NCBI GenBank assembly: GCA_014584695.1
Contig: JACTMI010000008.1
Coordinates: 15,333 to 79,332 of the forward strand
Source of the DNA: Acidobacteriota bacterium
GTDB lineage: Bacteria; Acidobacteriota; Thermoanaerobaculia; Multivoradales; JAGPDF01
Reading direction: 5' to 3'
Length of the DNA stretch: 64,000 nt
Numbering within the stretch: the first letter of the stretch is position 1; each line of letters begins with the position of its first letter. The notes beneath the pieces are model-generated. The model had not been told where the DNA came from. It did not search any database and was given only the letters and a program-made list of their open reading frames with translations. The position numbers and the translations under genes were made by a program. This document shows, one piece after another, positions 1 through 64,000 of the stretch.

Positions 1-162
1 CTGGAGCTGCTGGTCGCCGGGGAGACCCTGCGGGCGAGCGCGGAGCGGTTGGGCGTCAGCTTCCACACCATCGACAACCACGTCCGCAGCATCTACTGCA
101 AGCTGCACGTCAACAGCCGCGCCCTCGCGGTGGCGAAAGCGATCCAGGAGGGACTGGTCTGA
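1..162 (+). CDS. LuxR/GerE-family transcriptional regulator, C-terminal HTH fragment (5' end outside window)
   Basis: In-frame translation from base 1 gives ...LELLVAGETLRASAERLGVSFHTIDNHVRSIYCKLHVNSRALAVAKAIQEGLV* with stop TGA at 160-162; classic GerE/LuxR HTH signature (VSxxTIxxHxxxIxxKL). Confidence 0.6.
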   Translation: MELLVAGETLRASAERLGVSFHTIDNHVRSIYCKLHVNSRALAVAKAIQEGLV

Positions 163-188
163 GCCGCAGGACAGGTCGCGACCGCGTG

Positions 189-2861
189 CTAACCGAGCGG
201 TTCGAAGCGCCCCTGGAAGAAGCGTAGCTCGGGCGGCTCGTAGGTGAAGCGCAGGCCGCGGATCGCGTCACGGCGCTGGTGGAGGCGGATGATCCCTTCC
301 GCCACGGCGCGCAGGTGGTCGTCCGAGTAGACGCGCCGCGGCAGCGTCAGCCGGACCAGCTCGAGCGCCGGCCGGTAGTTCACGCCCGCGTGGTCACGGC
401 CCTTCGAGACGTTGCCGCGCTCCATCGCCCGGACGCCGGTCTCGAGATAGAGCTCGCCCGCCAGCCGCTGCGCCGGGTACTCGTCCTGGTCGACGTGCGG
501 CAGGAAGCGCTTGGCGTCGAGGAAGACCGCGTGGCTGCCGGTCGGACGCACCACCGGCACGCCGGCCTCCTCCAGCCAGCCCGCCAGCCGCGCCGCCTGC
601 TCCACCCGCGAACGAATGTAGTGGTCGTCGACCATCTCGCGCATGCCCCGGGCCATCGCCGCGAGGTCGGCCGCGGGCAGGCCGCCATCGCGCACTCCGC
701 CTTCGTAGATGCGGATCTTGGCCTCCGCCTTGCGCGCCCAGTCGGCGTTGTTCTTGAAGGCGAGCAGACCGCCGATGTTGATCAGGTAGTCCTTCTTGCC
801 GGAGACGGTGCAGCCGTCGCCGTAGAGCATCATCTCGCGCAGGATCTCCTTGACCTTGGTGGCGTGGAAGCGCGAATCGTGCTTCTGGATCAGGTAGGCG
901 TTCTCGACCGCGCGCGTGGCGTCGAACATCACCGGAATGCCGTGAGAGCTGCAATAGGCGTAGACCTCGCGCAAGTTGTCCATCGACACCGGCTGCCCGC
1001 CCGCCATGTTGACCGAGTGCTCGAACGAGATGTAGGCGATCTGCGCCGCGCCGTGCTCGCTGACCAGGGCATCGAGCTTGGCGAGGTCGATGTTGCCCTT
1101 CCAGGGGAAATCCGAGGCGGGATCGTGGGCCTGGTCGACGATGACATCGACGAACACGCCGCCCGCCATCTCCTGGTGCACCTTGGTGGTGGTGAAGTAC
1201 ATGTTGCCTGGGACCAGCTGGCCGGGGCGGATCATCACCTCCGACAGGATCTGCTCGGCGGCGCGCCCCTGGTGAGTTGGCAGCACGTGCTCGTAGCCGT
1301 AGCAGTCGCGCACCGCGGCGGCGAGCTCGAGAAAGGCGTCGGTGGTCCCCGGGGTCGGCAGCGCGGCGTCGTAGGCGGCCCATTGGGTGGTCGACATCGC
1401 CGTGGTGCCGGAATCCGTCAGCAGATCGATCGTCACGTCGGCCGAGCGCAGCAGGAAGGTATTCCAGCCCGCCTCGCGAATGGCGCGCGCGCGCTGCTCC
1501 CGCGTCGTGCGGGCGATCGGCTCGAGGGTGTGCACGACGTAGGGGTCGCAGTCGAAGGCGAAGGCGTCGAGATCGGCGAAGAAGGAACGGAAGCGGAGCT
1601 GGTCGTGCCACTCGCCGTTGGCCTCGACTTCGAGTGGCGCCACCTTCTCGCGCTGGCGGTGGAGGGCGATCAGGGCGTCGGCCACCTGGTCGAGCTGGGT
1701 GTTGGTCATCGCCAGGCGCGGGATCTGGACCGGCAGCAGGGTGTCGCGACCGACCAGGCCCTGCGCCATCGCCCGCACGCCGGCGGTCTGGTAGAGCGCG
1801 CAGGCGAGGGCGTGCGCGGGGTGCTCACCGGCCTGGGGCAGGAACTCCGCGGCCTTGACGTAGGCCCCGTCGCAGCCGCGCTCGACCGGCACGCCCGCCG
1901 CGAGCAGGCGGGAGCTGAAGCGCTCGGTCTGGTGCATCACCCACTGCACCCCCGCCTCGTCGCACATCTCGGCCAGACCGCGCGCCAGCACCTCCATCGT
2001 GCGGCCGGCCATGCCGCCGTAGGTGTGCAGCCCCTCGAACACCACGACGTCGTTGATGAAGTGCTCGTGGTCGGCCGGGTTGTCGGTGGCGAGGAAACCG
2101 CCGGTATTGCAGCGCGGGTCCTGGGCGCCGTCCATCAGCACGACGTGGGCGGTCTTCGCGATCGCCCGCACCAGCTCGGCGATGGTGCGGTCGGCCATCC
2201 CCGGCTCGTGCCGCTGGACGAACCAGGCGTTTTCGATCACTCGCGAGACGTCGACGACCAGGCGCAACCCCGCGCGGTCCGCGAGCGCCCGCACGGCTCG
2301 CAGGTTGGCGAGGCTGAACGGATGCTGGCCGTCGGCGAACGCCTGGCAGCCGATGAACGGCGGCTTGCCCGTGCGGACGATCTCCTCGAGCCGGGCCAGG
2401 TCGAAGTTGCCGGTGAAGACGGGGGCGCCATGGTCCCGCGCGTCGAGGATCTCGATGCCGCGCGGCGCGTGGAGGTCGACGCGGCCGCGCGCGTTGGAGG
2501 GCAGGGACTGCCCCGCCTTGGCGAAGGCGCGCACCAGCAGCTTCACCGCCCCCAGCGAGTTGTGGGTCGGGCAGACGTAGGTGTGACCGAGCACGCGCGT
2601 GATCACCGCGTTCAGGGTCTCGAAGTTGCGCGCCCCGGCGTAGGCCTCGTCGCCGATCAGCTGGCCGGCGAGCTGCTCCTGGGTCATCGCGCTGGTGCCG
2701 TAGGAGACCATGTCGAAGGTCACCTGCGAGGGCGTCAGCTGGAAGACGTTGAAACGCGCCATCGAGAGGTTGCGCTTGCGTTCCTCGAGCGACGGGAACG
2801 CGATCGGACGCACGGTCTTGATCTTGTGCGGTTCGTGCAGCGGCAGAGCGAGGTTCGGCAT
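189..2861 (-). CDS. Tandem-domain beta-eliminating lyase (tyrosine phenol-lyase/tryptophanase family), 890 aa; N-terminal domain degenerate, C-terminal domain intact
   Basis: 890-aa ORF. The C-terminal half aligns end-to-end with TPL/TnaA (NTFLLRSADVTIDLLTDSGT, PTHQGRAAEQIL, GNMYFTTTKVHQE, PLP-lysine motif SGKKD, FLDAKRFLPH, RLTLPRRVY). The N-terminal half is a second copy with the lysine motif replaced by DGAQD and the substrate loop degenerate. RBS AAGGGGA lies upstream of the ATG at 2861. Confidence 0.85.
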   Translation of the reverse strand: MPNLALPLHEPHKIKTVRPIAFPSLEERKRNLSMARFNVFQLTPSQVTFDMVSYGTSAMTQEQLAGQLIGDEAYAGARNFETLNAVITRVLGHTYVCPTHNSLGAVKLLVRAFAKAGQSLPSNARGRVDLHAPRGIEILDARDHGAPVFTGNFDLARLEEIVRTGKPPFIGCQAFADGQHPFSLANLRAVRALADRAGLRLVVDVSRVIENAWFVQRHEPGMADRTIAELVRAIAKTAHVVLMDGAQDPRCNTGGFLATDNPADHEHFINDVVVFEGLHTYGGMAGRTMEVLARGLAEMCDEAGVQWVMHQTERFSSRLLAAGVPVERGCDGAYVKAAEFLPQAGEHPAHALACALYQTAGVRAMAQGLVGRDTLLPVQIPRLAMTNTQLDQVADALIALHRQREKVAPLEVEANGEWHDQLRFRSFFADLDAFAFDCDPYVVHTLEPIARTTREQRARAIREAGWNTFLLRSADVTIDLLTDSGTTAMSTTQWAAYDAALPTPGTTDAFLELAAAVRDCYGYEHVLPTHQGRAAEQILSEVMIRPGQLVPGNMYFTTTKVHQEMAGGVFVDVIVDQAHDPASDFPWKGNIDLAKLDALVSEHGAAQIAYISFEHSVNMAGGQPVSMDNLREVYAYCSSHGIPVMFDATRAVENAYLIQKHDSRFHATKVKEILREMMLYGDGCTVSGKKDYLINIGGLLAFKNNADWARKAEAKIRIYEGGVRDGGLPAADLAAMARGMREMVDDHYIRSRVEQAARLAGWLEEAGVPVVRPTGSHAVFLDAKRFLPHVDQDEYPAQRLAGELYLETGVRAMERGNVSKGRDHAGVNYRPALELVRLTLPRRVYSDDHLRAVAEGIIRLHQRRDAIRGLRFTYEPPELRFFQGRFEPLG

Positions 2862-3029
2862 GGCGGGAGCTCCCCTTCGCAGTCCCCGATAGTCTAGTAA
2901 GCCAGGACGCCGAAATTGAACCCCTCCTGCTAGGCTGTTCCCGGCATTCTCCTAAAACACTTAACTCTCACCAGCAAGAGACACAACGATCTATCGTCCA
3001 GATCCACGCCACGCCCCAGCACGCCCCCG

Positions 3030-3660
3030 CATGCCCCCGTACGCCACCTCCATGCCACTCCACGCCGCTCTGCTCCGCTCCTTCCTGACCAGACTGCGCG
3101 CCGGCGACACCGAGGTGCCTGCTGCAGCGAGAAGCAAAGGCCTTCTGTTGAAGGGGGTGGCCTCCGCCACGAACGCGGCGAGCTCGCAACGGCTGCTGCA
3201 GCGGCGACACTCCTCCCCTTCTATGGAGCTTCTGAGCGCTTCCTCCCCAGCGAGCGCTCAGCTCGGAGAGCGACCCTCCCGAGGTGCGGTGGCTCGAGCG
3301 CAGGTGGTCGAGCAGGCGAAAAGCAAAAGCGTGCTGTTGAAGGGGGTGACCTCCGTCACGAAGGCGGCGAGCTCGCAACGGCTGCCGCAACGGCGACACT
3401 CCTCCCCTTCTATGGAGCTTCTGAGCGCTTCCTCCCCAGCGAGCGCTCAGCCCGGAGAGCGACCCTCCCGAGGTGCGGTGGCTCGAGCGCAGGTGGTCGG
3501 GCAGGCGAAAAGCAAAAGCGTGCTGTTGAAGGGGGTGACCTCCGTCACGACGGCGGCGAGCTCGCAACGGCTGCTGCAGCGGCGACACTCCTCCCCTTCT
3601 ATGGAGCTTCTTCATCGCCCGGCCCACCGATCCGTCCGTGCCCGCAGCGGAGGGCTGTGA
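3030..3660. repeat. Tandem repeat locus 1: about 3.4 copies of a ~180-bp unit (same family as loci at 35994, 62526 and 50555; inverted orientation here)
   Basis: Motif ctatggagcttctgagcgcttcctcccc recurs at 3231/3411/3591 (period 180). The reverse complement matches the locus-3 unit core (agaagctccatagaagggg...gtcacccccttcaacag). A GA-rich tract (3690-3790) flanks it. Confidence 0.8.
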
Positions 3661-3790
3661 CTCACCGTTGGGCAAGAGATGAGCGATGAAGGAAAGTCAG
3701 GTGATCAGGAATGCGGGGGAGTTGGAGAGTAGGAAAGAAGGCAGGTAGGAAAGTGGGCAGGTAGGAAAGAAGGCAGGGAAGGGGGAGCTC

Positions 3791-4291
3791 ATGAGCCCGG
3801 AGTCGGCACGGCTGCTCGATGGGACGGGATGGCGGATTCTGGAGGAGCTGCAGGAGGACGGGCGGATGACGTTCACGGAGCTCGGCCGGCGGGTGGGGCT
3901 GTCGACGCCGGCGGTGGCGGAACGGGTCCGGCAGCTCGAGGCGGCCGGGATCGTGCGCGGCTTTCGCGCCGAAATCGATCTCGCCCGCGTCGGCTTGCCG
4001 GTCCTCGCGGTGGTCCGCATGAGCGTCGTGGGCGACGTGCTCGGACGAATCACCGCCGTCGCCCAGGAGCTTCCCGAAGTGCTCGAGTGCCACCGCGGCA
4101 CCGGCGCCGACTCCTTCATCATGAAGGTGGCGGTCGCCTCGGTCGAACAGCTCGAGCGCTTGATCGACCGCCTGACCCCCTTCGGCACCACCTCGACCTC
4201 GATCGTCCTCTCGTCACCGGTGCCGCGGCGGACGCTGCGGGCCACGACGCCGCCAGCTCCCGCCCACCCACCGCCTCGCCGCCGACGCTGA
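3791..4291 (+). CDS. Lrp/AsnC-family transcriptional regulator
   Basis: 166 aa; an N-terminal HTH (LDGTGWRILEELQEDGRMTFTELGRRVGLSTPAVAERVRQLEAAGIV) plus a RAM/ACT-like C-terminal domain. ATG at 3791 follows GGGGGAG. Confidence 0.85.
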   Translation: MSPESARLLDGTGWRILEELQEDGRMTFTELGRRVGLSTPAVAERVRQLEAAGIVRGFRAEIDLARVGLPVLAVVRMSVVGDVLGRITAVAQELPEVLECHRGTGADSFIMKVAVASVEQLERLIDRLTPFGTTSTSIVLSSPVPRRTLRATTPPAPAHPPPRRRR

Positions 4292-4374
4292 ACGCGACCG
4301 CTCGCCGCCGTCGCCCCGCCCCCCATCCTCCATCCCCCCTCCCCGCTCCTCGCTCCTCGATCCCCGCGTGGGGC

Positions 4375-4403
4375 TTGACAGGGGGCGGGAGCCCGCCTAT
4401 CAT
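4375..4403 (+). promoter_or_regulatory. Sigma70-type promoter TTGACA-N17-TATCAT placed 10 nt upstream of the TolC-like ATG (near-leaderless transcript)
   Basis: TTGACA at 4375-4380, a 17-nt GC-rich spacer, TATCAT at 4398-4403, and ATG at 4414. It is preceded by a ~55-nt C/T-rich tract (4315-4367). Confidence 0.5.
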
Positions 4404-4413
4404 TCATCGCTGT

Positions 4414-5775
4414 ATGGTCATATATCGACACATTGCCAGCCTGGCGGCGGCCGCGCTCGTCGGCGCCGCGACCCTCTCCGCCCAAGCCCCAGCGGCCCTT
4501 TCGCTCGCCGATGCGCTGGCGCGCGGGCGCTCCGGCGCCCGTGAGGCGGTGGCCGCCTCGGCGCGCCAGCGGGCCGCCGAGGCGCGCGCCCGCGAGGCCG
4601 CCGGCCACCGTCTGCCGCAGGTCCGGCTCTCCGAGCAGTGGATCCGTACCGACTCGCCCGCCGATGCCTTCGGGCTGTTGCTCAACCAGGAGCGCTTCTC
4701 CTTCCCCGACTTCGTCTCCGGGGATCCCAACTCCCCCGACGCGCTCGAGACCGCGATCACGCGCCTCGAAGTCGAGGTCCCGATCTGGACCGGCGGGGAG
4801 CTCTCGACTCGCATCCGGCAGGCCCGTCTCGCCGCCGAGGCGGCCGCGGAGAGCGCGGCCCGCGCCGGGGATCGCGCCGCCGTCGACGCCGCCGAATCCT
4901 GGATTCGGCTGGCCCAGGCGCGCGAGGGCGTGGCCCTGCTCGAGAAGGCTCGCGACACCGTCGCCGCCCACGTCGATCTGGCGCGCAACTACGCCGCGCA
5001 GGGGATGCTGGTCCGCTCCGAGCTGCTGCGCGCCGAAGTCGAGCTCGCGAAGCTCGACGACCTGCTTTCGGAGGCGCGCGGCAATGCGCGGGTGGCCGAG
5101 GCGAATCTCGGCTTCCGCATCGGCGAGCCGATCGATACCACCTACGCGCTCGCGCCGCTCGCCGAGCCCCCCGCGCTCACCCGCGACCGGCAGGGGTGGA
5201 TCGCCGCCACGGCCGCCCGCCGCGACCTCGCCGGGGCGCGCAAGCTGCTCGAGGCCGGCGAGCTCGAGGCCAAGGCGATCCAGGGCGGGCTGCTGCCCCG
5301 CATCGGCGTCGTCGCGCGCCACGATCTGGTCGACGACCAGCTCTTCGGCTCGCACGGCGACTCGACGACGATCGCCGCGATGGTGACCTTCGACCTGTTC
5401 GATGGCGGCAAGAAGCGCGCGGCGCTCGCCGCCGCCCGGGCCGAGGCCGAGGCCGGCCGCGCCGACGTCGAGCGCTTCGCCGAGGGAGTCCAGCTCGAGG
5501 CCAAGCACGCCTTCGAGACCGCCGCCGTCGCGCTCGAGCGTCGAGCCACCGCCGCCGCGGCGCTCGCCGCCGCGGACGAGGCGGTGCGCATCGTCGAGGA
5601 CCGCTTCCGCGCCGGCGTGGTCAAGACCACCGACCTGCTCGACGCCACCACCGCCCGCCGCGAGGCCGAGATGCGCGAGCTGGTCGCGCGCGCCGACGCC
5701 TGGCTCGCCCAGCTCCAGCTCGCGCTCGCCGCCGGCGAGCGACCCGAATCCGTGCTCGCATCCGTCCAACCGTGA
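4414..5775 (+). CDS. TolC-family outer membrane efflux protein (OMF component of the RND system)
   Basis: 453 aa starting MVIYRHIASLAAAALVGAATLSAQA (signal peptide). Two-repeat OMF architecture with conserved LSLADALARG..., RLEVEVPIWTGGEL and FDGGKKRAA segments. In frame with ORF 3829..5775. Confidence 0.85.
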   Translation: MVIYRHIASLAAAALVGAATLSAQAPAALSLADALARGRSGAREAVAASARQRAAEARAREAAGHRLPQVRLSEQWIRTDSPADAFGLLLNQERFSFPDFVSGDPNSPDALETAITRLEVEVPIWTGGELSTRIRQARLAAEAAAESAARAGDRAAVDAAESWIRLAQAREGVALLEKARDTVAAHVDLARNYAAQGMLVRSELLRAEVELAKLDDLLSEARGNARVAEANLGFRIGEPIDTTYALAPLAEPPALTRDRQGWIAATAARRDLAGARKLLEAGELEAKAIQGGLLPRIGVVARHDLVDDQLFGSHGDSTTIAAMVTFDLFDGGKKRAALAAARAEAEAGRADVERFAEGVQLEAKHAFETAAVALERRATAAAALAAADEAVRIVEDRFRAGVVKTTDLLDATTARREAEMRELVARADAWLAQLQLALAAGERPESVLASVQP

Positions 5776-5795
5776 ACCCGAGGGAGACCCATCCC

Positions 5796-6887
5796 GTGAA
5801 GATCCGCCTCGCCTTCGCCTCGCTCTCGCTCGCCGCCCTGGCGCTCGCCGCCTGCGGTGGGCGTCCGGCCGTGGTGCCCGCGACCGAACCGGCGCCCGTC
5901 TCGGCGCGCGTCGCGGTCGCCGAACGCGCCGCCACCGAGCGCCGCACCGAGCTCGCCGGCACCGTCGCGGCCGAGAGGTCGACCGCCGTCTCCTCCCGCG
6001 TCATGGCGCTCGTCACGGCCGTTCCCGTCGCGCTGGGCGACGAAGTCCGCGCCGGCCAGACGCTGGTCGCGATCGACCCCACCGCCGCCGAGGGCCAGGT
6101 CGCCCAGGCGCGCGGCGCGCTGGCGCAGGCCGAGGCCGCGCTCACTCTCGCACGGCGCAACCACGAGCGCTTCCAGGCGCTCGCCGCCACCCGGTCCGCC
6201 TCCGAGCTCGAGGTCGACCTCGCGCGCATGCAGCTCGAGCAGGCCGAAGGGGCGGTCGAGCAGGCCCGCGGCGCGGTCGCCGCGGCGAGCTCGGTGGCCC
6301 GCGAGTCGCGCGTCGTCGCGCCGTTCGCGGGGCGGGTCTCGGCGCGCCTAGTCGAGGTCGGCGATCTGGCGGCGCCCGGACGTCCGTTGGTGATGATCGA
6401 GTCGCGCGGCGGCCGGCGGCTGGTCGTGGCGGTGCCGGAGACCCTCGCCGGCGGCGCGGCCCTGGCCCCCGGCGCTCCGATCGCGGTGACTCTCGACGCC
6501 CAACCGACGCTCGGCGAGCTCGCCGGCCGCGTCGCCGAAATCTCCCCCGGTCCCGACCCGGTGACCCACGCCTACACCGTCAAGATCGACCTGCCCCTCG
6601 ACCCCGGCGTGGCGGTGCCGGCGGGCGCCGCCGGACGGGCGCACGTGCCGGCCGGCGAGCGCGCCACCGTGCGCGTCCCGCGCGAGGCGTTGATCGAGAG
6701 CGGCGGTCTCACCCTGGTCGTCGTGCGCGACGACGCGGGCAGGGCGCAGTCGCGCGTCGTCACCGTCGGTGCCGCCGCCGCCGACGGCCGCGTCGAGATC
6801 CTCTCCGGCCTCGCTGGCGGCGAGTCCGTCGCGCTCGGTCTCGCCGTGGCACCCGCCGCCGGCGCCCGCTTCGAGGTGGTGCCGTGA
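5796..6887 (+). CDS. RND efflux membrane fusion protein (periplasmic adaptor, HlyD/AcrA family), lipoprotein
   Basis: GTG start at 5796 after GAGGGAGA. Lipobox LAALALAACGG, biotinyl-lipoyl-like and beta-barrel MFP segments (GQTLVAIDP, VVAPFAGRVSARLVEVGDL). Its stop overlaps the next gene's start (GTGA). Confidence 0.85.
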   Translation: MKIRLAFASLSLAALALAACGGRPAVVPATEPAPVSARVAVAERAATERRTELAGTVAAERSTAVSSRVMALVTAVPVALGDEVRAGQTLVAIDPTAAEGQVAQARGALAQAEAALTLARRNHERFQALAATRSASELEVDLARMQLEQAEGAVEQARGAVAAASSVARESRVVAPFAGRVSARLVEVGDLAAPGRPLVMIESRGGRRLVVAVPETLAGGAALAPGAPIAVTLDAQPTLGELAGRVAEISPGPDPVTHAYTVKIDLPLDPGVAVPAGAAGRAHVPAGERATVRVPREALIESGGLTLVVVRDDAGRAQSRVVTVGAAAADGRVEILSGLAGGESVALGLAVAPAAGARFEVVP

Positions 6888-9800
6888 GCCCCGACGAATC
6901 GACGCGGCCCGGTGTCGGGAGCGGCGCGGGTCTGCCCGAGCGGACGCGACGCGAAGCGCTCCGGCTGCGCCAGACCCGCAAACCGCTCGGCTTCGCCGGC
7001 AAGGTCGCCGCCGCCTTCCTCGACTCGAAGCTGACCCCTCTTCTGGTCGTCGCGTCCCTGCTGCTCGGTGCCTTTGCGGTGCTGGTGACGCCGCGCGAGG
7101 AGGAGCCGCAGATCAAAGTGCCGATGGTCGATGTCTTCGTGCAGCTGCCCGGCGCCACCGCCGAGGAGGTCGAGCGCCGGCTGGTGACACCGCTCGAAAA
7201 GGCGCTGTTCGAGATCCCCGGCGTCGAGCACGTCTACTCGACCTCGCAGCCGTCCGGCGGCATGATCATCGTGCGCTACCTGGTCGGCACCGACCCGGAC
7301 CGCGCCGCGCTCGCCGTCCACACCAAGCTGGCGGAGAAGGCCGCCGAGCTGCCTGCCGGCGCGCCGCCGCCGTTGGTCGTGCCGCGCGGCATCGACGACG
7401 TGCCGGCGCTCGCCTACACCCTCTGGTCGGAAACGGCGACGCCGCTCGAGCTCCGGCAGGTCGCGCAAGAGCTGCGCGCCGAGCTGGTCCGCCATCCGCG
7501 GGTCGCCCAGGTCCACGTCTTGGGCGGAGTGCGGCGCGCGATCACGGTCCGCTTCGACCGCGAGCGCCTCGCCGCGCACCAGGTCTCGATCCTGCAGGTC
7601 TACCAGGCGCTCGCCGGCCTCGATTGGAAGCTGCCCGCGGGCAGCTTCGCCGCCGGCGACGTCGACACCGAGGTCGAAGTCGGCGCCCTCTTCCGCTCCG
7701 CCGACGAGGTCGCCGCCGCGGTGGTGGGCGTCTACCCGGACGGCGCCGGCGGCCGCCGCCCGGTCTACCTGCGCGACGTCGCCACCGTCGCCGACGGTCC
7801 CGACGAGCCCGCCCAATACGTCTGGATGACCGCCGGCGCCGCCGGCGCGCACAAGCGGCTGCCGGCCGGCCTCGACACCCCGGCGGTGACGCTCGCCATC
7901 GCCAAGAAGCCCGGCACCAACGCCGTCGACCTGGTCGCGGAGCTCGACGCCCTGGTGGCGCGGCTGGCGGGCCCGCTGCTGCCGGCCAACGTCGAGATCA
8001 CCAAGACCCGCGACTACGGCTTCACCGCCGACGAGAAGTCGAGCGAGCTGATGAAGCACCTCGGGCTCGCCACCCTCTCCGTGGTCTTGCTCATGGCGCT
8101 CGCCCTCGGGCGCCGCGAGGCGGTGGTGGTGCTGGTCGCCGTGCCGGTGACCCTGGCGCTGACCCTGGCCTCTTCCTACCTGTTCGGCTACACGCTCAAC
8201 CGGGTGACGTTGTTCGCGCTGATCTTCGCCATCGGCATCCTGGTCGACGACGCCATCGTTGTGGTCGAGAACATTCACCGCCACTTCCAGCTCGGCTGGA
8301 CCCACCCTCGCCACGCCACCGTCTACGCCACCGACGAGGTCGGCAACCCGACGATTCTCGCCACCTTCACGGTGATCGGCGCCCTGCTGCCGCTCGCTTT
8401 CGTCTCCGGATTGATGGGCCCCTACATGCGGCCGATCCCGATCAACGCCTCGGCGGCGATGCTCTTCTCGCTGATCGTGGCCTTCGTCGTCTCGCCGTGG
8501 CTCACCTACCGGCTGTTCCGCAAGCACGCCGAGGCGATGGCCTCGGGACAGCACGACAAGCCCGGCGCGGCGACCGAGCAGGAGGGCCGGCTCGACCGGC
8601 TCTACCAGCGGATCTTCGCGCCGTTGCTCGCCTCGCGCCTCAAGCGCTGGGCGCTGCTCGCCGGAGTCGCGATCCTGCTGGTCGCGTCGGTGATGCTCTT
8701 CCCGTTCCGCTTCGCGGCGGTCAAGATGCTGCCGCACGACAACAAGAGCGAGCTCCAGGTGGTGATCGACATGCCCGAGGGCACGACCCTCGAGCGGACC
8801 GCCGCGGTCGCCCGCGAGCTGGCGATGACCGTGCGCTCCCTGCCCGAAGTCACCGACGTCGAGACCTACGTCGGCACGTCGGCGCCGTTCAGCTTCAATG
8901 GCCTCGTGCGTCACTACTTCCTGCGCTCGGGCCCGCTGGTGGCCGACCTGCAGGTCAACCTGCTGCCCAAGCACGATCGCAAGCGCGCCAGTCACGACTT
9001 CGCCAAGCAGCTGCGGCCGCTGCTGGCGCCGATCGCCGCGCGGCACGGCGCCAACGTCAAGGTCACCGAGGTGCCGCCGGGGCCGCCCGTGCTGTCGACG
9101 CTGGTGGCCGAGGTCTACGCGCCGACTCCGGCCGAGCGCCTCTCCCTCGCCGAGCAGGTCAAGGCGATCTTCGAGAGCACGCCCGGCGTCGTCGACGTCG
9201 ACTGGTACGTCGAGGGCCCCGGTCCCAAGCTCGAGCTCGAAGTCGACCGCGAGAAGGCGGCGCGCGCCGGCGTCTCACCAGAGGTCGTCGCCCGCACGCT
9301 CCGGGTGGCGCTCGCCGGCGCCGACGCCGCCCACCTCTCGGATCCGCGCGCGCGCGAGCCGGTGCCGGTCACGCTCCGTCTCGACCGCGCCCAGCGCTCG
9401 GGCGCGGCGGAGCTGCTGGCGGTCGACGTCCACGGCGCGGATGGCCGCCTGGTGCCGCTCTCCGAGCTGGTGCGGCCGGTCGAGACGGTCCGGGCGCCGT
9501 TCGTCTACCACAAGAACCTGCGGCCCGTGACCTACGTGCTGGGTGACGTCGCCCCCACCAGGCCGGGCAGCTCCGCCGAGTCACCCGTCTACGCGATCGC
9601 CGACATGGGGGAGCGCATCGGCGCGCTGCGTGACGCCGCCGGCCGGCCGCTCGAGGTCCTCTTCTCCGGCCGCCCGGCCGACGGCACGCGCTCGGCGCTG
9701 GTCTGGGACGGCGAGTGGCAGGTGACGCACGACGTCTTCCTGGACATGGGGATCGCCTTCGCCGCCGTGCTGGTGCTGATCTACCTGCTGGTCGTCGGCT

Positions 9801-10264
9801 GGTTCCGCTCTTTCGTGACGCCGATGATCATCATGGCGCCGATCCCGCTGACGCTGATCGGCATCGTGCCGGCGCACGCCCTGGGCGGGGTCTTCTTCAC
9901 CGCCACCTCGATGATCGGCTTCATCGCGCTCGCCGGCATCATCGTGCGCAACTCGATTCTGCTGGTCGACTTCGTCAACCTCGAGCTCGAGGCCGGAGCG
10001 CCACTCGCGGAAGCCGTGACCAAGGCGGCCGCCGTCCGCTTCCGGCCGATCGCGCTCACCGCCGCGGCGCTGGTCGTGGGCGGCGTCGTCATCCTCCTCG
10101 ACCCGATCTTCCAGGGGCTCGCGGTGGCGCTCATCTCGGGCGTCGTGGTCTCGACCGCGCTCACCCTGGTGGTCATCCCGCTCCTCTACTACATGTACGT
10201 CTCGACCGTCGGCGTCGCAGCCGTCGCGCCCGCCGCCGACCGAGAATCCGGAGGTGAAGCATGA
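6884..10264 (+). CDS. RND family efflux transporter permease (AcrB/CzcA-like), about 1126 aa
   Basis: 12-TM RND topology with two large periplasmic loops. Motifs FAIGILVDDAIVVVENIHRH and NSILLVDFVN. GTG at 6884 overlaps the upstream stop; in frame with ORF 5402..10264. Confidence 0.9.
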   Translation: MSPDESTRPGVGSGAGLPERTRREALRLRQTRKPLGFAGKVAAAFLDSKLTPLLVVASLLLGAFAVLVTPREEEPQIKVPMVDVFVQLPGATAEEVERRLVTPLEKALFEIPGVEHVYSTSQPSGGMIIVRYLVGTDPDRAALAVHTKLAEKAAELPAGAPPPLVVPRGIDDVPALAYTLWSETATPLELRQVAQELRAELVRHPRVAQVHVLGGVRRAITVRFDRERLAAHQVSILQVYQALAGLDWKLPAGSFAAGDVDTEVEVGALFRSADEVAAAVVGVYPDGAGGRRPVYLRDVATVADGPDEPAQYVWMTAGAAGAHKRLPAGLDTPAVTLAIAKKPGTNAVDLVAELDALVARLAGPLLPANVEITKTRDYGFTADEKSSELMKHLGLATLSVVLLMALALGRREAVVVLVAVPVTLALTLASSYLFGYTLNRVTLFALIFAIGILVDDAIVVVENIHRHFQLGWTHPRHATVYATDEVGNPTILATFTVIGALLPLAFVSGLMGPYMRPIPINASAAMLFSLIVAFVVSPWLTYRLFRKHAEAMASGQHDKPGAATEQEGRLDRLYQRIFAPLLASRLKRWALLAGVAILLVASVMLFPFRFAAVKMLPHDNKSELQVVIDMPEGTTLERTAAVARELAMTVRSLPEVTDVETYVGTSAPFSFNGLVRHYFLRSGPLVADLQVNLLPKHDRKRASHDFAKQLRPLLAPIAARHGANVKVTEVPPGPPVLSTLVAEVYAPTPAERLSLAEQVKAIFESTPGVVDVDWYVEGPGPKLELEVDREKAARAGVSPEVVARTLRVALAGADAAHLSDPRAREPVPVTLRLDRAQRSGAAELLAVDVHGADGRLVPLSELVRPVETVRAPFVYHKNLRPVTYVLGDVAPTRPGSSAESPVYAIADMGERIGALRDAAGRPLEVLFSGRPADGTRSALVWDGEWQVTHDVFLDMGIAFAAVLVLIYLLVVGWFRSFVTPMIIMAPIPLTLIGIVPAHALGGVFFTATSMIGFIALAGIIVRNSILLVDFVNLELEAGAPLAEAVTKAAAVRFRPIALTAAALVVGGVVILLDPIFQGLAVALISGVVVSTALTLVVIPLLYYMYVSTVGVAAVAPAADRESGGEA

Positions 10265-10455
10265 ACGCCAACGTCGACACGGCCCTCCGCGGCATCGCCG
10301 GGACCTTCATCCTGGCCTCGCTCGCGCTCGGGCACTTCGTCCACCCCTACTGGTATCTGTTCACCGCCTTCGTCGGACTCAACCTGCTCCAGTCGGCTTT
10401 CACCGGCTGGTGCCCGATGATGACGATCCTGCGCAAGCTCGGCCTCAGAGGCTGA
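10261..10455 (+). CDS. DUF2892 (YgaP-like) small inner-membrane protein
   Basis: 64 aa, MNANVDTALRGIAGTFILASLALGHFVHPYWYLFTAFVGLNLLQSAFTGWCPMMTILRKLG; the conserved GWCP motif. ATGA overlap with the RND stop. Confidence 0.7.
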   Translation: MNANVDTALRGIAGTFILASLALGHFVHPYWYLFTAFVGLNLLQSAFTGWCPMMTILRKLGLRG

Positions 10456-10459
10456 TCCG

Positions 10460-10753
10460 ATGAAGCTGCTGATGATCGTCGTCGACGAGACGAAGAAGGA
10501 GCAGCTCGAGGTGGTGCTCGAGGAGGCCGGCGTCGCCGGCTACACGGAGCTCTCGCGCGCCGCCGGGTCGGGCTCGACCGGGCCGCGCCTGGGCTCGCGT
10601 GCCTTCCCACGCACCTCGGCGGTGGTCTTCACCTTCGTGCCGGACGAAGCCCTCGATCCCCTGCGCGACCGGCTGCGCAGCTTCTGCGCCGATTGTGGCG
10701 AGCGCTTGCGCATGGTCGCCTGGGACGTCGACGATCTGGGGGAGACGACATGA
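10460..10753 (+). CDS. P-II-like (GlnB/DUF190-like) small signalling protein
   Basis: 97 aa, MKLLMIVVDETKKEQLEVVLEEAGVAGYTE...; the ferredoxin-like fold signature of P-II-like proteins commonly found beside RND/heavy-metal efflux genes. Confidence 0.5.
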   Translation: MKLLMIVVDETKKEQLEVVLEEAGVAGYTELSRAAGSGSTGPRLGSRAFPRTSAVVFTFVPDEALDPLRDRLRSFCADCGERLRMVAWDVDDLGETT

Positions 10754-11121
10754 GCGACCCGGCATCGATGACGCCGACGGACGAGTTGCTGGGCCGGATC
10801 GCCGAGCGCCTGAAGGCCCTCGCCGACCCCACCCGGCTCAAGATCCTCCACTCCCTGGAGCAGGGTGAGCGCTGCGTCTCGGACATCCTCGCCGCGGTGG
10901 GCGGCAGCCAAGCCAATGTCTCCAAGCACCTGGCGCTGCTGCGCCGGACCGGGATCGTGGCGGCCCGGCGGGCGGGGACGAACGTTCTCTACCGGGTCGT
11001 CGATCCGGCGGCCTTCGAGATCTGCCGGACCGTCTGCGGCGTTCTCGAGGAGCGGGCTGACGCCGACCGGCGGATGATCCGCAGCGCCACCGGCGGCCGT
11101 CGGAGGGCGCTCGCGCGATGA
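10750..11121 (+). CDS. ArsR/SmtB-family metalloregulatory transcriptional repressor
   Basis: 123 aa; LKALADPTRLKILHSLEQGERCVSDILAAVGGSQANVSKHLALLRRTGIV is a winged HTH with a metal-binding Cys in the alpha3 region. ATGA overlap with the upstream gene. Confidence 0.85.
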   Translation: MSDPASMTPTDELLGRIAERLKALADPTRLKILHSLEQGERCVSDILAAVGGSQANVSKHLALLRRTGIVAARRAGTNVLYRVVDPAAFEICRTVCGVLEERADADRRMIRSATGGRRRALAR

Positions 11122-11207
11122 GCGACCTGCTGCTCTTCCTCGTCTTCCTGGCGGTCTGGGTGCTGCTGCAGAATTGGCTGCTGCCACGCCTGGGCGTCCC
11201 CACGTGA
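11118..11207 (+). CDS. Putative 29-aa hydrophobic micro-protein (MSDLLLFLVFLAVWVLLQNWLLPRLGVPT)
   Basis: ATG overlaps the arsR stop (ATGA). It encodes a single predicted TM helix and is too short for the ORF track. Speculative. Confidence 0.25.
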   Translation: MSDLLLFLVFLAVWVLLQNWLLPRLGVPT

Positions 11208-11299
11208 AGCGTCCCCGACCCGGCCGGGCGCCGGGTGTGCGGGCCAAGGCGGATCGAGACCTCGACGGCGCCGCCGCCGGTCGAACCGGAAGGAGAATC

Positions 11300-11698
11300 A
11301 TGCGCGACACCGGAATCGCCTACCAGACCGAAGTCGACCTGAGTTTCGAGCAGGCCGTCGCCCGCTGCCGCGAGGAGCTGGCGCGGGAGGGCTTCGGCGT
11401 GCTGACCGAGATCGACATCCGCGCCAAGCTGGCCGAGAAACTGGGCGTCGAGGTGCCGCCGAACGTCATTCTCGGCGCCTGCCACCCGCCGTCGGCCCAC
11501 CGGGCGCTCCAGGCCGTACCCGAGGTGGCCGTGCTGCTGCCCTGCAACGTCACCGTGGCGATCGAAGCCGGTCGAACCGTCGTCCGGGCGATGAACCCCG
11601 AGGGGGCGATGAAGCTGCTCGCCAACCCGGCTCTCGACGAGGTCGCCGCCACCGTCGGCGCCGCGCTGCGCCGGGTGCTCGAGCGCGTCGCCGGCTGA
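11300..11698 (+). CDS. DUF302 domain protein
   Basis: ATG at 11300 after GGAAGGAGA. MRDTGIAYQTEVDLSFEQAVARCREELAREGFGVLTEIDIRAKL... matches the DUF302 fold family. Confidence 0.75.
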   Translation: MRDTGIAYQTEVDLSFEQAVARCREELAREGFGVLTEIDIRAKLAEKLGVEVPPNVILGACHPPSAHRALQAVPEVAVLLPCNVTVAIEAGRTVVRAMNPEGAMKLLANPALDEVAATVGAALRRVLERVAG

Positions 11699-11722
11699 TC
11701 GCCGATCAGCACTCGAGCGACG

Positions 11723-12241
11723 CTAGCGCTGGACCTCGATCCACGCGCGCGGCCGGACCAGGAAGAGATAGACCCCTTTGTCCTCGACCACGGCGAAGCC
11801 GAGCCGCTCGTAGAGTCGCCGCGCTCCGGTGTTGAAGGCCTCGACGTGAATCGACACGGGGACCCGGGCGCGCTCGGCCTCGTCGAGAACGAGCCGGATC
11901 AGGCGGGTGCCGACGCCGCGGTTGCGCGCCCGCGGTAGCAGGGCGAGATCGACGATGCGGAGCTCCTCGCTTCCGAGCGACCGGTAGAGCCGGCCGACCG
12001 GCTCGCCGCCGACCTCGACGACGTCGAAGCTCGCGCTCGGGTAGTTGCGGCGGTACTCGTGGTCCTGGGCCTCGAACTGGAGGCGGAGGAATGACTCCTT
12101 CTGCGCCTCGCTCCAGGGTACCGGCGCGAGCTCTTCGACGCGGGTCGAAGCGTAGACGCGAAAGAGCAGCTCGCGGTCGCTCGGCGTCGCCGGGCGGAGG
12201 GCGAGCGCCTCCGGCTCCAGCTCCGCGGGCGGCCCGTTCAT
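11723..12241 (-). CDS. GNAT-family N-acetyltransferase
   Basis: 172 aa from the internal Met MNGPPAELEP; acetyl-CoA motif RNRGVGTRLIRLVLDEAER. Its start overlaps the stop of the upstream gene (ATGA). Confidence 0.75.
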   Translation of the reverse strand: MNGPPAELEPEALALRPATPSDRELLFRVYASTRVEELAPVPWSEAQKESFLRLQFEAQDHEYRRNYPSASFDVVEVGGEPVGRLYRSLGSEELRIVDLALLPRARNRGVGTRLIRLVLDEAERARVPVSIHVEAFNTGARRLYERLGFAVVEDKGVYLFLVRPRAWIEVQR

Positions 12242-13074
12242 CCGATCCGGCGGATGCCGACCGCGACCGACTCGAATCCGCCGGCGCGCTGGAGCAGCTC
12301 GAACATCGTGCCGCGCCAACCTTGTTCCCAGGTTCGGTCGCCGAAGGCCAGCAGGTAGACCCCTTCCTGCAGCTTCGGCCGGCCGGCGATGGCGTCCACG
12401 GTGAAGTCAGCGGCCCGGTACCGAGGCCCCTCGACGACCGGGGGCAGGGTGCCGGGGCGGCGAGGCAAGGGCAACGAGCCACCCGGGAGTCGACCGCCGC
12501 CAGCTCGCGTCTCGAGGCCGAAGTAGAGCCCGCCGTCGACCCCGGTCTCGACCACCGGGCGGACCTTCGCCGCTTGGCGCGCCTGCGGGTCCATGCGCGC
12601 GCTCCAGGCCAGGAAAGCGAGCGGCTCGGGGCCGAGCACCATCTCCGGTGGCGTGTCGGTGCCGGCGAACAGGTAACAGGTGCGGAAGCCCGCCGCGAGC
12701 TCCGAGTCCGGCACGCTCGGGAAGAAACCGTGCACGTTGACTTCGACTCGCGCCAGCGCTAGCTCCGAGCTGACCGTCAAGCGCTCGGCGGGGACGATCG
12801 AGAGCTCGAGCGACCCCGGGTCGAAGCCGGGCTGCTCCCAGGGCAGATCGAGCTCCTGGACCCAACCTTCGCTTTCCTCGATGAACCCCACCGAGAGATG
12901 GGCCGGCGTCAGCAGGTCGAGGCCGAGCGGCGACGCGATCGCCTGCTTCGCCAGGGCGGCGAAGGGGCTCGCGAACGTCGCCCCGGCTGCGATCACCGAA
13001 CCGAGGGCCAGAGCCTCGCGCCGCGACACTTCGGCTCTGTAGCGCGCCGTTCCTCCTGCCTTGCCGTCGCTCAT
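12238..13074 (-). CDS. Hypothetical exported protein with twin-arginine (Tat)-like signal
   Basis: 278 aa from MSDGKAGGTARYRAEVSRREALALGSVIAAGATFASPFAALA (SRREAL plus a hydrophobic stretch). RBS GGGGGAG upstream. No recognisable domain. Confidence 0.5.
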   Translation of the reverse strand: MSDGKAGGTARYRAEVSRREALALGSVIAAGATFASPFAALAKQAIASPLGLDLLTPAHLSVGFIEESEGWVQELDLPWEQPGFDPGSLELSIVPAERLTVSSELALARVEVNVHGFFPSVPDSELAAGFRTCYLFAGTDTPPEMVLGPEPLAFLAWSARMDPQARQAAKVRPVVETGVDGGLYFGLETRAGGGRLPGGSLPLPRRPGTLPPVVEGPRYRAADFTVDAIAGRPKLQEGVYLLAFGDRTWEQGWRGTMFELLQRAGGFESVAVGIRRIG

Positions 13075-13102
13075 GACGTACTCCCCCAACCGCGAAAACC
13101 GC

Positions 13103-13405
13103 TCAAGTGAAGATGGCCTCGTAGCGCATGGAACCGTCCCGCGGCCCGAGCGGTACCAGGAAGATCTCGAGTCGGCCGACACCCTCCGCTTCGAGAGGGA
13201 GGATCTGCTGCGGGTACCAGGGACTCATCGGGCCGTGGAAGATCAGCCGGAAGGGCTCGCGCTTCGACTGCGGATCCGTGCCGCTCGCGAGGGGCTCCGC
13301 GGCGACGAGCGCGAGCTCGACATCAGCCGGCGCCGGCCTGTCGACCCGGAAGCGCAGGCCCAACCGCCCGGAGAAGTGCTCCCGCCTCAACTCAGCGATG
13401 TCCAT
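13103..13405 (-). CDS. Hypothetical protein (about 100 aa)
   Basis: Internal Met MDIAELRREHFSGRLGL... at 13405. It sits in the same-strand gene string; no recognisable motif. Confidence 0.4.
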   Translation of the reverse strand: MDIAELRREHFSGRLGLRFRVDRPAPADVELALVAAEPLASGTDPQSKREPFRLIFHGPMSPWYPQQILPLEAEGVGRLEIFLVPLGPRDGSMRYEAIFT

Positions 13406-13537
13406 CTTGTCGGATCCTCGCGTGGCGGACTCCTCGCGCGACCCTCGCGAGAGGCTGCCCCCTGCGCCCTTCGGCCGCGCGCGCTGCAGCTCGGTTTCGT
13501 GCCGGCAGACTACCACCCCGGGACCTCGAAGCGCCTC

Positions 13538-14146
13538 TCATCGCCCGCCGTTCCCCTCCTCCTGCCGGTAGGCCTCGGGCCAGAACCCCTGCCAGTCGCA
13601 CCAATCGGCGTGGCGGGCGCGCAGCCGGGCCATCTCCTCGTCGACCTCCGCGGCGTGAGGATTCGGCCAGATGTCGTGCCAGCCGACGGTGAAACGGCGG
13701 CCGGCCGGCGGGACCCAGGAGAAGGCGTCGGCCGCCAGGATCTCGATCCGCTCGCCGTAGCGTGCCGCGAGATAGGGCGCGACCAGGCGGATGACGTCGG
13801 CGGAGAGCTCGAGAATCGTGATGCGGGAGACGCGCGCGCTCCATCGGCGCAGAACGGCCTCGGCGATCAGCCCGAGACCCAGGCCGGTGATCAAGATCTC
13901 CCCGCCGCGCGCGGCCTCCCGCAACGCGTCGCGCTGCGTCCACCATTCGTCGTAGAGGTCGGTCATGAACTGCTCGGGACCACGGCGCAAGCAGGTGTAG
14001 GTTCCAGGCCGGAACTTGAAGCAGTCTGGCCGCCGATCCGTGGCGGGCTCGTAAGCCCGGTCCGGAACGGTGACCCGCTCGATCACCCACTCCCCCGACC
14101 GGCCCGTCGGCACCTCGGACCGGATGTAGTCCGCGAGGGTCTCCAT
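13538..14146 (-). CDS. Putative class I SAM-dependent methyltransferase-like protein
   Basis: 202 aa; Rossmann G-x-G-x-G motif ILITGLGLGLIAEAVL followed by an acidic strand ILELSADV and IEILAADAF. Confidence 0.5.
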   Translation of the reverse strand: METLADYIRSEVPTGRSGEWVIERVTVPDRAYEPATDRRPDCFKFRPGTYTCLRRGPEQFMTDLYDEWWTQRDALREAARGGEILITGLGLGLIAEAVLRRWSARVSRITILELSADVIRLVAPYLAARYGERIEILAADAFSWVPPAGRRFTVGWHDIWPNPHAAEVDEEMARLRARHADWCDWQGFWPEAYRQEEGNGGR

Positions 14147-14188
14147 CGCCGAGCGCCGTGACCTCCTGCCGCTGCTCTTGCTCTCGTC

Positions 14189-14716
14189 CTAGGTCCGCGG
14201 CGGAAAGACACCCTGCAGCGCGATGCAGAAGCTCACGGTCAGGTAGGGCATCATGTTGTTGTGCGGCGCGTCGCCGCCCACCGGCGCGAGCGCCTGATCG
14301 GACATGGCCACCAGGCTCGCGTTGGCGGTGTTGAAGATGTTGTTGCCGCGGCCGAAGGGCCTCGCGACCAGGGCTCCGGCCGGCTGATTGGAGTTCGCCG
14401 CGTCGTTGGAGGCCCGCATGGTGTGGGCATGCGAAGGGATCTCCGACTCGAGCAACGTGACGGTCTCCGAGCCCCCGCTCTCCCCCAGGTCGTGCAGCGA
14501 GAGGCCCGGTCCCTGCCCCGGCTGCATCGGCGCGCGCCCCTGCAGGTCGGGCAACGCGAAGTTCGACTTGCCGTTGCCGCCGTAAGTGGTTCCGAGCAGA
14601 GAAAAGAGAGCCGTGTTCTGCGACAGTGGCAGCAGCTGCCCGTCGCAGAACGCCCAGCCCCTGGGCGCGAAGTTGAACGGAAAGATGCGGATCTCCGCGA
14701 CGAACGGGTCGGCCAT
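14189..14716 (-). CDS. Phage tail-collar domain protein (PF07484-like; 'microcystin-dependent protein' MdpB family), paralog 1
   Basis: 175 aa; MADPFVAEIRIFPFNFAPRGWAFCDGQLLPLSQNTALFSLLGTTYGGNGKSNFALPDLQGR ... EIPSHAH ... GGDAPHNNMMPYLTVSFCIALQGVFP. Strong AGGAG RBS. Confidence 0.85.
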   Translation of the reverse strand: MADPFVAEIRIFPFNFAPRGWAFCDGQLLPLSQNTALFSLLGTTYGGNGKSNFALPDLQGRAPMQPGQGPGLSLHDLGESGGSETVTLLESEIPSHAHTMRASNDAANSNQPAGALVARPFGRGNNIFNTANASLVAMSDQALAPVGGDAPHNNMMPYLTVSFCIALQGVFPPRT

Positions 14717-14724
14717 GTTCGCTC

Positions 14725-15231
14725 CTAGGGCGGCGAGGGGAAGATGCCGAACAGCGAAATGATGAAATTGACGCAGAGGTACGGCTGGAAGTTGGTGTGG
14801 GGTTGCGAGCCCCCGGTGGCCGCGATCGCCTGCGGGTTCATGTTGACCGAGCTGGTCGCGAGCGTGTTGTAGATGCTGCCGGCGAGCGAAGTGGCGAGCA
14901 CGTTGTTCTGCGGGCTGGTCGCCTGACCGGCGGCGCCGCTGGTCATCTTCGGATGCGAATGCGCTGGAACCTGATTGACCGTCAGCGTGATCTCTTCCGC
15001 GCCGCCGGTCTCGGCGAGGATGAAGCCGTTGCCTTGGTGGATCGGCAGGCGGCCCCTCAGGTCCGGAACGGCGAACGTGCTCTGGCCGTCCCCTCCGTAG
15101 GTCGTGCCGATCAGCTGGAACAGCGTCTCGTTCTCGGAGATCGGCAGCAGTTGGCCCTCACAGAGCATCCAGCCGGCGGGAGCGAAGTTCCCGCCGAACA
15201 TGCGAATCTCGCCGACATACGGTTGCGCCAT
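14725..15231 (-). CDS. Phage tail-collar domain protein, paralog 2
   Basis: 168 aa; MAQPYVGEIRMFGGNFAPAGWMLCEGQLLPISENETLFQLIGTTYGGDGQSTFAVPDLRGR ... QVPAHSH ... GGSQPHTNFQPYLCVNFIISLFGIFP. AAGGAG RBS; 8-10 bp gaps to its neighbours. Confidence 0.85.
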   Translation of the reverse strand: MAQPYVGEIRMFGGNFAPAGWMLCEGQLLPISENETLFQLIGTTYGGDGQSTFAVPDLRGRLPIHQGNGFILAETGGAEEITLTVNQVPAHSHPKMTSGAAGQATSPQNNVLATSLAGSIYNTLATSSVNMNPQAIAATGGSQPHTNFQPYLCVNFIISLFGIFPSPP

Positions 15232-15241
15232 GGCCGCTCCT

Positions 15242-15751
15242 TCAGGTCGGGCTCGGGAAGATGCCCTGGAGCGCGATCATGAAGTTGAGTGTCAGGAAGG
15301 GCTGCAAGTTGAGGTGGGCCTGCGAGCCTCCCGCGTTGAGAACCGCGCCAGAGTGGGCGGCAGCCAGGCTCGCCGGCGGACCGTAGATGCTACCGACCGC
15401 CGCCGAGGCGACCGCGAGAAAGGCGTTGGTCGGGTCGGTCGCGTTGGCGCTGGCGCCGACGCCGCTGGCGACGTGGGTGTGCAGCGGCAGCTCGGCGATC
15501 GAGAGCGTGTGCGCCTGCTCGCCAGCCCGCTCGCCGAGCGTGTGTCCCGACCCGGCGTGGATCGGAGTCCGCGCTCGCAGATCGGGCAGGGCGAAGTTGG
15601 TCTGGCCGTTGCCACCGTAGGTCGTGCCCAGCAGGGAGAAGAGCGCCTGGTTCTGGTTGATGGGCAGCAGCTGACCATTGCACTGCGCCCACCCCTGCGG
15701 CACGAAACCGAACGACGCGATCCGGATCTCGCTCAGAAACGGCTCTGCCAT
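15242..15751 (-). CDS. Phage tail-collar domain protein, paralog 3
   Basis: 169 aa; MAEPFLSEIRIASFGFVPQGWAQCNGQLLPINQNQALFSLLGTTYGGNGQTNFALPDLRAR ... ELPLHTH ... GGSQAHLNLQPFLTLNFMIALQGIFP. GGAGGAGGGGGA RBS. Confidence 0.85.
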   Translation of the reverse strand: MAEPFLSEIRIASFGFVPQGWAQCNGQLLPINQNQALFSLLGTTYGGNGQTNFALPDLRARTPIHAGSGHTLGERAGEQAHTLSIAELPLHTHVASGVGASANATDPTNAFLAVASAAVGSIYGPPASLAAAHSGAVLNAGGSQAHLNLQPFLTLNFMIALQGIFPSPT

Positions 15752-15790
15752 CTCGTTGTCCCCCTCCTCCGTCGAGTGTCGCCGACGCCG

Positions 15791-18700
15791 TCAGAACATC
15801 GGCCCGCTCGGTTGGAGGCAGGCACCCGGCACGACGTCGATCGTCGAACCGACCTCCACGTTCACGAACGGCGGACTGGTCGTCGGCGAGTTCGCGCCAC
15901 CGAGATTGCCGCGCGCTCCCAGCAGTGTCGCGCAGGCCGCCGAAGGACTTCCGACCGGGCAGGTGCCCGATCCGACCAGGTTGAAGTCGCCGGCGAACTC
16001 CTCGAGCGAGTAGCCGTCCGGGGCCCGGTTGTTCTGCAGGTCGAGGCACAGCGTTCCGCCGCCGCCGGTGGGCAGGATTCGAGACTCGAAGGTCTGGCCG
16101 GGATCGAAGCCGGCATCGTGCTCGGCGAAGAGGTCGTTGATGATCGTCAGATCGAGGACGGCGCCGTTCTGGAGGTCGGCGAGCGCGCGCAGGCCGGGTC
16201 CGCAGAAGCCGGCCGCGCCCGGACAGAGCTGACCGGCGCCGAGGTTGCAGCCGCCGCCGGCGGAGGACGGATCGGTGCTGCAGAACGCGCCCTTGATCCC
16301 GAGGTTGTTGCGGAACATGACCCGCGCGCTCACCGTGCTGTCGGCGCGCAAGAACCAGGGCGCGTTGCCCGGCGTGTCGAAGGTGTTGTCCTCGACCAGA
16401 ACATTCCAGGTGCCATTGGTCATCGCCAGAGTGAACTGGCCGACGCCGCCCGAAGCGTTGGCGATCTCGTCGAAGTAGTTGCCGTCGACGACGACGTTCC
16501 AGGTCATCGTGTCGGTCCCCAGGGAGCCGACCAGCACGCCGCCCTGCGGGAAGTCGAAGTCGCCACCGATGCCGCTCGAGTGGTCGTTGACGGTGAACTC
16601 GTTCTGTCCGATCACCACGTCGACGTTGCCGGTCGCCCCGGCGTCGCCGACCACCCGGATCGAGCCGATGGCGCAGTTGAGGAAGTCGTTGTCGAGCGCG
16701 TTGTTGACGCGGTCGCCGATGGTCACCGAGGCATTGCCGGCGCCCTGCACCGTGACGTCGATGCAGTGGCCGCCGACCGAGGAGCGCGGCCCGGAGGTGA
16801 ACTCCTTGTAGGCATGGTGGAAGTTGTTGTTGGTCGCGGTCATGGTCAAGGTGCCGCCGGTGACGAAGAAGTCGATCAGCTCGCCGCCGCGCTGGAGCGT
16901 GCTGTTGGTGACCGAGACCGGACCGCGGATGCCGAGGATGCGAACCATCCCCTCGTTGTTGGAGTCACCGACGCCCGCGACGTGGAAGCGGTTGCTGTCC
17001 TCGAACGTCACGTTGTTGAGCGTCAGGCCGTTCCACACCGTGGCCGCGCCGCCCGCCAGCGTGGCGCCGTGGATCGCGTTGTCGCTGATCCGGCGGATGA
17101 TGACACCGTCGAGCGTCAAGCCGCCGTCGACGTCCTGACCGTGGATGGCATCGTGCCCGCTGATCGTGTCGATGCCCCCGCCCATGTTGCCGAGATCCTC
17201 GAAGATCATGTGGCGCAGGGTCACCGGGCCGTCGGTGTTGTTCATCGTCATGCCGTCGGCGGTCTTGTTGTCGATCGTGCCGCCGGTGCCCGCGGAGCCG
17301 GTGCCGGTGACGTGGAACGGTCCGCTCCCGGTGTTGGCGAGGATGATCGCGGTGTTGCCGCTGGCGCCGGCCGAGTTGATCGAACGGAGCGTGACGCCGT
17401 CCGGCGTGATCGTCGTGTTGCTGAGGTTCAACACCGTCGCCGTGGTGGTGCTCAGGGCGTTGACCAGCGGCCCGGTGCTCCCCGGGTTGCACGGGCTCTC
17501 GTCGCAGATCGAGAGCCGGCCGCCGCTGGTGGCGGTGAACGCCGGGTTGGCACCCGTCGAGGCGGACAGGCCCCCGGCGAAGACGGTCGTGGACGCGGCG
17601 CCGTTGGAGTTGAGCAGGATGCCGCTGCCGGTCTCGGTGATCGCTCCGGTGAACGACACCGTGTCGCTGGTGCGCGAACTGATCGCCACCGCGCGGCCGT
17701 TGTTGTTGGTGACCGGGATTCCGAGCGTCACGTGCCCGCTGCCACCGGTGACGACGACCGCATCGCCCGAGGCCCCGGCCGGATCGCTGATCGCCCCGGA
17801 GTTGACCGAGAGCGCCGTGGCGCCGACGCCGCCGAAGGCGTTGACCAGCGACAGGCCGGTGGTGGTCGAGTTGGTGCTCTCCAGGAAACCGAGCGGCAGC
17901 GTCACCGAGGCGTTGTTGACGCTCACCGCCGGACCGCCGTTCGAATCGATCGTCGCGACGCCGGCCGGCACCACCAGGCGGAAGCCGGTACCGGCGCCGG
18001 CGTTGAGCGCACCGGTCGAAGTGACGCCGAGGCCGGTGCCGGCGTCGTTGAAGATGTCGAGATCGGTGAAGCCGAGGTCGCCGAGGACGTTGGTGAGCAG
18101 GAGGCCGTGGGTGCCGACGCCGTTGCCCGACTGACCGATCAGGGTCACCCCGCCCGCGACCTGCTGGATCGGCAGGCCGGGGACGGCGTCGAAGGTCGCG
18201 CCCGCGACCTCGATGCCCGAGCCGCCGGTGTTCCCGTGGATCACGTTGTCGTCGAAGCGGGTGATCGTGAGCGGGCCGCCGGTTCGCGTCACGTCGATGC
18301 CGCGGCTGCCGGCGGTCACCGTGTTGTCGTGAATCGCCAGAGTGAGCGCGCCGGTGCCGCCATGGTTGACGTCGACTCCCTCCTCGCCCGAGCCCCGCAC
18401 GACGTTCTCACCGATGGTCAGCGATCCCGAGCCAGCGAACGCCGGGTTGGTGGTCAGGTCGATCCCGTTCGCGGCCACGCTCGACAGGCTCAGCCCGACG
18501 ATCTCGGTCGGAATCACGTCCGTCGCCGACACCGCACTGTTGCCGGCGCCACTGCGATCGACGAGCGGGCGGCTCCCCGGTGTACCGGAATGGAGCACCG
18601 TCGGCGAGCCGTTGCCGTTGAGGCCGACCGGAATCGACAGCCCGGCGTGCTCGCCGACCAGGCGCTGGCCGCTCTTGAGCGCGATGCCGGCGTCCTGGCC

Positions 18701-21139
18701 GGTCGAGGTGCCGTCGCCGAAGAAGACGAAGATCCAGTCGTTCGCCGCCGACGCCGTCTGCGCCTCGACCAGCGTGTCGAACGGGTCGAGCGAGCGGCCG
18801 AGGCCGCCGGCCGGGGCGTTGTTGCGGACGTACCAGACCCGTTCGAAGAAGTCGATCGTCACCGTGCCCGTCACGGTCGCGAGACCGTCCGAAACGTCGT
18901 AAGTGAAGCTGTCGGGCGACGTGCGGCCGGGCGGCGACGTGTAGCTGAAGCTGCCGTCGGCGGCGACGATCACGACCGCGCCCGCCGTCGCCGCGGCGAG
19001 CGACGCCGTCAACGCCGCGGGTCCGTCCGGATCGGTGTCGTTGGCGAGCAGGTTGCCGGCGGCGTAGACATAGGGGCCGTCGCCGTCGGGGCCGGGATCG
19101 ACGAGCGCGACCCGCAACCGGGTGTTCGAAATGGTCTGGAACGACTCGCCCGTGACCACCGGCGGGTCGTTGACCGGCGTGACCGTGATCGTCGAGGTCA
19201 CCGGCAGGGAGCCGTCGATCCCATCGCTCGCGAGCCAAGTCACCGTCCGGTCGAGCGCCGATGGGGCATCGGAGTTGTTGAAGTAGGTCACGCCGCGCAG
19301 CGCCGTCTGATAGGCCGCGAGCGTGGCGTTGCCGGTCAGCGTCAGCGTGCCGGTCGCCGGCACGAAAGTCGGCGAGAGTCCCGCGCAGGGGGCACCGCAG
19401 GCCAGGATGTCCTGGCCGTTCTGGTAGTTGCCGCTGATCTGGGCGCTCGCCGAAACGAGTTGCGCGTGGTCGGCGTCGGCGACGGTGATCGTGGTGTCGA
19501 TCGGCGTCGCGGGGTCGTTCTCCGTGTAGGCGAGCGTGGCCCCGGCGGAGAGCACCGGCCGATCGTTGACCGAGACCACCTGCACGGTCGCCGTCGCCGG
19601 CGCGCTGGTCTCGACGCCGTCGCTCGCCCGGAAGGCCACCGTGCGATCGAGGGTCGACGGGTCTTCCGAGGTGTTGTGGTAGCGGACGGCCCGCAGCGCG
19701 GTCTGGTAGTTGGCGACCGTTGAGGTGCCGGAGAGCGTCAACGTGCCGGTGGCGGGCACCCAATTGCCGGTGATGCCGAGCTGGTCGACGAAAGAGAGTA
19801 CGTCCTCGCCGTTCACGTAGTTGGCGGTGATCTGTGCCGTCGCGCCGACGAGCAGCAAGCTGTCGCCGTCGGTGACGGTGAGCGCCGGGTCGATCGCGGT
19901 CGCCGGATCGTTCTCTGTGTAGACGAGGGTACCGCCGGCGATCACCACCGGGGGCAAACGGTCGATGATGACATAAGCGAACGCGGATTGCGGCCCGATC
20001 GGATTGCCCAGGGCGTCGAGCGTCGGATCGCCCGCCGTCGGCACGAGCGTGTAGGAAAAAGCGTCGGTGCCCTGGAATCCCGCGGGCGGCGTGTAGACGA
20101 AATGTCCGTCGGCGCCGACGTCGACGGTTCCGCCCTGCGCGGTCGCGGATCCGCTCACGGCGATGGCCGCCAACGGATTTCCGTCGGCGTCCGAGTCGTT
20201 GGCGAGGAGCGACGCCACCAGGGCGGCGGAGCTGTCGAGAGGCGTCGAGGTCACCGTTCGATACTGGTCGCGGCGCGCGAGCGGCGTCGTCCGCACCGAG
20301 GCCGGGACCAACTGGAGGTTCGGCTCGAGCAGGTCGGCGAGCTCGACGTCCGTCGCCGCGCCGGCGCTGTTGGCGATCGTCACCCGATAGCGGAACGTGT
20401 CTCCGGGCTCGACGCCGGCGGGTGGGAGAGGTCCACCGCCCGCGGCGAGGTCGACCTTGGCGGCCGCGATCGCCGGGGAACCGGTGGCGATCCGGTCGAG
20501 GACCAGCCCCTGCTCCGTGCCGGCGATGCGCAGCTCGATCGCGCCGACGTCGGTCAGGTCGGCCGGGCCGAGAGCGCCGGGCACCGTGACCAGCTCCGCG
20601 AACGAGATGAACAGCGAGGTCGGCGCGCCGATCGCGGGCAACACGCGGCCGGCCCGCGAAGCGTGATCGGCGTCCTGGTGAACGACCACGACCATGTGCG
20701 CTCCCGCGGTGGCTGAAGCGATCGAGAGACGGATCCCGCCGGCGGTGCCGCCATCGGTCAGGTCGACGCCGCCGAGACCGGTCGGATCGAGGGCCAACGG
20801 GTCGTTATCGCCGTCCCAGACGAGGTCGATCTCGCCCCGGGTATCGGGCGTCGTGTCGGTCACCGCGAAGCTCAGCACGCCGCCCGCCACGCCCGCCGAC
20901 ACGGGCCCCACGCCCGCGAGTCTCCGCACCACCAAGTCCCGGCTCGTGCCGAGAATGTCCGCGCCGGCGGTGACGACTGTCGACGCGCCGCCGGGGGGAT
21001 CGGTGAGCGTCGCCTGGTTGGTCGTGAGCTCGTCGATGACGACCTCGGTCCACGCCGGAGTCGCCCATCCGAGCACGGCGAGGCCGACGAGAACGCGCCA
21101 ACCGGTCTTCACCCGGGTGGCGTGAGCGCGGCCGCTCAT
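15791..21139 (-). CDS. Giant secreted exoprotein (1782 aa): signal peptide, several cadherin-like/Ig-like repeats, C-terminal right-handed parallel beta-helix region
   Basis: Signal peptide WRVLVGLAVLGWATPAWTEV. Four repeats of ~100 aa with (L/V)xYTENDPAT..., VSVNDRPV and VTPVNDPPV motifs (cadherin-like). Then many NxxI/VxG/DNxV beta-helix rungs (DNTVTAGSRGIDVT, DNVIHGNTGGSGIEV, NNNFHHAY). The start ATG is coupled (ATGA) to the upstream gene's stop. Confidence 0.8.
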   Translation of the reverse strand: MSGRAHATRVKTGWRVLVGLAVLGWATPAWTEVVIDELTTNQATLTDPPGGASTVVTAGADILGTSRDLVVRRLAGVGPVSAGVAGGVLSFAVTDTTPDTRGEIDLVWDGDNDPLALDPTGLGGVDLTDGGTAGGIRLSIASATAGAHMVVVVHQDADHASRAGRVLPAIGAPTSLFISFAELVTVPGALGPADLTDVGAIELRIAGTEQGLVLDRIATGSPAIAAAKVDLAAGGGPLPPAGVEPGDTFRYRVTIANSAGAATDVELADLLEPNLQLVPASVRTTPLARRDQYRTVTSTPLDSSAALVASLLANDSDADGNPLAAIAVSGSATAQGGTVDVGADGHFVYTPPAGFQGTDAFSYTLVPTAGDPTLDALGNPIGPQSAFAYVIIDRLPPVVIAGGTLVYTENDPATAIDPALTVTDGDSLLLVGATAQITANYVNGEDVLSFVDQLGITGNWVPATGTLTLSGTSTVANYQTALRAVRYHNTSEDPSTLDRTVAFRASDGVETSAPATATVQVVSVNDRPVLSAGATLAYTENDPATPIDTTITVADADHAQLVSASAQISGNYQNGQDILACGAPCAGLSPTFVPATGTLTLTGNATLAAYQTALRGVTYFNNSDAPSALDRTVTWLASDGIDGSLPVTSTITVTPVNDPPVVTGESFQTISNTRLRVALVDPGPDGDGPYVYAAGNLLANDTDPDGPAALTASLAAATAGAVVIVAADGSFSYTSPPGRTSPDSFTYDVSDGLATVTGTVTIDFFERVWYVRNNAPAGGLGRSLDPFDTLVEAQTASAANDWIFVFFGDGTSTGQDAGIALKSGQRLVGEHAGLSIPVGLNGNGSPTVLHSGTPGSRPLVDRSGAGNSAVSATDVIPTEIVGLSLSSVAANGIDLTTNPAFAGSGSLTIGENVVRGSGEEGVDVNHGGTGALTLAIHDNTVTAGSRGIDVTRTGGPLTITRFDDNVIHGNTGGSGIEVAGATFDAVPGLPIQQVAGGVTLIGQSGNGVGTHGLLLTNVLGDLGFTDLDIFNDAGTGLGVTSTGALNAGAGTGFRLVVPAGVATIDSNGGPAVSVNNASVTLPLGFLESTNSTTTGLSLVNAFGGVGATALSVNSGAISDPAGASGDAVVVTGGSGHVTLGIPVTNNNGRAVAISSRTSDTVSFTGAITETGSGILLNSNGAASTTVFAGGLSASTGANPAFTATSGGRLSICDESPCNPGSTGPLVNALSTTTATVLNLSNTTITPDGVTLRSINSAGASGNTAIILANTGSGPFHVTGTGSAGTGGTIDNKTADGMTMNNTDGPVTLRHMIFEDLGNMGGGIDTISGHDAIHGQDVDGGLTLDGVIIRRISDNAIHGATLAGGAATVWNGLTLNNVTFEDSNRFHVAGVGDSNNEGMVRILGIRGPVSVTNSTLQRGGELIDFFVTGGTLTMTATNNNFHHAYKEFTSGPRSSVGGHCIDVTVQGAGNASVTIGDRVNNALDNDFLNCAIGSIRVVGDAGATGNVDVVIGQNEFTVNDHSSGIGGDFDFPQGGVLVGSLGTDTMTWNVVVDGNYFDEIANASGGVGQFTLAMTNGTWNVLVEDNTFDTPGNAPWFLRADSTVSARVMFRNNLGIKGAFCSTDPSSAGGGCNLGAGQLCPGAAGFCGPGLRALADLQNGAVLDLTIINDLFAEHDAGFDPGQTFESRILPTGGGGTLCLDLQNNRAPDGYSLEEFAGDFNLVGSGTCPVGSPSAACATLLGARGNLGGANSPTTSPPFVNVEVGSTIDVVPGACLQPSGPMF

Positions 21140-21948
21140 CGACCGGCCTCCCCCTCGCCCGGGCGACGGCGCAGCCTACGCGCGGCGAGCGCGGCGAGCG
21201 CGAACGCGAGCGCTGCGGCACCGAGCGGCCCGAGCGCTGGAATCGCCTGGAGCGGCGGCGCGCCGCCGGCGGCCCGGATCATCCAGTTGCCGGGCTGGAA
21301 GGAATCGATCAGGCCGAAGTACTGGCCGGGAGCTGGCGTCAGCTGCGGCGGATCTGGCGGATCGCCCGCCCAGATCGCGAGCCACGAGCGGCCCTGCGAC
21401 AGCCCGGTGTCGATCGCCGCCGGGAAGGTCGGGGGAGTCACGCCGCTGGTGATGAAGCGCGGCACCACGCCGACCAGCAGGTCGCTACCGGCCGGTACGA
21501 AGACCGGCGGATCGATCGGATAGACCGACGGTGTCACGCCGTCGAGCGCCTGAATGGCCGCGCCGAGAGTACGCGCGAGAGCCGCGCCGTTGGCCGGGTT
21601 GCCATCCGCGTCGACGTAGATGGCGATCTGGACCGCGTCGCCGACGGCCATCTGAGGATCGGGCAGAAAGAGCACCTCGACCGCGTCGAGGTCGAAGTTG
21701 CCGGGGGGAGAGAATCGGTTGAACCAGAGGAACTGCCGTGCGTTCTGGACCGCGACACCGACCGCGCCTTCGGCGCTGCCGTCGTCGAGCGACAGCACGG
21801 TCGAGCCCACGCCGAGCGTGGTCGGCGCCTCCGCCGAGCGTGCCGCGGGCCGGAAGGTCACGTCGGCACCCGCGGCGGGAAGTGCCCCCAGCGCCAGCAG
21901 CGCGCCGAACAGTACCGCCACCCCAGTCGATCCCGAGTCCTTCTTCAT
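21136..21948 (-). CDS. Secreted protein with PEP-CTERM-like C-terminal sorting signal (270 aa)
   Basis: MKKDSGSTGVAVLFGALLALGALPAAGA signal peptide. The C-terminus ...IPALGPLGAAALAFALAALAARRLRRR is a Pro-rich motif plus a TM helix plus an Arg cluster, typical of exosortase substrates. Confidence 0.6.
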   Translation of the reverse strand: MKKDSGSTGVAVLFGALLALGALPAAGADVTFRPAARSAEAPTTLGVGSTVLSLDDGSAEGAVGVAVQNARQFLWFNRFSPPGNFDLDAVEVLFLPDPQMAVGDAVQIAIYVDADGNPANGAALARTLGAAIQALDGVTPSVYPIDPPVFVPAGSDLLVGVVPRFITSGVTPPTFPAAIDTGLSQGRSWLAIWAGDPPDPPQLTPAPGQYFGLIDSFQPGNWMIRAAGGAPPLQAIPALGPLGAAALAFALAALAARRLRRRPGEGEAGR

Positions 21949-22004
21949 CGCGCGGCGCTCCCCGTCTCCCTGCCGGCCGCCGAGACTCCCAGCCGAACCC
22001 CCGC

Positions 22005-24066
22005 TCACGGCACGCACCCCGAGCAACCACCGTTCCACCGCGAGGTGTCCCCCGTCTCGAACCCGTCGGCGAAGATCGCCCCGCCGGCCGAAAGCCGCGC
22101 GCCGTCGATGCCACCGTCGAAGCTCTGCCCCGACGCGGTGACGAAGGCAAAGCGGCAGGCGGCCGACTGCGATCCGGCCGGCGGCGTGACGGCCCGGCTC
22201 AAGCTCGACCAGAGTCCACCGGTGTCGAACAGAACCAGCGTATCGGCGACCGTCCCGAGCAAGCCCGCGCAGGCGGCGGACGAATAGAACCGACAGCGGC
22301 GCTCGAATCCGATCGGCACTCCCGGCGCGGCGGCGAGGCGGACACGGACGTCCAGCTCGTAAGCCGTGCCGGCAACAACCTCCACGCACTGGCCGAGCCC
22401 GAACAGCGTGTCGACGCCCGGCGCCAAGTTGGTGAGGAACACCGAGCCCGAGTCGTCGGCGTCGTCGGCATCCGCGCTGCTCCAAGTGACCTCCGCCGGC
22501 ACCGCCGCTTCGGGCGTCCAGCCGCCCAGGTCGCAATCGAAGTGACCGTTGGCGAAGTGGTTGTCGGGGTCGCTCCGGAAAGCACGCCGGAAGTCGCCGC
22601 CGGCGTTCGCGTCGCCGTCGCCGTCGAGCGCGTTGCCGGCGAGATCGGTCAGCTCGTCGCACAGGAAGAGCCGGTGCTGGCCTGCGGCGAGCGGCGCGGC
22701 GAGGGAGAGCGTCGCGGTGTCGGTCCCCGTGTCGTAGGTGACACTGGAGATCGACACGGCGACATCGTCCCCCGCGGCGCCGCCGCAGCCGGTGGTGGCG
22801 AAGTCGAAGTCGGGGCCGGCGGCGACGACGAGGTAGTTGGCAGGATTCGTCACGTCCGCGGCGCCCGAATCGCCCGGCGGGTCGGCCATGGGTTCGCTGA
22901 AGACGGCCCGGAAGCCGCCGATCCACGAGGTGACCGTCTCGCACTCGGTGAGCTCGCCGCCCGGGCTCGCGGGCACGGTGTCCACCTCGATCACGGTCGG
23001 CGGTGTACTGTCGAGCGTCACCGTCAAGCAGTCGCTGTTGTCGCCCGGATTCGGATCGGCACCATTGGCGCCGTCGTCGGCGACCGATGCGCAGTTGTCG
23101 ACCTCGGGCACGCCGGGCGGCAGCGGGTCGTCGAGATCGACGGCGAAAACCGCGGCGCCGCCGGCCCCACCCCCAGCGACTCCACCGACCGCGAGCGTGC
23201 AGGTCGAGCCGGCGCTGTTGTCGGGCAGGCAGGCCCAACCGGCCGTCGACGCTCCCGGGTTGAAAGTCGTGTTCGCGGGTACCGTCTCGGTGATCGCGAC
23301 GCCGGTCGCGCCCTGATTGCCGACGTTCGAGTAGTCGAGGTCGAAGGGGATCGTGTCGCCGGGGAAGGGCGTCGGACCGGCGTATCCCTTGGCGAGGGTC
23401 AGATCCGGTTGGGCGACGAGCGGCGTCGTGTCGGTCGAGCTGTTGTTGCCCGGAGTCGGGTCGGCGCCGTTCGTCCCGTCATCGGCGATCGTCGCGGTGT
23501 TCGAGATCTGAGCGACACCGGATTGTCCACCGTGACGGCGAACGTCGCCGCGCCGCCGGCTCCGCCACCCGCGAGCGCGCCGATCGCGAGCGAGCAGGCC
23601 GAGCCGGCGTTGCCGTTCGGCACGCAAACCCAGCCGGCGGTCGATGCGCCGGCGTTGAAGGTCGTGTTCGCCGGCACCGTCTCGCCGAGCACCACGCCGG
23701 TCGCGCCCTGGTTGCCGACGTTGGAGTAGGTCAAGGTGTAAGCGACCGTGGCCCCGGGCACCGTCGAGATGCCGCCGTCGCTCTTGACGATGGTCAGGTC
23801 CGGTTGGGCCCGCCGAGCGCCGGGTCGTCAGTCGGCACATCGGGGTCGTAGTTGGAACCGCTGACGTCCCCCTGGTTGCAGACCTGCGTGGCGCCGGCGA
23901 GGACCGGGTTGGCGACCGTGACCAGCCACTCGATGGTAACGGCGGCGCCGTCCTCGAGCTCGCCCAGGGGAACCGTGATCAACTGCGCCCGGCTCGCCGT
24001 GGCCGCGAGGCCCACCCAGACGAGGGCCCAGCGGAGAATTTGACGACGAATCCCGAACCGGCTCAT
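22005..24066 (-). pseudogene. DUF11 ('conserved repeat domain') surface protein with signal peptide, interrupted by two apparent frameshifts (pseudogene or sequencing/assembly error)
   Basis: Three consecutive ORFs in different frames on the same strand (24066-23794, 23761-23399, 23840-22005) together encode one protein: signal MSRFGIRRQILRWALVWVGLAATASRAQ, then three DUF11 repeats (YSNVGNQGATGV..ETVPANTTFN.GASTAGW.C), then a jelly-roll-like C-terminal domain. Frame breaks lie near 23800 and 23510. Confidence 0.6.
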
Positions 24067-24223
24067 CTGATCGTTTCCGACGCTGCCGCCTGTAAAGGAG
24101 GCTGGAGTCTACTCCCTGTCACTCTGCCTGCCTAGAGACTCGCGGCGATTGGGCTGGCCGGCGTTCCACAACTCCCGGGAGAGCGGCCCTCTCGGAACGA
24201 GTTGGGCTCGATAGACTGACCCT

Positions 24224-25045
24224 GTGCCCCCTTACCTCGCCGCCGTCTGTCAGATGACCTCGACGTCCGACGCCGAGGGCAATCTGGCGCAGGCGGAGGT
24301 GCTGATCCGGCGTGCGGCGGCGCGTGGTGCCGCGCTGGTGGCGACGCCCGAGAACGCCACCTTCCTCGGCCCGCACGGCGAGAAGGTACGACGGGCAGAG
24401 ACGCTGGACGGTCCGGCCTGTCGGGGCTTCTCGGCGCTCGCCGCCGAGCTCGGGATCCACCTGCTGCTCGGCTCGTTCGCCGAGCGTGCCGACGATCCGC
24501 GCCGCGCCGCCAACACGAGCGTGCTCTTCGGCCCCGGCGGCGAGCGGCTGGCCTGCTACCGCAAGCTCCACCTGTTCGACGTCGACGTGCCGGGCGGGGT
24601 CAACTTCCGGGAGTCCGACACCGTGGTGGCCGGCGACCAGGTGGTGACCGTCGCGACGGCGCTCGGTACCCTCGGTCTCTCCATCTGTTACGACCTCCGG
24701 TTCGGTGAGCTTTACCGGGCCCTGGTCGCCCGCGGCGCCGAGCTGCTTCTGATTCCCTCGGCCTTCACCGCGGCGACCGGCAAGGCGCACTGGGAGACGC
24801 TGGTCCGCGCGCGCGCCATCGAGTCGCAGGCGTACGTGATCGCCCCTGGACAGTGGGGCAGTCACGACGACGATGGCCTGCGAGAGAGCCACGGCCAATC
24901 GATGATCGTCGATCCGTGGGGTCAATTGCTCGCCCAGGTGCCCGACGGCACCGGAATCGCTGTCGCCGAAATCGACCTCGACCGGGTGGCGCGGGTCCGC
25001 CGCGCCATCCCTGTCGCCACCCACCGGAGGCCCCTGCCGTGCTGA
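24224..25045 (+). CDS. Carbon-nitrogen hydrolase family protein (nitrilase/omega-amidase-like)
   Basis: 273 aa; LAAVCQMTSTSDAEGNL..., catalytic E/K/C context (LGLSICYDLRFGELYRAL). GTG start. Confidence 0.85.
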   Translation: MPPYLAAVCQMTSTSDAEGNLAQAEVLIRRAAARGAALVATPENATFLGPHGEKVRRAETLDGPACRGFSALAAELGIHLLLGSFAERADDPRRAANTSVLFGPGGERLACYRKLHLFDVDVPGGVNFRESDTVVAGDQVVTVATALGTLGLSICYDLRFGELYRALVARGAELLLIPSAFTAATGKAHWETLVRARAIESQAYVIAPGQWGSHDDDGLRESHGQSMIVDPWGQLLAQVPDGTGIAVAEIDLDRVARVRRAIPVATHRRPLPC

Positions 25046-26436
25046 TCGCCCCGCTGCTAGTCACCCTCGCCCTCGCCCCCCCGCCGCACCTGCCGCACCA
25101 GGTGCCAGCCGATTCCCCAGGAGATGAGCAGGCCGACGCGGTCGCCCAAGTGCCAAGCGCACAGGTGCCAGCCGATTCCCGACGGGAGTCGGCGCCCGCG
25201 ACGATTCCCTCCCCACCCCAGGTCTCCTCGGCCGAGCAGACCTTCCAGCAGGCGCTGGCCGCGGAGCAGTCCGGGGACTGGGCTCGATACCGCGAGCTGG
25301 TCGAGCTGACAGTGGATGGGATGCCCGACCCGACGCGCCTGCTGTATCGGCTTGCCGGGGCCCGCCTGCGCGCCGGGGATCGTGACGGTGCGATCGAGGC
25401 CTTTCGACGGCAGATCGACGCCGGGATCCTGCGCGACCCGCGGCCCGACCCGGTCTTCGCGCCGCTGCTCTCGGATCCCCGATTCGCGACCGAGCTCTCC
25501 CGGTTGGACGCGCTGAGCGAGCCGCTGACCGTGTCTTCCGAGGCCTTCCGCCTGCCCGACGGTGATCTGATCGAGGGCATCGCGTTCGATCAGCAGACCG
25601 GCGCTGTCTACCTCTCGAGCGTGCGCGGCCGGAAGATCCTGCGTCGATCAAAGGAGGGCGCGATCGACACCTTCGTTCCAACCGGTGCGCAGGGCCTGCG
25701 CGGCGCACTCGGTCTCGCGGTCGATCCGGAGCGGCGGCTGCTCTGGGTGGTGTCGGTCGGCCTGCCGCACGCCGCCGAATTGCCGGCCGAGCAGCGAGGC
25801 CGGTCGAGCCTGATCGCGTTCGACTTGGAGTCGGGCGCCGTTCGCTCGCGCGTCGACGCGCCCGCGGGAGAACACCTATGGAACGACCTCGCACTGGCGA
25901 GGGACGGCACGGTCTATGCGAGCGATCCAGTCGGGAAGGCGGTCCACCGGATCCGACCGAACGGCACAGTCGAGACCGTGATCCAGGGCAACGGACTGCG
26001 CTCCCCCGGCGGCCTCGCTCTATCCGGCGGAGAAACGTTGCTCTACGTCGCCGACTGGATCGTCGGCCTGGCGGTGGTCGATCTCGCCAGCGGTGAGATC
26101 GCCTGGATGCCGCCGCCGGCCCGCTCGACCACGCTCGGGATCGACGGCCTGCTCCGCCGCGGAACCTCCCTCTACGCCATCCACAACGGCGTCACGCCGG
26201 CGCGCGTCAGCCGCTTCGATCTCTCTTCCGATGGTCGCGCCCTGGCGCGCGCCGAGACCCTCGAACGGGCGCATCCGCTCTACGACGAGCCGACCCTCGG
26301 CGTCTTGGTCGGCAATCAGCTCTGGTATGTGGCCAACAGCCACTGGCCGCGCTTCGACGACCAGGGTCAACTCCGCCAGGGGGCCACCCTCGAGCCGACC
26401 GTGGTCCTGTCCCTGCCGATCGGAACCTCGCGCTAA
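25039..26436 (+). CDS. Hypothetical secreted protein, possibly beta-propeller (SGL/NHL-like) C-terminal domain
   Basis: GTG start overlapping the upstream stop. N-terminal hydrophobic signal VLIAPLLVTLALA. No confident family assignment. Confidence 0.45.
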   Translation: MLIAPLLVTLALAPPPHLPHQVPADSPGDEQADAVAQVPSAQVPADSRRESAPATIPSPPQVSSAEQTFQQALAAEQSGDWARYRELVELTVDGMPDPTRLLYRLAGARLRAGDRDGAIEAFRRQIDAGILRDPRPDPVFAPLLSDPRFATELSRLDALSEPLTVSSEAFRLPDGDLIEGIAFDQQTGAVYLSSVRGRKILRRSKEGAIDTFVPTGAQGLRGALGLAVDPERRLLWVVSVGLPHAAELPAEQRGRSSLIAFDLESGAVRSRVDAPAGEHLWNDLALARDGTVYASDPVGKAVHRIRPNGTVETVIQGNGLRSPGGLALSGGETLLYVADWIVGLAVVDLASGEIAWMPPPARSTTLGIDGLLRRGTSLYAIHNGVTPARVSRFDLSSDGRALARAETLERAHPLYDEPTLGVLVGNQLWYVANSHWPRFDDQGQLRQGATLEPTVVLSLPIGTSR

Positions 26437-27815
26437 CCGGGTGGCGAAGTTTCAAGGTGGGTGAGAAGCGGCAGCCTCCTCGTCGTCCTCCATCGAGCCG
26501 CCAAGCAAGTGCCCAAGCAAGTGCCAGCCTCTTGGAACTTGCGTCGCGCCTCGAGGGCAGGAACTCTGGTCGGGGCCGAGCACAGGTGCGCTTGTTCCGC
26601 TACTTGCCCGCTGGCAGTCCTGCCCAGGCACCGGGCAGTGATGGGTGGGTCAGGCTACCTAGCTCCGAGTGCCCCGATCTCGCCCCGCAGGGGACGCGGC
26701 TCCTCCGGAGTCACGCCTGTGCTCACACCCGGCTCGCAAGGCTCGGCGCCGAGCGGCGCAGCGGGCCCACCACCGGGAGCTAGCTAGCCGCTCTCGCCGC
26801 CCACGCAGGCGACGAAGCGGGCCGAAGGCGGAAAGGAGCCTGGCGGGAAGAGCGACAAGGCCTCGCTCGCCCCCGCGACGCCGAGACGGAATCGCGCGGA
26901 TGCTCGCCGGAAGGCCTCGACGAAACCTTGGTAGCGCAGTCGTATCGCTCGACGCACGGCCTGCGTTGCCGCATGCACCAACGGGGCGGGCCGTTTCCTT
27001 GGCATGTCCTGCTCCAAGTGTGGATCCTGGCGAAGAAGGCGGGCCGACCCCAAGGGCTCACGGCCTGTGACCCGGATTCGCGCCGCCGTTTCGGCTTCGA
27101 CCAGAGCGACGAGGTCGGCACACCGGGCGCGATGACGCTCGGGGGGGAGATCCCGCCAGCAAGGAAGGTGGACAAGGTCGAAGGACTCGACCGCGGTGAC
27201 CTCCTCCCGACCGGACGCTCGACCACGCACCGCCAGCCGGTACTCCTTTGTCCGATCGAACCAGGTGCCGCGGACCGGACTGCCGTCCAGGAGCGCTCGG
27301 GTCGAGCTCGCTCCCGGCCAGTCTGTCGGTCGGCGAACGAGATTCTCCTTGCAGCCTTGCCGCAGAATATAGAGCAGCCGCTCGACCTGGGCAGCCTCTT
27401 CGTCGGACACGAGAACTGCTTGATACCTGCGGCCCCAGAACTTGTCCTTCCAGCGCACTTGACGGCCTACCTCGCGCGCGAGGTTGGAGTTCATGTAGTT
27501 CATGAAGGCAGCCAGCCGTTCCGCACTCGGCACCGTCACCAGCAGGTGAAAGTGATTCGAAAGGAAGCAGAAGGCATGGATCTGGACGGGATACAGGCGC
27601 ACCGCGCGGGCGAGCACGCCGCGAACGAGATCGGCGATCCGAGGCGTCGGCCTGAGCAGGCACCGCCCTTGGACCGTGCGGCATGTCACCTCGACGAGCG
27701 AATCAGGAGGTATGAAGCGGATTCGGCGACCCATGTCTCCTGAGACGAGATTCCTTCCCGTCGGCTTGCGTCAAGTGGCTGGCACCTGCAGTCCGACTTC
27801 GGGGGGGTGGCGGGG
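26437..27815. mobile_element. IS200/IS605-family-like insertion carrying a single HuH (Y1) transposase gene
   Basis: A lower-GC segment between two unrelated housekeeping genes. The transposase ORF is 26784-27734. The left arm contains a direct repeat ccaagcaagtgc x2 (about 26505-26530) and a small hairpin ctgccc-aggcacc-gggcag (about 26620-26640). Confidence 0.55.
26784..27734 (-). CDS. HuH Y1 tyrosine transposase (IS200-like / REP-associated tyrosine transposase-like, COG1943), 316 aa with a long C-terminal extension
   Basis: HuH motif LSNHFHLLV and catalytic Tyr region KFWGRRYQAVLV, typical of the Y1_Tnp (PF01797) family. Confidence 0.75.
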   Translation of the reverse strand: MGRRIRFIPPDSLVEVTCRTVQGRCLLRPTPRIADLVRGVLARAVRLYPVQIHAFCFLSNHFHLLVTVPSAERLAAFMNYMNSNLAREVGRQVRWKDKFWGRRYQAVLVSDEEAAQVERLLYILRQGCKENLVRRPTDWPGASSTRALLDGSPVRGTWFDRTKEYRLAVRGRASGREEVTAVESFDLVHLPCWRDLPPERHRARCADLVALVEAETAARIRVTGREPLGSARLLRQDPHLEQDMPRKRPAPLVHAATQAVRRAIRLRYQGFVEAFRRASARFRLGVAGASEALSLFPPGSFPPSARFVACVGGESG

Positions 27816-28970
27816 CTAGCGGCCGAGCAACCCGGCCAGCACCTCCACCCCACGCAGCGCGCGCTCGGGCTCGATCGCCGTGTAGCAGAGGCGCACGTGC
27901 GTCGGGTAGGGGCCGAAGCTGTGGCCCGGGGCGATCAGGAGGCCGCGCTCGACACACTCCTCGAGCAAGCCCGTCAAGCCGCGCTCGTCGAGCTGTGCCG
28001 CGACGTCGAAGAAGAGAAAGGTCGAACCTTCCGGGGCCGGCAGGCCGAGCCGCTCGGCCGCGCGGCGGCCTGTCTCGGCGTACTGCTCACGGGCGCTCCG
28101 GGCCCAGGCGAACCCCGGTCCGGCGAGCGCCCGCACCGCCGCGAGCTGCGCCGCCGTCGGCGTCGAGTAGAAGGTGTGGGTCGCCACCTTGCGCAGCTCG
28201 ATCATCACCTCGCGCGGCCCGACCACGTAGCCGCAGCGGTTCCCCGCCATGCCGAACGACTTCGAGAACGTCTGGGCGAGAAACGTCCGCTCCGGCGCCA
28301 GCGGCAAGGCCGGCACGTGCTCTCCCCGGTAGACCATCTGCTCGTAGACCTCGTCGGTCAGGATCCACAGCTCCTCGGTGCGCGCCCAGGCCACCAGCGC
28401 CTCGATCCAGTCGCGCGGCACCAGTCGTCCGCTCGGGTTGTTCGGCGTCGAGAGGTAGAGCGCCACGGTCCGGCCGGTCCGGCGGGCCCGCGCCGCGGCG
28501 ACCGCCTCGCTCGCCGTCGCCACCTCGCCAGCGAGCACCGGCACCGCCACCGGGCGGCCGTGAAAGGAGCGGACGATCCCCTCGATCAGTGGCCAGTACG
28601 GCGCCAGGATCAGCACCTCGTCGCCCGGCTCGAGCAGGGCGCCGGCGATCGCCCCCAGCCCGCCGGTGGCCCCGGCGGCGATCAGCACGTGCTCGCGCTC
28701 GAGCGCCAGGCCGGTCTTGGCCCGTTCGTGCTCGACCACCGCGTCGAGCAGCTCGGGCAGCCCGTGCACCGACGCATAACGGTGCATCCCGGGGTAGTCC
28801 GCGACCGAGAGGTCCTCCATCCGGCAGCCCGCCGCGGGCTCCATCCAGGTGTCCCCGACGTGCAGCGGATAGCGCTCCCCCGCCACCCGCTCCAGCCGCT
28901 CGGCGAGCGTCGAGTAGACCGATGGCGGGATCGCGCTGAGGTGGGAGGCGACGCGAGGGGGTCGGGGCAT
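27816..28970 (-). CDS. Pyridoxal-phosphate-dependent aminotransferase (class I/II)
   Basis: 384 aa from the internal Met MPRPPRVASHL. PLP-lysine motif FSKSFGMAGNRCGY; LSTPNNPSG. Confidence 0.85.
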   Translation of the reverse strand: MPRPPRVASHLSAIPPSVYSTLAERLERVAGERYPLHVGDTWMEPAAGCRMEDLSVADYPGMHRYASVHGLPELLDAVVEHERAKTGLALEREHVLIAAGATGGLGAIAGALLEPGDEVLILAPYWPLIEGIVRSFHGRPVAVPVLAGEVATASEAVAAARARRTGRTVALYLSTPNNPSGRLVPRDWIEALVAWARTEELWILTDEVYEQMVYRGEHVPALPLAPERTFLAQTFSKSFGMAGNRCGYVVGPREVMIELRKVATHTFYSTPTAAQLAAVRALAGPGFAWARSAREQYAETGRRAAERLGLPAPEGSTFLFFDVAAQLDERGLTGLLEECVERGLLIAPGHSFGPYPTHVRLCYTAIEPERALRGVEVLAGLLGR

Positions 28971-29107
28971 GGGGTCTCTCGGGATCGGTGGGTCGGTCGG
29001 GAACGGCGGGTCGCTCAGCTTCGCTCTCGCCTCGGCTTCGATCTTGCAGAAACGTTGGCACTCTAAACCACGGCGGACCCGGCCCGCTCCGGCGCCGCCG
29101 CCATAGG

Positions 29108-30817
29108 ATGACCGCCATGCCGCGACCCCGTGCCTCGCTCCCGCTGCTCGCCCTCGCTCTGCCGCTCGCCGGCCTCGCCCAGAGTCCACCCCCCAGCCAG
29201 CCGCCGACCTTCACGGAGAGGGTCGAGGTGCTGGTCCGCAATGTCGATGTCGTGGTCAGCGACCGCGACGGCAACCCCATTGTCGGGCTGACCCGCGAGG
29301 ACTTCGAGCTGCTCGAGAACGGCAAACCGGTGCCGATCGTCAACTTCGCCGCCTACCGGGAGGGGGGCGACGCCGATCTGGCGCTCGAAGGGGGAGCGGT
29401 TCCGACCGAGGCCGTGGCTGCGGAGCCAGCCAGGAGTCGGGTTCTCGCCGCCCCCCCGGCGACCTGGGTCCTCCACGTCGATCAGGCGCAGCTCGAGCCC
29501 AAACAGCGCAACGAGATCGTCAAGCAGTTGCGCCGCTTCGTCGCCACTGCCCTGCGTCCCGGCGACCGCACCATGGTCACCACCTACGACGGCATCTCGC
29601 TGCGCATCCTTTCGCAATTGACGACGGACGTCGCCGCCACCGACCAGGCCCTGGCGAAGCTCGAGAAGAGCTCCAGCATCGCCGCGACCCGCCTCGCGCG
29701 GCGCCACCAACTGCGGCTCGAAATTGTCGACCCCCAGCTCGACCTCTACCGCGCCAAAGAGGTGCTGTGGGCGATCCAGGACTACGCCGAGGCCGAAACC
29801 GTCTACAGCCGCAACGCCCTGAGTGCTTTTCACGACCTGCTCGTCATCGTCGGCGGCATCGACGGCCGGGTCAACGTCGTGAGCGGCGGCGGCGGCTTCA
29901 GCAACCAGCCAGCCGAGGAGTTCTTCCGCCTCTTCGCAGTGCGCTTCCCTGGTCTCTTCGCCCGGGAGCTCGACGCTCGCCGCACCGATCCAACGCGCAT
30001 CGAGCTCGAGACCGGCTTCGCCAAGCTGACCCGCGCCGTCAACTCGAGCCGCGTCACCATCCACACCATCTACGCCGGCAGCGAACGGGGACCGGCGGTC
30101 CACGCCGACGACGGCGGCGGATTCGAGGGCTTCACGCCCTCCGAGATCGTCACCCAGGAGGGAAGCTCCGCGCTCGCCTCCTTCGCCGCCTCGACCGGCG
30201 GCCGGTCGTTCGTCGCCGCGCCGGACCTGGCGCGACGCCTCGGCACCGCACGCAACGACGCTGTCCACTACTACTCGCTCGGCTACGAGCCGCCGCGGCT
30301 GGTCCCCGGCGAGTCGCGCCGGGTCGAGGTGCGGGTCAACCGCCCGGGCGCGCGGGTGCTCCACCGCCAGCAGCTGGCCGAAAAGAAGGCGGACGAGCTG
30401 GCCGGCGAAGCGGCGCTCTCGGCCCTGCTCGGCGAAACCGAGCCCGACCCCTTCGGCACCCGGCTGGTGGTCGGCACCGCGACCGGCAAGCGCAAGGAAC
30501 AGCGAGTACCGGTCGAGGTCCAGGTGCCTCTGACTTCGGTGACGCTGCTGCCCGAGAAGGAGCGCTATCGGGGGCAGCTGCTGTTCCAGTTCGCGCTGCG
30601 CTCCCCGGACGGCGGCTACCGGCGCCTCGAGCCGCGCCCCATCGCGCTCGAGATCCCGGCCGATCGGGTCGGCCAAGCCATGGGCCAGCACGTGACGATG
30701 AAGGTCGACATCGCGGTCGAGCCGGGTGACTACCGCCTCGCCGTCTCAGTCCTCGACGAGCTCTCGGGCGTCCACGGCACCACCAGCGCCGCCCTGGTCG
30801 CCACCGGGGGCCGCTGA
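29108..30817 (+). CDS. Secreted VWA-domain protein ('VWFA-related' family), paralog 1
   Basis: Signal peptide MTAMPRPRASLPLLALALPLAGLAQ. Conserved block VxVRNVDVVVSDRDGNPIVGLTREDFELLENGKPVPIVNFAAY then WVLHVDQAQL, HTIYAG..., YYSLGY; about 45% identical to paralog 2. Confidence 0.75.
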   Translation: MTAMPRPRASLPLLALALPLAGLAQSPPPSQPPTFTERVEVLVRNVDVVVSDRDGNPIVGLTREDFELLENGKPVPIVNFAAYREGGDADLALEGGAVPTEAVAAEPARSRVLAAPPATWVLHVDQAQLEPKQRNEIVKQLRRFVATALRPGDRTMVTTYDGISLRILSQLTTDVAATDQALAKLEKSSSIAATRLARRHQLRLEIVDPQLDLYRAKEVLWAIQDYAEAETVYSRNALSAFHDLLVIVGGIDGRVNVVSGGGGFSNQPAEEFFRLFAVRFPGLFARELDARRTDPTRIELETGFAKLTRAVNSSRVTIHTIYAGSERGPAVHADDGGGFEGFTPSEIVTQEGSSALASFAASTGGRSFVAAPDLARRLGTARNDAVHYYSLGYEPPRLVPGESRRVEVRVNRPGARVLHRQQLAEKKADELAGEAALSALLGETEPDPFGTRLVVGTATGKRKEQRVPVEVQVPLTSVTLLPEKERYRGQLLFQFALRSPDGGYRRLEPRPIALEIPADRVGQAMGQHVTMKVDIAVEPGDYRLAVSVLDELSGVHGTTSAALVATGGR

Positions 30818-30936
30818 GGCCGACGCGGAGCTTTCGTCCCTCGGGAGAGCCTTGTCGTCCCACCGGGAGCCGACCGGCCGCCGATAGCGCCGGCTCACGG
30901 CCGACGTCGGCCGCGCATCTCTCTTACAATGAGTCG

Positions 30937-32676
30937 ATGCGCACCCGGCGACTCCCCCTCACGGCTCTGACCCTTCTGGCGGTGGTCGCTTCCGGCCCGC
31001 CGGCGCCCGCCCCCGGCCAGGAGCAGGGGCTGGCCTCGTTCCTCGACCAGGTCGATGTCAGGGTGATCAACGTCGACGTCCTGGTGCTCGACGCCAAGGG
31101 GCAGCCGGTCAACGGGCTCCATCGCGAGGATTTCCAGATCCTCGAGAGCGGCCGCCCGGTCGAGCTGACCAATTTCGCCGCCTACGAAGAGGCGGCCGGC
31201 GTCGAGACGGTCGCCGGCGTCGCGACGATCGAGGGCGAGCTTGCGGCCGAGGATGCCGCGGGGCTGGCGCGGACGGCGCCGGCAGCCACCTGGATCGTCT
31301 ACGTCGACCAGGCGCAGCTCCAACCCGGTCCGCGCAACCTGGTCCTCCGCGAGGTCCTCGAGTTCCTGCGCGCCGGACTGGCGCCGGGGGACCAGGTCGT
31401 CGCCGCCACCTTCGACGGCGCGGCGCTCAAGATCCTGGCGCCGCTGTCGAGCGAACCCGCGCCCGCCCTGGCCGCGCTCGAGGCTCTGCAGAAGCAGACC
31501 GGTGTTCCCTCCGGCCGGCGCGGACGCTCGGCGCTGCTGCAGCAGGAGATTCTGCTCGTCGACCTGCAGTCGATCACCGTGCTCGAGGAAGCCGACCAGC
31601 TCCTGACCGAGATCGAGTCGGCGGGTGAAGAGGAGGCGATGAGGAGCCGCAACGCGGTCACCGCGCTACGCGACCTGCTCGGCGTCGTCGCCGGCATCGA
31701 CGGCCGCGTCGCGTTGCTGCTCGGCGGCGGCGGTTTCGACTCCGATCCGCTCGGCAACCTCTACGATCTCTGGGAGTCGAAGTTCGCCTCGCTGCTGACC
31801 CAGCTCCCCCGCCGCCCGCAGCGCCAGACGGATCCGCGCCGCAACCAGCTGGCGAGCGACTACCAGGGCCTCCTGCGGGCGATCAACAGCAGTCGCGTCA
31901 CCGTCTACACGATCTACGCCGGCGCCGGCCGCGGACCGGACGTCTCGGCGGAGGTCGGCGGCATGCCGATCATCGACGGCCCCTCGCTGTCGCTCGGGCC
32001 CAGCCCGGAAGGAGGTTCGACCCTGGCGGCGTTCGCCACCGAGACTGGCGGTCGATCCTTCGTCAGCGCGACCGATCTCTCGAAGCGCCTGGCGGCGGCG
32101 CGCCGCGATTTCTCGATCTACTACTCGCTCGGCTACCGGCCCGACCGGAGCGAGATCGGCGGCTACTACCCGGTCGAGGTCCGCGTCCGCCGCGAGGGGC
32201 TGCGGGTCGTGCACCGGCGCGGCGTATCCGAGCGGACCTCCGAGGAGGAGGCCCAGGACTCGGCCGTGGCGGCGCTGCTCGCCGCGGAGCCGCCGGCCAA
32301 CCCGCTCGGGGCCAGGATCGAGATCGGCGCCGCCGAAGCCGCCCGCCGGGGCCGGACCTCGACCGTGCCCGTCACCGTGCAAGTCCCCTTGCGTGGCACG
32401 ACGCTGCTGCCCGCGGGGACGGCGCACCAGGGCAAGCTCTCCTTCTTCTTCGCCGTCCGCTACCCCGACGGCGGCTATCGTCGCCTCGAATCGCGGCCGC
32501 TCGACTTCGACGTCCCCAACGACCGCCTGGCCGGTGCCCTCGGCCAGCACGTCTCGTACCGTGTCGACCTGCCACTCGAACCGGGCGACTATCAGCTCGG
32601 CGTCGCCGTGGTCGACCGCATCGGCGGCGTGCGCGGCTCGCTGACGGCACCGATCAGCGTGGCCCGGGAGCGATGA
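30937..32676 (+). CDS. Secreted VWA-domain protein, paralog 2
   Basis: MRTRRLPLTALTLLAVVASG signal. Same architecture as paralog 1 (DVRVINVDVLVLDAKGQPVNGLHREDFQILESGRPVELTNFAAY, YTIYAG, YYSLGY). Confidence 0.75.
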   Translation: MRTRRLPLTALTLLAVVASGPPAPAPGQEQGLASFLDQVDVRVINVDVLVLDAKGQPVNGLHREDFQILESGRPVELTNFAAYEEAAGVETVAGVATIEGELAAEDAAGLARTAPAATWIVYVDQAQLQPGPRNLVLREVLEFLRAGLAPGDQVVAATFDGAALKILAPLSSEPAPALAALEALQKQTGVPSGRRGRSALLQQEILLVDLQSITVLEEADQLLTEIESAGEEEAMRSRNAVTALRDLLGVVAGIDGRVALLLGGGGFDSDPLGNLYDLWESKFASLLTQLPRRPQRQTDPRRNQLASDYQGLLRAINSSRVTVYTIYAGAGRGPDVSAEVGGMPIIDGPSLSLGPSPEGGSTLAAFATETGGRSFVSATDLSKRLAAARRDFSIYYSLGYRPDRSEIGGYYPVEVRVRREGLRVVHRRGVSERTSEEEAQDSAVAALLAAEPPANPLGARIEIGAAEAARRGRTSTVPVTVQVPLRGTTLLPAGTAHQGKLSFFFAVRYPDGGYRRLESRPLDFDVPNDRLAGALGQHVSYRVDLPLEPGDYQLGVAVVDRIGGVRGSLTAPISVARER

Positions 32677-34721
32677 TCCGCCGATTGCGCCACCGGCAGC
32701 TCGCCGCCAGCGTCCTGATCGCCGCCGCGGCGGTCACCAGCGGCTCGGCGCTGCGCGCCCAGGCGAGTGGCATCGAAGTCCGGTCGATCGGCGGCGCCCG
32801 CCCCGAGGCCGCCGCCCTCTTGGCGCACGGCGGCAGCGGTGGACCCCTGCGCACCCAGATCGTCGCTCTGCCCGCTGGCCACGGCCGCGTGGCCGTGCCG
32901 GTCCTGGTTGGCATCGAGCTCGACGGCGAGAGCCTGCTCGCCGGTCAACCGTCGGCGCGGCTGGGCGTCGAGCTCACCCTCTACGCGGTCGGTCTGGGCG
33001 GCACGATCGGCGCCGCGATCGCCGAGGGAATCGCCGTGGATCTCGGCCGCCATGGTGGCGCGATCGAGGCCGGAGGACTGCGTTGGCTGGGCAGCCTGGA
33101 GCTCGCACCCGGCGACTGGTCGATCCGGGCGCTGGTGCGCAACCGCCAGACCGGGGCGTTCGGCCTCCGTGAGACCCGGCTGGTCCTCACCACGCCTGGC
33201 GCCGAGGCGCAGGCGACCTTCCTCGCCCCGGTCGTGGCCGCCGCCGACGAGTGGATCGAGGCGCGCTCCCCGGCGCTCGCCCCGGCGGCCGCCGGGGTCC
33301 TGACGGAGATCGGCGGCCCGCCCTCGGCGCTGCCGGTGTTGGCCCTCGACGCGCCCGCGCGACTCTGGGCCTGGATCGGCGGCGGCGAGGCGGGTCCGCT
33401 CGCGGCGCGCCTGGTCGACGGCCTCGGCCGGCCGGCGGGCGAGCCGACCTTGACCGCGCGGGCCGGCCGCCGGCTGGCGCCCGGTCTCGCCGCGACGGAG
33501 CTCGAGATGGCCGCGCCGGGGGGCCGCGCGGGCCTGCGCGATCTCATCCTGACGACGCACGATGGCGAGCTCGTCTCGCTGCCGCACCGTTGTCTCGCCC
33601 GTCCGGCCGACGAGGCCGTGGCCTGGAACGCGGTCGCGCGTGTCGCCCTGGCGCGGGCCGCCGCCGAGGAGAGTCCGGAGGCGCCGGCGCCGGTGGCGCC
33701 CCCCGCCTCCAAGGAGGACCTCGAGCGGTTCCGCACCGCCTATCGCGAGGCTTGGCGACGCTACGCGGCAGGGGACCCGGAGGGCGGCGTCGCCGCGCTC
33801 CAGGTCTTCGAGTCCGCCGCGCTCGAAGGCGATCCCAAGCGGGCCATGGGCTGGCTGGCGCAGGCCGATCGCTCGCTGCTGTCCGACATCGCCAAGAGCC
33901 GCCCCGGCGCGCTATTGCCGCTCGCGCTCTTCTACCAGGAGCTCTTCCGGGCGCATCTCGCGGCGGGCCGGATCGGCCTCGCGCGGCGCGCGGAGATGGT
34001 GACGCAATCGCTGCTCGTCGACAGCGCCAGCCGCGCGGCCACCGACGAGGAGCGCGAGATCGTCGCCTCGGCACTCGAGAGCCTCGCCGCCGACCTGCTC
34101 GACGCCCAGGCGCCGAACCGGGCCGCCGCGCTGCTCGAGCGGTCGACCTCCCTGGCGCCGAACCGGGCCGGCTCCTGGGTGGCGCTGGGGGCCCTCCACG
34201 AACGCAACCGCGAGCTCGACCCGGCCCGGCGCGCACTCGACCGCGCGCTCGCCGCCGCCCCCCGGCACCGCGAGGCCCGCCTTCGCCGCGCCCTGATCGA
34301 GGTTCGGGCCGGGTCGGCCAGGCGCGGAGTCGAGCTGCTCGACCAGCTGATCGCCGAGCCGGCCCTGGATTGGATCGCGGTCATCGCCAACCAGGAGCGG
34401 GCTCGACAGCACCTCGCGGCGGGCGACCTGACAGCGGCGGCTTCGCTGCTGGAGAATGCCGCGCGTCGCTTCCCCGCCGAGCCGTCGCTCGAGACCGCGC
34501 TCGCCTACACTCTCGATCGAGCTGGCCGGCGCGCCGAGGCGCGCGCCGCGGTCGAGCGCGCCACCCGGGCTGGTCGCAGCTTCGACATCGCGCCGCGCCA
34601 GCACTACGCGCGCTTCCCCGTGCAGGCTCTGGCCGCAGGTCGCGCCACGGTCGAGGAGCGCGGTTTCCTCGCCCGCTCCGAGTTGCTCGCCGCGCTCGGT
34701 GGCGGCGGAGGTCCGGCGTGA
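32673..34721 (+). CDS. Secreted TPR-repeat protein (682 aa)
   Basis: ATGA overlap with the upstream gene. N-terminal signal; the C-terminal ~300 aa are Ala/Leu/Arg-rich TPR-like helical repeats (ALDRALAAAPRHREARLRRALIEVRAG...). Confidence 0.6.
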   Translation: MIRRLRHRQLAASVLIAAAAVTSGSALRAQASGIEVRSIGGARPEAAALLAHGGSGGPLRTQIVALPAGHGRVAVPVLVGIELDGESLLAGQPSARLGVELTLYAVGLGGTIGAAIAEGIAVDLGRHGGAIEAGGLRWLGSLELAPGDWSIRALVRNRQTGAFGLRETRLVLTTPGAEAQATFLAPVVAAADEWIEARSPALAPAAAGVLTEIGGPPSALPVLALDAPARLWAWIGGGEAGPLAARLVDGLGRPAGEPTLTARAGRRLAPGLAATELEMAAPGGRAGLRDLILTTHDGELVSLPHRCLARPADEAVAWNAVARVALARAAAEESPEAPAPVAPPASKEDLERFRTAYREAWRRYAAGDPEGGVAALQVFESAALEGDPKRAMGWLAQADRSLLSDIAKSRPGALLPLALFYQELFRAHLAAGRIGLARRAEMVTQSLLVDSASRAATDEEREIVASALESLAADLLDAQAPNRAAALLERSTSLAPNRAGSWVALGALHERNRELDPARRALDRALAAAPRHREARLRRALIEVRAGSARRGVELLDQLIAEPALDWIAVIANQERARQHLAAGDLTAAASLLENAARRFPAEPSLETALAYTLDRAGRRAEARAAVERATRAGRSFDIAPRQHYARFPVQALAAGRATVEERGFLARSELLAALGGGGGPA

Positions 34722-35902
34722 ATCGTCCGCCGGCACGCGGCCTTCGCGTCACGGCGGCCGCCGGGTCGCTGATGGCGGCGGCGCTGCTCGCGGCGCCCGC
34801 CTTCGAGGTCGCCATCGTCGAACCGCTCGCCGGCCAAGCGGCCTTCGGCCCCACCGACTTCGCGGCCGAGGTGCGCGGCGGCGAGGCACGCTGGGTCGAG
34901 TTCTACGTCGACGGCCGCAAGGTCGGCGAGCGAACGGCGCCGCCCTACCGGATCGAGGTCGATCTCGGCGAGGAGAACCTCGAGCGCCGATTCCGCGTCG
35001 TCGCCCACGGCGAGGCCGGCGCCGTCAGCGAGGCCGAGCTGGTGCTGCCGCGGATCCGCGTCGACGACCGCATCGAGCTGCCGCTGCAGCAGCTCTACGT
35101 CACCGCGAGCCGCGCCGGCGCGCCGGCGCACGACCTGGCGCGCGGGCACTTCCGGGTCTTCGACGGCGGCGTCTCGCAGCGCCTGGTGACGTTCGAGCGC
35201 GGCGACGTGCCGCTCGCCGCCGTGCTGCTGCTCGACAGCTCGCTTTCGATGCGCGGCGCCCCGCTCGCCGCCGCATTGGCCGGCGCGCGCGCTTTCGCCG
35301 CCGGCATGGCGCCGCTCGACGAAGCGATGCTGCTGCTCTTCTCGGACCAGGTGATCCACCGCTCGGCTTTCGGCTCGGATCCGGCGACGCTCACCGGCGG
35401 CCTGACGGGGGCCGCCGCGCGCGGCGGCTCGGCGATCAACGACCACCTGTTCCTGGCGCTCAAGGAGCTCGAGCGCCGGCAGGGGCGGCGGGTCGCGATC
35501 CTGCTCTCGGACGGCATCGACGTCGACAGCTTGCTCTCCGCGCGCGAGCTCGAGCAGTCGATCGGCAGGAGCCCGGCGCTGCTCTACTGGATCCGTCCGG
35601 TCAGCAAGGCCGCCGGCCCACTCTGGCACCGCTCGGCTTGGCGCGACTTCAAGGAACACGACGCCGAGGTCAAGGCGCTCGAGCGGATGGTAGCTCGCAG
35701 TGGTGGGCGCATCGTCCCGATCGCCCGCATCGAGCAGGCCGAGGAGGCCTTCCGCGAGATCTTGGCCGAGCTGCGCAACCAGTACGTCCTCGGCTACTAC
35801 CCCAGCGTCGCCCGCCACGACGGCTCCTGGCGCCGCATCCGCATCGACCTCGCCCTCCCCGGCATCGACCTGCGCGCCCGCGAGGGCTACTACGACGACT
35901 GA
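34718..35902 (+). CDS. Secreted VWA-domain protein, short paralog 3 (394 aa)
   Basis: GTGA overlap with the upstream gene. MIDAS-like VLLLDSSLSMRG; LLSDGIDVDS; ends ...NQYVLGYYP... as in paralogs 1 and 2. Confidence 0.7.
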   Translation: MNRPPARGLRVTAAAGSLMAAALLAAPAFEVAIVEPLAGQAAFGPTDFAAEVRGGEARWVEFYVDGRKVGERTAPPYRIEVDLGEENLERRFRVVAHGEAGAVSEAELVLPRIRVDDRIELPLQQLYVTASRAGAPAHDLARGHFRVFDGGVSQRLVTFERGDVPLAAVLLLDSSLSMRGAPLAAALAGARAFAAGMAPLDEAMLLLFSDQVIHRSAFGSDPATLTGGLTGAAARGGSAINDHLFLALKELERRQGRRVAILLSDGIDVDSLLSARELEQSIGRSPALLYWIRPVSKAAGPLWHRSAWRDFKEHDAEVKALERMVARSGGRIVPIARIEQAEEAFREILAELRNQYVLGYYPSVARHDGSWRRIRIDLALPGIDLRAREGYYDD

Positions 35903-35993
35903 CCGCAACCCCAGCGGCCGCCGACGGGGATCCCGTCCGCTCGAATCAAGCAGAGAGCGAAACAGAAGAAGAAGAAAATGGAAAAGAAAGCAA

Positions 35994-36366
35994 AGCTCCA
36001 GTTAAGGGCAGGTGTAGGGAGCGATCTCGTTGAGGCGAAGCGGTTTGCCGTCCGTGAAGAAGAGAAGAGCAACAGCTCCAGTTAAGGGTAGGTGAATGGA
36101 ACGTCCTCGCTGAGCCGAAGCGGTCTGCCGTCCGTGAAGAAGAGAAAAGCAACAGCTCCAGTTAAGGGTAGGTGAGTGGAGCGTCCTCGCTGCGGCGAGG
36201 CGGATTGCCGTCCGAGAAGAAGAGAAGAGGCAACAGCTCCAGTTAAGGGTAGGTGAGTGGAGCGTCCTCGCTGCGGCGAGGCGGATTGCCGTCCGTGAAG
36301 AAGAGAAAAGGCAACAGCTCCAGTTAAGGGTAGGTGAGTGGAGCGTCCTCGCTGCGGCGAGGCGTG
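35994..36366. repeat. Tandem repeat locus 2: about 4.6 copies of an 80-81-bp unit (agctccagttaagggtaggtgagtggagcgtcctcgctgcggcgaggcggattgccgtccgtgaagaagagaaaaggcaac)
   Basis: Units start at 35994, 36074, 36154, 36235 and 36316. It shares the AGCTCCA(T/G)T(G/A)AAGGG core and the GAAGAAGAGAAAAG motif with loci 1 and 3. A period that is not a multiple of 3 argues against coding. Confidence 0.8.
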
Positions 36367-36446
36367 CGGGCGAGCCCGACGTCGTCGAATCCCCGCCGGC
36401 GCGACCGCGCGCTGACCGGGCCACAGAGCGTGCGGTCCGGCAGAGG

Positions 36447-36720
36447 CCCCCCTCCCCCTCCCCCTCCCCCTCCCCCTCCCCTTCCCCTTCCCGTTCCCCT
36501 TCGCCTGCCCCTTCTCATTCCCCATTCCGCTCCTTTTCCCACCTTTCACCGCCCCCGCTACCGCGCAGCTCAACTCAGTCAACAACGCCCCCCCTCCCAC
36601 CCCTTCTATGGAAGCCTTTTCTTTTCTCTTCTTTTCTCTTCTCCGCTCTTCTCTTCTCTTCTCTTCTCTGCGCCTCTCCTGACTCTTCTTCCACCTCCTT
36701 CCCTTACTCTCTTCTCGCTC
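36447..36720. repeat. Polypyrimidine tract of about 275 nt beginning with (CCCCCT)5(CCCCTT)2; a G-rich quadruplex-capable complement on the minus strand
   Basis: The plus strand is >90% C/T from 36447 to ~36720. It also contains an inverted partial copy of the repeat core (cccttctatggaagc = reverse complement of gcttccatagaaggg) at about 36598-36680. Confidence 0.85.
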
Positions 36721-36936
36721 CGGACTCCTAGCGTCTGCCTCGTGGCTCTATTCCGCTGCAGCGGCAGGGGTGGGGGGTGTTCGGCGAGACCAGGCGCGAC
36801 TGCGGCGGGGGGGCGGGCGGGGTCGGAAGAAAGGGCTTTCGACCCCGCAGAGGGGCGGCTCGGCCCGGCGGGCAACTCCCGGGCGAGCGCGACGTAACTA
36901 CCCTGGCCATCCACTCCAGAAGGGAGCGATCCGAAC

Positions 36937-38121
36937 ATGAGGAAGAGGAAGAGGTCCAGGTCCGCCGCGACGTCGTCCGTATTTGCAACCGGTCTCCTGT
37001 TCGCGCTGGCCGTGGCGGTCGGCGCCGCGCCGCCGGCGGGGGCTCAAGCGGTGACACTGCCGCCGTCGGGAGACAACCAGAAGGCTTCGGTCACCCAGCA
37101 CCTCGGGCTGGTCGAGGTGACCGTCGACTACTCCAGCCCGGATGTGCACGCCCCGGACGGCACCGACCGGCGGGGAAAGATCTGGGGGCAGCTCGTCCCC
37201 TTCGGCTGGCACCAGGAGGCCTTCGGCACCTGCGGCCAGATGTGCCCCTGGCGCGCCGGAGCCAACGAGAACACCGTCGTCCGCTTCAGCCACGACGTCC
37301 AGGTCGAGGGCCAGCCGCTCGCGGCCGGCGCCTACGGTCTCCACATGGTGCCGGGCGAGAATGAGTGGATCGTCATCTTCTCGAACAACTCGTCCTCGTG
37401 GGGCCACTACTTCTACAGCGAGGCCGAGGACGCCCTGCGGGTCACCGTCAAGGCGGAGAAGGCTCCCTACCGGGAGTGGCTGACCTACGAGTTCACCGAC
37501 CGCCAGATGGACAAGGCGACCCTGGCGCTGGCCTGGGAGGAGCTGGTGGTGCCGATCCGGATCGCCGTTCCGAATGCGATCGACCTCTATGCCGCGAACC
37601 TCGGGCGCGAGCTCCGCAGCGCCCCCGGCTTCGACTGGCGCGGCTGGCAGCAATCGGCGCAGATGCTCGTCGACCGCAAGGTCCGCCCCGAGCTGGCCGA
37701 GCAGTGGGCCAGCAACGCCGTGTCGCTCCAGTTCATCGGCCAGGAAAACTGGCAGACGCTGCGCACCCTGGCGGCGGCGCAGCGCGCCAACGGCAAGGAC
37801 GCGGCGGCGGAGGCGACGATGGCGCGCGCGCTCGTCCACCCGACGGCCGGACCGGTCGACATCTACCAGTACGCCCGGCCACTGATCGCCCAGGGCCAGC
37901 CCGAAAGAGCGCTCGCGGTCTTCCAGAAGGTGGCCGAGCGCTTCCCGGGCGCCTGGCCGACCGACGTCGGAATCGCCCGCGCCTACTCGGCGCTCGGCCG
38001 CTATGCCGAAGCGATCCCGCACCTCGAAGCCGCGCTCGCGATCGCGCCGGACGATCTGAACCGGAGCAACATCGAGCGGATGCTCGGCCGGTTGAAGAAG
38101 GGCGAGGACATCAACAAGTGA
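36937..38121 (+). CDS. DUF2911 domain protein with C-terminal TPR region, secreted
   Basis: Signal peptide. The family signature is YSSPDVHAPDGTDRRGKIWGQLVPFG..WRAGANENTVVRFSHDVQVEGQPLAAGAYGL. RBS AGAAGGGAG. Confidence 0.7.
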   Translation: MRKRKRSRSAATSSVFATGLLFALAVAVGAAPPAGAQAVTLPPSGDNQKASVTQHLGLVEVTVDYSSPDVHAPDGTDRRGKIWGQLVPFGWHQEAFGTCGQMCPWRAGANENTVVRFSHDVQVEGQPLAAGAYGLHMVPGENEWIVIFSNNSSSWGHYFYSEAEDALRVTVKAEKAPYREWLTYEFTDRQMDKATLALAWEELVVPIRIAVPNAIDLYAANLGRELRSAPGFDWRGWQQSAQMLVDRKVRPELAEQWASNAVSLQFIGQENWQTLRTLAAAQRANGKDAAAEATMARALVHPTAGPVDIYQYARPLIAQGQPERALAVFQKVAERFPGAWPTDVGIARAYSALGRYAEAIPHLEAALAIAPDDLNRSNIERMLGRLKKGEDINK

Positions 38122-38155
38122 CCGGGCGCGCCGGCCGCGAGGCCGGCGCCCTCCC

Positions 38156-40567
38156 TCATTCGACGACGACGCGCACCGCCCTCGAGCGGGCGCTGCTCCA
38201 GGGCACCCGCGCCTGGATGCGGTGCTCCCCCGGTACCAGCGGCCAGCGCGCCTCGTAGGGTGCCTCGACGGTCGCGAAGGGGACGCCGTCGACATACCAG
38301 ACCAGCTGCGGCACCGGCGGCTCGACCACCGCCGAGAGGCGTAGCGTGTTGCGCGGGGGCGGTGTTTCCGGGTCGAACAGCAGGCGGACGCCGGGCTCCG
38401 GCGAGACGATCTCGACCCGAGGCTCGAGCGCCGCCAAAGTTCCACCGCCCGGCTCGCGCTGGGTGCCCGCGAGCGCCGCTGGCAGGCTGGCGACGCTCTG
38501 CCGGGCCAGCCAAGCGGCGTAGCGGGGCGGCAGCTCGACATGGACCCGGCCCTCGAGCTCGCGCGCCGGCGTCGCCGCCGTGGCGGGCGCGCCGGTCCGC
38601 CGGTCGACCGCCAGCCGGAAGTGCGCCGCGCAGTCGCCGAGCGGCGCCTCGGCCGGCAGCCACTCGAGCACCACCCGGTCACACGCTGGCGTCGCCCGCC
38701 CCCCCGTGAGCGGGCAGAGCCGCTCTGGCCGGAAGCCCGTGGGCGGCGGGAAGGGCGTCGCCGCCAGCCCGTCGAGCTGGTCGCGGTGGAGGTGCTCGAT
38801 CAGGCCGCGCGCCAGGCGGGCCGCGACCCGGTAGCCGGACAGCTGCGTCATCGGCCGCTCGTCCGGATGACCGACCCAGGCCGCGACCAGGTAGCGGTCG
38901 GTCCAGGCGACCGTCCAGGCGTCGCGGTACCGCGAAGAGGTCCCGGTCTTGACCGCGACCGCGAACGGATACTCGGTGAAGCCGAGTCGTGGAAAGGTCG
39001 GCATACGCGCCTGGGGATCCGCCAGGAAGAGCGTCACCAGCCGTGCCGTCGCCGGTGAGACGAAGGGCGGCCCCGGCGCCGCCGTCTCGCCCTCGAGCCA
39101 GACCAGCGAGCGCGGGCGGCCGTCCCCCGCGAGCGCGGTGTAGGCGCCGGCCAGCCGCTCGAGCGTCACCGGCAGCGCGCCGATCGCGAGCCCCAGGCCG
39201 TAGCGCGCCGAGGGCCGTTCGTGCGCGTGCAGGCCGAGGTCGGCGAGCGCGGCGTAGAACGGCTCGAGGCCGACCCGCGCCGCCAGCGTGACCGCCGGCA
39301 CGTTGCGCGAGTTGGCGAGCGCTGCCCGCGGCAGCAGCGGGCCGAGAAAGCGGTCATCGGCATTCAGGATCCCGCCCGGCCCCGGCCCGAGGTCGTCGAG
39401 GATCGTCGCCGGGCCGATCACCCCGCGCTCGAGCGCCTGCGCGAACAGCAGCGGCTTGAGCGTCGAACCCGAGGAGCGCGGCAGGCGGAGGTAGTCGATC
39501 GCCCCGGCTCGCTCGCGGTCGAAGTAGCCGGTCGAGCCGACCGCCGCGAGCACCCGCCAGCTGCCGCGCTCGACCACGATCGCGGCCGCGTTGCCGGCGC
39601 CCCGGTCGCTCGCCTCCGCGACCGCCTGCCGGGCCGCGTCCTCGGAAAACTCCTGCAGGTCGAGGTCGAGCGTGGTGGTCAACAGATAGCTGCCCGGCCC
39701 CACCGCGTCGGCCAGTCGCCCGCGCAGCGCCAGCAGCGGGTGGAGCGCCGCCTCCGGCCGCGCCGCCCGCCAGGGGAGGCGGAGCTGCGCGATCTCCTCG
39801 CGGGCGGCGGCGAGCTCGAGCGAGGAGATCTCTCCCCGTTCGGCCAGCCGCTCGAGAATCCGGCGCCCTCGCGCGATCGCCCGCGCCCGACCGCGCGGAT
39901 CGTGAGGGTCCATCCGCGCCGGCGACTGCGGAATCGCCGCCAGAAAGGCGATCTCGGCCCACGACAGGTCCTCGACCGGTTTGTCGAGGTAGCGGCGCGC
40001 CGCGTAGCCGATGCCGTGGATCCGGTGGCCATAGGGGACGATCCGCAGGTAGTGGCGCAGCACCCCCTCCCGCCCGTGCCGCAGCGTCATCGCGACGGCG
40101 GTCGCCGCCTCGAGCAGCTTGCGCCCGTAGCCGCGCACCGCCGGCCGCTCGAGCCGCGCCACCTGCATCGCCAGGGTCGAGGCACCGGAGACCCGCCGAC
40201 CGCCGGCCGAGTTCTGCCGCAACGCGCGCAGGATCGCGAGCGGATCGACTCCGGGGTGGTGGACGAAGCGGCGGTCCTCGATCGCGATCGTCGCCGCCGC
40301 GACCCGCGCGGGGACCGCGGCGAGCGGCCAGTAGCCGAGCCGGTCCTCCCCCGGCGCCGGCAGCTCGCCGAGGAAGCGTCCGGCGCGATCCCGCACCAGC
40401 AGGGTCGGCTCCGGCGGGTCGAAGCCCGAGCGGGCCAGCGCCAGCGCGGCGAGCAGGGCGACGCCGAGGCCGGCGAGCGCGGCCAGACCGCGGGCGATCC
40501 AGCGGCCTCGCCGGGCGCCACGAAACCGGGCGACCGCCGCGCGGATGCTCCACGCGATGCCTCTCAT
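38156..40567 (-). CDS. pbpC: Penicillin-binding protein 1C (bifunctional glycosyltransferase/transpeptidase)
   Basis: 803 aa. GT51 motifs GASTLAMQVAR and RRYLDKPVEDLSWAEIAFLAAIPQSP. Transpeptidase SxxK SSGSTLKP, SRN ANSRNVP, KTG AVKTGTS. C-terminal PBP1C-type domain. Confidence 0.85.
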   Translation of the reverse strand: MRGIAWSIRAAVARFRGARRGRWIARGLAALAGLGVALLAALALARSGFDPPEPTLLVRDRAGRFLGELPAPGEDRLGYWPLAAVPARVAAATIAIEDRRFVHHPGVDPLAILRALRQNSAGGRRVSGASTLAMQVARLERPAVRGYGRKLLEAATAVAMTLRHGREGVLRHYLRIVPYGHRIHGIGYAARRYLDKPVEDLSWAEIAFLAAIPQSPARMDPHDPRGRARAIARGRRILERLAERGEISSLELAAAREEIAQLRLPWRAARPEAALHPLLALRGRLADAVGPGSYLLTTTLDLDLQEFSEDAARQAVAEASDRGAGNAAAIVVERGSWRVLAAVGSTGYFDRERAGAIDYLRLPRSSGSTLKPLLFAQALERGVIGPATILDDLGPGPGGILNADDRFLGPLLPRAALANSRNVPAVTLAARVGLEPFYAALADLGLHAHERPSARYGLGLAIGALPVTLERLAGAYTALAGDGRPRSLVWLEGETAAPGPPFVSPATARLVTLFLADPQARMPTFPRLGFTEYPFAVAVKTGTSSRYRDAWTVAWTDRYLVAAWVGHPDERPMTQLSGYRVAARLARGLIEHLHRDQLDGLAATPFPPPTGFRPERLCPLTGGRATPACDRVVLEWLPAEAPLGDCAAHFRLAVDRRTGAPATAATPARELEGRVHVELPPRYAAWLARQSVASLPAALAGTQREPGGGTLAALEPRVEIVSPEPGVRLLFDPETPPPRNTLRLSAVVEPPVPQLVWYVDGVPFATVEAPYEARWPLVPGEHRIQARVPWSSARSRAVRVVVE

Positions 40568-40663
40568 CCACGAGATCCTATGGATGGTGGCCCGCCGCAG
40601 CTACCCCGCGGGACGGTGCGGAGCCTCGCCGCCGGCGCCAGACTGCGGCTCAGGAGCGTGCCC

Positions 40664-41092
40664 ATGTCCCGGATTCCGACCATGAAGTCCGTGATGACCC
40701 CCTTCCCCTATTCGATCGGACCGGACGACGATCTGGCCGAGGCCCGGCGGCGGATGACCGAGGCGGGGATCCGGCACCTGCCGGTGCTCGCCGCGGGCGA
40801 GCCCGTGGGGGTGGTCACCCAGCGCGACGTCGAGCGGGTCGAGTCGATCCAGGCCGCGACCGGGCGAGCGGCGCCGGCGGTGCGCGAGATCTGCCGCTAC
40901 CCCGCCTACGTGGTACCGATCGACGAGCCGCTGGACAACGTGCTGCTCCACATGGCCAAGGAGCGGATCGGCTCCGCCCTGGTCGGGCGCGGCGACCGCA
41001 TCGTCGGCATCTTCACCACCACCGACGCCTGCCGCCAGTTCGCGGAGTGCCTGCGCCGGGACGAGCCCGGCTCCGGCGACGACGCCGCCTGA
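40664..41092 (+). CDS. CBS-domain pair protein
   Basis: 142 aa; two CBS motifs (HLPVLAAGEPVGVVTQRDV; IGSALVGRGDRIVGIFTTTD). RBS CAGGAG. Confidence 0.75.
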   Translation: MSRIPTMKSVMTPFPYSIGPDDDLAEARRRMTEAGIRHLPVLAAGEPVGVVTQRDVERVESIQAATGRAAPAVREICRYPAYVVPIDEPLDNVLLHMAKERIGSALVGRGDRIVGIFTTTDACRQFAECLRRDEPGSGDDAA

Positions 41093-41113
41093 GCAGCGCC
41101 GCGCCCGGCGAAA

Positions 41114-42988
41114 TCAGTAGTCGGTGAGCGCGCGTGGCTGCCACGCGGCGCGCAACGCGTTCATCACCGCCAACACGTCGATCGCCTCTTGCGCCAGGGC
41201 GCCGGCCACCGGGGTCAGCCAGCCGAGCGCGGCGAAACCCATGCCCACGATCGAGAGGGCCATCCCGCCGACCGCGCTCTGGAGCGCGATGGCGCGCATG
41301 CGGACGCCGACGTGGAGCAGCTCGTCGGCGCGCTGCAGCGAGCTGTCGAGCACCACCGCGCCGGCCGCCTCCGAGGTGACGTCGCTGTTCTGGCCGAAAG
41401 CGACCCCGACGGTCGCCGCGGCGAGAGCTGGCGCGTCGTTGATGCCATCGCCGACGAACAGCGTCGGCGCGCGGGCGGTCTCGGCCCGGACCAGGGCGAG
41501 CTTCTGCTCCGGCGACTGCGAGAAGTGGATCTCCTCGATGCCGACCGCGCCGGCCAGGTGGCGCACTTCGGACTCGCGATCGCCCGAGACCAGCAGCACC
41601 CTTTCGAAGCGGTGGCGCGGCTTCAGGTGACGGACGAAGCTCGCCCCCTCGTGGCGTGGGCGGTCGCGGAAGCGCAGCAACGCCGCCACCGCGCCGTCGA
41701 TGGCGATCACCGCCTCGAGCCCCCCCTCCGCCGGCGGCAGCGCCTCCGCCGCCGTGATCCCGGCCGCGCGCGCGCGGCTCGTCACCTCGACTCGCCGCCC
41801 GGCGACCTCGCCCTTCAGGCCCTCGCCGGGTCGCTCCGCGATGGCCGTCGCCTCGTGGATGGCGACCGATCGCCGCTCGGCCGCCGCCAGCACCGCGCCC
41901 GCCAGGGGGTGGCGCGAGTAGCGCTCGAGGCTCGCCACCAGCGCCAGCACCTCGTCCGGATCGTGGCCGCCCAGGGCCACCGTCGCGACCAGCTCCGGTT
42001 CGCCGTAGGTCAACGTCCCGGTCTTGTCGAAGATCGCCACCCGGCAGGTGCCGATCCGCTCCAGCACCACCGGATCGCGGATGATGATGCCGCGGCGCGC
42101 GGCGAGCGAGATCGAGCCGATGATCGCCACCGGGATCCCGATCAGCAGCGGACAGGGCGTGGCGACCACCAGCACCGCCAGGAAACGGACCGGCTCGCCG
42201 CTCGCCGCCCAGGCGGCGAGCGCCAAACCGACCGCGATCGGCGTGTAGACGGCGCCCAGCTGGTCGCCCAAGCGCCGCAGCCGCGGCCGGCGCTGCTCGG
42301 AATCGCGCATCACCGCCAGGATCTTGGCGTAGCGTGAGTCGACCGCCCGCGCCGTGGCGCGAACCGTGAGCGCGCTCTCACCGTTGACGGCGCCCGAGAG
42401 GACGGTCGAGCCTGGGGTCTTCGAGATCCGGTAGGGCTCGCCCGTGAGGTAGGACTCGTCCATGACGCCGTGGCCCTCCTCGACCACGCCGTCGACCGGG
42501 CAGAGCTCGTGGGGAAAGACCACCGCCAGATCGCCGACCGCGAGCTCCTCGACCGCGACGTCGACCACCCGGCCGTCGACCCGCCGGTGCGCCACCGAAG
42601 GCATCCGCTTCGCCAGCGCTTCGAGCACCGAGGAGGCGCTGCGCACCGCGTAGCTCTCCAGCGTCTGCCCGCCAGAGAGCATGAGGACGACCAACGCGCC
42701 GGCCAGGTACTCGCCGAGGACGACCGCGGTGACGATCGAGATGCCGGCCAGCAGATCCGACCCGAACTCGCGCCGGAGCGCCTGGCGAAGGAGCGTCGCG
42801 ACCAGCGGCAGGCCGCCCAGCAGCAGGATCGCGAGCAGGGGCACTTCGGCCGCCGGCCACGGCCCCAGCCGGCCGGCCGCCTCGAAGCCGAAGCGGAGGA
42901 TCAGGTGGAGCCCGATCGCGAGCAGGGCGCCCGCGGCGATCCACGCCTCGCGCGTCGCCCACCAGCGGTTCGGTCTCGGCGTCTCCAA
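41114..42988 (-). CDS. Heavy-metal-translocating P1B-type ATPase (no N-terminal HMA domain)
   Basis: 624 aa. DKTGTLT phosphorylation site, TGEP, VATPCPL transmembrane metal-binding motif, [10 protein letters not shown]. Probable TTG start. Confidence 0.85.
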
Positions 42989-43124
42989 GACGGCACCTCG
43001 CCCTTGTTGTCGCAGAGGCTACGATGGCACCGGGTCGCGGCCAGCCACCCCGCCGGGCGGCCGCCGGCCGATGGTAACCTGCTCGCGGACTCCAGCAGTT
43101 CCCGCACGAGGGAGCGAGGCGAGA

Positions 43125-43904
43125 TTGCAATACCGGGTCGGCATCGTGTTGTCGGGCGGCGGTAGCCGCGGGATCGCCCACATCGGCGTGCTGGCGGCGC
43201 TCGCGGAGCGGGGCATCGCGCCGGAATGTGTCTCCGGCACCAGTGCCGGCGCGATCGTCGGCGCGCTCTACGGGGGCGGGCTCACGCCCGACCAGATGCT
43301 CGACTTCTTCGCCGAGAAGAGCCCGTTCCGTTTCTCCAAGCTCGCCTTCGGCAAGCCCGGCGTCTTCGACACCGAGAAGATCGTCCCCGACTTCCTGGCG
43401 ACCTTCCCTGACGACTCGTTCGAAGCCCTCGGCCGCCGCCTGTTCGTCGCCGCGACCGACCTGGTGCGCGCCCGGCTCGAGATCTTCGCCTCCGGGCCCC
43501 TGGTCCGGCCCGTGATCGCCTCGTCGTCGGTGCCGGCGCTGTTTTCGCCGACGCTCGTCGACGGCCGCCCCTTCGCCGACGGCGGCATCATCGACAACTT
43601 TCCGGTCAACCCCCTGCTCGGCCTCTGCGACGTCATCCTCGGCGTCTACGCCAGCCCCATCTCCCCCGTGGCCCGTGAAGACCTCTCGAGCTCGCTCGCC
43701 ATCTCCCAACGGGCCTACGAGATCGGCGTCTATTACGCGTCGCGGCGCAACTTCCACCACTGCGACCTGGTCCTCCGCCTCGAAGGCCTGCGCCAGTTCG
43801 GCCTCTTCGACGTCAAGAAGCGCCAGGAGATCTTCGACCTCGGCTATCGCGCCACGCAGGCGCGCATGGAGGAGATCCTGCGCGTGGTCGATCCCGTCCG
43901 CTGA
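43125..43904 (+). CDS. Patatin-like phospholipase
   Basis: Oxyanion GGGSRG and nucleophile elbow GTSAG, plus catalytic DGG (FADGGIIDN). TTG start after GGGAGCGAGG; the start position is uncertain. Confidence 0.75.
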   Translation: MQYRVGIVLSGGGSRGIAHIGVLAALAERGIAPECVSGTSAGAIVGALYGGGLTPDQMLDFFAEKSPFRFSKLAFGKPGVFDTEKIVPDFLATFPDDSFEALGRRLFVAATDLVRARLEIFASGPLVRPVIASSSVPALFSPTLVDGRPFADGGIIDNFPVNPLLGLCDVILGVYASPISPVAREDLSSSLAISQRAYEIGVYYASRRNFHHCDLVLRLEGLRQFGLFDVKKRQEIFDLGYRATQARMEEILRVVDPVR

Positions 43905-44100
43905 GCCCTGGGTCGGTCCACCCCCCCCCGACCGGGACCGCGCGCCGCGAGCTGTCACTCTCGCGCGTTGGTTGACGTACTATCCGTCGTAGGAACGAAT
44001 CCAACAGCGGGCAGCGAGCAGGCCGAAGCTCGGCTCCCGGCGCGTGGCCGGGAACGAGCGGGATCTGCCCCCCGCTCGGCTCGTTCGAGGGGGACTCGCC

Positions 44101-44364
44101 ATGGGCACACTGGGGACCATTCTGACCGTAGTCGCCAGCATCGGCATGTTGATCTTCGGCATCCAGATCCTGATCCACGCCTTCAAGACCAGCATCGGCT
44201 GGGGACTCGCCAGCCTCCTCATCCCCTTCGTCATCTTCGTCTATGTGGCGAAGAACTGGGAGGGGACGAAGACGCCGTTCCTGCGCTGGCTGGCCTGCTT
44301 GCCGGTGATGGTGATCGGCTGGGCGCTCAGCTTCTGGGGTGCCTTCTCGGCCGCGGGCGGCTGA
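44101..44364 (+). CDS. Small membrane protein (2-3 TM helices, about 87 aa)
   Basis: MGTLGTILTVVASIGMLIFGIQILIHAFKTSIGWGLASLLIPFVIFVYVAKNW.... The internal ATG at 44101 is preferred over the GTG at 44044. Confidence 0.5.
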   Translation: MGTLGTILTVVASIGMLIFGIQILIHAFKTSIGWGLASLLIPFVIFVYVAKNWEGTKTPFLRWLACLPVMVIGWALSFWGAFSAAGG

Positions 44365-44435
44365 GCACGGGCTCGAGGACGGTCTCGACGTCGCCGGCGT
44401 GCGGCCGAGCACTTCGCCGCACGCCGGCATCCGTC

Positions 44436-44499
44436 TTGACGCGCTGCGTCGTACCCTATAGGTCAGTTGGTTGACGTAAGCGTCAAGTGGCGCTAGGGT
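44436..44499 (+). promoter_or_regulatory. merR-family promoter/operator: TTGACG-N17-TAGGGT with the perfect palindrome TTGACGtaagCGTCAA (44471-44486) plus an upstream imperfect half-site copy (44436-44452)
   Basis: The palindrome overlaps the -35 and spacer, 40 nt upstream of the MerR ATG. A related 13-mer gttggttgacgta also occurs at 43966-43978. Confidence 0.5.
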
Positions 44500-44527
44500 C
44501 GGTTGCCGGAGGGGATGCCGACCCGCG

Positions 44528-44953
44528 ATGGCCCACCACGCCGATCCCGACCGGCTGTTCAGCATCACCGAGCTCTCCCAGGAGCTCGGCGTCACCCCCC
44601 GCGCCATCCGCTTCTACGAAGTCAAGGGGCTGCTCGATCCCAAGCGGGCCGGCTCCACCCGCGTCTACACCCACCGGGACCGCGGCCGCCTGCAGATCAT
44701 CTTGCGCGGCAAGCGGCTCGGCTTCTCGCTCGCCCTGATCCAGAAGTACCTCGACCTCTACGACGCCGACCCGACCCGCAAGGCGCAGCTGCCCCACTTG
44801 CTCGCCGGCGCCCGGCAGCGGATCGCGGAGCTCGAAGCCCAACGCGCCGACCTCGAGCTCACCCTCGAGGAGCTGCGCGAGATCGAACAGATGACGCTCG
44901 AGGCGATGCGCCGGCTGGGCGTGCGCGAGCCGACGCGCGGCAGCGGCCCCTGA
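44528..44953 (+). CDS. MerR-family transcriptional regulator (LiuR-like; predicted regulator of the downstream fatty-acid/branched-chain acyl-CoA degradation operon)
   Basis: N-terminal HTH FSITELSQELGVTPRAIRFYEVKGLL and a C-terminal coiled-coil. Located immediately upstream of the thiolase / HAD-ECH / ACAD genes. Confidence 0.75.
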   Translation: MAHHADPDRLFSITELSQELGVTPRAIRFYEVKGLLDPKRAGSTRVYTHRDRGRLQIILRGKRLGFSLALIQKYLDLYDADPTRKAQLPHLLAGARQRIAELEAQRADLELTLEELREIEQMTLEAMRRLGVREPTRGSGP

Positions 44954-45030
44954 GGCGCTGGCGGCGACGGGCGACCGGACCAGCGCGGGGGCCGTGACGC
45001 CGCCGCACCCACGATGGAGGTGGAGACACC

Positions 45031-46167
45031 ATGAAGAACGTCGTCATCGCCGGCTACGTCCGGTCCCCGTTCACTCCCGCCAAGAAGGGCGAGCTGACCA
45101 AGGTCCGCCCCGACGACCTCGCCGCGCAGACCGTGCGCGCGCTGATCGAGCGCACCGGCGTCGCCGCCGAGGACATCGAGGACCTGCTTCTCGGCTGCGC
45201 CTTCCCCGAAGGGGAGCAGGGCTTCAACGTCGCCCGGCTGACCGCTTTCCTCGCCGGCCTGCCGGTCGGCGTCGCGGGCGCCACGATCAATCGCTTCTGC
45301 GGCTCCTCGATGCAGGCCATTCACACCGCCGCGGGAGCGATCCAGATGAACGCCGGCGAGGTCTTCGTCTGCGCCGGCGTGGAGTCGATGACCCGGGTGC
45401 CCATGGGCGGCTTCAACCCGCTGCCCAACCCGGCGCTCATGGCGAGCTACCCGCAGGCCTTCGCCGCGATGGGCGAGACCGCCGAGAATCTGGCCCGCAA
45501 GTACGGCATCTCGCGCGCCCGCCAGGAACAGTTCGCGCTCGAGTCGCAACAGAAGACCGCCGCCGCGATCGCCGCCGGTCGCCTCGACGGCGAGATCGCG
45601 CCGATCGTCTGGAAAGGGGGCACGGTCACCCGGGACGGCTGCCCACGCCCCGACACCACTCTCGAGGGCCTGGCCAACTTGAAGCTCGCCTTCGACGACA
45701 CCGGCACCGTCACCGCTGGCACCTCCTCGCCGGTCACCGACGGCGCCGCGGCGACCCTGGTCTGCTCCGAGGCTTACGCCGAGCGCAAGGGGCTCGTGCC
45801 GCTGGCGCGCATCCGCAGCTTGGCCGTCAGCGCTTGCCAACCCGAGATCATGGGCATCGGCCCGGTCGCCTCGACGCGCAAGGCGCTCGACCGCGCCGGG
45901 CTCACGCTCGACCAGATCGACCTGATCGAGCTCAACGAGGCGTTCGCCGCCCAGTCGCTCGCCTGCATCGACGAGCTGGGGCTCGACCCGGCCAAGGTCA
46001 ACCTCGACGGCGGCGCCATCGCGCTCGGCCACCCGCTGGGCGCCACCGGCGCCCGGATCACCGGCAAGGCGGCCCAGCTGCTCGCCCGCGAGGGCAAGCG
46101 CTACGCCCTCGCCACGCAGTGCATCGGCGGCGGGCAGGGCATCGCGACGATTCTCGAGGCGGTCTGA
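45031..46167 (+). CDS. Acetyl-CoA C-acyltransferase (3-ketoacyl-CoA thiolase)
   Basis: 378 aa. Active-site Cys motif INRFCGSSMQAIH; C-terminal GHPLGATGAR and CIGGGQG thiolase signatures. RBS GGAGGTGGAG. Confidence 0.9.
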   Translation: MKNVVIAGYVRSPFTPAKKGELTKVRPDDLAAQTVRALIERTGVAAEDIEDLLLGCAFPEGEQGFNVARLTAFLAGLPVGVAGATINRFCGSSMQAIHTAAGAIQMNAGEVFVCAGVESMTRVPMGGFNPLPNPALMASYPQAFAAMGETAENLARKYGISRARQEQFALESQQKTAAAIAAGRLDGEIAPIVWKGGTVTRDGCPRPDTTLEGLANLKLAFDDTGTVTAGTSSPVTDGAAATLVCSEAYAERKGLVPLARIRSLAVSACQPEIMGIGPVASTRKALDRAGLTLDQIDLIELNEAFAAQSLACIDELGLDPAKVNLDGGAIALGHPLGATGARITGKAAQLLAREGKRYALATQCIGGGQGIATILEAV

Positions 46168-46169
46168 AC

Positions 46170-48503
46170 ATGGGCGCCATCGAGAGAGTCGGCGTCCTCG
46201 GAGCCGGCGTCATGGGAGCCGGCATCGCCGCCCACGTCGCCAACGCCGGCATTCCGGTCGTGCTGCTCGACATCGTGCCCGCGGGCGCGACCGACCGGAA
46301 CGCCCTCGCCAACGGGGCGCTCGAGAAGCTCAAGAAGGCGAAACCGGCGCCGCTCATGTCGGCGTCCTTCGCCCGGCGCATCACCCCGGGAAACCTCGAG
46401 GACGACCTCGGCCTGCTCGCCGACTGCGACTGGATCGTCGAGGCGGTGGTCGAGCGCGTGGACGTCAAGCAGGCGGTCTACCGCGCCGTCGACGCCGTCC
46501 GCAAGCCGGGCTCGATCGTTTCGACCAACACTTCGACCATCCCGCTGGCCAAGCTGGTCGCGGGCACCCCCGCCGGCTTCGCCGCCGATTTCCTGGTCAC
46601 CCACTTCTTCAATCCCCCCCGCTACATGCGGCTGCTCGAGCTGGTCACCGGTCCGGCGACCCGGACGGATGCGGCCGCGGCGGTGCGCGGCTTCTGCGAT
46701 CACCGCCTGGGCAAGAGCGTGGTCGTGTGCAAGGACACGCCCGGTTTCATCGCCAACCGGATCGGCACCTTCTGGATCGAAGCGGCGACCCGCGAGGCGC
46801 TCGCGCTCGGCCTGACGGTCGAGGAGGCCGACGCGGTGGCCGGCAAACCGTTCGGCTTTCCGAAGACCGGGGTCTTCGGCCTGATGGACCTGGTCGGCAT
46901 CGACCTCGGCCCACACATCGCCGCCTCGCTGCTGGCGACGCTGCCGGCCGACGACGCCTACCGCGCGATCCACGAAGATCGCGAGCTGATCCGGAAGATG
47001 ATCGCGGCGGGGTTGACTGGCCGCAAGGGCAAGGGGGGCTTCTACCGCCTCGACATCTCGGGTGGACGGAAGGAGAAGCTGGCGATCGATCTCGCCACCG
47101 GCGAGTACCGGCCGCAGCGCGAGGCGCGGCTGGCCAGCTTGGCCGCGGCCAGGAGCGGCGGGCCCCGCGCGCTGCTCGAGCACCCGGACCGCGGCGGCCG
47201 TTATGCCTGGGCCATGCTCTCGCGGACGCTCGCCTACGCGGCGTCGCTGGTGCCGGCGATCGCCGACGAGATCGCCGCCGTCGACGAGGCGATGCGCTGC
47301 GGCTACAGCTGGGATCTCGGTCCCTTCGAGCTGCTCGACAAGATCGGTCCCGCCTGGTTCGCCGGGCGGCTCGCCGCCGAGGGGAGGCCGGTGCCGCCGC
47401 TGCTCGCCGCGGTCGGCGCGGGGAGCTTCTACCGGGTCGAGTCGGGCCGGCTCGAGCAGCTCGCGCCCGACGGGAGCTACCGCGAAGTCCGCCGCCCCGA
47501 CGGCGTCCTCCGGCTCGCCGATCTGGCGCGCGCCGGGAAGCCGGTCGCGAAGAACTCCTCGGCCAGCCTCTGGGATCTCGGCGACGGCGTCCTCTGCCTC
47601 GAGTTCCACACCAAGATGAACGCCCTCGAGGAAGGGGTGCTGCGGCAGCTGGCCAAAGCGCTCGGCCTGATCGACGGCACGCGTTTCCGCTCGCTGGTGA
47701 TCCACAACGAGGCCAGCAATTTCTCGGTCGGCGCCAACATCGGCATCGCGCTCTTCGCCGCCAACGTCGGGCTGTGGCCGGAGATCGAAGCGACGATCGC
47801 CGCCGGTCAGGAGACCTTCCGCGCCCTGAAGTACGCGCCTTTCCCGGTGGTCGGAGCGCCGGCCGGCATGGCGCTCGGTGGCGGCTGCGAGATCCTGCTC
47901 CACTGCGACGCGGTGCAGGCGCACGCCGAGACCTACATGGGTCTGGTCGAGGCGGGGGTCGGGGTGATCCCGGGCTGGGGCGGCTGCAAGGAGATGGTCA
48001 CCCGCTGGCAGACGAACCCGAAGCGCCCGGGCGGGCCGATGCCCGGCGTCGCCCAGGTCTTCGAGACCATCTCGACCGCCAAGGTCTCGACCTCGGCGGA
48101 AGAGGCTCGCGAGCTGCTCTTCCTGCGCCCGGGCGACGGCATCACCATGAACCGCGACCGCCTGCTCGCCGACGCCAAGGCCAAGGCACTCGAGCTCCTC
48201 GCCGCCGGCTACCGGCCGCCGGCGCCGGTCGAAATCTCGCTGCCCGGCCCGGCCGGGCGCGCAGCGCTCGACATGGCGGTGGCCGGCTTCCGCGCCAGCG
48301 GCGCGGCGACGCCGCACGACGTGGTGGTGGCCGGCCGGCTCGCCCGCGTCGTCACCGGCGGCGATACCGACCCGACCGAGAGCGTCACCGAGGACGACCT
48401 CTCCCGCCTCGAGCGCGAGGCCTTCCTCGAGCTCGTCCGCACGCCGGCGACGCTGGCGCGCATCGAACACATGCTGGAAACCGGCAAGCCCCTCCGGAAC
48501 TAG
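46170..48503 (+). CDS. Bifunctional 3-hydroxyacyl-CoA dehydrogenase (N-terminal) / enoyl-CoA hydratase (C-terminal) fatty-acid oxidation protein
   Basis: NAD-binding VGVLGAGVMGAGIA; 3HCDH HFFNPPRYMRLLE; the C-terminal crotonase fold (VIHNEASNFSVGANI, VVGAPAGMALGGGCEILLHCD). Confidence 0.85.
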   Translation: MGAIERVGVLGAGVMGAGIAAHVANAGIPVVLLDIVPAGATDRNALANGALEKLKKAKPAPLMSASFARRITPGNLEDDLGLLADCDWIVEAVVERVDVKQAVYRAVDAVRKPGSIVSTNTSTIPLAKLVAGTPAGFAADFLVTHFFNPPRYMRLLELVTGPATRTDAAAAVRGFCDHRLGKSVVVCKDTPGFIANRIGTFWIEAATREALALGLTVEEADAVAGKPFGFPKTGVFGLMDLVGIDLGPHIAASLLATLPADDAYRAIHEDRELIRKMIAAGLTGRKGKGGFYRLDISGGRKEKLAIDLATGEYRPQREARLASLAAARSGGPRALLEHPDRGGRYAWAMLSRTLAYAASLVPAIADEIAAVDEAMRCGYSWDLGPFELLDKIGPAWFAGRLAAEGRPVPPLLAAVGAGSFYRVESGRLEQLAPDGSYREVRRPDGVLRLADLARAGKPVAKNSSASLWDLGDGVLCLEFHTKMNALEEGVLRQLAKALGLIDGTRFRSLVIHNEASNFSVGANIGIALFAANVGLWPEIEATIAAGQETFRALKYAPFPVVGAPAGMALGGGCEILLHCDAVQAHAETYMGLVEAGVGVIPGWGGCKEMVTRWQTNPKRPGGPMPGVAQVFETISTAKVSTSAEEARELLFLRPGDGITMNRDRLLADAKAKALELLAAGYRPPAPVEISLPGPAGRAALDMAVAGFRASGAATPHDVVVAGRLARVVTGGDTDPTESVTEDDLSRLEREAFLELVRTPATLARIEHMLETGKPLRN

Positions 48504-48526
48504 ACCCGACTCGAGGAGCGACCATC

Positions 48527-50317
<1,791 letters not shown>

Positions 50318-50372
50318 CGGGCTTCGAGACCCACGCCCCTTCGCGGCGCCAGCTTCGAACTCCGCACAAAAT

Positions 50373-50418
50373 GGGGACAGGCACGTAATAAGTATTGCGT
50401 GCCTGTCCCCGTTTCTCG
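50373..50418 (+). terminator. Rho-independent terminator hairpin, potentially bidirectional
   Basis: ggggacaggcacg-taataagtattg-cgtgcctgtcccc (13-bp perfect stem) followed by gtttctcg. On the opposite strand it is preceded by attttgtg (U-rich). It lies 56 nt after the ACAD stop. Confidence 0.7.
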
Positions 50419-50554
50419 CGGAGGAAGAACCGCGAAGCGCCGGCCTCGCTGGTGCGGCTCCACTCGAGGACGCACCTGTCGCCCTCGCCTCGCCGGACAC
50501 GAGCCCGGCTTTTCCATTCTCTGGAGCTTCTTGGAGGCCGCGAGGCCGAGGCAG

Positions 50555-50600
50555 CTTCGTTTCCGCGAGGAGAAGCTCCATCGAAGGAAAGACCACTACA
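50555..50600. repeat. Solitary copy of the repeat-family core (cgaggagaagctccatcgaaggaaag) with an upstream inverted partner (ctggagcttcttgg)
   Basis: Matches the AGAAGCTCCAT(T/C)GAAGG core of loci 1-3. It lies in a ~490-bp non-coding gap between convergent genes. Confidence 0.5.
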
Positions 50601-50909
50601 GAGCATCCGCAGCGGATCACGGGAGCCCTGGCCTTGGCCGCGACCTCGGCCGCGACCGAGGCTGCGCTCGACCTCCGTTGCCACGCCGAGGCCGCCGCGC
50701 AGCGCCGCGCCACCTCTGCCACGGTGGTCACGATCTGGGCTGTTCTCTTCTAGGGCGCTTTTCTGACGTCGCCACCCCGATGCAGTTCAGCACCTGCGCG
50801 GTGACACCCCCTGGACGGAAGCGATCTCCATCCAGGGGGGAACGGCGGCCTCGCGGGCGCGGGTGTGGGGTGAGGGTGGTCGGCCGCTCTCTCGACGCGC
50901 GCGCCCGGT

Positions 50910-53291
50910 TCAGGGCTTGGGCTCTCCCGGCAGCCAGCGGATCAGGGCGGGCACGAGGACCAGGGCGGCCACCATGTTCATGACGAACAGGAAGCAGAGC
51001 AGGATGCCCATATCGGCCTGGAACTTGAGCGGCGAGATGATCCAGGTCGACACCGCCAGCCCGAGCGTGACGCCGGTGAACAGCACGCCGTTGCCGGTTA
51101 TCTCGAGCGCCTTCTGGTAGACGAGCTTGACGTCGGCGTGGGTGTGGAACAGCGAGCGGAAGCGGCTGTAGATGTAGATGCCGTAGTCGACGCCGATGCC
51201 GACCCCGAGCGCCACCACCGGCAGCGTGCCGACCTTGAGGCCGATCTCGAGGAACGCCATCAGCGCGTAGGCGAGCAGCGACACCAGCGAGAGCGGGATC
51301 AGGATGCACACCGCCGCGCGGATCGACCGGAACGTGATGATGCACAGCAGCGCCACCGCCCCGAACACCCACGCCAGCATCGGGAACTGGGCCGCGCTCA
51401 CCGCCTCGTTGGTCGCCGCCATGACGCCGACGTTGCCGGTGGCGAGCTGGAACGACACCTCCGAGTTGCCGTGCGTGGCCTCGAACCGCTTGACCTCGGC
51501 GACGATCTCGTTGATGGTGTCGGCCTTGTGATCGCGAGTGAACAGCATCACCGGCATCACGCTGCAGTCGGAGTTGAGCAGCCCGCTCGAGGTCGGCACG
51601 TAGGCCACCGACTGAGTCAGCACCGATTCGTTGCGGGAGAGCTCCCGCCACTTCAGGCTCCCCTCGTTCCAGCCCGCGCCGATGACCTTGGCGACGCCGG
51701 GCAGGTCGAGCGTCGACTGCACGCCCTCGAGGTTCGCCATCCGCCACGAGAACTCGTCGATCGTGGTCATCACGGAGTGGTCGACGCAACCCTCGGGCCG
51801 GCTCACCGAGATGACGTTCAGGATGTCGACCCCGATCGAGAAGCGCGAAGTCACGACGTCGGTGTCACGGTTGTAGCGCGACTCGGCCCGCAGCTCCGGC
51901 ACGCCGCGGTGCAGGTCGCCGATCTTGACGTCGTTGCTCTTCCACCAGCCGAAGACGAACAGCGCCAGCGCCACCAGCACGATGGCGAGCGCCGGCTTGC
52001 CGTCCGCGACCACCGAGAAGCGCCGCCACAGCCGCTCCATGTGCCGCGCGCGCCGGTGCAGCTTGTCGCGGTAATTCGCGCGGTACTTGACGAACGAGAG
52101 GATGACCGGCAGCAGGATCAGATTGGTGAGCAGGATCATCGCCACACCCAGGCTCGCCGAGACGGCGATCTCCTGGATGACGCGAATCTCGATCACCAGA
52201 ATGGTCAAGAAGCCGATCGTGTCGGTCAGGAGCGCGATGCCGCCGGGCACCAGCAGGCGCCGAAAAGCCTTTCGCGCGGCCTGCTCGGGCGTGGCGCCGT
52301 CGAAGATCTCGGAGCCGCTCGCGCTCACCATCTGCACGGCGTGGCTGACCGCGATCGCCGGCACCAGGAACGGCACCAGGATCGACATCGGGTCGATGCC
52401 GAAGCCGAGCAGCGGCAGGAGACCGAGCTGGAAGACCACCGCCACCAGCGCGCTGGTCAGCACCGCGACCGCCAGCCGCAGCGATTGGGCGTAGAGGGCG
52501 ACCAGGACGCCGGCCAGCAGCAGCGCGATGCCGAAGAACATCAGCACGCGCCGGACGCCGTCGGCGATGTCGCCCATCACCTTGGCGAAGCCGATGATGT
52601 GGACGGTCACCGCCGAGCCGGGCACGAACTCGGCGTCGAACTGCTGGCGCACCTTCTCCTCGAGCCGGGACGAGACCTGCAGCGGGTCGAGCTTCTCGCC
52701 CGTGGTCGGGTCGACCTCGAGCAGTTGGGCGCTGATGATCGCGCCGCTGAAGTCGTTGGCCACCAGCCGGCCGACGATGCCCGCCTTGAGGATGTTGCGG
52801 CGCACCGCCTCGAGCCCCTCCTCGGTGGGCTCGAAGTCGTCCGGGATGACGTTGCCGGCGGCGATGCCGTCCTCCACCACCTCCGTGTAGCGGACGTTGG
52901 GGGTGAACAGCGACTGCACACGGCTACGGTCGACACCGGGCAGGAAGAAGACCTCGTCGGTGGCCCGCTTGAGCGCGTCGAAGAACTCCGGCGTGAACAT
53001 CTCGCCGTCCTTCGCGATCAGCGCCACCAGCACCCGGTTGGCGCCGCCGAACTCCTCCTGGTACTGCAGGAAGGTCGACATGTAAGGGTGCTTGAGCGGC
53101 AGCAGCTTGGTGAAGCCGGCGTCGATGCGCAGCCGCGAGGCCGACCACCCCATGACCACGGTCGCGAGCGCGAACAGCACCAGCACCGTGGCCCGGTGGC
53201 CGAAGATCAGGCGCTCGAGGAAGACACCGAAGCTCCCGCCGTTCGGGGCGCGCTCGGAGGCCTGCTCGGGACCCGGCGTCGGACCGCTCAT
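50910..53291 (-). CDS. RND-superfamily exporter of the MMPL/HpnN-like type (793 aa)
   Basis: Two 6-TM bundles, each preceded by a large periplasmic domain. No AcrB-type motif; typical MMPL architecture. The start overlaps the upstream stop (ATGA). Confidence 0.8.
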   Translation of the reverse strand: MSGPTPGPEQASERAPNGGSFGVFLERLIFGHRATVLVLFALATVVMGWSASRLRIDAGFTKLLPLKHPYMSTFLQYQEEFGGANRVLVALIAKDGEMFTPEFFDALKRATDEVFFLPGVDRSRVQSLFTPNVRYTEVVEDGIAAGNVIPDDFEPTEEGLEAVRRNILKAGIVGRLVANDFSGAIISAQLLEVDPTTGEKLDPLQVSSRLEEKVRQQFDAEFVPGSAVTVHIIGFAKVMGDIADGVRRVLMFFGIALLLAGVLVALYAQSLRLAVAVLTSALVAVVFQLGLLPLLGFGIDPMSILVPFLVPAIAVSHAVQMVSASGSEIFDGATPEQAARKAFRRLLVPGGIALLTDTIGFLTILVIEIRVIQEIAVSASLGVAMILLTNLILLPVILSFVKYRANYRDKLHRRARHMERLWRRFSVVADGKPALAIVLVALALFVFGWWKSNDVKIGDLHRGVPELRAESRYNRDTDVVTSRFSIGVDILNVISVSRPEGCVDHSVMTTIDEFSWRMANLEGVQSTLDLPGVAKVIGAGWNEGSLKWRELSRNESVLTQSVAYVPTSSGLLNSDCSVMPVMLFTRDHKADTINEIVAEVKRFEATHGNSEVSFQLATGNVGVMAATNEAVSAAQFPMLAWVFGAVALLCIITFRSIRAAVCILIPLSLVSLLAYALMAFLEIGLKVGTLPVVALGVGIGVDYGIYIYSRFRSLFHTHADVKLVYQKALEITGNGVLFTGVTLGLAVSTWIISPLKFQADMGILLCFLFVMNMVAALVLVPALIRWLPGEPKP

Positions 53292-54262
53292 GGCTCACCT
53301 CCGATTCGCCTGACGCCGCCTTCGCCGAAGAGCATCAGCTCTCGGCCGTCGCGGCGCGCGAGCACCGCCGAGGCGCCCTTGTTGTCCGGTAGCTCCTCGC
53401 CGCGGAAGGTGCGGCCGCCGTCCGAGCTCCTCAGCACGGCACCGGCGAGGCCGACCACCGCGATGCGCCCGCCGCCGAGATCGACGGCGTCGGTGAGGGT
53501 CGCGACCGTCCCGGTCTCGACCGCCGTCCAGGTCCCGCCCCGGTCTTCCGAGCGGAACAGGTTGCCGCGCAGGCCGAAGGCGAGCAGCGCGCCGTCCTCG
53601 AGCGGCTGCATGCCGAAGAAGGAGCCGATGTAGGGGGACTCGAGGCGCCGCCAGCTCTCGCCACCGTCGCCCGAGTGGTAGAGGTTGCCCGCTTCCGCCG
53701 CCAGGTACAGATCGCTACCGACCGCCGCGACGTGGTTGAGATGGAAGTCGTCTTCTTCGATCCGGCTCTCCGCCCAGCTGTCGCCACCGTCCGCGGTGGC
53801 GAGGATCACGCCATAGGCGCCCACCGCCAAACCCCGGTTCTCGTCGGCGAACCAGACATCGAGCAGCGGCCGCTCGTTGTCGGGTTCGTGGCGGACCCGC
53901 TCCCAGGTCGTGCCGCCATCGCGCGTGCGGAGAATCGTTTCGTCGTGGCCGACCACCCAACCGAGCCGCTCGTCGTGCATCCAGACGGCGGTCAGCAGGG
54001 CGCGCGAGGGGACTCGCGCCTGGCTCCAGCTCGCGCCGTCGTCGCGCGAGAGCAGGACGTGGCCGCGCTCGCCGACCGCGACGACGAGATCGCCCCGGCG
54101 GACGGCGTCGACCAGCAGCGAGGCCGCCGCGAGGGGCGCCGGGATCGACCACTCGCCTTCGGGAATCGGCTCCTCGGCCCGGACCGGCGCGCCATCGAGC
54201 GCTCCGCCTCCGAGGGCGAGCGCCAGGGACAGGACAGGGGAAAGAGCGAGGCGGGCGCTCAT
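53288..54262 (-). CDS. BNR/Asp-box repeat beta-propeller protein (Ycf48-like photosystem II stability/assembly factor homolog), secreted
   Basis: 324 aa from MSARLALSPVLSLALALGGGA. Six SxDxGxTW-type Asp-boxes (SRDDGASWS, TRDGGTTWE, TADGGDSWA, SGDGGESWR, SEDRGGTWT, SSDGGRTFR). Confidence 0.8.
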   Translation of the reverse strand: MSARLALSPVLSLALALGGGALDGAPVRAEEPIPEGEWSIPAPLAAASLLVDAVRRGDLVVAVGERGHVLLSRDDGASWSQARVPSRALLTAVWMHDERLGWVVGHDETILRTRDGGTTWERVRHEPDNERPLLDVWFADENRGLAVGAYGVILATADGGDSWAESRIEEDDFHLNHVAAVGSDLYLAAEAGNLYHSGDGGESWRRLESPYIGSFFGMQPLEDGALLAFGLRGNLFRSEDRGGTWTAVETGTVATLTDAVDLGGGRIAVVGLAGAVLRSSDGGRTFRGEELPDNKGASAVLARRDGRELMLFGEGGVRRIGGEP

Positions 54263-54339
54263 CGGACGCGCCCGCCTCGAACGAAAGCTCCCCTCGCGGG
54301 GGGCCGGCGTCGGCCGGCCGGCCCCCGACGAGGCGCGGT

Positions 54340-55698
54340 TCAACGCACGCCCTCTCGACGCAGCGCGTCGGGGGTGTAGTCGGCTTCGGTCCGCTTGATG
54401 TTGAAGTCGTGCGGCGGGTTCTCGCTGAACAGCGCCATCACGAGGTAGCGGCCGGCCTGCAGGTCGACGTGCGACTCCGCCGAGGTCCACACCGCGGGCA
54501 CGTTGTAGAAGTTCATGACGTGACCCTCCGAGACCCGCCAGAGCTGGTCGCGGTTGTCGTACTGGTCGACCAGCAGGATGTGCCAGCTGTCCTCGTCGAC
54601 GTAGAAGGTGCGGCGCTTGTAGACGTGGCGCTCGTTCGGCTTGAGCGTCGCGTCGACCACCCAGACCCGGTGCAGCTCGTAGCGCAGCAGGTCGGGGCTC
54701 ATGTGCAGCGGGGTCAGGATGTCCTTGAACTTCACCGACGGATCCTGCAGCTTGTAGGCGTTGTAGGGGACGTAGATCTCCTGGCGGCCGACGAGCCGCC
54801 AGTCGTAGCGGTCCGGCGCGCCGTTGAACATGTCGAGCTGGTCGCTGGTGCGCATGTTGTCGGCCGCCGTGCCCGGGTTGTCGTAGGCGACCTGGGGCGC
54901 GCGCCGGACGCGGCGCTGGCCGGGGTTGTAGAGCCAGGCGTCGCGCGGCTGGGTGACCTGGTTCAGGGTCTCGTGCACCAGCAGGATGCCGCCCGCCAGC
55001 CGCGCCGGCGAGGTCACTTCCTGCTTGAACAGCGCGACGCGATTGCGCAACGCCGCTTCGGTCATCCCCGGCAAGTGGTAGAGGAGCATGGTCTCCTCGT
55101 CGAACTGCACCATGGTGTACTGGCCGCCGCGCGTCGGCGCCGCCTGGGCGACCTTGCGCAGGACGGTGTCGCCGCGGTAGCGCAGCAGATGGTTCCAAAT
55201 CACCTGCACGCCCTCGGTCGGGATCGGGAACGGGATGCCCGCGAGCGCGCCGGTGACGCCGTTGCCGCCGGGCGCGAGCTGCGCCGTGCCGGCGATGGCC
55301 TTGGTCGCGTCGTAGATGCGCTGCGGCACGGCGGCGCTGCGCCGCGTCGGGTAGATGTTCATCTTGAACGACGGATAGGTCGCGAGCATCGCCTTGTGCC
55401 CTTCGGAGAGCTTGGCGGCGTGGGCGCTCGCGTTCTTGCCGTCGATCGTGACCACGATCTTGTCGGCGGCGTAGGGGTCGACGTAGTGCTTGCCCGGCAC
55501 GTAGCCCGCGGGCGGCTGGGTGATGCCGCCCTCCCAGGCCGGGATGCTGCCGTCGGCGTTGGCGGCCTTGATGCCGCCGAGCGGCGTCAGCTCGGTGCCG
55601 AGCTTGGCGACTTCGGCGGGCGGCAGCGCGGCGAACGCGAGGCCCGCGAAGGCGAGCACCGCGGAGGAGAGGATCAGCCGGGAAACTCGGTTGCGCAT
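54340..55698 (-). CDS. DUF1329 family (LolA-like) periplasmic protein
   Basis: 452 aa with a signal peptide. A conserved family layout (…YDWRLVGRQEIYVPYNAYKL…RVWVVDATLKPNERHVYKRRTFYVDEDSW…). Confidence 0.7.
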   Translation of the reverse strand: MRNRVSRLILSSAVLAFAGLAFAALPPAEVAKLGTELTPLGGIKAANADGSIPAWEGGITQPPAGYVPGKHYVDPYAADKIVVTIDGKNASAHAAKLSEGHKAMLATYPSFKMNIYPTRRSAAVPQRIYDATKAIAGTAQLAPGGNGVTGALAGIPFPIPTEGVQVIWNHLLRYRGDTVLRKVAQAAPTRGGQYTMVQFDEETMLLYHLPGMTEAALRNRVALFKQEVTSPARLAGGILLVHETLNQVTQPRDAWLYNPGQRRVRRAPQVAYDNPGTAADNMRTSDQLDMFNGAPDRYDWRLVGRQEIYVPYNAYKLQDPSVKFKDILTPLHMSPDLLRYELHRVWVVDATLKPNERHVYKRRTFYVDEDSWHILLVDQYDNRDQLWRVSEGHVMNFYNVPAVWTSAESHVDLQAGRYLVMALFSENPPHDFNIKRTEADYTPDALRREGVR

Positions 55699-55711
55699 GG
55701 GATGTCTCTCC

Positions 55712-57547
55712 TCAGAAGGAGTACTTGACGTTGGCCGCGACGAAGTCGCGATCGTTGATCAGGTTGTACCGCCCGGCGCCCATGTACTGGGTGTAGGACA
55801 GGTCCCACTCGAGATTGATCCGGTACTGGAAACCGAAACCGATGGTCAGCGCCTTGCGGCCGTCGATGAAGTTGCCGCCCGGGCCCGGCGAGATGCCGTC
55901 GACGTCGTGCGCCCAGGAGAAGCGCGGCGACAGGTTCACCGGTCCGAAGGCGTTGTTGTAGTCGAGCCGCCCGGCGATCACGTAACCCCAAGCCGTGTCG
56001 GTCGGGAAGGCCGAAGCGGGCTCGGTGCCGGGTTGGACGCCGGCCTGCTGGTGGATCGGGTTGCCGCTGGTGTAGGTGCCGGGAGCCTCGAGGCGGAGGA
56101 CCGACTGCGCCGGCAGGTCGTGCACCTTGCTCCAGCCCGCTTCGCCGACGAGCACGAACTGGTCGGCGCCGAAGGCGCGGGCGAAGACCTTGGTCGCGGT
56201 CAGCTGCACCTGGGTGGTGTCGAAGCGGCGGTAGCCGGCGATCTCCTCGCTGAACCCGAAACCGCCCAGCTGGCCGGTCGAGGCGAGCAGGCCGCCGAGC
56301 TGGCGCAGTGGCGCGAGTTGGGGAATCGCGGGCAGCAGCCGCAACGGCGACAGCGCGGCGTAGAGCAACTCGACGTCGTCGACCTGGAGCGGCACGTCCT
56401 GGCGGTGCGATACCTCGCCCTGGAGCGCGATGCCGCTGCCGCCGAGCTGGGCATTGAAGCTCAAGCCGCAGAGCGAGATGTCCTCGGGGTACTCGAGGAA
56501 GTACTGGGCGGTGGCGGCATAGTTGCCTTGCGCCAGGATCCCGGCCGCGGTGCCGGTGCGGGCCATGATCACCGGCAAACGGCTGTTGTAGGAGAGGTAG
56601 TAGAGGCCGAACTCGGTGCCGCCGAGACCGGGCGCGAAGAGGCGGAAGGCGGCGCCGTACTGGCCGCTGTCGCCAGCCTCGCGGTTGGGACCGCGCGGGA
56701 CCGCGACGCCCACCGGATTGCCCGGGATGTTGAAGCCCACCGGAATCGAGTCCGGCGCGGCGCCGAAGCCGAGCATCACCTTGGTGGCGCCCTCGCCCGC
56801 CAGGTCGGTGGCGCTGAAGTAGCTGCCGACCGGGTCGATCTTGGTCTCCTCCCAGTCGAACTGGTAGTAGGCCTCGAACGAGGTGTTGTCGGAGGGCTTC
56901 AGCGAGACGAGGACCGCGCCGACCGGCAGCAGCGCGTCGCGCAGCTCCGAGCCGGGGACGCGCAGGGCGGAGACGTCGACCGGGTTGATGGCGTTGATGC
57001 CGCCCTGGATGAAGGTGCTTTCGCCCCAGTTGATGACCTGGCGCCCGGCGCGGATCTCGGCCGGTCGCGGGCCCAGGTTGAAGCGGTACCAGAGGAAGGC
57101 GTCGCGGATCTCGGCGCGGCTGCCGACCCGCTCCTTGGCCTCGTCGGAGAGCGGCGTGCGCGCCCGGTCCCCCTTCTCGTTCTCGTGGTCGTAGAAGGCG
57201 AAGCCGCGCACGAAGCCGCCGAAGCCCTTGTAGCTGAACTGGAACTCACTCGTCCACTTGACCGCGTTGCTGGCGATGCCGGTCTCGTAGTTCTGGTTGC
57301 CGTCGTCGCCGTTGACCGAGAAGGCCGTGCCGCCGGCGGCGCGGCCGATGATCCGTGGATCCGGGTCGTCGAGCCGGTAGAGCAGGCCGTAGGAGAGGGT
57401 GTTACCCCAGCTCCACTTGAAGTCGCCCTGCTGGCCGCCGACCGCTGCGACCGGCGCGGCACAGAGAGCGACGAGGGCGAAGAGGGCGAGGAGCGGCGCC
57501 GCGCGCCCGCGCCGCCTGAGGACTGCGTTCTGGACCGGCTCGTTCAT
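55712..57547 (-). CDS. DUF1302 family outer-membrane beta-barrel-like protein
   Basis: 611 aa from MNEPVQNAVLRRRGRAAPLLALFALVALCAAPVAA. Alternating amphipathic beta-strands; C-terminal ...AANVKYSF (a terminal aromatic typical of OMPs). Confidence 0.7.
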   Translation of the reverse strand: MNEPVQNAVLRRRGRAAPLLALFALVALCAAPVAAVGGQQGDFKWSWGNTLSYGLLYRLDDPDPRIIGRAAGGTAFSVNGDDGNQNYETGIASNAVKWTSEFQFSYKGFGGFVRGFAFYDHENEKGDRARTPLSDEAKERVGSRAEIRDAFLWYRFNLGPRPAEIRAGRQVINWGESTFIQGGINAINPVDVSALRVPGSELRDALLPVGAVLVSLKPSDNTSFEAYYQFDWEETKIDPVGSYFSATDLAGEGATKVMLGFGAAPDSIPVGFNIPGNPVGVAVPRGPNREAGDSGQYGAAFRLFAPGLGGTEFGLYYLSYNSRLPVIMARTGTAAGILAQGNYAATAQYFLEYPEDISLCGLSFNAQLGGSGIALQGEVSHRQDVPLQVDDVELLYAALSPLRLLPAIPQLAPLRQLGGLLASTGQLGGFGFSEEIAGYRRFDTTQVQLTATKVFARAFGADQFVLVGEAGWSKVHDLPAQSVLRLEAPGTYTSGNPIHQQAGVQPGTEPASAFPTDTAWGYVIAGRLDYNNAFGPVNLSPRFSWAHDVDGISPGPGGNFIDGRKALTIGFGFQYRINLEWDLSYTQYMGAGRYNLINDRDFVAANVKYSF

Positions 57548-57922
57548 GGAGACCCCCAATGCTCGGGAAGATGCGCTGGCCCTCGAGCGCGGACCAGCGG
57601 GCTGGCAGCGGAACGTAACGGCGACTTCCACGCACCGACCCCGCTTCGTCGCGGCCTCTCGAGGTCGCGGCGGCGGATCGGAAAATCGTCGTGCGCGTCG
57701 ACCGGGCTCGCGCCCGGTTCGACCCAAGCTGGAAGCTCATCCCTGGCAAGGACTCCTGTCCGGGAACCTAGCGACCCGGCTCGTCCCCTCGCGCCATCGC
57801 ATGAGGCGGGGACATCCTACCCGCAGGGGTGGCGCGACGGAAAGCAAGGTGTGACCGCCGGGTCTCCCGCCCGAGCCGGCGCCGGGCCGGGCGCGAGCCG
57901 GGTGGTGAGAAGATCGGTGGCG

Positions 57923-58774
57923 ATGCTCGGATCCGAACGACTCGCGAGCCGGCCCGCGTTGGCCCTGCTCCTACTCTGGACGAACCTCGCGGCGGCGTCG
58001 AGCGCGGCCTCGGCGGAAGAGCCACTGTCACCCGACGGCTGGCGCATCGAGCGGATCGACCGAGCCGAGGCGCTGCCGCCCGCGGGCCGCGTCGAGGTCG
58101 ACAACCCCCACGGCGACCTGCGCGTCCGCTCGGGCCCGGCCGGACGGCTGAGCGTGCACGGGGTCCGCCAGACGCGGCCGGGGGAAACCGGGCCGCGTCT
58201 CGAGATCGTCGCCGGCGGTAACGGCCTCTCCCTGCGCATCGCACCCGGGAGCGACGCGCCGCCGCCAGCCGGCGAGCCCCCCTCCCGCCTCGACCTGGCA
58301 CTCGAGGTGCCAGCCGATTCTCCGCTCAGCTTGCGGACGGTGGGCGGCCTGATCGAGGCCCGCGGCTTCGCCGCGCCGCTCCACGCCCGCAGCCGCTCGG
58401 GCGAGATCCGGCTGCGCGGCAGCGGCGCGGTCGACGTCGCCACGGAGCACGGCGCGGTCCGGGTCGCCTTCCATCCCCGCCTCGCCGACGGCCCCTCCCG
58501 CTTCGAAACGGTGAGCGGGGAGATCGAAGTCGAGCTGCCGGCGCGGGCCGCCGCCACCGCCCGGCTCGAGACCCAGGGGCGGTTGACGACCGACTTCACC
58601 CTCGCCGTCGAGCGTGTCGGGCCGCTCTCCAAACGCGCCCGGGCGACGATCGGCGGCGGCGGTCCGGAGCTCGTGCTGATCAGCCGCCTGGGCGGCCTCG
58701 CCCTGCTCGAGCGGCTGGCACCGAGCCCCGCGGCCGACGCTCGGCCGGTCGACACTCCGGCGCCGGAGCGGTAG
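57923..58774 (+). CDS. Hypothetical secreted protein with repeated beta-strand modules (DUF4097-like 'putative adhesin' pattern)
   Basis: Signal peptide. Reiterated GDLRVRSG / GEIRLRGSG / GAVRVAFH / GEIEVELP segments. In frame with ORF 55520..58774. Confidence 0.45.
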   Translation: MLGSERLASRPALALLLLWTNLAAASSAASAEEPLSPDGWRIERIDRAEALPPAGRVEVDNPHGDLRVRSGPAGRLSVHGVRQTRPGETGPRLEIVAGGNGLSLRIAPGSDAPPPAGEPPSRLDLALEVPADSPLSLRTVGGLIEARGFAAPLHARSRSGEIRLRGSGAVDVATEHGAVRVAFHPRLADGPSRFETVSGEIEVELPARAAATARLETQGRLTTDFTLAVERVGPLSKRARATIGGGGPELVLISRLGGLALLERLAPSPAADARPVDTPAPER

Positions 58775-58833
58775 GCTTCCCCCCGCATTCACGGCTCTCG
58801 GCCCCCCTTGATCCTCTACCCCAGGAGACGCTC

Positions 58834-61581
58834 ATGAAGCGAAGCAACCGCGCGCGCCCATTGGTGGCCCTCTGCGCCCTTTTCGCTTGCCTCGCCGGTG
58901 CCGGGCCGACCGCGGCCGACTCGTCCGCCGGCGGCGGTCGCGCCGCCGCGGAGGTGATCGGCGAGGAGGTGCCGGGGATCCCGGTCGACGTCGATCTGCG
59001 CGACCTGCCGGTCGAGCCGGCGTGGCGCCCGGGCGACCCGATCAAGGAGATTCCGCGCCGCGCGCGGCCGCTGGAGGGTGATCTCCAGCCGGAGCCCTGG
59101 ACCGGGGTCGACCCGCTGCTCGAGGCGCAGGAGGCGTTCTTCGGTCCCGGACCGGGGATCGTGGTCGGGCTGAACTTCAACGGCCAGGGTTTCTCGGGGG
59201 TGAATCCGCCGGACACGGTCGGCGACATCGGACCCGGCCACTACATCCAGATGATCAACGGCGGCGGCGGCACGCTGGTGACGGTTCACGACAAGTCGAC
59301 CGGCGCCGTGATCGCGGGCCCCTTCGCGCTCGACGGGCTCGGCTCGGGCAACTGCGCCGCTGGGCTCGGCGACCCGATCGTGCTCTACGACCCGCTCGCC
59401 GACCGCTGGGTGCTGTCGGAATTCTCGTCGAGCGGCAACCGTCTCTGCGTCTACGTCTCGCGCTCTCCCGACCCGGTCACCGGCGGCTGGTGCGCTTACC
59501 AGCTGACCGCGCCCGGCTTCCCCGACTATCCAAAGTACGGCGTCTGGCCCGACGCCTACTACGTCACCACCAACGAGAGCTCGCCGGCGATCTACGCCTT
59601 CGACCGCGAGAACATGATCCTCGGCACGCCGACCACCTGCGGCACGGCGCGCCCGGCGCAGCGGTTCACCGCGCCGAGCCTGCCCGGTTTCCCGTTCGAG
59701 GCACTGACCCCCGCCGACCTCGACGGCGCCACGCCGCCGCCGCCGGGCCTGCCCGGCATCGTCATGCGCCACCGCGACACCGAGGTCCACGGTCCGGCCG
59801 GCCAGCCGACGCACGACCTGCTCGAAATGTGGGCGGTCGACATCGATTGGACGACGCCGGCCAACTCCGCCCTGGTCGCCCTGCCCGCGATCCAGGTCGC
59901 CGAGTTCGACTCCGACCTGTGCGGCCTCTCCTCGTTCTCCTGTTTCCCGCAGCCGGGCACCGGCACGCAGCTCGATCCGCTGCGCGAGGTGATCATGTTC
60001 CGCCTCGCCTACCGCAACTTCGGCTCGCACGAGACGCTGGTGGGCAACTACGTCACCGACGTCGACGGCACCAACCGGGGCGGCGTGCGCTGGTTCGAGC
60101 TGCGCGACACCGGCGCCGGCTGGACGCTCGAGCAGGAGGGGACCTACTCGCCCGACGCCACCAATCGCTGGATGGGCGCCATCGCGATGGACGGCGCCGG
60201 CAACCTCATGGTCGGCTACAACGTTTCGAGCGCCAGCGTCCACCCCGGGCTCCGGTTCACCGGTCGGCTCGCCGGCGACACCGCCGGTGTGATGACCCTC
60301 GCCGAGCAGGTGCTGGTGGCCGGCACCGCCTCGAATTCCAGCAACCGCTACGGCGACTATTCGGCGATGTCGGTCGACCCGGCCGACGACTGCACCTTCT
60401 GGTTCACCGGCGAGTGGAACGGCGCCTCGAGCTGGTCGACGCGCATCGGCAGCGTCAAGTTCGACGCCTGCGGCGAGCCCGGCTTCACGCTCTCGGCGAC
60501 CCCCCCGGCCGCCGCCGTCTGCGCCGGCGCGGACGCGCTCTTCACCGTCCACGTCGGCTCGATCTCGGGCTACGACCTGCCGGTGACGCTCGCCGCGCTG
60601 GGCGCGCCGGCCGGCGCCACGGTGGGCTTCTCGGCCAACCCGCTGACGCCGCCCGACGCGACGACGATGACGGTCGGCAACACGGCCGCGATCGCCCCGG
60701 GGACGCACACGATCACGGTCCAGGGGACCGCCACCGACCTCTCGGTCGAGACCGACACGGTCGATCTGACGGTGGTCGCGACCTCGCCCGGAGCGCCGGC
60801 GCTCACCGCTCCCGCCGACGGCGCCAGCGGCGTCGCGAATCCCGCGCCGCTCGCCTGGAACGCGGTGGCGGGGGCGACGAGCTATGTCGTCGAGGTCGAC
60901 GACACGGCCGACTTCTCGAGCCCGGTTTTCACCACCACGACGGCGGCCACGTCGACGACGGCGACCGGTCTCGTGGCCGACACCCGCTACTACTGGCGGG
61001 TGACGGCCGCCAACGCCTGCGGCGCCGGCGCCTCCTCGGCGCCGTTCCGCTTCCGCACCGCGGCGCGCTACTGCCGGACGCCGAACCTGCCGATCCCGGA
61101 CGGCAACCCGACCGGTGTCACCGACCTGCTGACGGTGCCGGCGGGCGCCAACGCGATCCTCGATCTCGACGTCGAGCTGCGGGTCACCCACGGCTGGGTG
61201 GGCGACATCGCCTTCTCGCTCGAGCACCTGGGCACGACGCGGGTGATCTTCGACCGGCCCGGCGTCCCGGCGACCCAGTTCGGCTGTTCCGGAGATCACG
61301 TGGACGCCCTCTTCTCGGACGAAGCCGCCAACCCCGCCGAGACGAGCTGCAGCAACACCACCGGCCTGACCACCGGACCCTATTCGCCGGACCAGACCTT
61401 CTCGGCCTTCGACGGGACGACGCTTTCAGGCACCTGGACGATCACCGCGAGAGACCCGGAGTCGGATTTCCCCGGCACGCTCGACGAGTGGTGTCTCGTC
61501 CCGATGCTCGATCCGATGCCGTTCTGGGACGACTTCGAGACGGGCGACACGGGGCGCTGGACGTTCTCGGTCGGCGAGTGA
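58834..61581 (+). CDS. Large secreted protein: Cys-rich N-terminal domain, tandem Ig-like and fibronectin-III-like domains, C-terminal proprotein-convertase P-domain; no subtilase catalytic domain detected
   Basis: Signal MKRSNRARPLVALCALFACLAGAG. FN3-like SYVVEVDDTADFSSP...RYYWRVTAANACG. P-domain CRTPNLPIPDGNPTGVTDLLTVP...LDLDVELRVTHGWVGDIAFSLEHLGTTRVIF...GTWTITARD. No HGTH or GTSMA motifs. Confidence 0.7.
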   Translation: MKRSNRARPLVALCALFACLAGAGPTAADSSAGGGRAAAEVIGEEVPGIPVDVDLRDLPVEPAWRPGDPIKEIPRRARPLEGDLQPEPWTGVDPLLEAQEAFFGPGPGIVVGLNFNGQGFSGVNPPDTVGDIGPGHYIQMINGGGGTLVTVHDKSTGAVIAGPFALDGLGSGNCAAGLGDPIVLYDPLADRWVLSEFSSSGNRLCVYVSRSPDPVTGGWCAYQLTAPGFPDYPKYGVWPDAYYVTTNESSPAIYAFDRENMILGTPTTCGTARPAQRFTAPSLPGFPFEALTPADLDGATPPPPGLPGIVMRHRDTEVHGPAGQPTHDLLEMWAVDIDWTTPANSALVALPAIQVAEFDSDLCGLSSFSCFPQPGTGTQLDPLREVIMFRLAYRNFGSHETLVGNYVTDVDGTNRGGVRWFELRDTGAGWTLEQEGTYSPDATNRWMGAIAMDGAGNLMVGYNVSSASVHPGLRFTGRLAGDTAGVMTLAEQVLVAGTASNSSNRYGDYSAMSVDPADDCTFWFTGEWNGASSWSTRIGSVKFDACGEPGFTLSATPPAAAVCAGADALFTVHVGSISGYDLPVTLAALGAPAGATVGFSANPLTPPDATTMTVGNTAAIAPGTHTITVQGTATDLSVETDTVDLTVVATSPGAPALTAPADGASGVANPAPLAWNAVAGATSYVVEVDDTADFSSPVFTTTTAATSTTATGLVADTRYYWRVTAANACGAGASSAPFRFRTAARYCRTPNLPIPDGNPTGVTDLLTVPAGANAILDLDVELRVTHGWVGDIAFSLEHLGTTRVIFDRPGVPATQFGCSGDHVDALFSDEAANPAETSCSNTTGLTTGPYSPDQTFSAFDGTTLSGTWTITARDPESDFPGTLDEWCLVPMLDPMPFWDDFETGDTGRWTFSVGE

Positions 61582-61612
61582 CAGCCGCCATTCTCCCCCG
61601 GCGAGCGACGCG

Positions 61613-62374
61613 ATGACCGGGCGGGCCGAGGCGCCCGGCACGCGGCCCGCTCGGCCCCCGGGGGGCGAGGCGCTCCGTTGGCTGGTGGCGCCCTGGACGC
61701 TGCTGGTCTTCTTTCCCCTGGTCGTGCTGACGACGGCGTTCTGGGGGGCGGTGACGGTCCTGATCGCGCTGGTGAGCCGGCGCGCCGCCTTTCACACCGG
61801 CGAGATCTGGGCCGCCTGTCTCACCTGGGCGAGCTTCGTGCGGGTCCGCGTGCGCGGCCGCGAGCAGGCGCCGCGAGGCAGCTCCTACGTGATCGTCTGC
61901 AACCACCAGGGCTTCTACGACATCCTGGCGCTCTACGGCTTCCTGCGCCGGCAGTTCCGCTGGGTGATGAAAGCGGAGCTGCGCCGCATCCCGTTCCTGG
62001 GCTGGGGCTGCGCCGCGATCGGCCACATCTTCGTCGATCGCCGCGACCCGCAGCAGGCGATAGCCAGCCTCGAAGCGGCCAAGCCGCAACTCGAAGGCGG
62101 CGTTTCGGTCCTCTTCTTTCCCGAGGGCACGCGCAGCCGCGACGGCCGCCTGCTGCCGTTCAAGAAGGGCGCCTTCGTCATGGCCCGTCAGCTCGGCCTC
62201 CCCATCCTCCCGGTCACCCTCGTCGGCTCCGCCGGAGTCCTCCCCCGCGGCCGGCTCTTTCCCCGCCCCGGCACGATCGAGATCCACTTCCACCCGCCCA
62301 TCGACCCCGCCTCGGCTCCCAACGCCGAGCAGCTCGCCCAGCTCGCGCGAGCCGCCGTCGAGTCGGCGCTCTGA
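61613..62374 (+). CDS. plsC: 1-acyl-sn-glycerol-3-phosphate acyltransferase (lysophospholipid acyltransferase)
   Basis: HX4D motif VCNHQGFYD, FVDR, FPEGTRS, and the PlsC block IPILPV. Confidence 0.8.
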   Translation: MTGRAEAPGTRPARPPGGEALRWLVAPWTLLVFFPLVVLTTAFWGAVTVLIALVSRRAAFHTGEIWAACLTWASFVRVRVRGREQAPRGSSYVIVCNHQGFYDILALYGFLRRQFRWVMKAELRRIPFLGWGCAAIGHIFVDRRDPQQAIASLEAAKPQLEGGVSVLFFPEGTRSRDGRLLPFKKGAFVMARQLGLPILPVTLVGSAGVLPRGRLFPRPGTIEIHFHPPIDPASAPNAEQLAQLARAAVESAL

Positions 62375-62525
62375 GCGACCACTCCTCCGTGTCTCCGCTC
62401 CAGGCACACACTCTCCGGGAGTGAACCCTCGGAGCGAACCGAGAGGAGAGGACGATGGCGATCCGGATCGTGCAGCTCGGCAGTCCGCGGGCCGCGGGCC
62501 CGGCTGGTACGGCCAGGTGCGATGA

Positions 62526-63060
62526 CGGCTGCGACCGAAGAGAAAAGCTCCATTGAAGGGAGCAGTAGTCGCCGCCGATTCGAGCGTTGCGAGTTCGCCA
62601 CCGCCGTTCCTGTAGTCACCCCCCTTCAACAGAACGCCTTTCACTTCGCCTCGCCCCCATCCGGAGCTCCGTCGGAGCCGCAGATGCAACAGTTGCGACC
62701 AGGTGCGACAGCCGCGGCGACCGAAGCGAGAAGCTCCATTGAAGGGAACGTGTGTCGCCGTCGAGCCGCGCTTTGCGAGCTCGCCACCACCGTGCCTGGG
62801 GTCACCCCCATCAACAGAACGCTTTTCTCTACGACTCGCCCCCATCCAGAGCTCCGTCGGAGCCGCAAGCGCGGCTGGTGCGACCAAGTGCATCGTCCGC
62901 GGCGACGGAAGCGAAAAGCTCCATTGAAGGGAGCGGTAGTCGCCGCCGGTTCGAGCGTTGCGAGCTCGCCACCGCCATTTCAGGAGTCACCCCCTTCAAC
63001 AGAACGCTTTTCTCTGTGCCTCGTCCTCCACGCACGCTCCCGTCGGTCCAGAGGCGCCGC
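62526..63060. repeat. Tandem repeat locus 3: about 3 copies of a ~180-bp unit, each a MITE-like module with ~20-nt imperfect terminal inverted repeats (AGAAAAGCtccaTTGAAGGG ... CCCTTCAAcagaacGCTTTTCT)
   Basis: Unit starts (gaccgaag(a/c)gagaagctccattgaaggg) at about 62531, 62718 and 62895. Periods are 187 and 177, not multiples of 3. Confidence 0.8.
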
Positions 63061-63195
63061 GCGCGCTTCGACAGCTGGCGAAACCACGAGCGGCCGATGC
63101 TCGAGGCTCCGTTGATAGGCTCCAGGGCAGATCGGCTGATCGCCAGTTCGTGTCGAGTTGGGCTCCCGGTGCGGGTCCGGGGGAGAGGAGGGGCC

Positions 63196-63588
63196 ATGGC
63201 TGCCGACCGCGGCGCGCCGCAGAGTATCGACGCCTATATCGCGGGCTTCGCGCCCGAGGTGCGCGGATTGCTGGAGCAGATCCGCCGGACGATCCAGATC
63301 GCCGTCCCGGAGGCGACCGAGGCGATCAAGTACCAGATTCCGACCTTCGTCCTGCACGGCAATCTCGTCCACTTCGCGGCCTATCCGGGCCACATCGGGC
63401 TCTACCCGGCGCCGCGGGAGGCGCCGGAGTTTCGCCACGAGCTCGAAGCCTACGCGGGGGGCAAGGGAACGGTCCGCTTCCCGCTCGACCAGCCGATTCC
63501 GTTCGACCTCGTCACCCGCATCGCGCGGCACCTGGCGGCCCGGAACGTGGCGAGAGCGGCGGCGAAATCGAAGCCGAGGGCGCGATGA
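63196..63588 (+). CDS. DUF1801 (YdhG-like) domain protein
   Basis: 130 aa, MAADRGAPQSIDAYIAGFAPEVRGLLEQIRRTIQIAVPEATEAIKYQIPTFVLHGNLVHFAAYPGHIGLYP. Strong RBS GGGGGAGAGGAGGGG. Confidence 0.7.
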   Translation: MAADRGAPQSIDAYIAGFAPEVRGLLEQIRRTIQIAVPEATEAIKYQIPTFVLHGNLVHFAAYPGHIGLYPAPREAPEFRHELEAYAGGKGTVRFPLDQPIPFDLVTRIARHLAARNVARAAAKSKPRAR

Positions 63589-64000
63589 CCCTCGGGGCCG
63601 GGCCCGCATCGGAGCTCCGGACGAGACTCGCGGCGATCGGCAGCGTCCCCTACTTCGCCCGGCTCGGCGAGCCGGAGCGGCGAGCGCTGGCGGACCGGCT
63701 CGAACGCCGAGTCCACGCCAAGGGGGAGATGCTCTTTTCCGAGGGGGACACCTGCCCGGGGATCCACCTCGTCGAGTCGGGACAGCTCAAGCTCTACAAG
63801 ACCTCCGACGATGGCCGGGAGCACATGCTGCGCCTGCTCGAGCCGGGCCACCACTTCGGCGAGGCGGTCGTCTTCGCCGGCTCCGCGTACCCGGTGAGCG
63901 TGCGCGCGCTGCGAGACTCGGTCGTCCACCTGCTGCCGCGCGGGCAGGTGGAAGAGCTCTTGCGCTCGAGCCCGGCCTTCGCCCTCGAGGTCGTCCGCTA
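63585..64000 (+). CDS. Crp/Fnr-family transcriptional regulator, N-terminal cNMP-binding domain (3' end outside window)
   Basis: ATGA overlap with the upstream gene. ...FARLGEPERRALADRLERRVHAKGEMLFSEGDTCPGIHLVESGQLKLYKTSDDGREHMLRLLEPGHHFGE is the cNMP-binding beta-roll signature. Confidence 0.75.
   Translation, partial: MTLGAGPASELRTRLAAIGSVPYFARLGEPERRALADRLERRVHAKGEMLFSEGDTCPGIHLVESGQLKLYKTSDDGREHMLRLLEPGHHFGEAVVFAGSAYPVSVRALRDSVVHLLPRGQVEELLRSSPAFALEVVR

Follow-up and report, generated by a model that had tools for sequence, protein, structure and literature searches.

A tandem intergenic array between plsC and a DUF1801–crp gene pair as a candidate member of a hairpin-forming repeat family in Thermoanaerobaculia

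The intergenic DNA between a plsC-type acyltransferase gene and the gene for a DUF1801 protein holds a tandem cluster of three intact repeat units and one decayed unit, here called locus 3. The window, that is, the whole 64,000-nt stretch of DNA that was analysed, has a GC content of 71% and otherwise consists of ordinary chromosomal genes, including those for an RND pump, PBP1C, a P-type ATPase, fatty-acid oxidation, MMPL and DUF1329/DUF1302 proteins. Homologues of the plsC gene are named Thermoanaerobaculia or Acidobacteria by their sources, the nearest being only about 70% identical. At its other end, the DUF1801 gene runs into a gene for a Crp/Fnr-type regulator (PF00027 and PF13545, in identical Logan contigs), whose ATG (63585) overlaps the DUF1801 stop codon. 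Pfam gene positions agree with a preliminary description of this DNA, which had placed the repeats between plsC and the DUF1801 gene. The region is laid out as follows.

61613–62374, plus strand: plsC-type acyltransferase gene (PF01553; homologues named 1-acyl-sn-glycerol-3-phosphate acyltransferase)
62501–62538, plus strand: partial leading spacer (3′ half), which aligns with the 3′ halves of spacers 1 and 2; start of the array (Tandem Repeats Finder)
62539–62646, plus strand: unit 1 core, covariance-model match of 109.3 bits, arms at 62541–62560 and 62622–62642
62647–62724, plus strand: spacer 1, with a small hairpin GCTCC-GTC-GGAGC; 81% identical to spacer 2
62725–62831, plus strand: unit 2 core, 108.5 bits, with an A·A in the inner helix and a G·U in the outer helix
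62832–62909, plus strand: spacer 2 (spacer alignment)
62910–63016, plus strand: unit 3 core, 111.7 bits, both helices fully Watson–Crick
63017–63125, plus strand: decayed spacer 3 (46–49% against spacers 1 and 2) and the left arm of a fourth-unit remnant
63196–63588, plus strand: DUF1801 protein gene (PF08818)

The tandem units of about 180 bp described earlier are real: Tandem Repeats Finder gives a period of 185 with 2.8 copies over 62501–63015 (79% matches, score 679), and a repeat search finds three copies, 186 and 185 nt apart from start to start. Each unit is thus 185 or 186 bp long, including a core of about 107 nt. The core is bounded by two arms, read from the sequence as a purine-rich left arm, GARAAGC-TCCA-TTGAAGGG, and a right arm, CCCTTCAA-CAGAAC-GCYTTTC. 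The left arms lie at 62541–62560, 62727–62746 and 62912–62931, with AAGCTCCATTGAAGGG exact in all three, and the right arms at 62622–62642, 62807–62827 and 62992–63012, with 1, 1 and 0 mismatches to CCCTTCAACAGAACGCTTTTC. The mirrored arm, previously put about 65 nt downstream, is present at a measured gap of 61 nt. The stem of unit 3 is Watson–Crick at all of its 7 + 8 positions, and in its RNAfold structure both arm helices enclose the element (z = −2.2); the defects elsewhere are a single A·C in unit 1 and one G·U plus one A·A in unit 2. Internal boxes are conserved with minor variation: GTCGCCG and GTCACCCCC occur in every unit and TTGCGAGCTCGCCACC is unchanged in units 2 and 3 and differs at one position in unit 1, but TGTCGCCG, which the preliminary description had listed as a box, is complete in unit 2 only.

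The arms are not a product of chance. The left-arm 16-mer, allowing up to three mismatches, has 13 matches in the window where 0.21 would be expected, a count that none of 100 shuffles reached, and the right-arm 21-mer occurs 6 times against 0.00 expected. All 13 left-type matches in the window fall in intergenic DNA.

Downstream of unit 3, the remnant arm GAGGCTCCGTTGATAGG (63102–63118) matches at 11 of 14 positions and lies 190 nt past the unit 3 arm; the repeat search lists a further copy at 63062–63079. From the end of the last intact right arm (63013) it is about 167 nt to the ribosome-binding site (RBS) of the DUF1801 gene (63180–63193) and 183 nt to its ATG (63196), rather than the roughly 135 bp to the RBS first estimated. 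Because of the decayed fourth unit, repeat-derived sequence extends closer to the gene than that. No sigma-70-like site is predicted in 62300–63300. Six Logan contigs from different runs, metagenomic and of the same species, carry an identical plsC gene and an identical 821-bp intergenic region, with the array 100% identical, leaving no population-level polymorphism to exploit; gene callers left the 821-bp region empty in all six.

The family occurs at four loci in the window; its members outside locus 3 are as follows.

3131–3615, minus strand: locus 1, three cores (3131–3237, 3320–3426 and 3509–3615) with a period of 189, 95% identical, 112–118 bits
35987–36364, plus strand: locus 2, 4.7 copies of an 80/81-nt unit (Tandem Repeats Finder), with the left-arm motif AGCTCCAGTTAAGGG alone in common
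36597–36619, minus strand: solo left-type arm GGCTTCCATAGAAGGGG, inverted, with a long purine tract before it on the same strand
50510–50765, both strands: divergent pair of left-type arms, 50510–50533 on the minus and 50566–50588 on the plus strand

Locus 1 lies between an Lrp/AsnC gene (3791–4291) and a beta-eliminating-lyase-like gene; its cores are on the opposite strand from those of locus 3, at 69–76% identity. Locus 2 folds into three small hairpins. The plus-strand arm at 50566–50588 closes a 195-nt element that ends with TAGGGCGCTTTTCT at about 50765 and whose interior (50566–50765) is unrelated to those of loci 1 and 3.

Other repeats and signals accompany these loci. Directly upstream of the Lrp/AsnC RBS (3778–3793, GAAGGGGGAG-N3-ATG), a purine-rich 16-mer, GTAGGAAAGAAGGCAG, stands three times in tandem at 3729–3777; a short purine-rich repeat similar to it fills the interior of an element at 6397–6572 of L008, a metagenome contig introduced below. 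Tandem 10-mers (CACGCCCCCG, about 3.6 copies with variants) occupy 3010–3070, between locus 1 and the start of the beta-eliminating-lyase-like gene. The frame of that gene (189–2951, minus strand) is open for about 890–920 codons, with coding-like GC3 throughout and a Beta_elim_lyase domain at residues 479–854 only, so that it has either an N-terminal extension of unassigned role or two genes in frame. Between the locus 2 array and the solo inverted arm lies low-complexity intergenic DNA (36447–36678), with about 80 nt of (CCCCT/CCCCTT)n, G-quadruplex-prone on the minus strand, followed by (TTCTC)n microsatellites. A canonical bidirectional intrinsic terminator, AAAATGGGGACAGGCACG...CGTGCCTGTCCCCGTTTCTC, follows an acyl-CoA dehydrogenase gene at 50365–50414; relative to the arm at 50510–50533 it is about 120 nt downstream in the minus-strand sense, so that a short transcript of that strand is conceivable. 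Three repeats of about 60 nt built on GGGGACA...TGTCCCC hairpins similar to this terminator occur at 9720–9930 of another contig, L010. Elsewhere in the window, two neighbouring phage-tail-collar-domain genes stand beside a gene for a cadherin-like/Big_9-repeat protein of about 1790 amino acids (14728–21175, minus strand).

Copies outside the window were found in three Acidobacteria/Thermoanaerobaculia lineages, always in intergenic DNA. The first comprises an Acidobacteria metagenome-assembled genome (MAG) contig (L007) and the near-identical metagenome contig L008, which gave the sole matches of a loose arm-to-arm pattern; they carry a tandem triplet with a 133-nt period and a single 172-nt copy between convergent genes. 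A strict two-box pattern matched nothing among genome contigs, a collection that lacks the window's own genome. The other two, L010 and L019, were retrieved through their plsC homologues and not through the repeat: L010 has copies on either side of the plsC homologue, and L019 has two loci, a single copy and a tandem pair. With about two loci per 20 kb in each of these contigs (the window has four in 64 kb), their density extrapolates to hundreds of copies per genome. A co-directional gene lies downstream of about half of all copies but not of the other half, and some copies lie in convergent regions. The roughly 107-nt core is a dispersed, non-coding and multi-copy module at other loci and in other genomes, which fits the earlier view of a repeat element.

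The distribution is patchy. Six related contigs of 13–21 kb each (L009, L011, L013, L016, L020 and L021) have no copies, yet their plsC genes are 62–72% identical to that of the window, similar to the carriers, such that plsC identity does not separate the two groups; in the syntenic L009, the next gene begins 62 nt after plsC. A match to a viral contig, L022, was set aside as chance, since it has 56–62% GC, looks coding by eye and lacks the purine tract and the GC-TTTC arm. Interiors differ, and so a covariance model of the whole core finds the ‘type A’ cores and a single L008 copy but no other members. Between L007 (3290–3345) and L008 (8240–8300), the upstream gene and the first repeat unit are conserved, and the roughly 60–90 nt between the upstream stop codon and that unit differ completely, which suggests recombination or turnover at the edge of the array.

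Across lineages, the 5′ arm reads R-tract-GC-T(T)CCA-TWGAAGG followed by purines (also seen as T-N-GAAGG), and the 3′ arm is pyrimidine-rich, CCCCTTCAAC-AGNAN-GC-TTTYC, with a C-run, TTCAAC, about 6 nt, GC and TTTYC. The two pair as a 7-bp outer and an 8–9-bp inner helix around an asymmetric internal loop whose bases are conserved. The ~20-nt imperfect inverted arms of the preliminary description are therefore present as an inverted repeat but do not form a symmetric terminal inverted repeat (TIR): they differ systematically, TCCA-TAG on the left against CAGNAN on the right, and this asymmetry is kept across lineages. Element length stays within 99–105 nt in four lineages with interiors that cannot be aligned, apart from outliers of 172, 195 and 256 nt. 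Among the six window cores and two L008 cores, mean column identity is 76%, and in locus 1, locus 3 and L008 the conserved positions are grouped (runs test, p about 0.001), with blocks at the arms, at GTCGCCG(C)CGG and at a central 6–10-bp palindrome. Lineages whose plsC genes share only about 68% identity have a 14-nt arm motif that is almost the same in all. This near-identity, the blockwise conservation and the fixed length despite unrelated interiors suggest a functional constraint beyond that of a selfish repeat, and in this they count against the interpretation favoured below. The family also occurs as solo arms (36597–36619 and 50510–50533), as inverted pairs 61–215 nt apart and as clusters (loci 1–3, L008 and L019).

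Read on the minus strand, the left arm at 62918–62934 and 62547–62563 forms a small terminator-like hairpin, GCTCC-CTTCAAT-GGAGC, followed by TTTTC, and copies in L010 and L019 have the stem variants CTTCC/GGAAG and CTTCC/GGGAG. Intrinsic termination was considered as a role and rejected: the hairpins are weak, with 5 bp and a T-tract, occur in two of the three units and lie on the strand opposite the neighbouring genes, and the orientation of the elements does not follow that of upstream genes.

The arrays themselves grew in place. In units 1 and 2 of locus 3, the spacers are as similar to each other as the cores are (81% and 80% identical), and the spacers of locus 1 are unrelated to those of locus 3. 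Homology of spacers within but not between arrays indicates local duplication of a core together with its adjacent spacer, and not the repeated insertion of a mobile element.

Several known systems resemble this family in organization. REP, BIME and REPIN elements of Enterobacteria, Pseudomonas and Stenotrophomonas (PMC3733652, PMC3116915) are built on a REP unit, a 20–40-nt imperfect palindrome with a GTAG or CGTC tag, and occur as singletons, as inverted pairs foldable into one hairpin with a variable spacer of 20–100 nt, and as tandem clusters with flanking DNA (PMC3733652). Like them, the family is short, non-coding, strictly intergenic and, by extrapolation, of high copy number; its arms stand alone, in inverted pairs or in tandem clusters together with flanking DNA, and it shows no target-site duplications and is patchy among related genomes. 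Unlike REPs, its arms are purine- or pyrimidine-rich and not clear 20–40-nt palindromes themselves (some copies of the left arm fold locally, but with only 5 bp, GCTCC/GGAGC or CTTCC/GGAAG), the difference between the two arms is conserved, and there is no conserved GTAG or CGTC tag, GTAG occurring only in units 1 and 3 of locus 3. Further, no RAYT (HUH Y1 transposase) was found in the window or in the Pfam tables of the retrieved loci. We know of no REP family described in Thermoanaerobaculia.

A second group comprises Correia/NEMIS elements of Neisseria, ERIC/IRU of Enterobacteria and RUP/BOX of pneumococcus, which are 100–200 bp long, have inverted-repeat ends, lie between genes in either orientation and can fold as long hairpins if transcribed; BOX is modular, with a tandemly repeated middle module, and Correia and RUP have target-site duplications and sharp TIR termini. 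To our knowledge, the family has no sequence similarity to any of them. It differs from Correia and RUP in lacking target-site duplications and sharp termini in 12 elements, and from all of this group in that whole units, including unrelated spacer DNA, are tandemly repeated. In its organization, then, the family resembles REP/BIME/REPIN or palindromic MITE-like repeats, whereas by sequence it does not pass the tests that define either classical REPs or MITEs with TIRs and target duplications.

Our leading interpretation, to which we give about an even chance, is that locus 3 belongs to a lineage-specific, non-coding, hairpin-forming intergenic repeat family of uncultured Thermoanaerobaculia that is REP/BIME- or MITE-like. 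The module would be an imperfect palindrome of about 100–105 nt, with two short helices, a conserved asymmetric loop and a variable interior, and would reach new sites through a trans-acting activity that recognizes the arms or the folded hairpin. We infer mobility from dispersal, patchy distribution and random orientation; the conserved asymmetry would point more to an enzyme that recognizes single strands or hairpins than to a TIR-binding DDE transposase. Against such mobility stand the absence of target-site duplications in 12 elements, of a clean empty-versus-filled site and, in the window, of a transposase or RAYT. Arrays would then expand by slippage or unequal recombination. Where transcribed, the hairpins could act as REPs do, as barriers at mRNA 3′ ends or as insulators between plsC and DUF1801–crp. 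The family has not been described before, yet is of an ordinary kind for bacterial repeats; a full-text literature search with the motif string brought up unrelated work on eukaryotes, hosts and parasites only, and a search for non-coding RNAs in Thermoanaerobaculia yielded no paper.

Of the other interpretations, the one that survives best, as a possible though doubtful account, takes each core to be a structured non-coding RNA, either encoded as a small RNA (sRNA) gene or cut out of a longer transcript as a cis-acting element. A Shine–Dalgarno (SD)-like purine motif, GAAGGGG(A)GG, which contains GGA, may be sequestered by the anti-SD-like CACCCCCUUC, and the RNA could titrate ribosomes or a CsrA-type protein, as a sponge or decoy, or else regulate the downstream genes. 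The motif resembles genuine RBSs of this genome, such as that of the Lrp gene, and the internal-loop nucleotides, the blockwise conservation and the element length are all kept across lineages. In a hand-registered alignment of the arms of 12 copies, 85% of cells pair, compared with 41–62% when the partner is slid. The outer helix shows a few compensatory changes (in copies L8b, L8c and L19a), and about 7 G·U against 4 A·C, counted by eye, slightly favour the strand on which the purine arm comes first. However, covariation in this alignment is not above that of shuffles, 56 of 500 of which reach its score, with double changes at 4 of 15 pairs; on the inner helix, GAAGG/CCTTC, covariation is silent because the sequence is invariant.

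Predicted folds are similarly divided. Most elements are closed by both arm helices, but their z-scores are mostly unremarkable, ranging overall from +1.1 to −3.6 with most between 0 and −2, and the antisense strand often folds better than the sense strand. One L019 copy, L19b, folds with z = −3.4, whereas most copies score −2.2 to +1.1 on the purine-first strand; unit 1 of locus 3 reaches −3.6 on the opposite strand. Interior folds are not common to loci 1, 3 and L008, and the long stem-loop RNA that the preliminary description had offered as an option has weak support. Locus 3 has no predicted promoter-like site or sense-strand terminator, copies are oriented at random with respect to genes, solo arms and arrays of arms alone also occur, and the implied hundreds of copies would be unusual for an sRNA. 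With Rfam 15, the whole window gave nothing at gathering score, and the four loci gave only chance-level matches at permissive E values (at most 5–10).

Multi-copy regulatory sRNAs do exist, such as the CsrB/RsmZ sponges and the tandem ‘cuckoo’ sRNAs of alpha-proteobacteria, with exposed C-rich or GGA motifs. The family shares with them tandem intergenic copies and GGA-containing SD-like and C-rich anti-SD-like motifs, but has no promoter or terminator per unit, no Rfam match and no consistent orientation; there are only one or two such motifs per 185 nt, mostly predicted to be paired and not in loops.

A bolder variant, which we consider unlikely, is that the elements form an abundant class of structured RNA or single-stranded DNA hairpin, specific to Thermoanaerobaculia, recognized by a dedicated protein and conserved for its function. 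The RBS-like arm UCCAUAGAAGGGG(A)GG could then be held by the anti-SD-like CCCCCUUCAAC around the asymmetric loop, and the protein that recognizes the loop could be a novel hairpin-specific mobilizing enzyme, an RNA-binding regulator or a ribosome decoy. If so, function and not ancestry would account for the ~100-nt length and the blockwise conservation.

A classical MITE—a non-autonomous cut-and-paste element whose ~20-bp TIRs are bound by a DDE transposase encoded elsewhere—was the reading preferred in the preliminary description, and we now regard it as improbable. The elements are indeed small, non-coding, multi-copy and dispersed, have inverted-repeat ends and are absent from the syntenic relative L009. 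Several lines of evidence speak against it. First, target-site duplications are absent: the flanks of 12 elements have no direct repeats above chance (longest match in 14-nt flanks 2–4 nt; p = 0.17–1.0 against shuffles) and tend instead to extend the palindrome, with complementarity running past the arms and no sharp terminus. Second, the arms are asymmetric (TCCA-TAG versus CAGNAN), conservedly so. Third, interiors within one genome are unrelated, as between 50566–50765 and loci 1 and 3. Fourth, the tandem units share spacers, which marks them as duplications and not insertions. Finally, none of the about 35 open reading frames (ORFs) of the 64-kb window has a transposase domain.

There is similarly little probability, in our estimate, that the units serve as an array of DNA sites to which a regulator or nucleoid protein binds, thereby controlling the neighbours (DUF1801–crp at locus 3, Lrp and the beta-eliminating lyase at locus 1), the arms and the central palindromes (GCGAGCTCGC; CTCGAG and GTCGAC in L008) being the operators. 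Several arrays do lie in regulatory intergenic regions beside regulator genes (Lrp/AsnC, 3791–4291; Crp, 63585 onward), the type-A cores of two species have a 6–10-bp palindrome at their centre, and conservation is at the level of sequence and not of covariation. However, copies also lie between convergent genes or antisense between co-directional ones (L008 6397–6572, L010 11057, L019 6204 and 50.5 kb in the window), where no promoter is expected, the central palindrome is missing from many family members and the neighbouring genes have no functional theme. None of the attC-like, sigma-54, FNR/CRP, IHF, K-turn/loop-E and TRAP motifs, compared by eye with consensus sequences, fits the register or is conserved.

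That the units encode small repeated peptides, for instance from minus-strand ORFs after the strong SD-like GAAGGGGGTGA, is barely credible and, for both strands, effectively refuted: open frames do run through the repeats in both directions, the 189-nt period of locus 1 keeps the frame and an SD-like motif precedes ATG or GTG on the minus strand in two of three locus 3 units, but the 185/186-nt periods of locus 3 break the frame, start codons are not conserved, GC3 of the repeat ORFs is about 67–75% compared with 80–96% in window genes, the ORFs have no Pfam match and no homologue, nor a called self-copy, among 5.8 billion proteins, and gene callers left the region empty in the six contigs noted above.

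Returning to the lineage-specific repeat family as the leading interpretation, the gap of about 820 bp between plsC and DUF1801–crp would be mostly repeat DNA. An effect of the array on DUF1801–crp expression is plausible for that reason, to judge from the sequence, and its DNA may insulate or modulate both transcription units rather than hold a dedicated regulatory RNA. More broadly, the array would represent a previously undescribed repeat family in a poorly studied, uncultured class of acidobacteria, of use for masking and annotating MAGs, for explaining assembly breaks and for strain typing, and it would offer a handle on the enzyme or binding protein that recognizes the conserved asymmetric hairpin.
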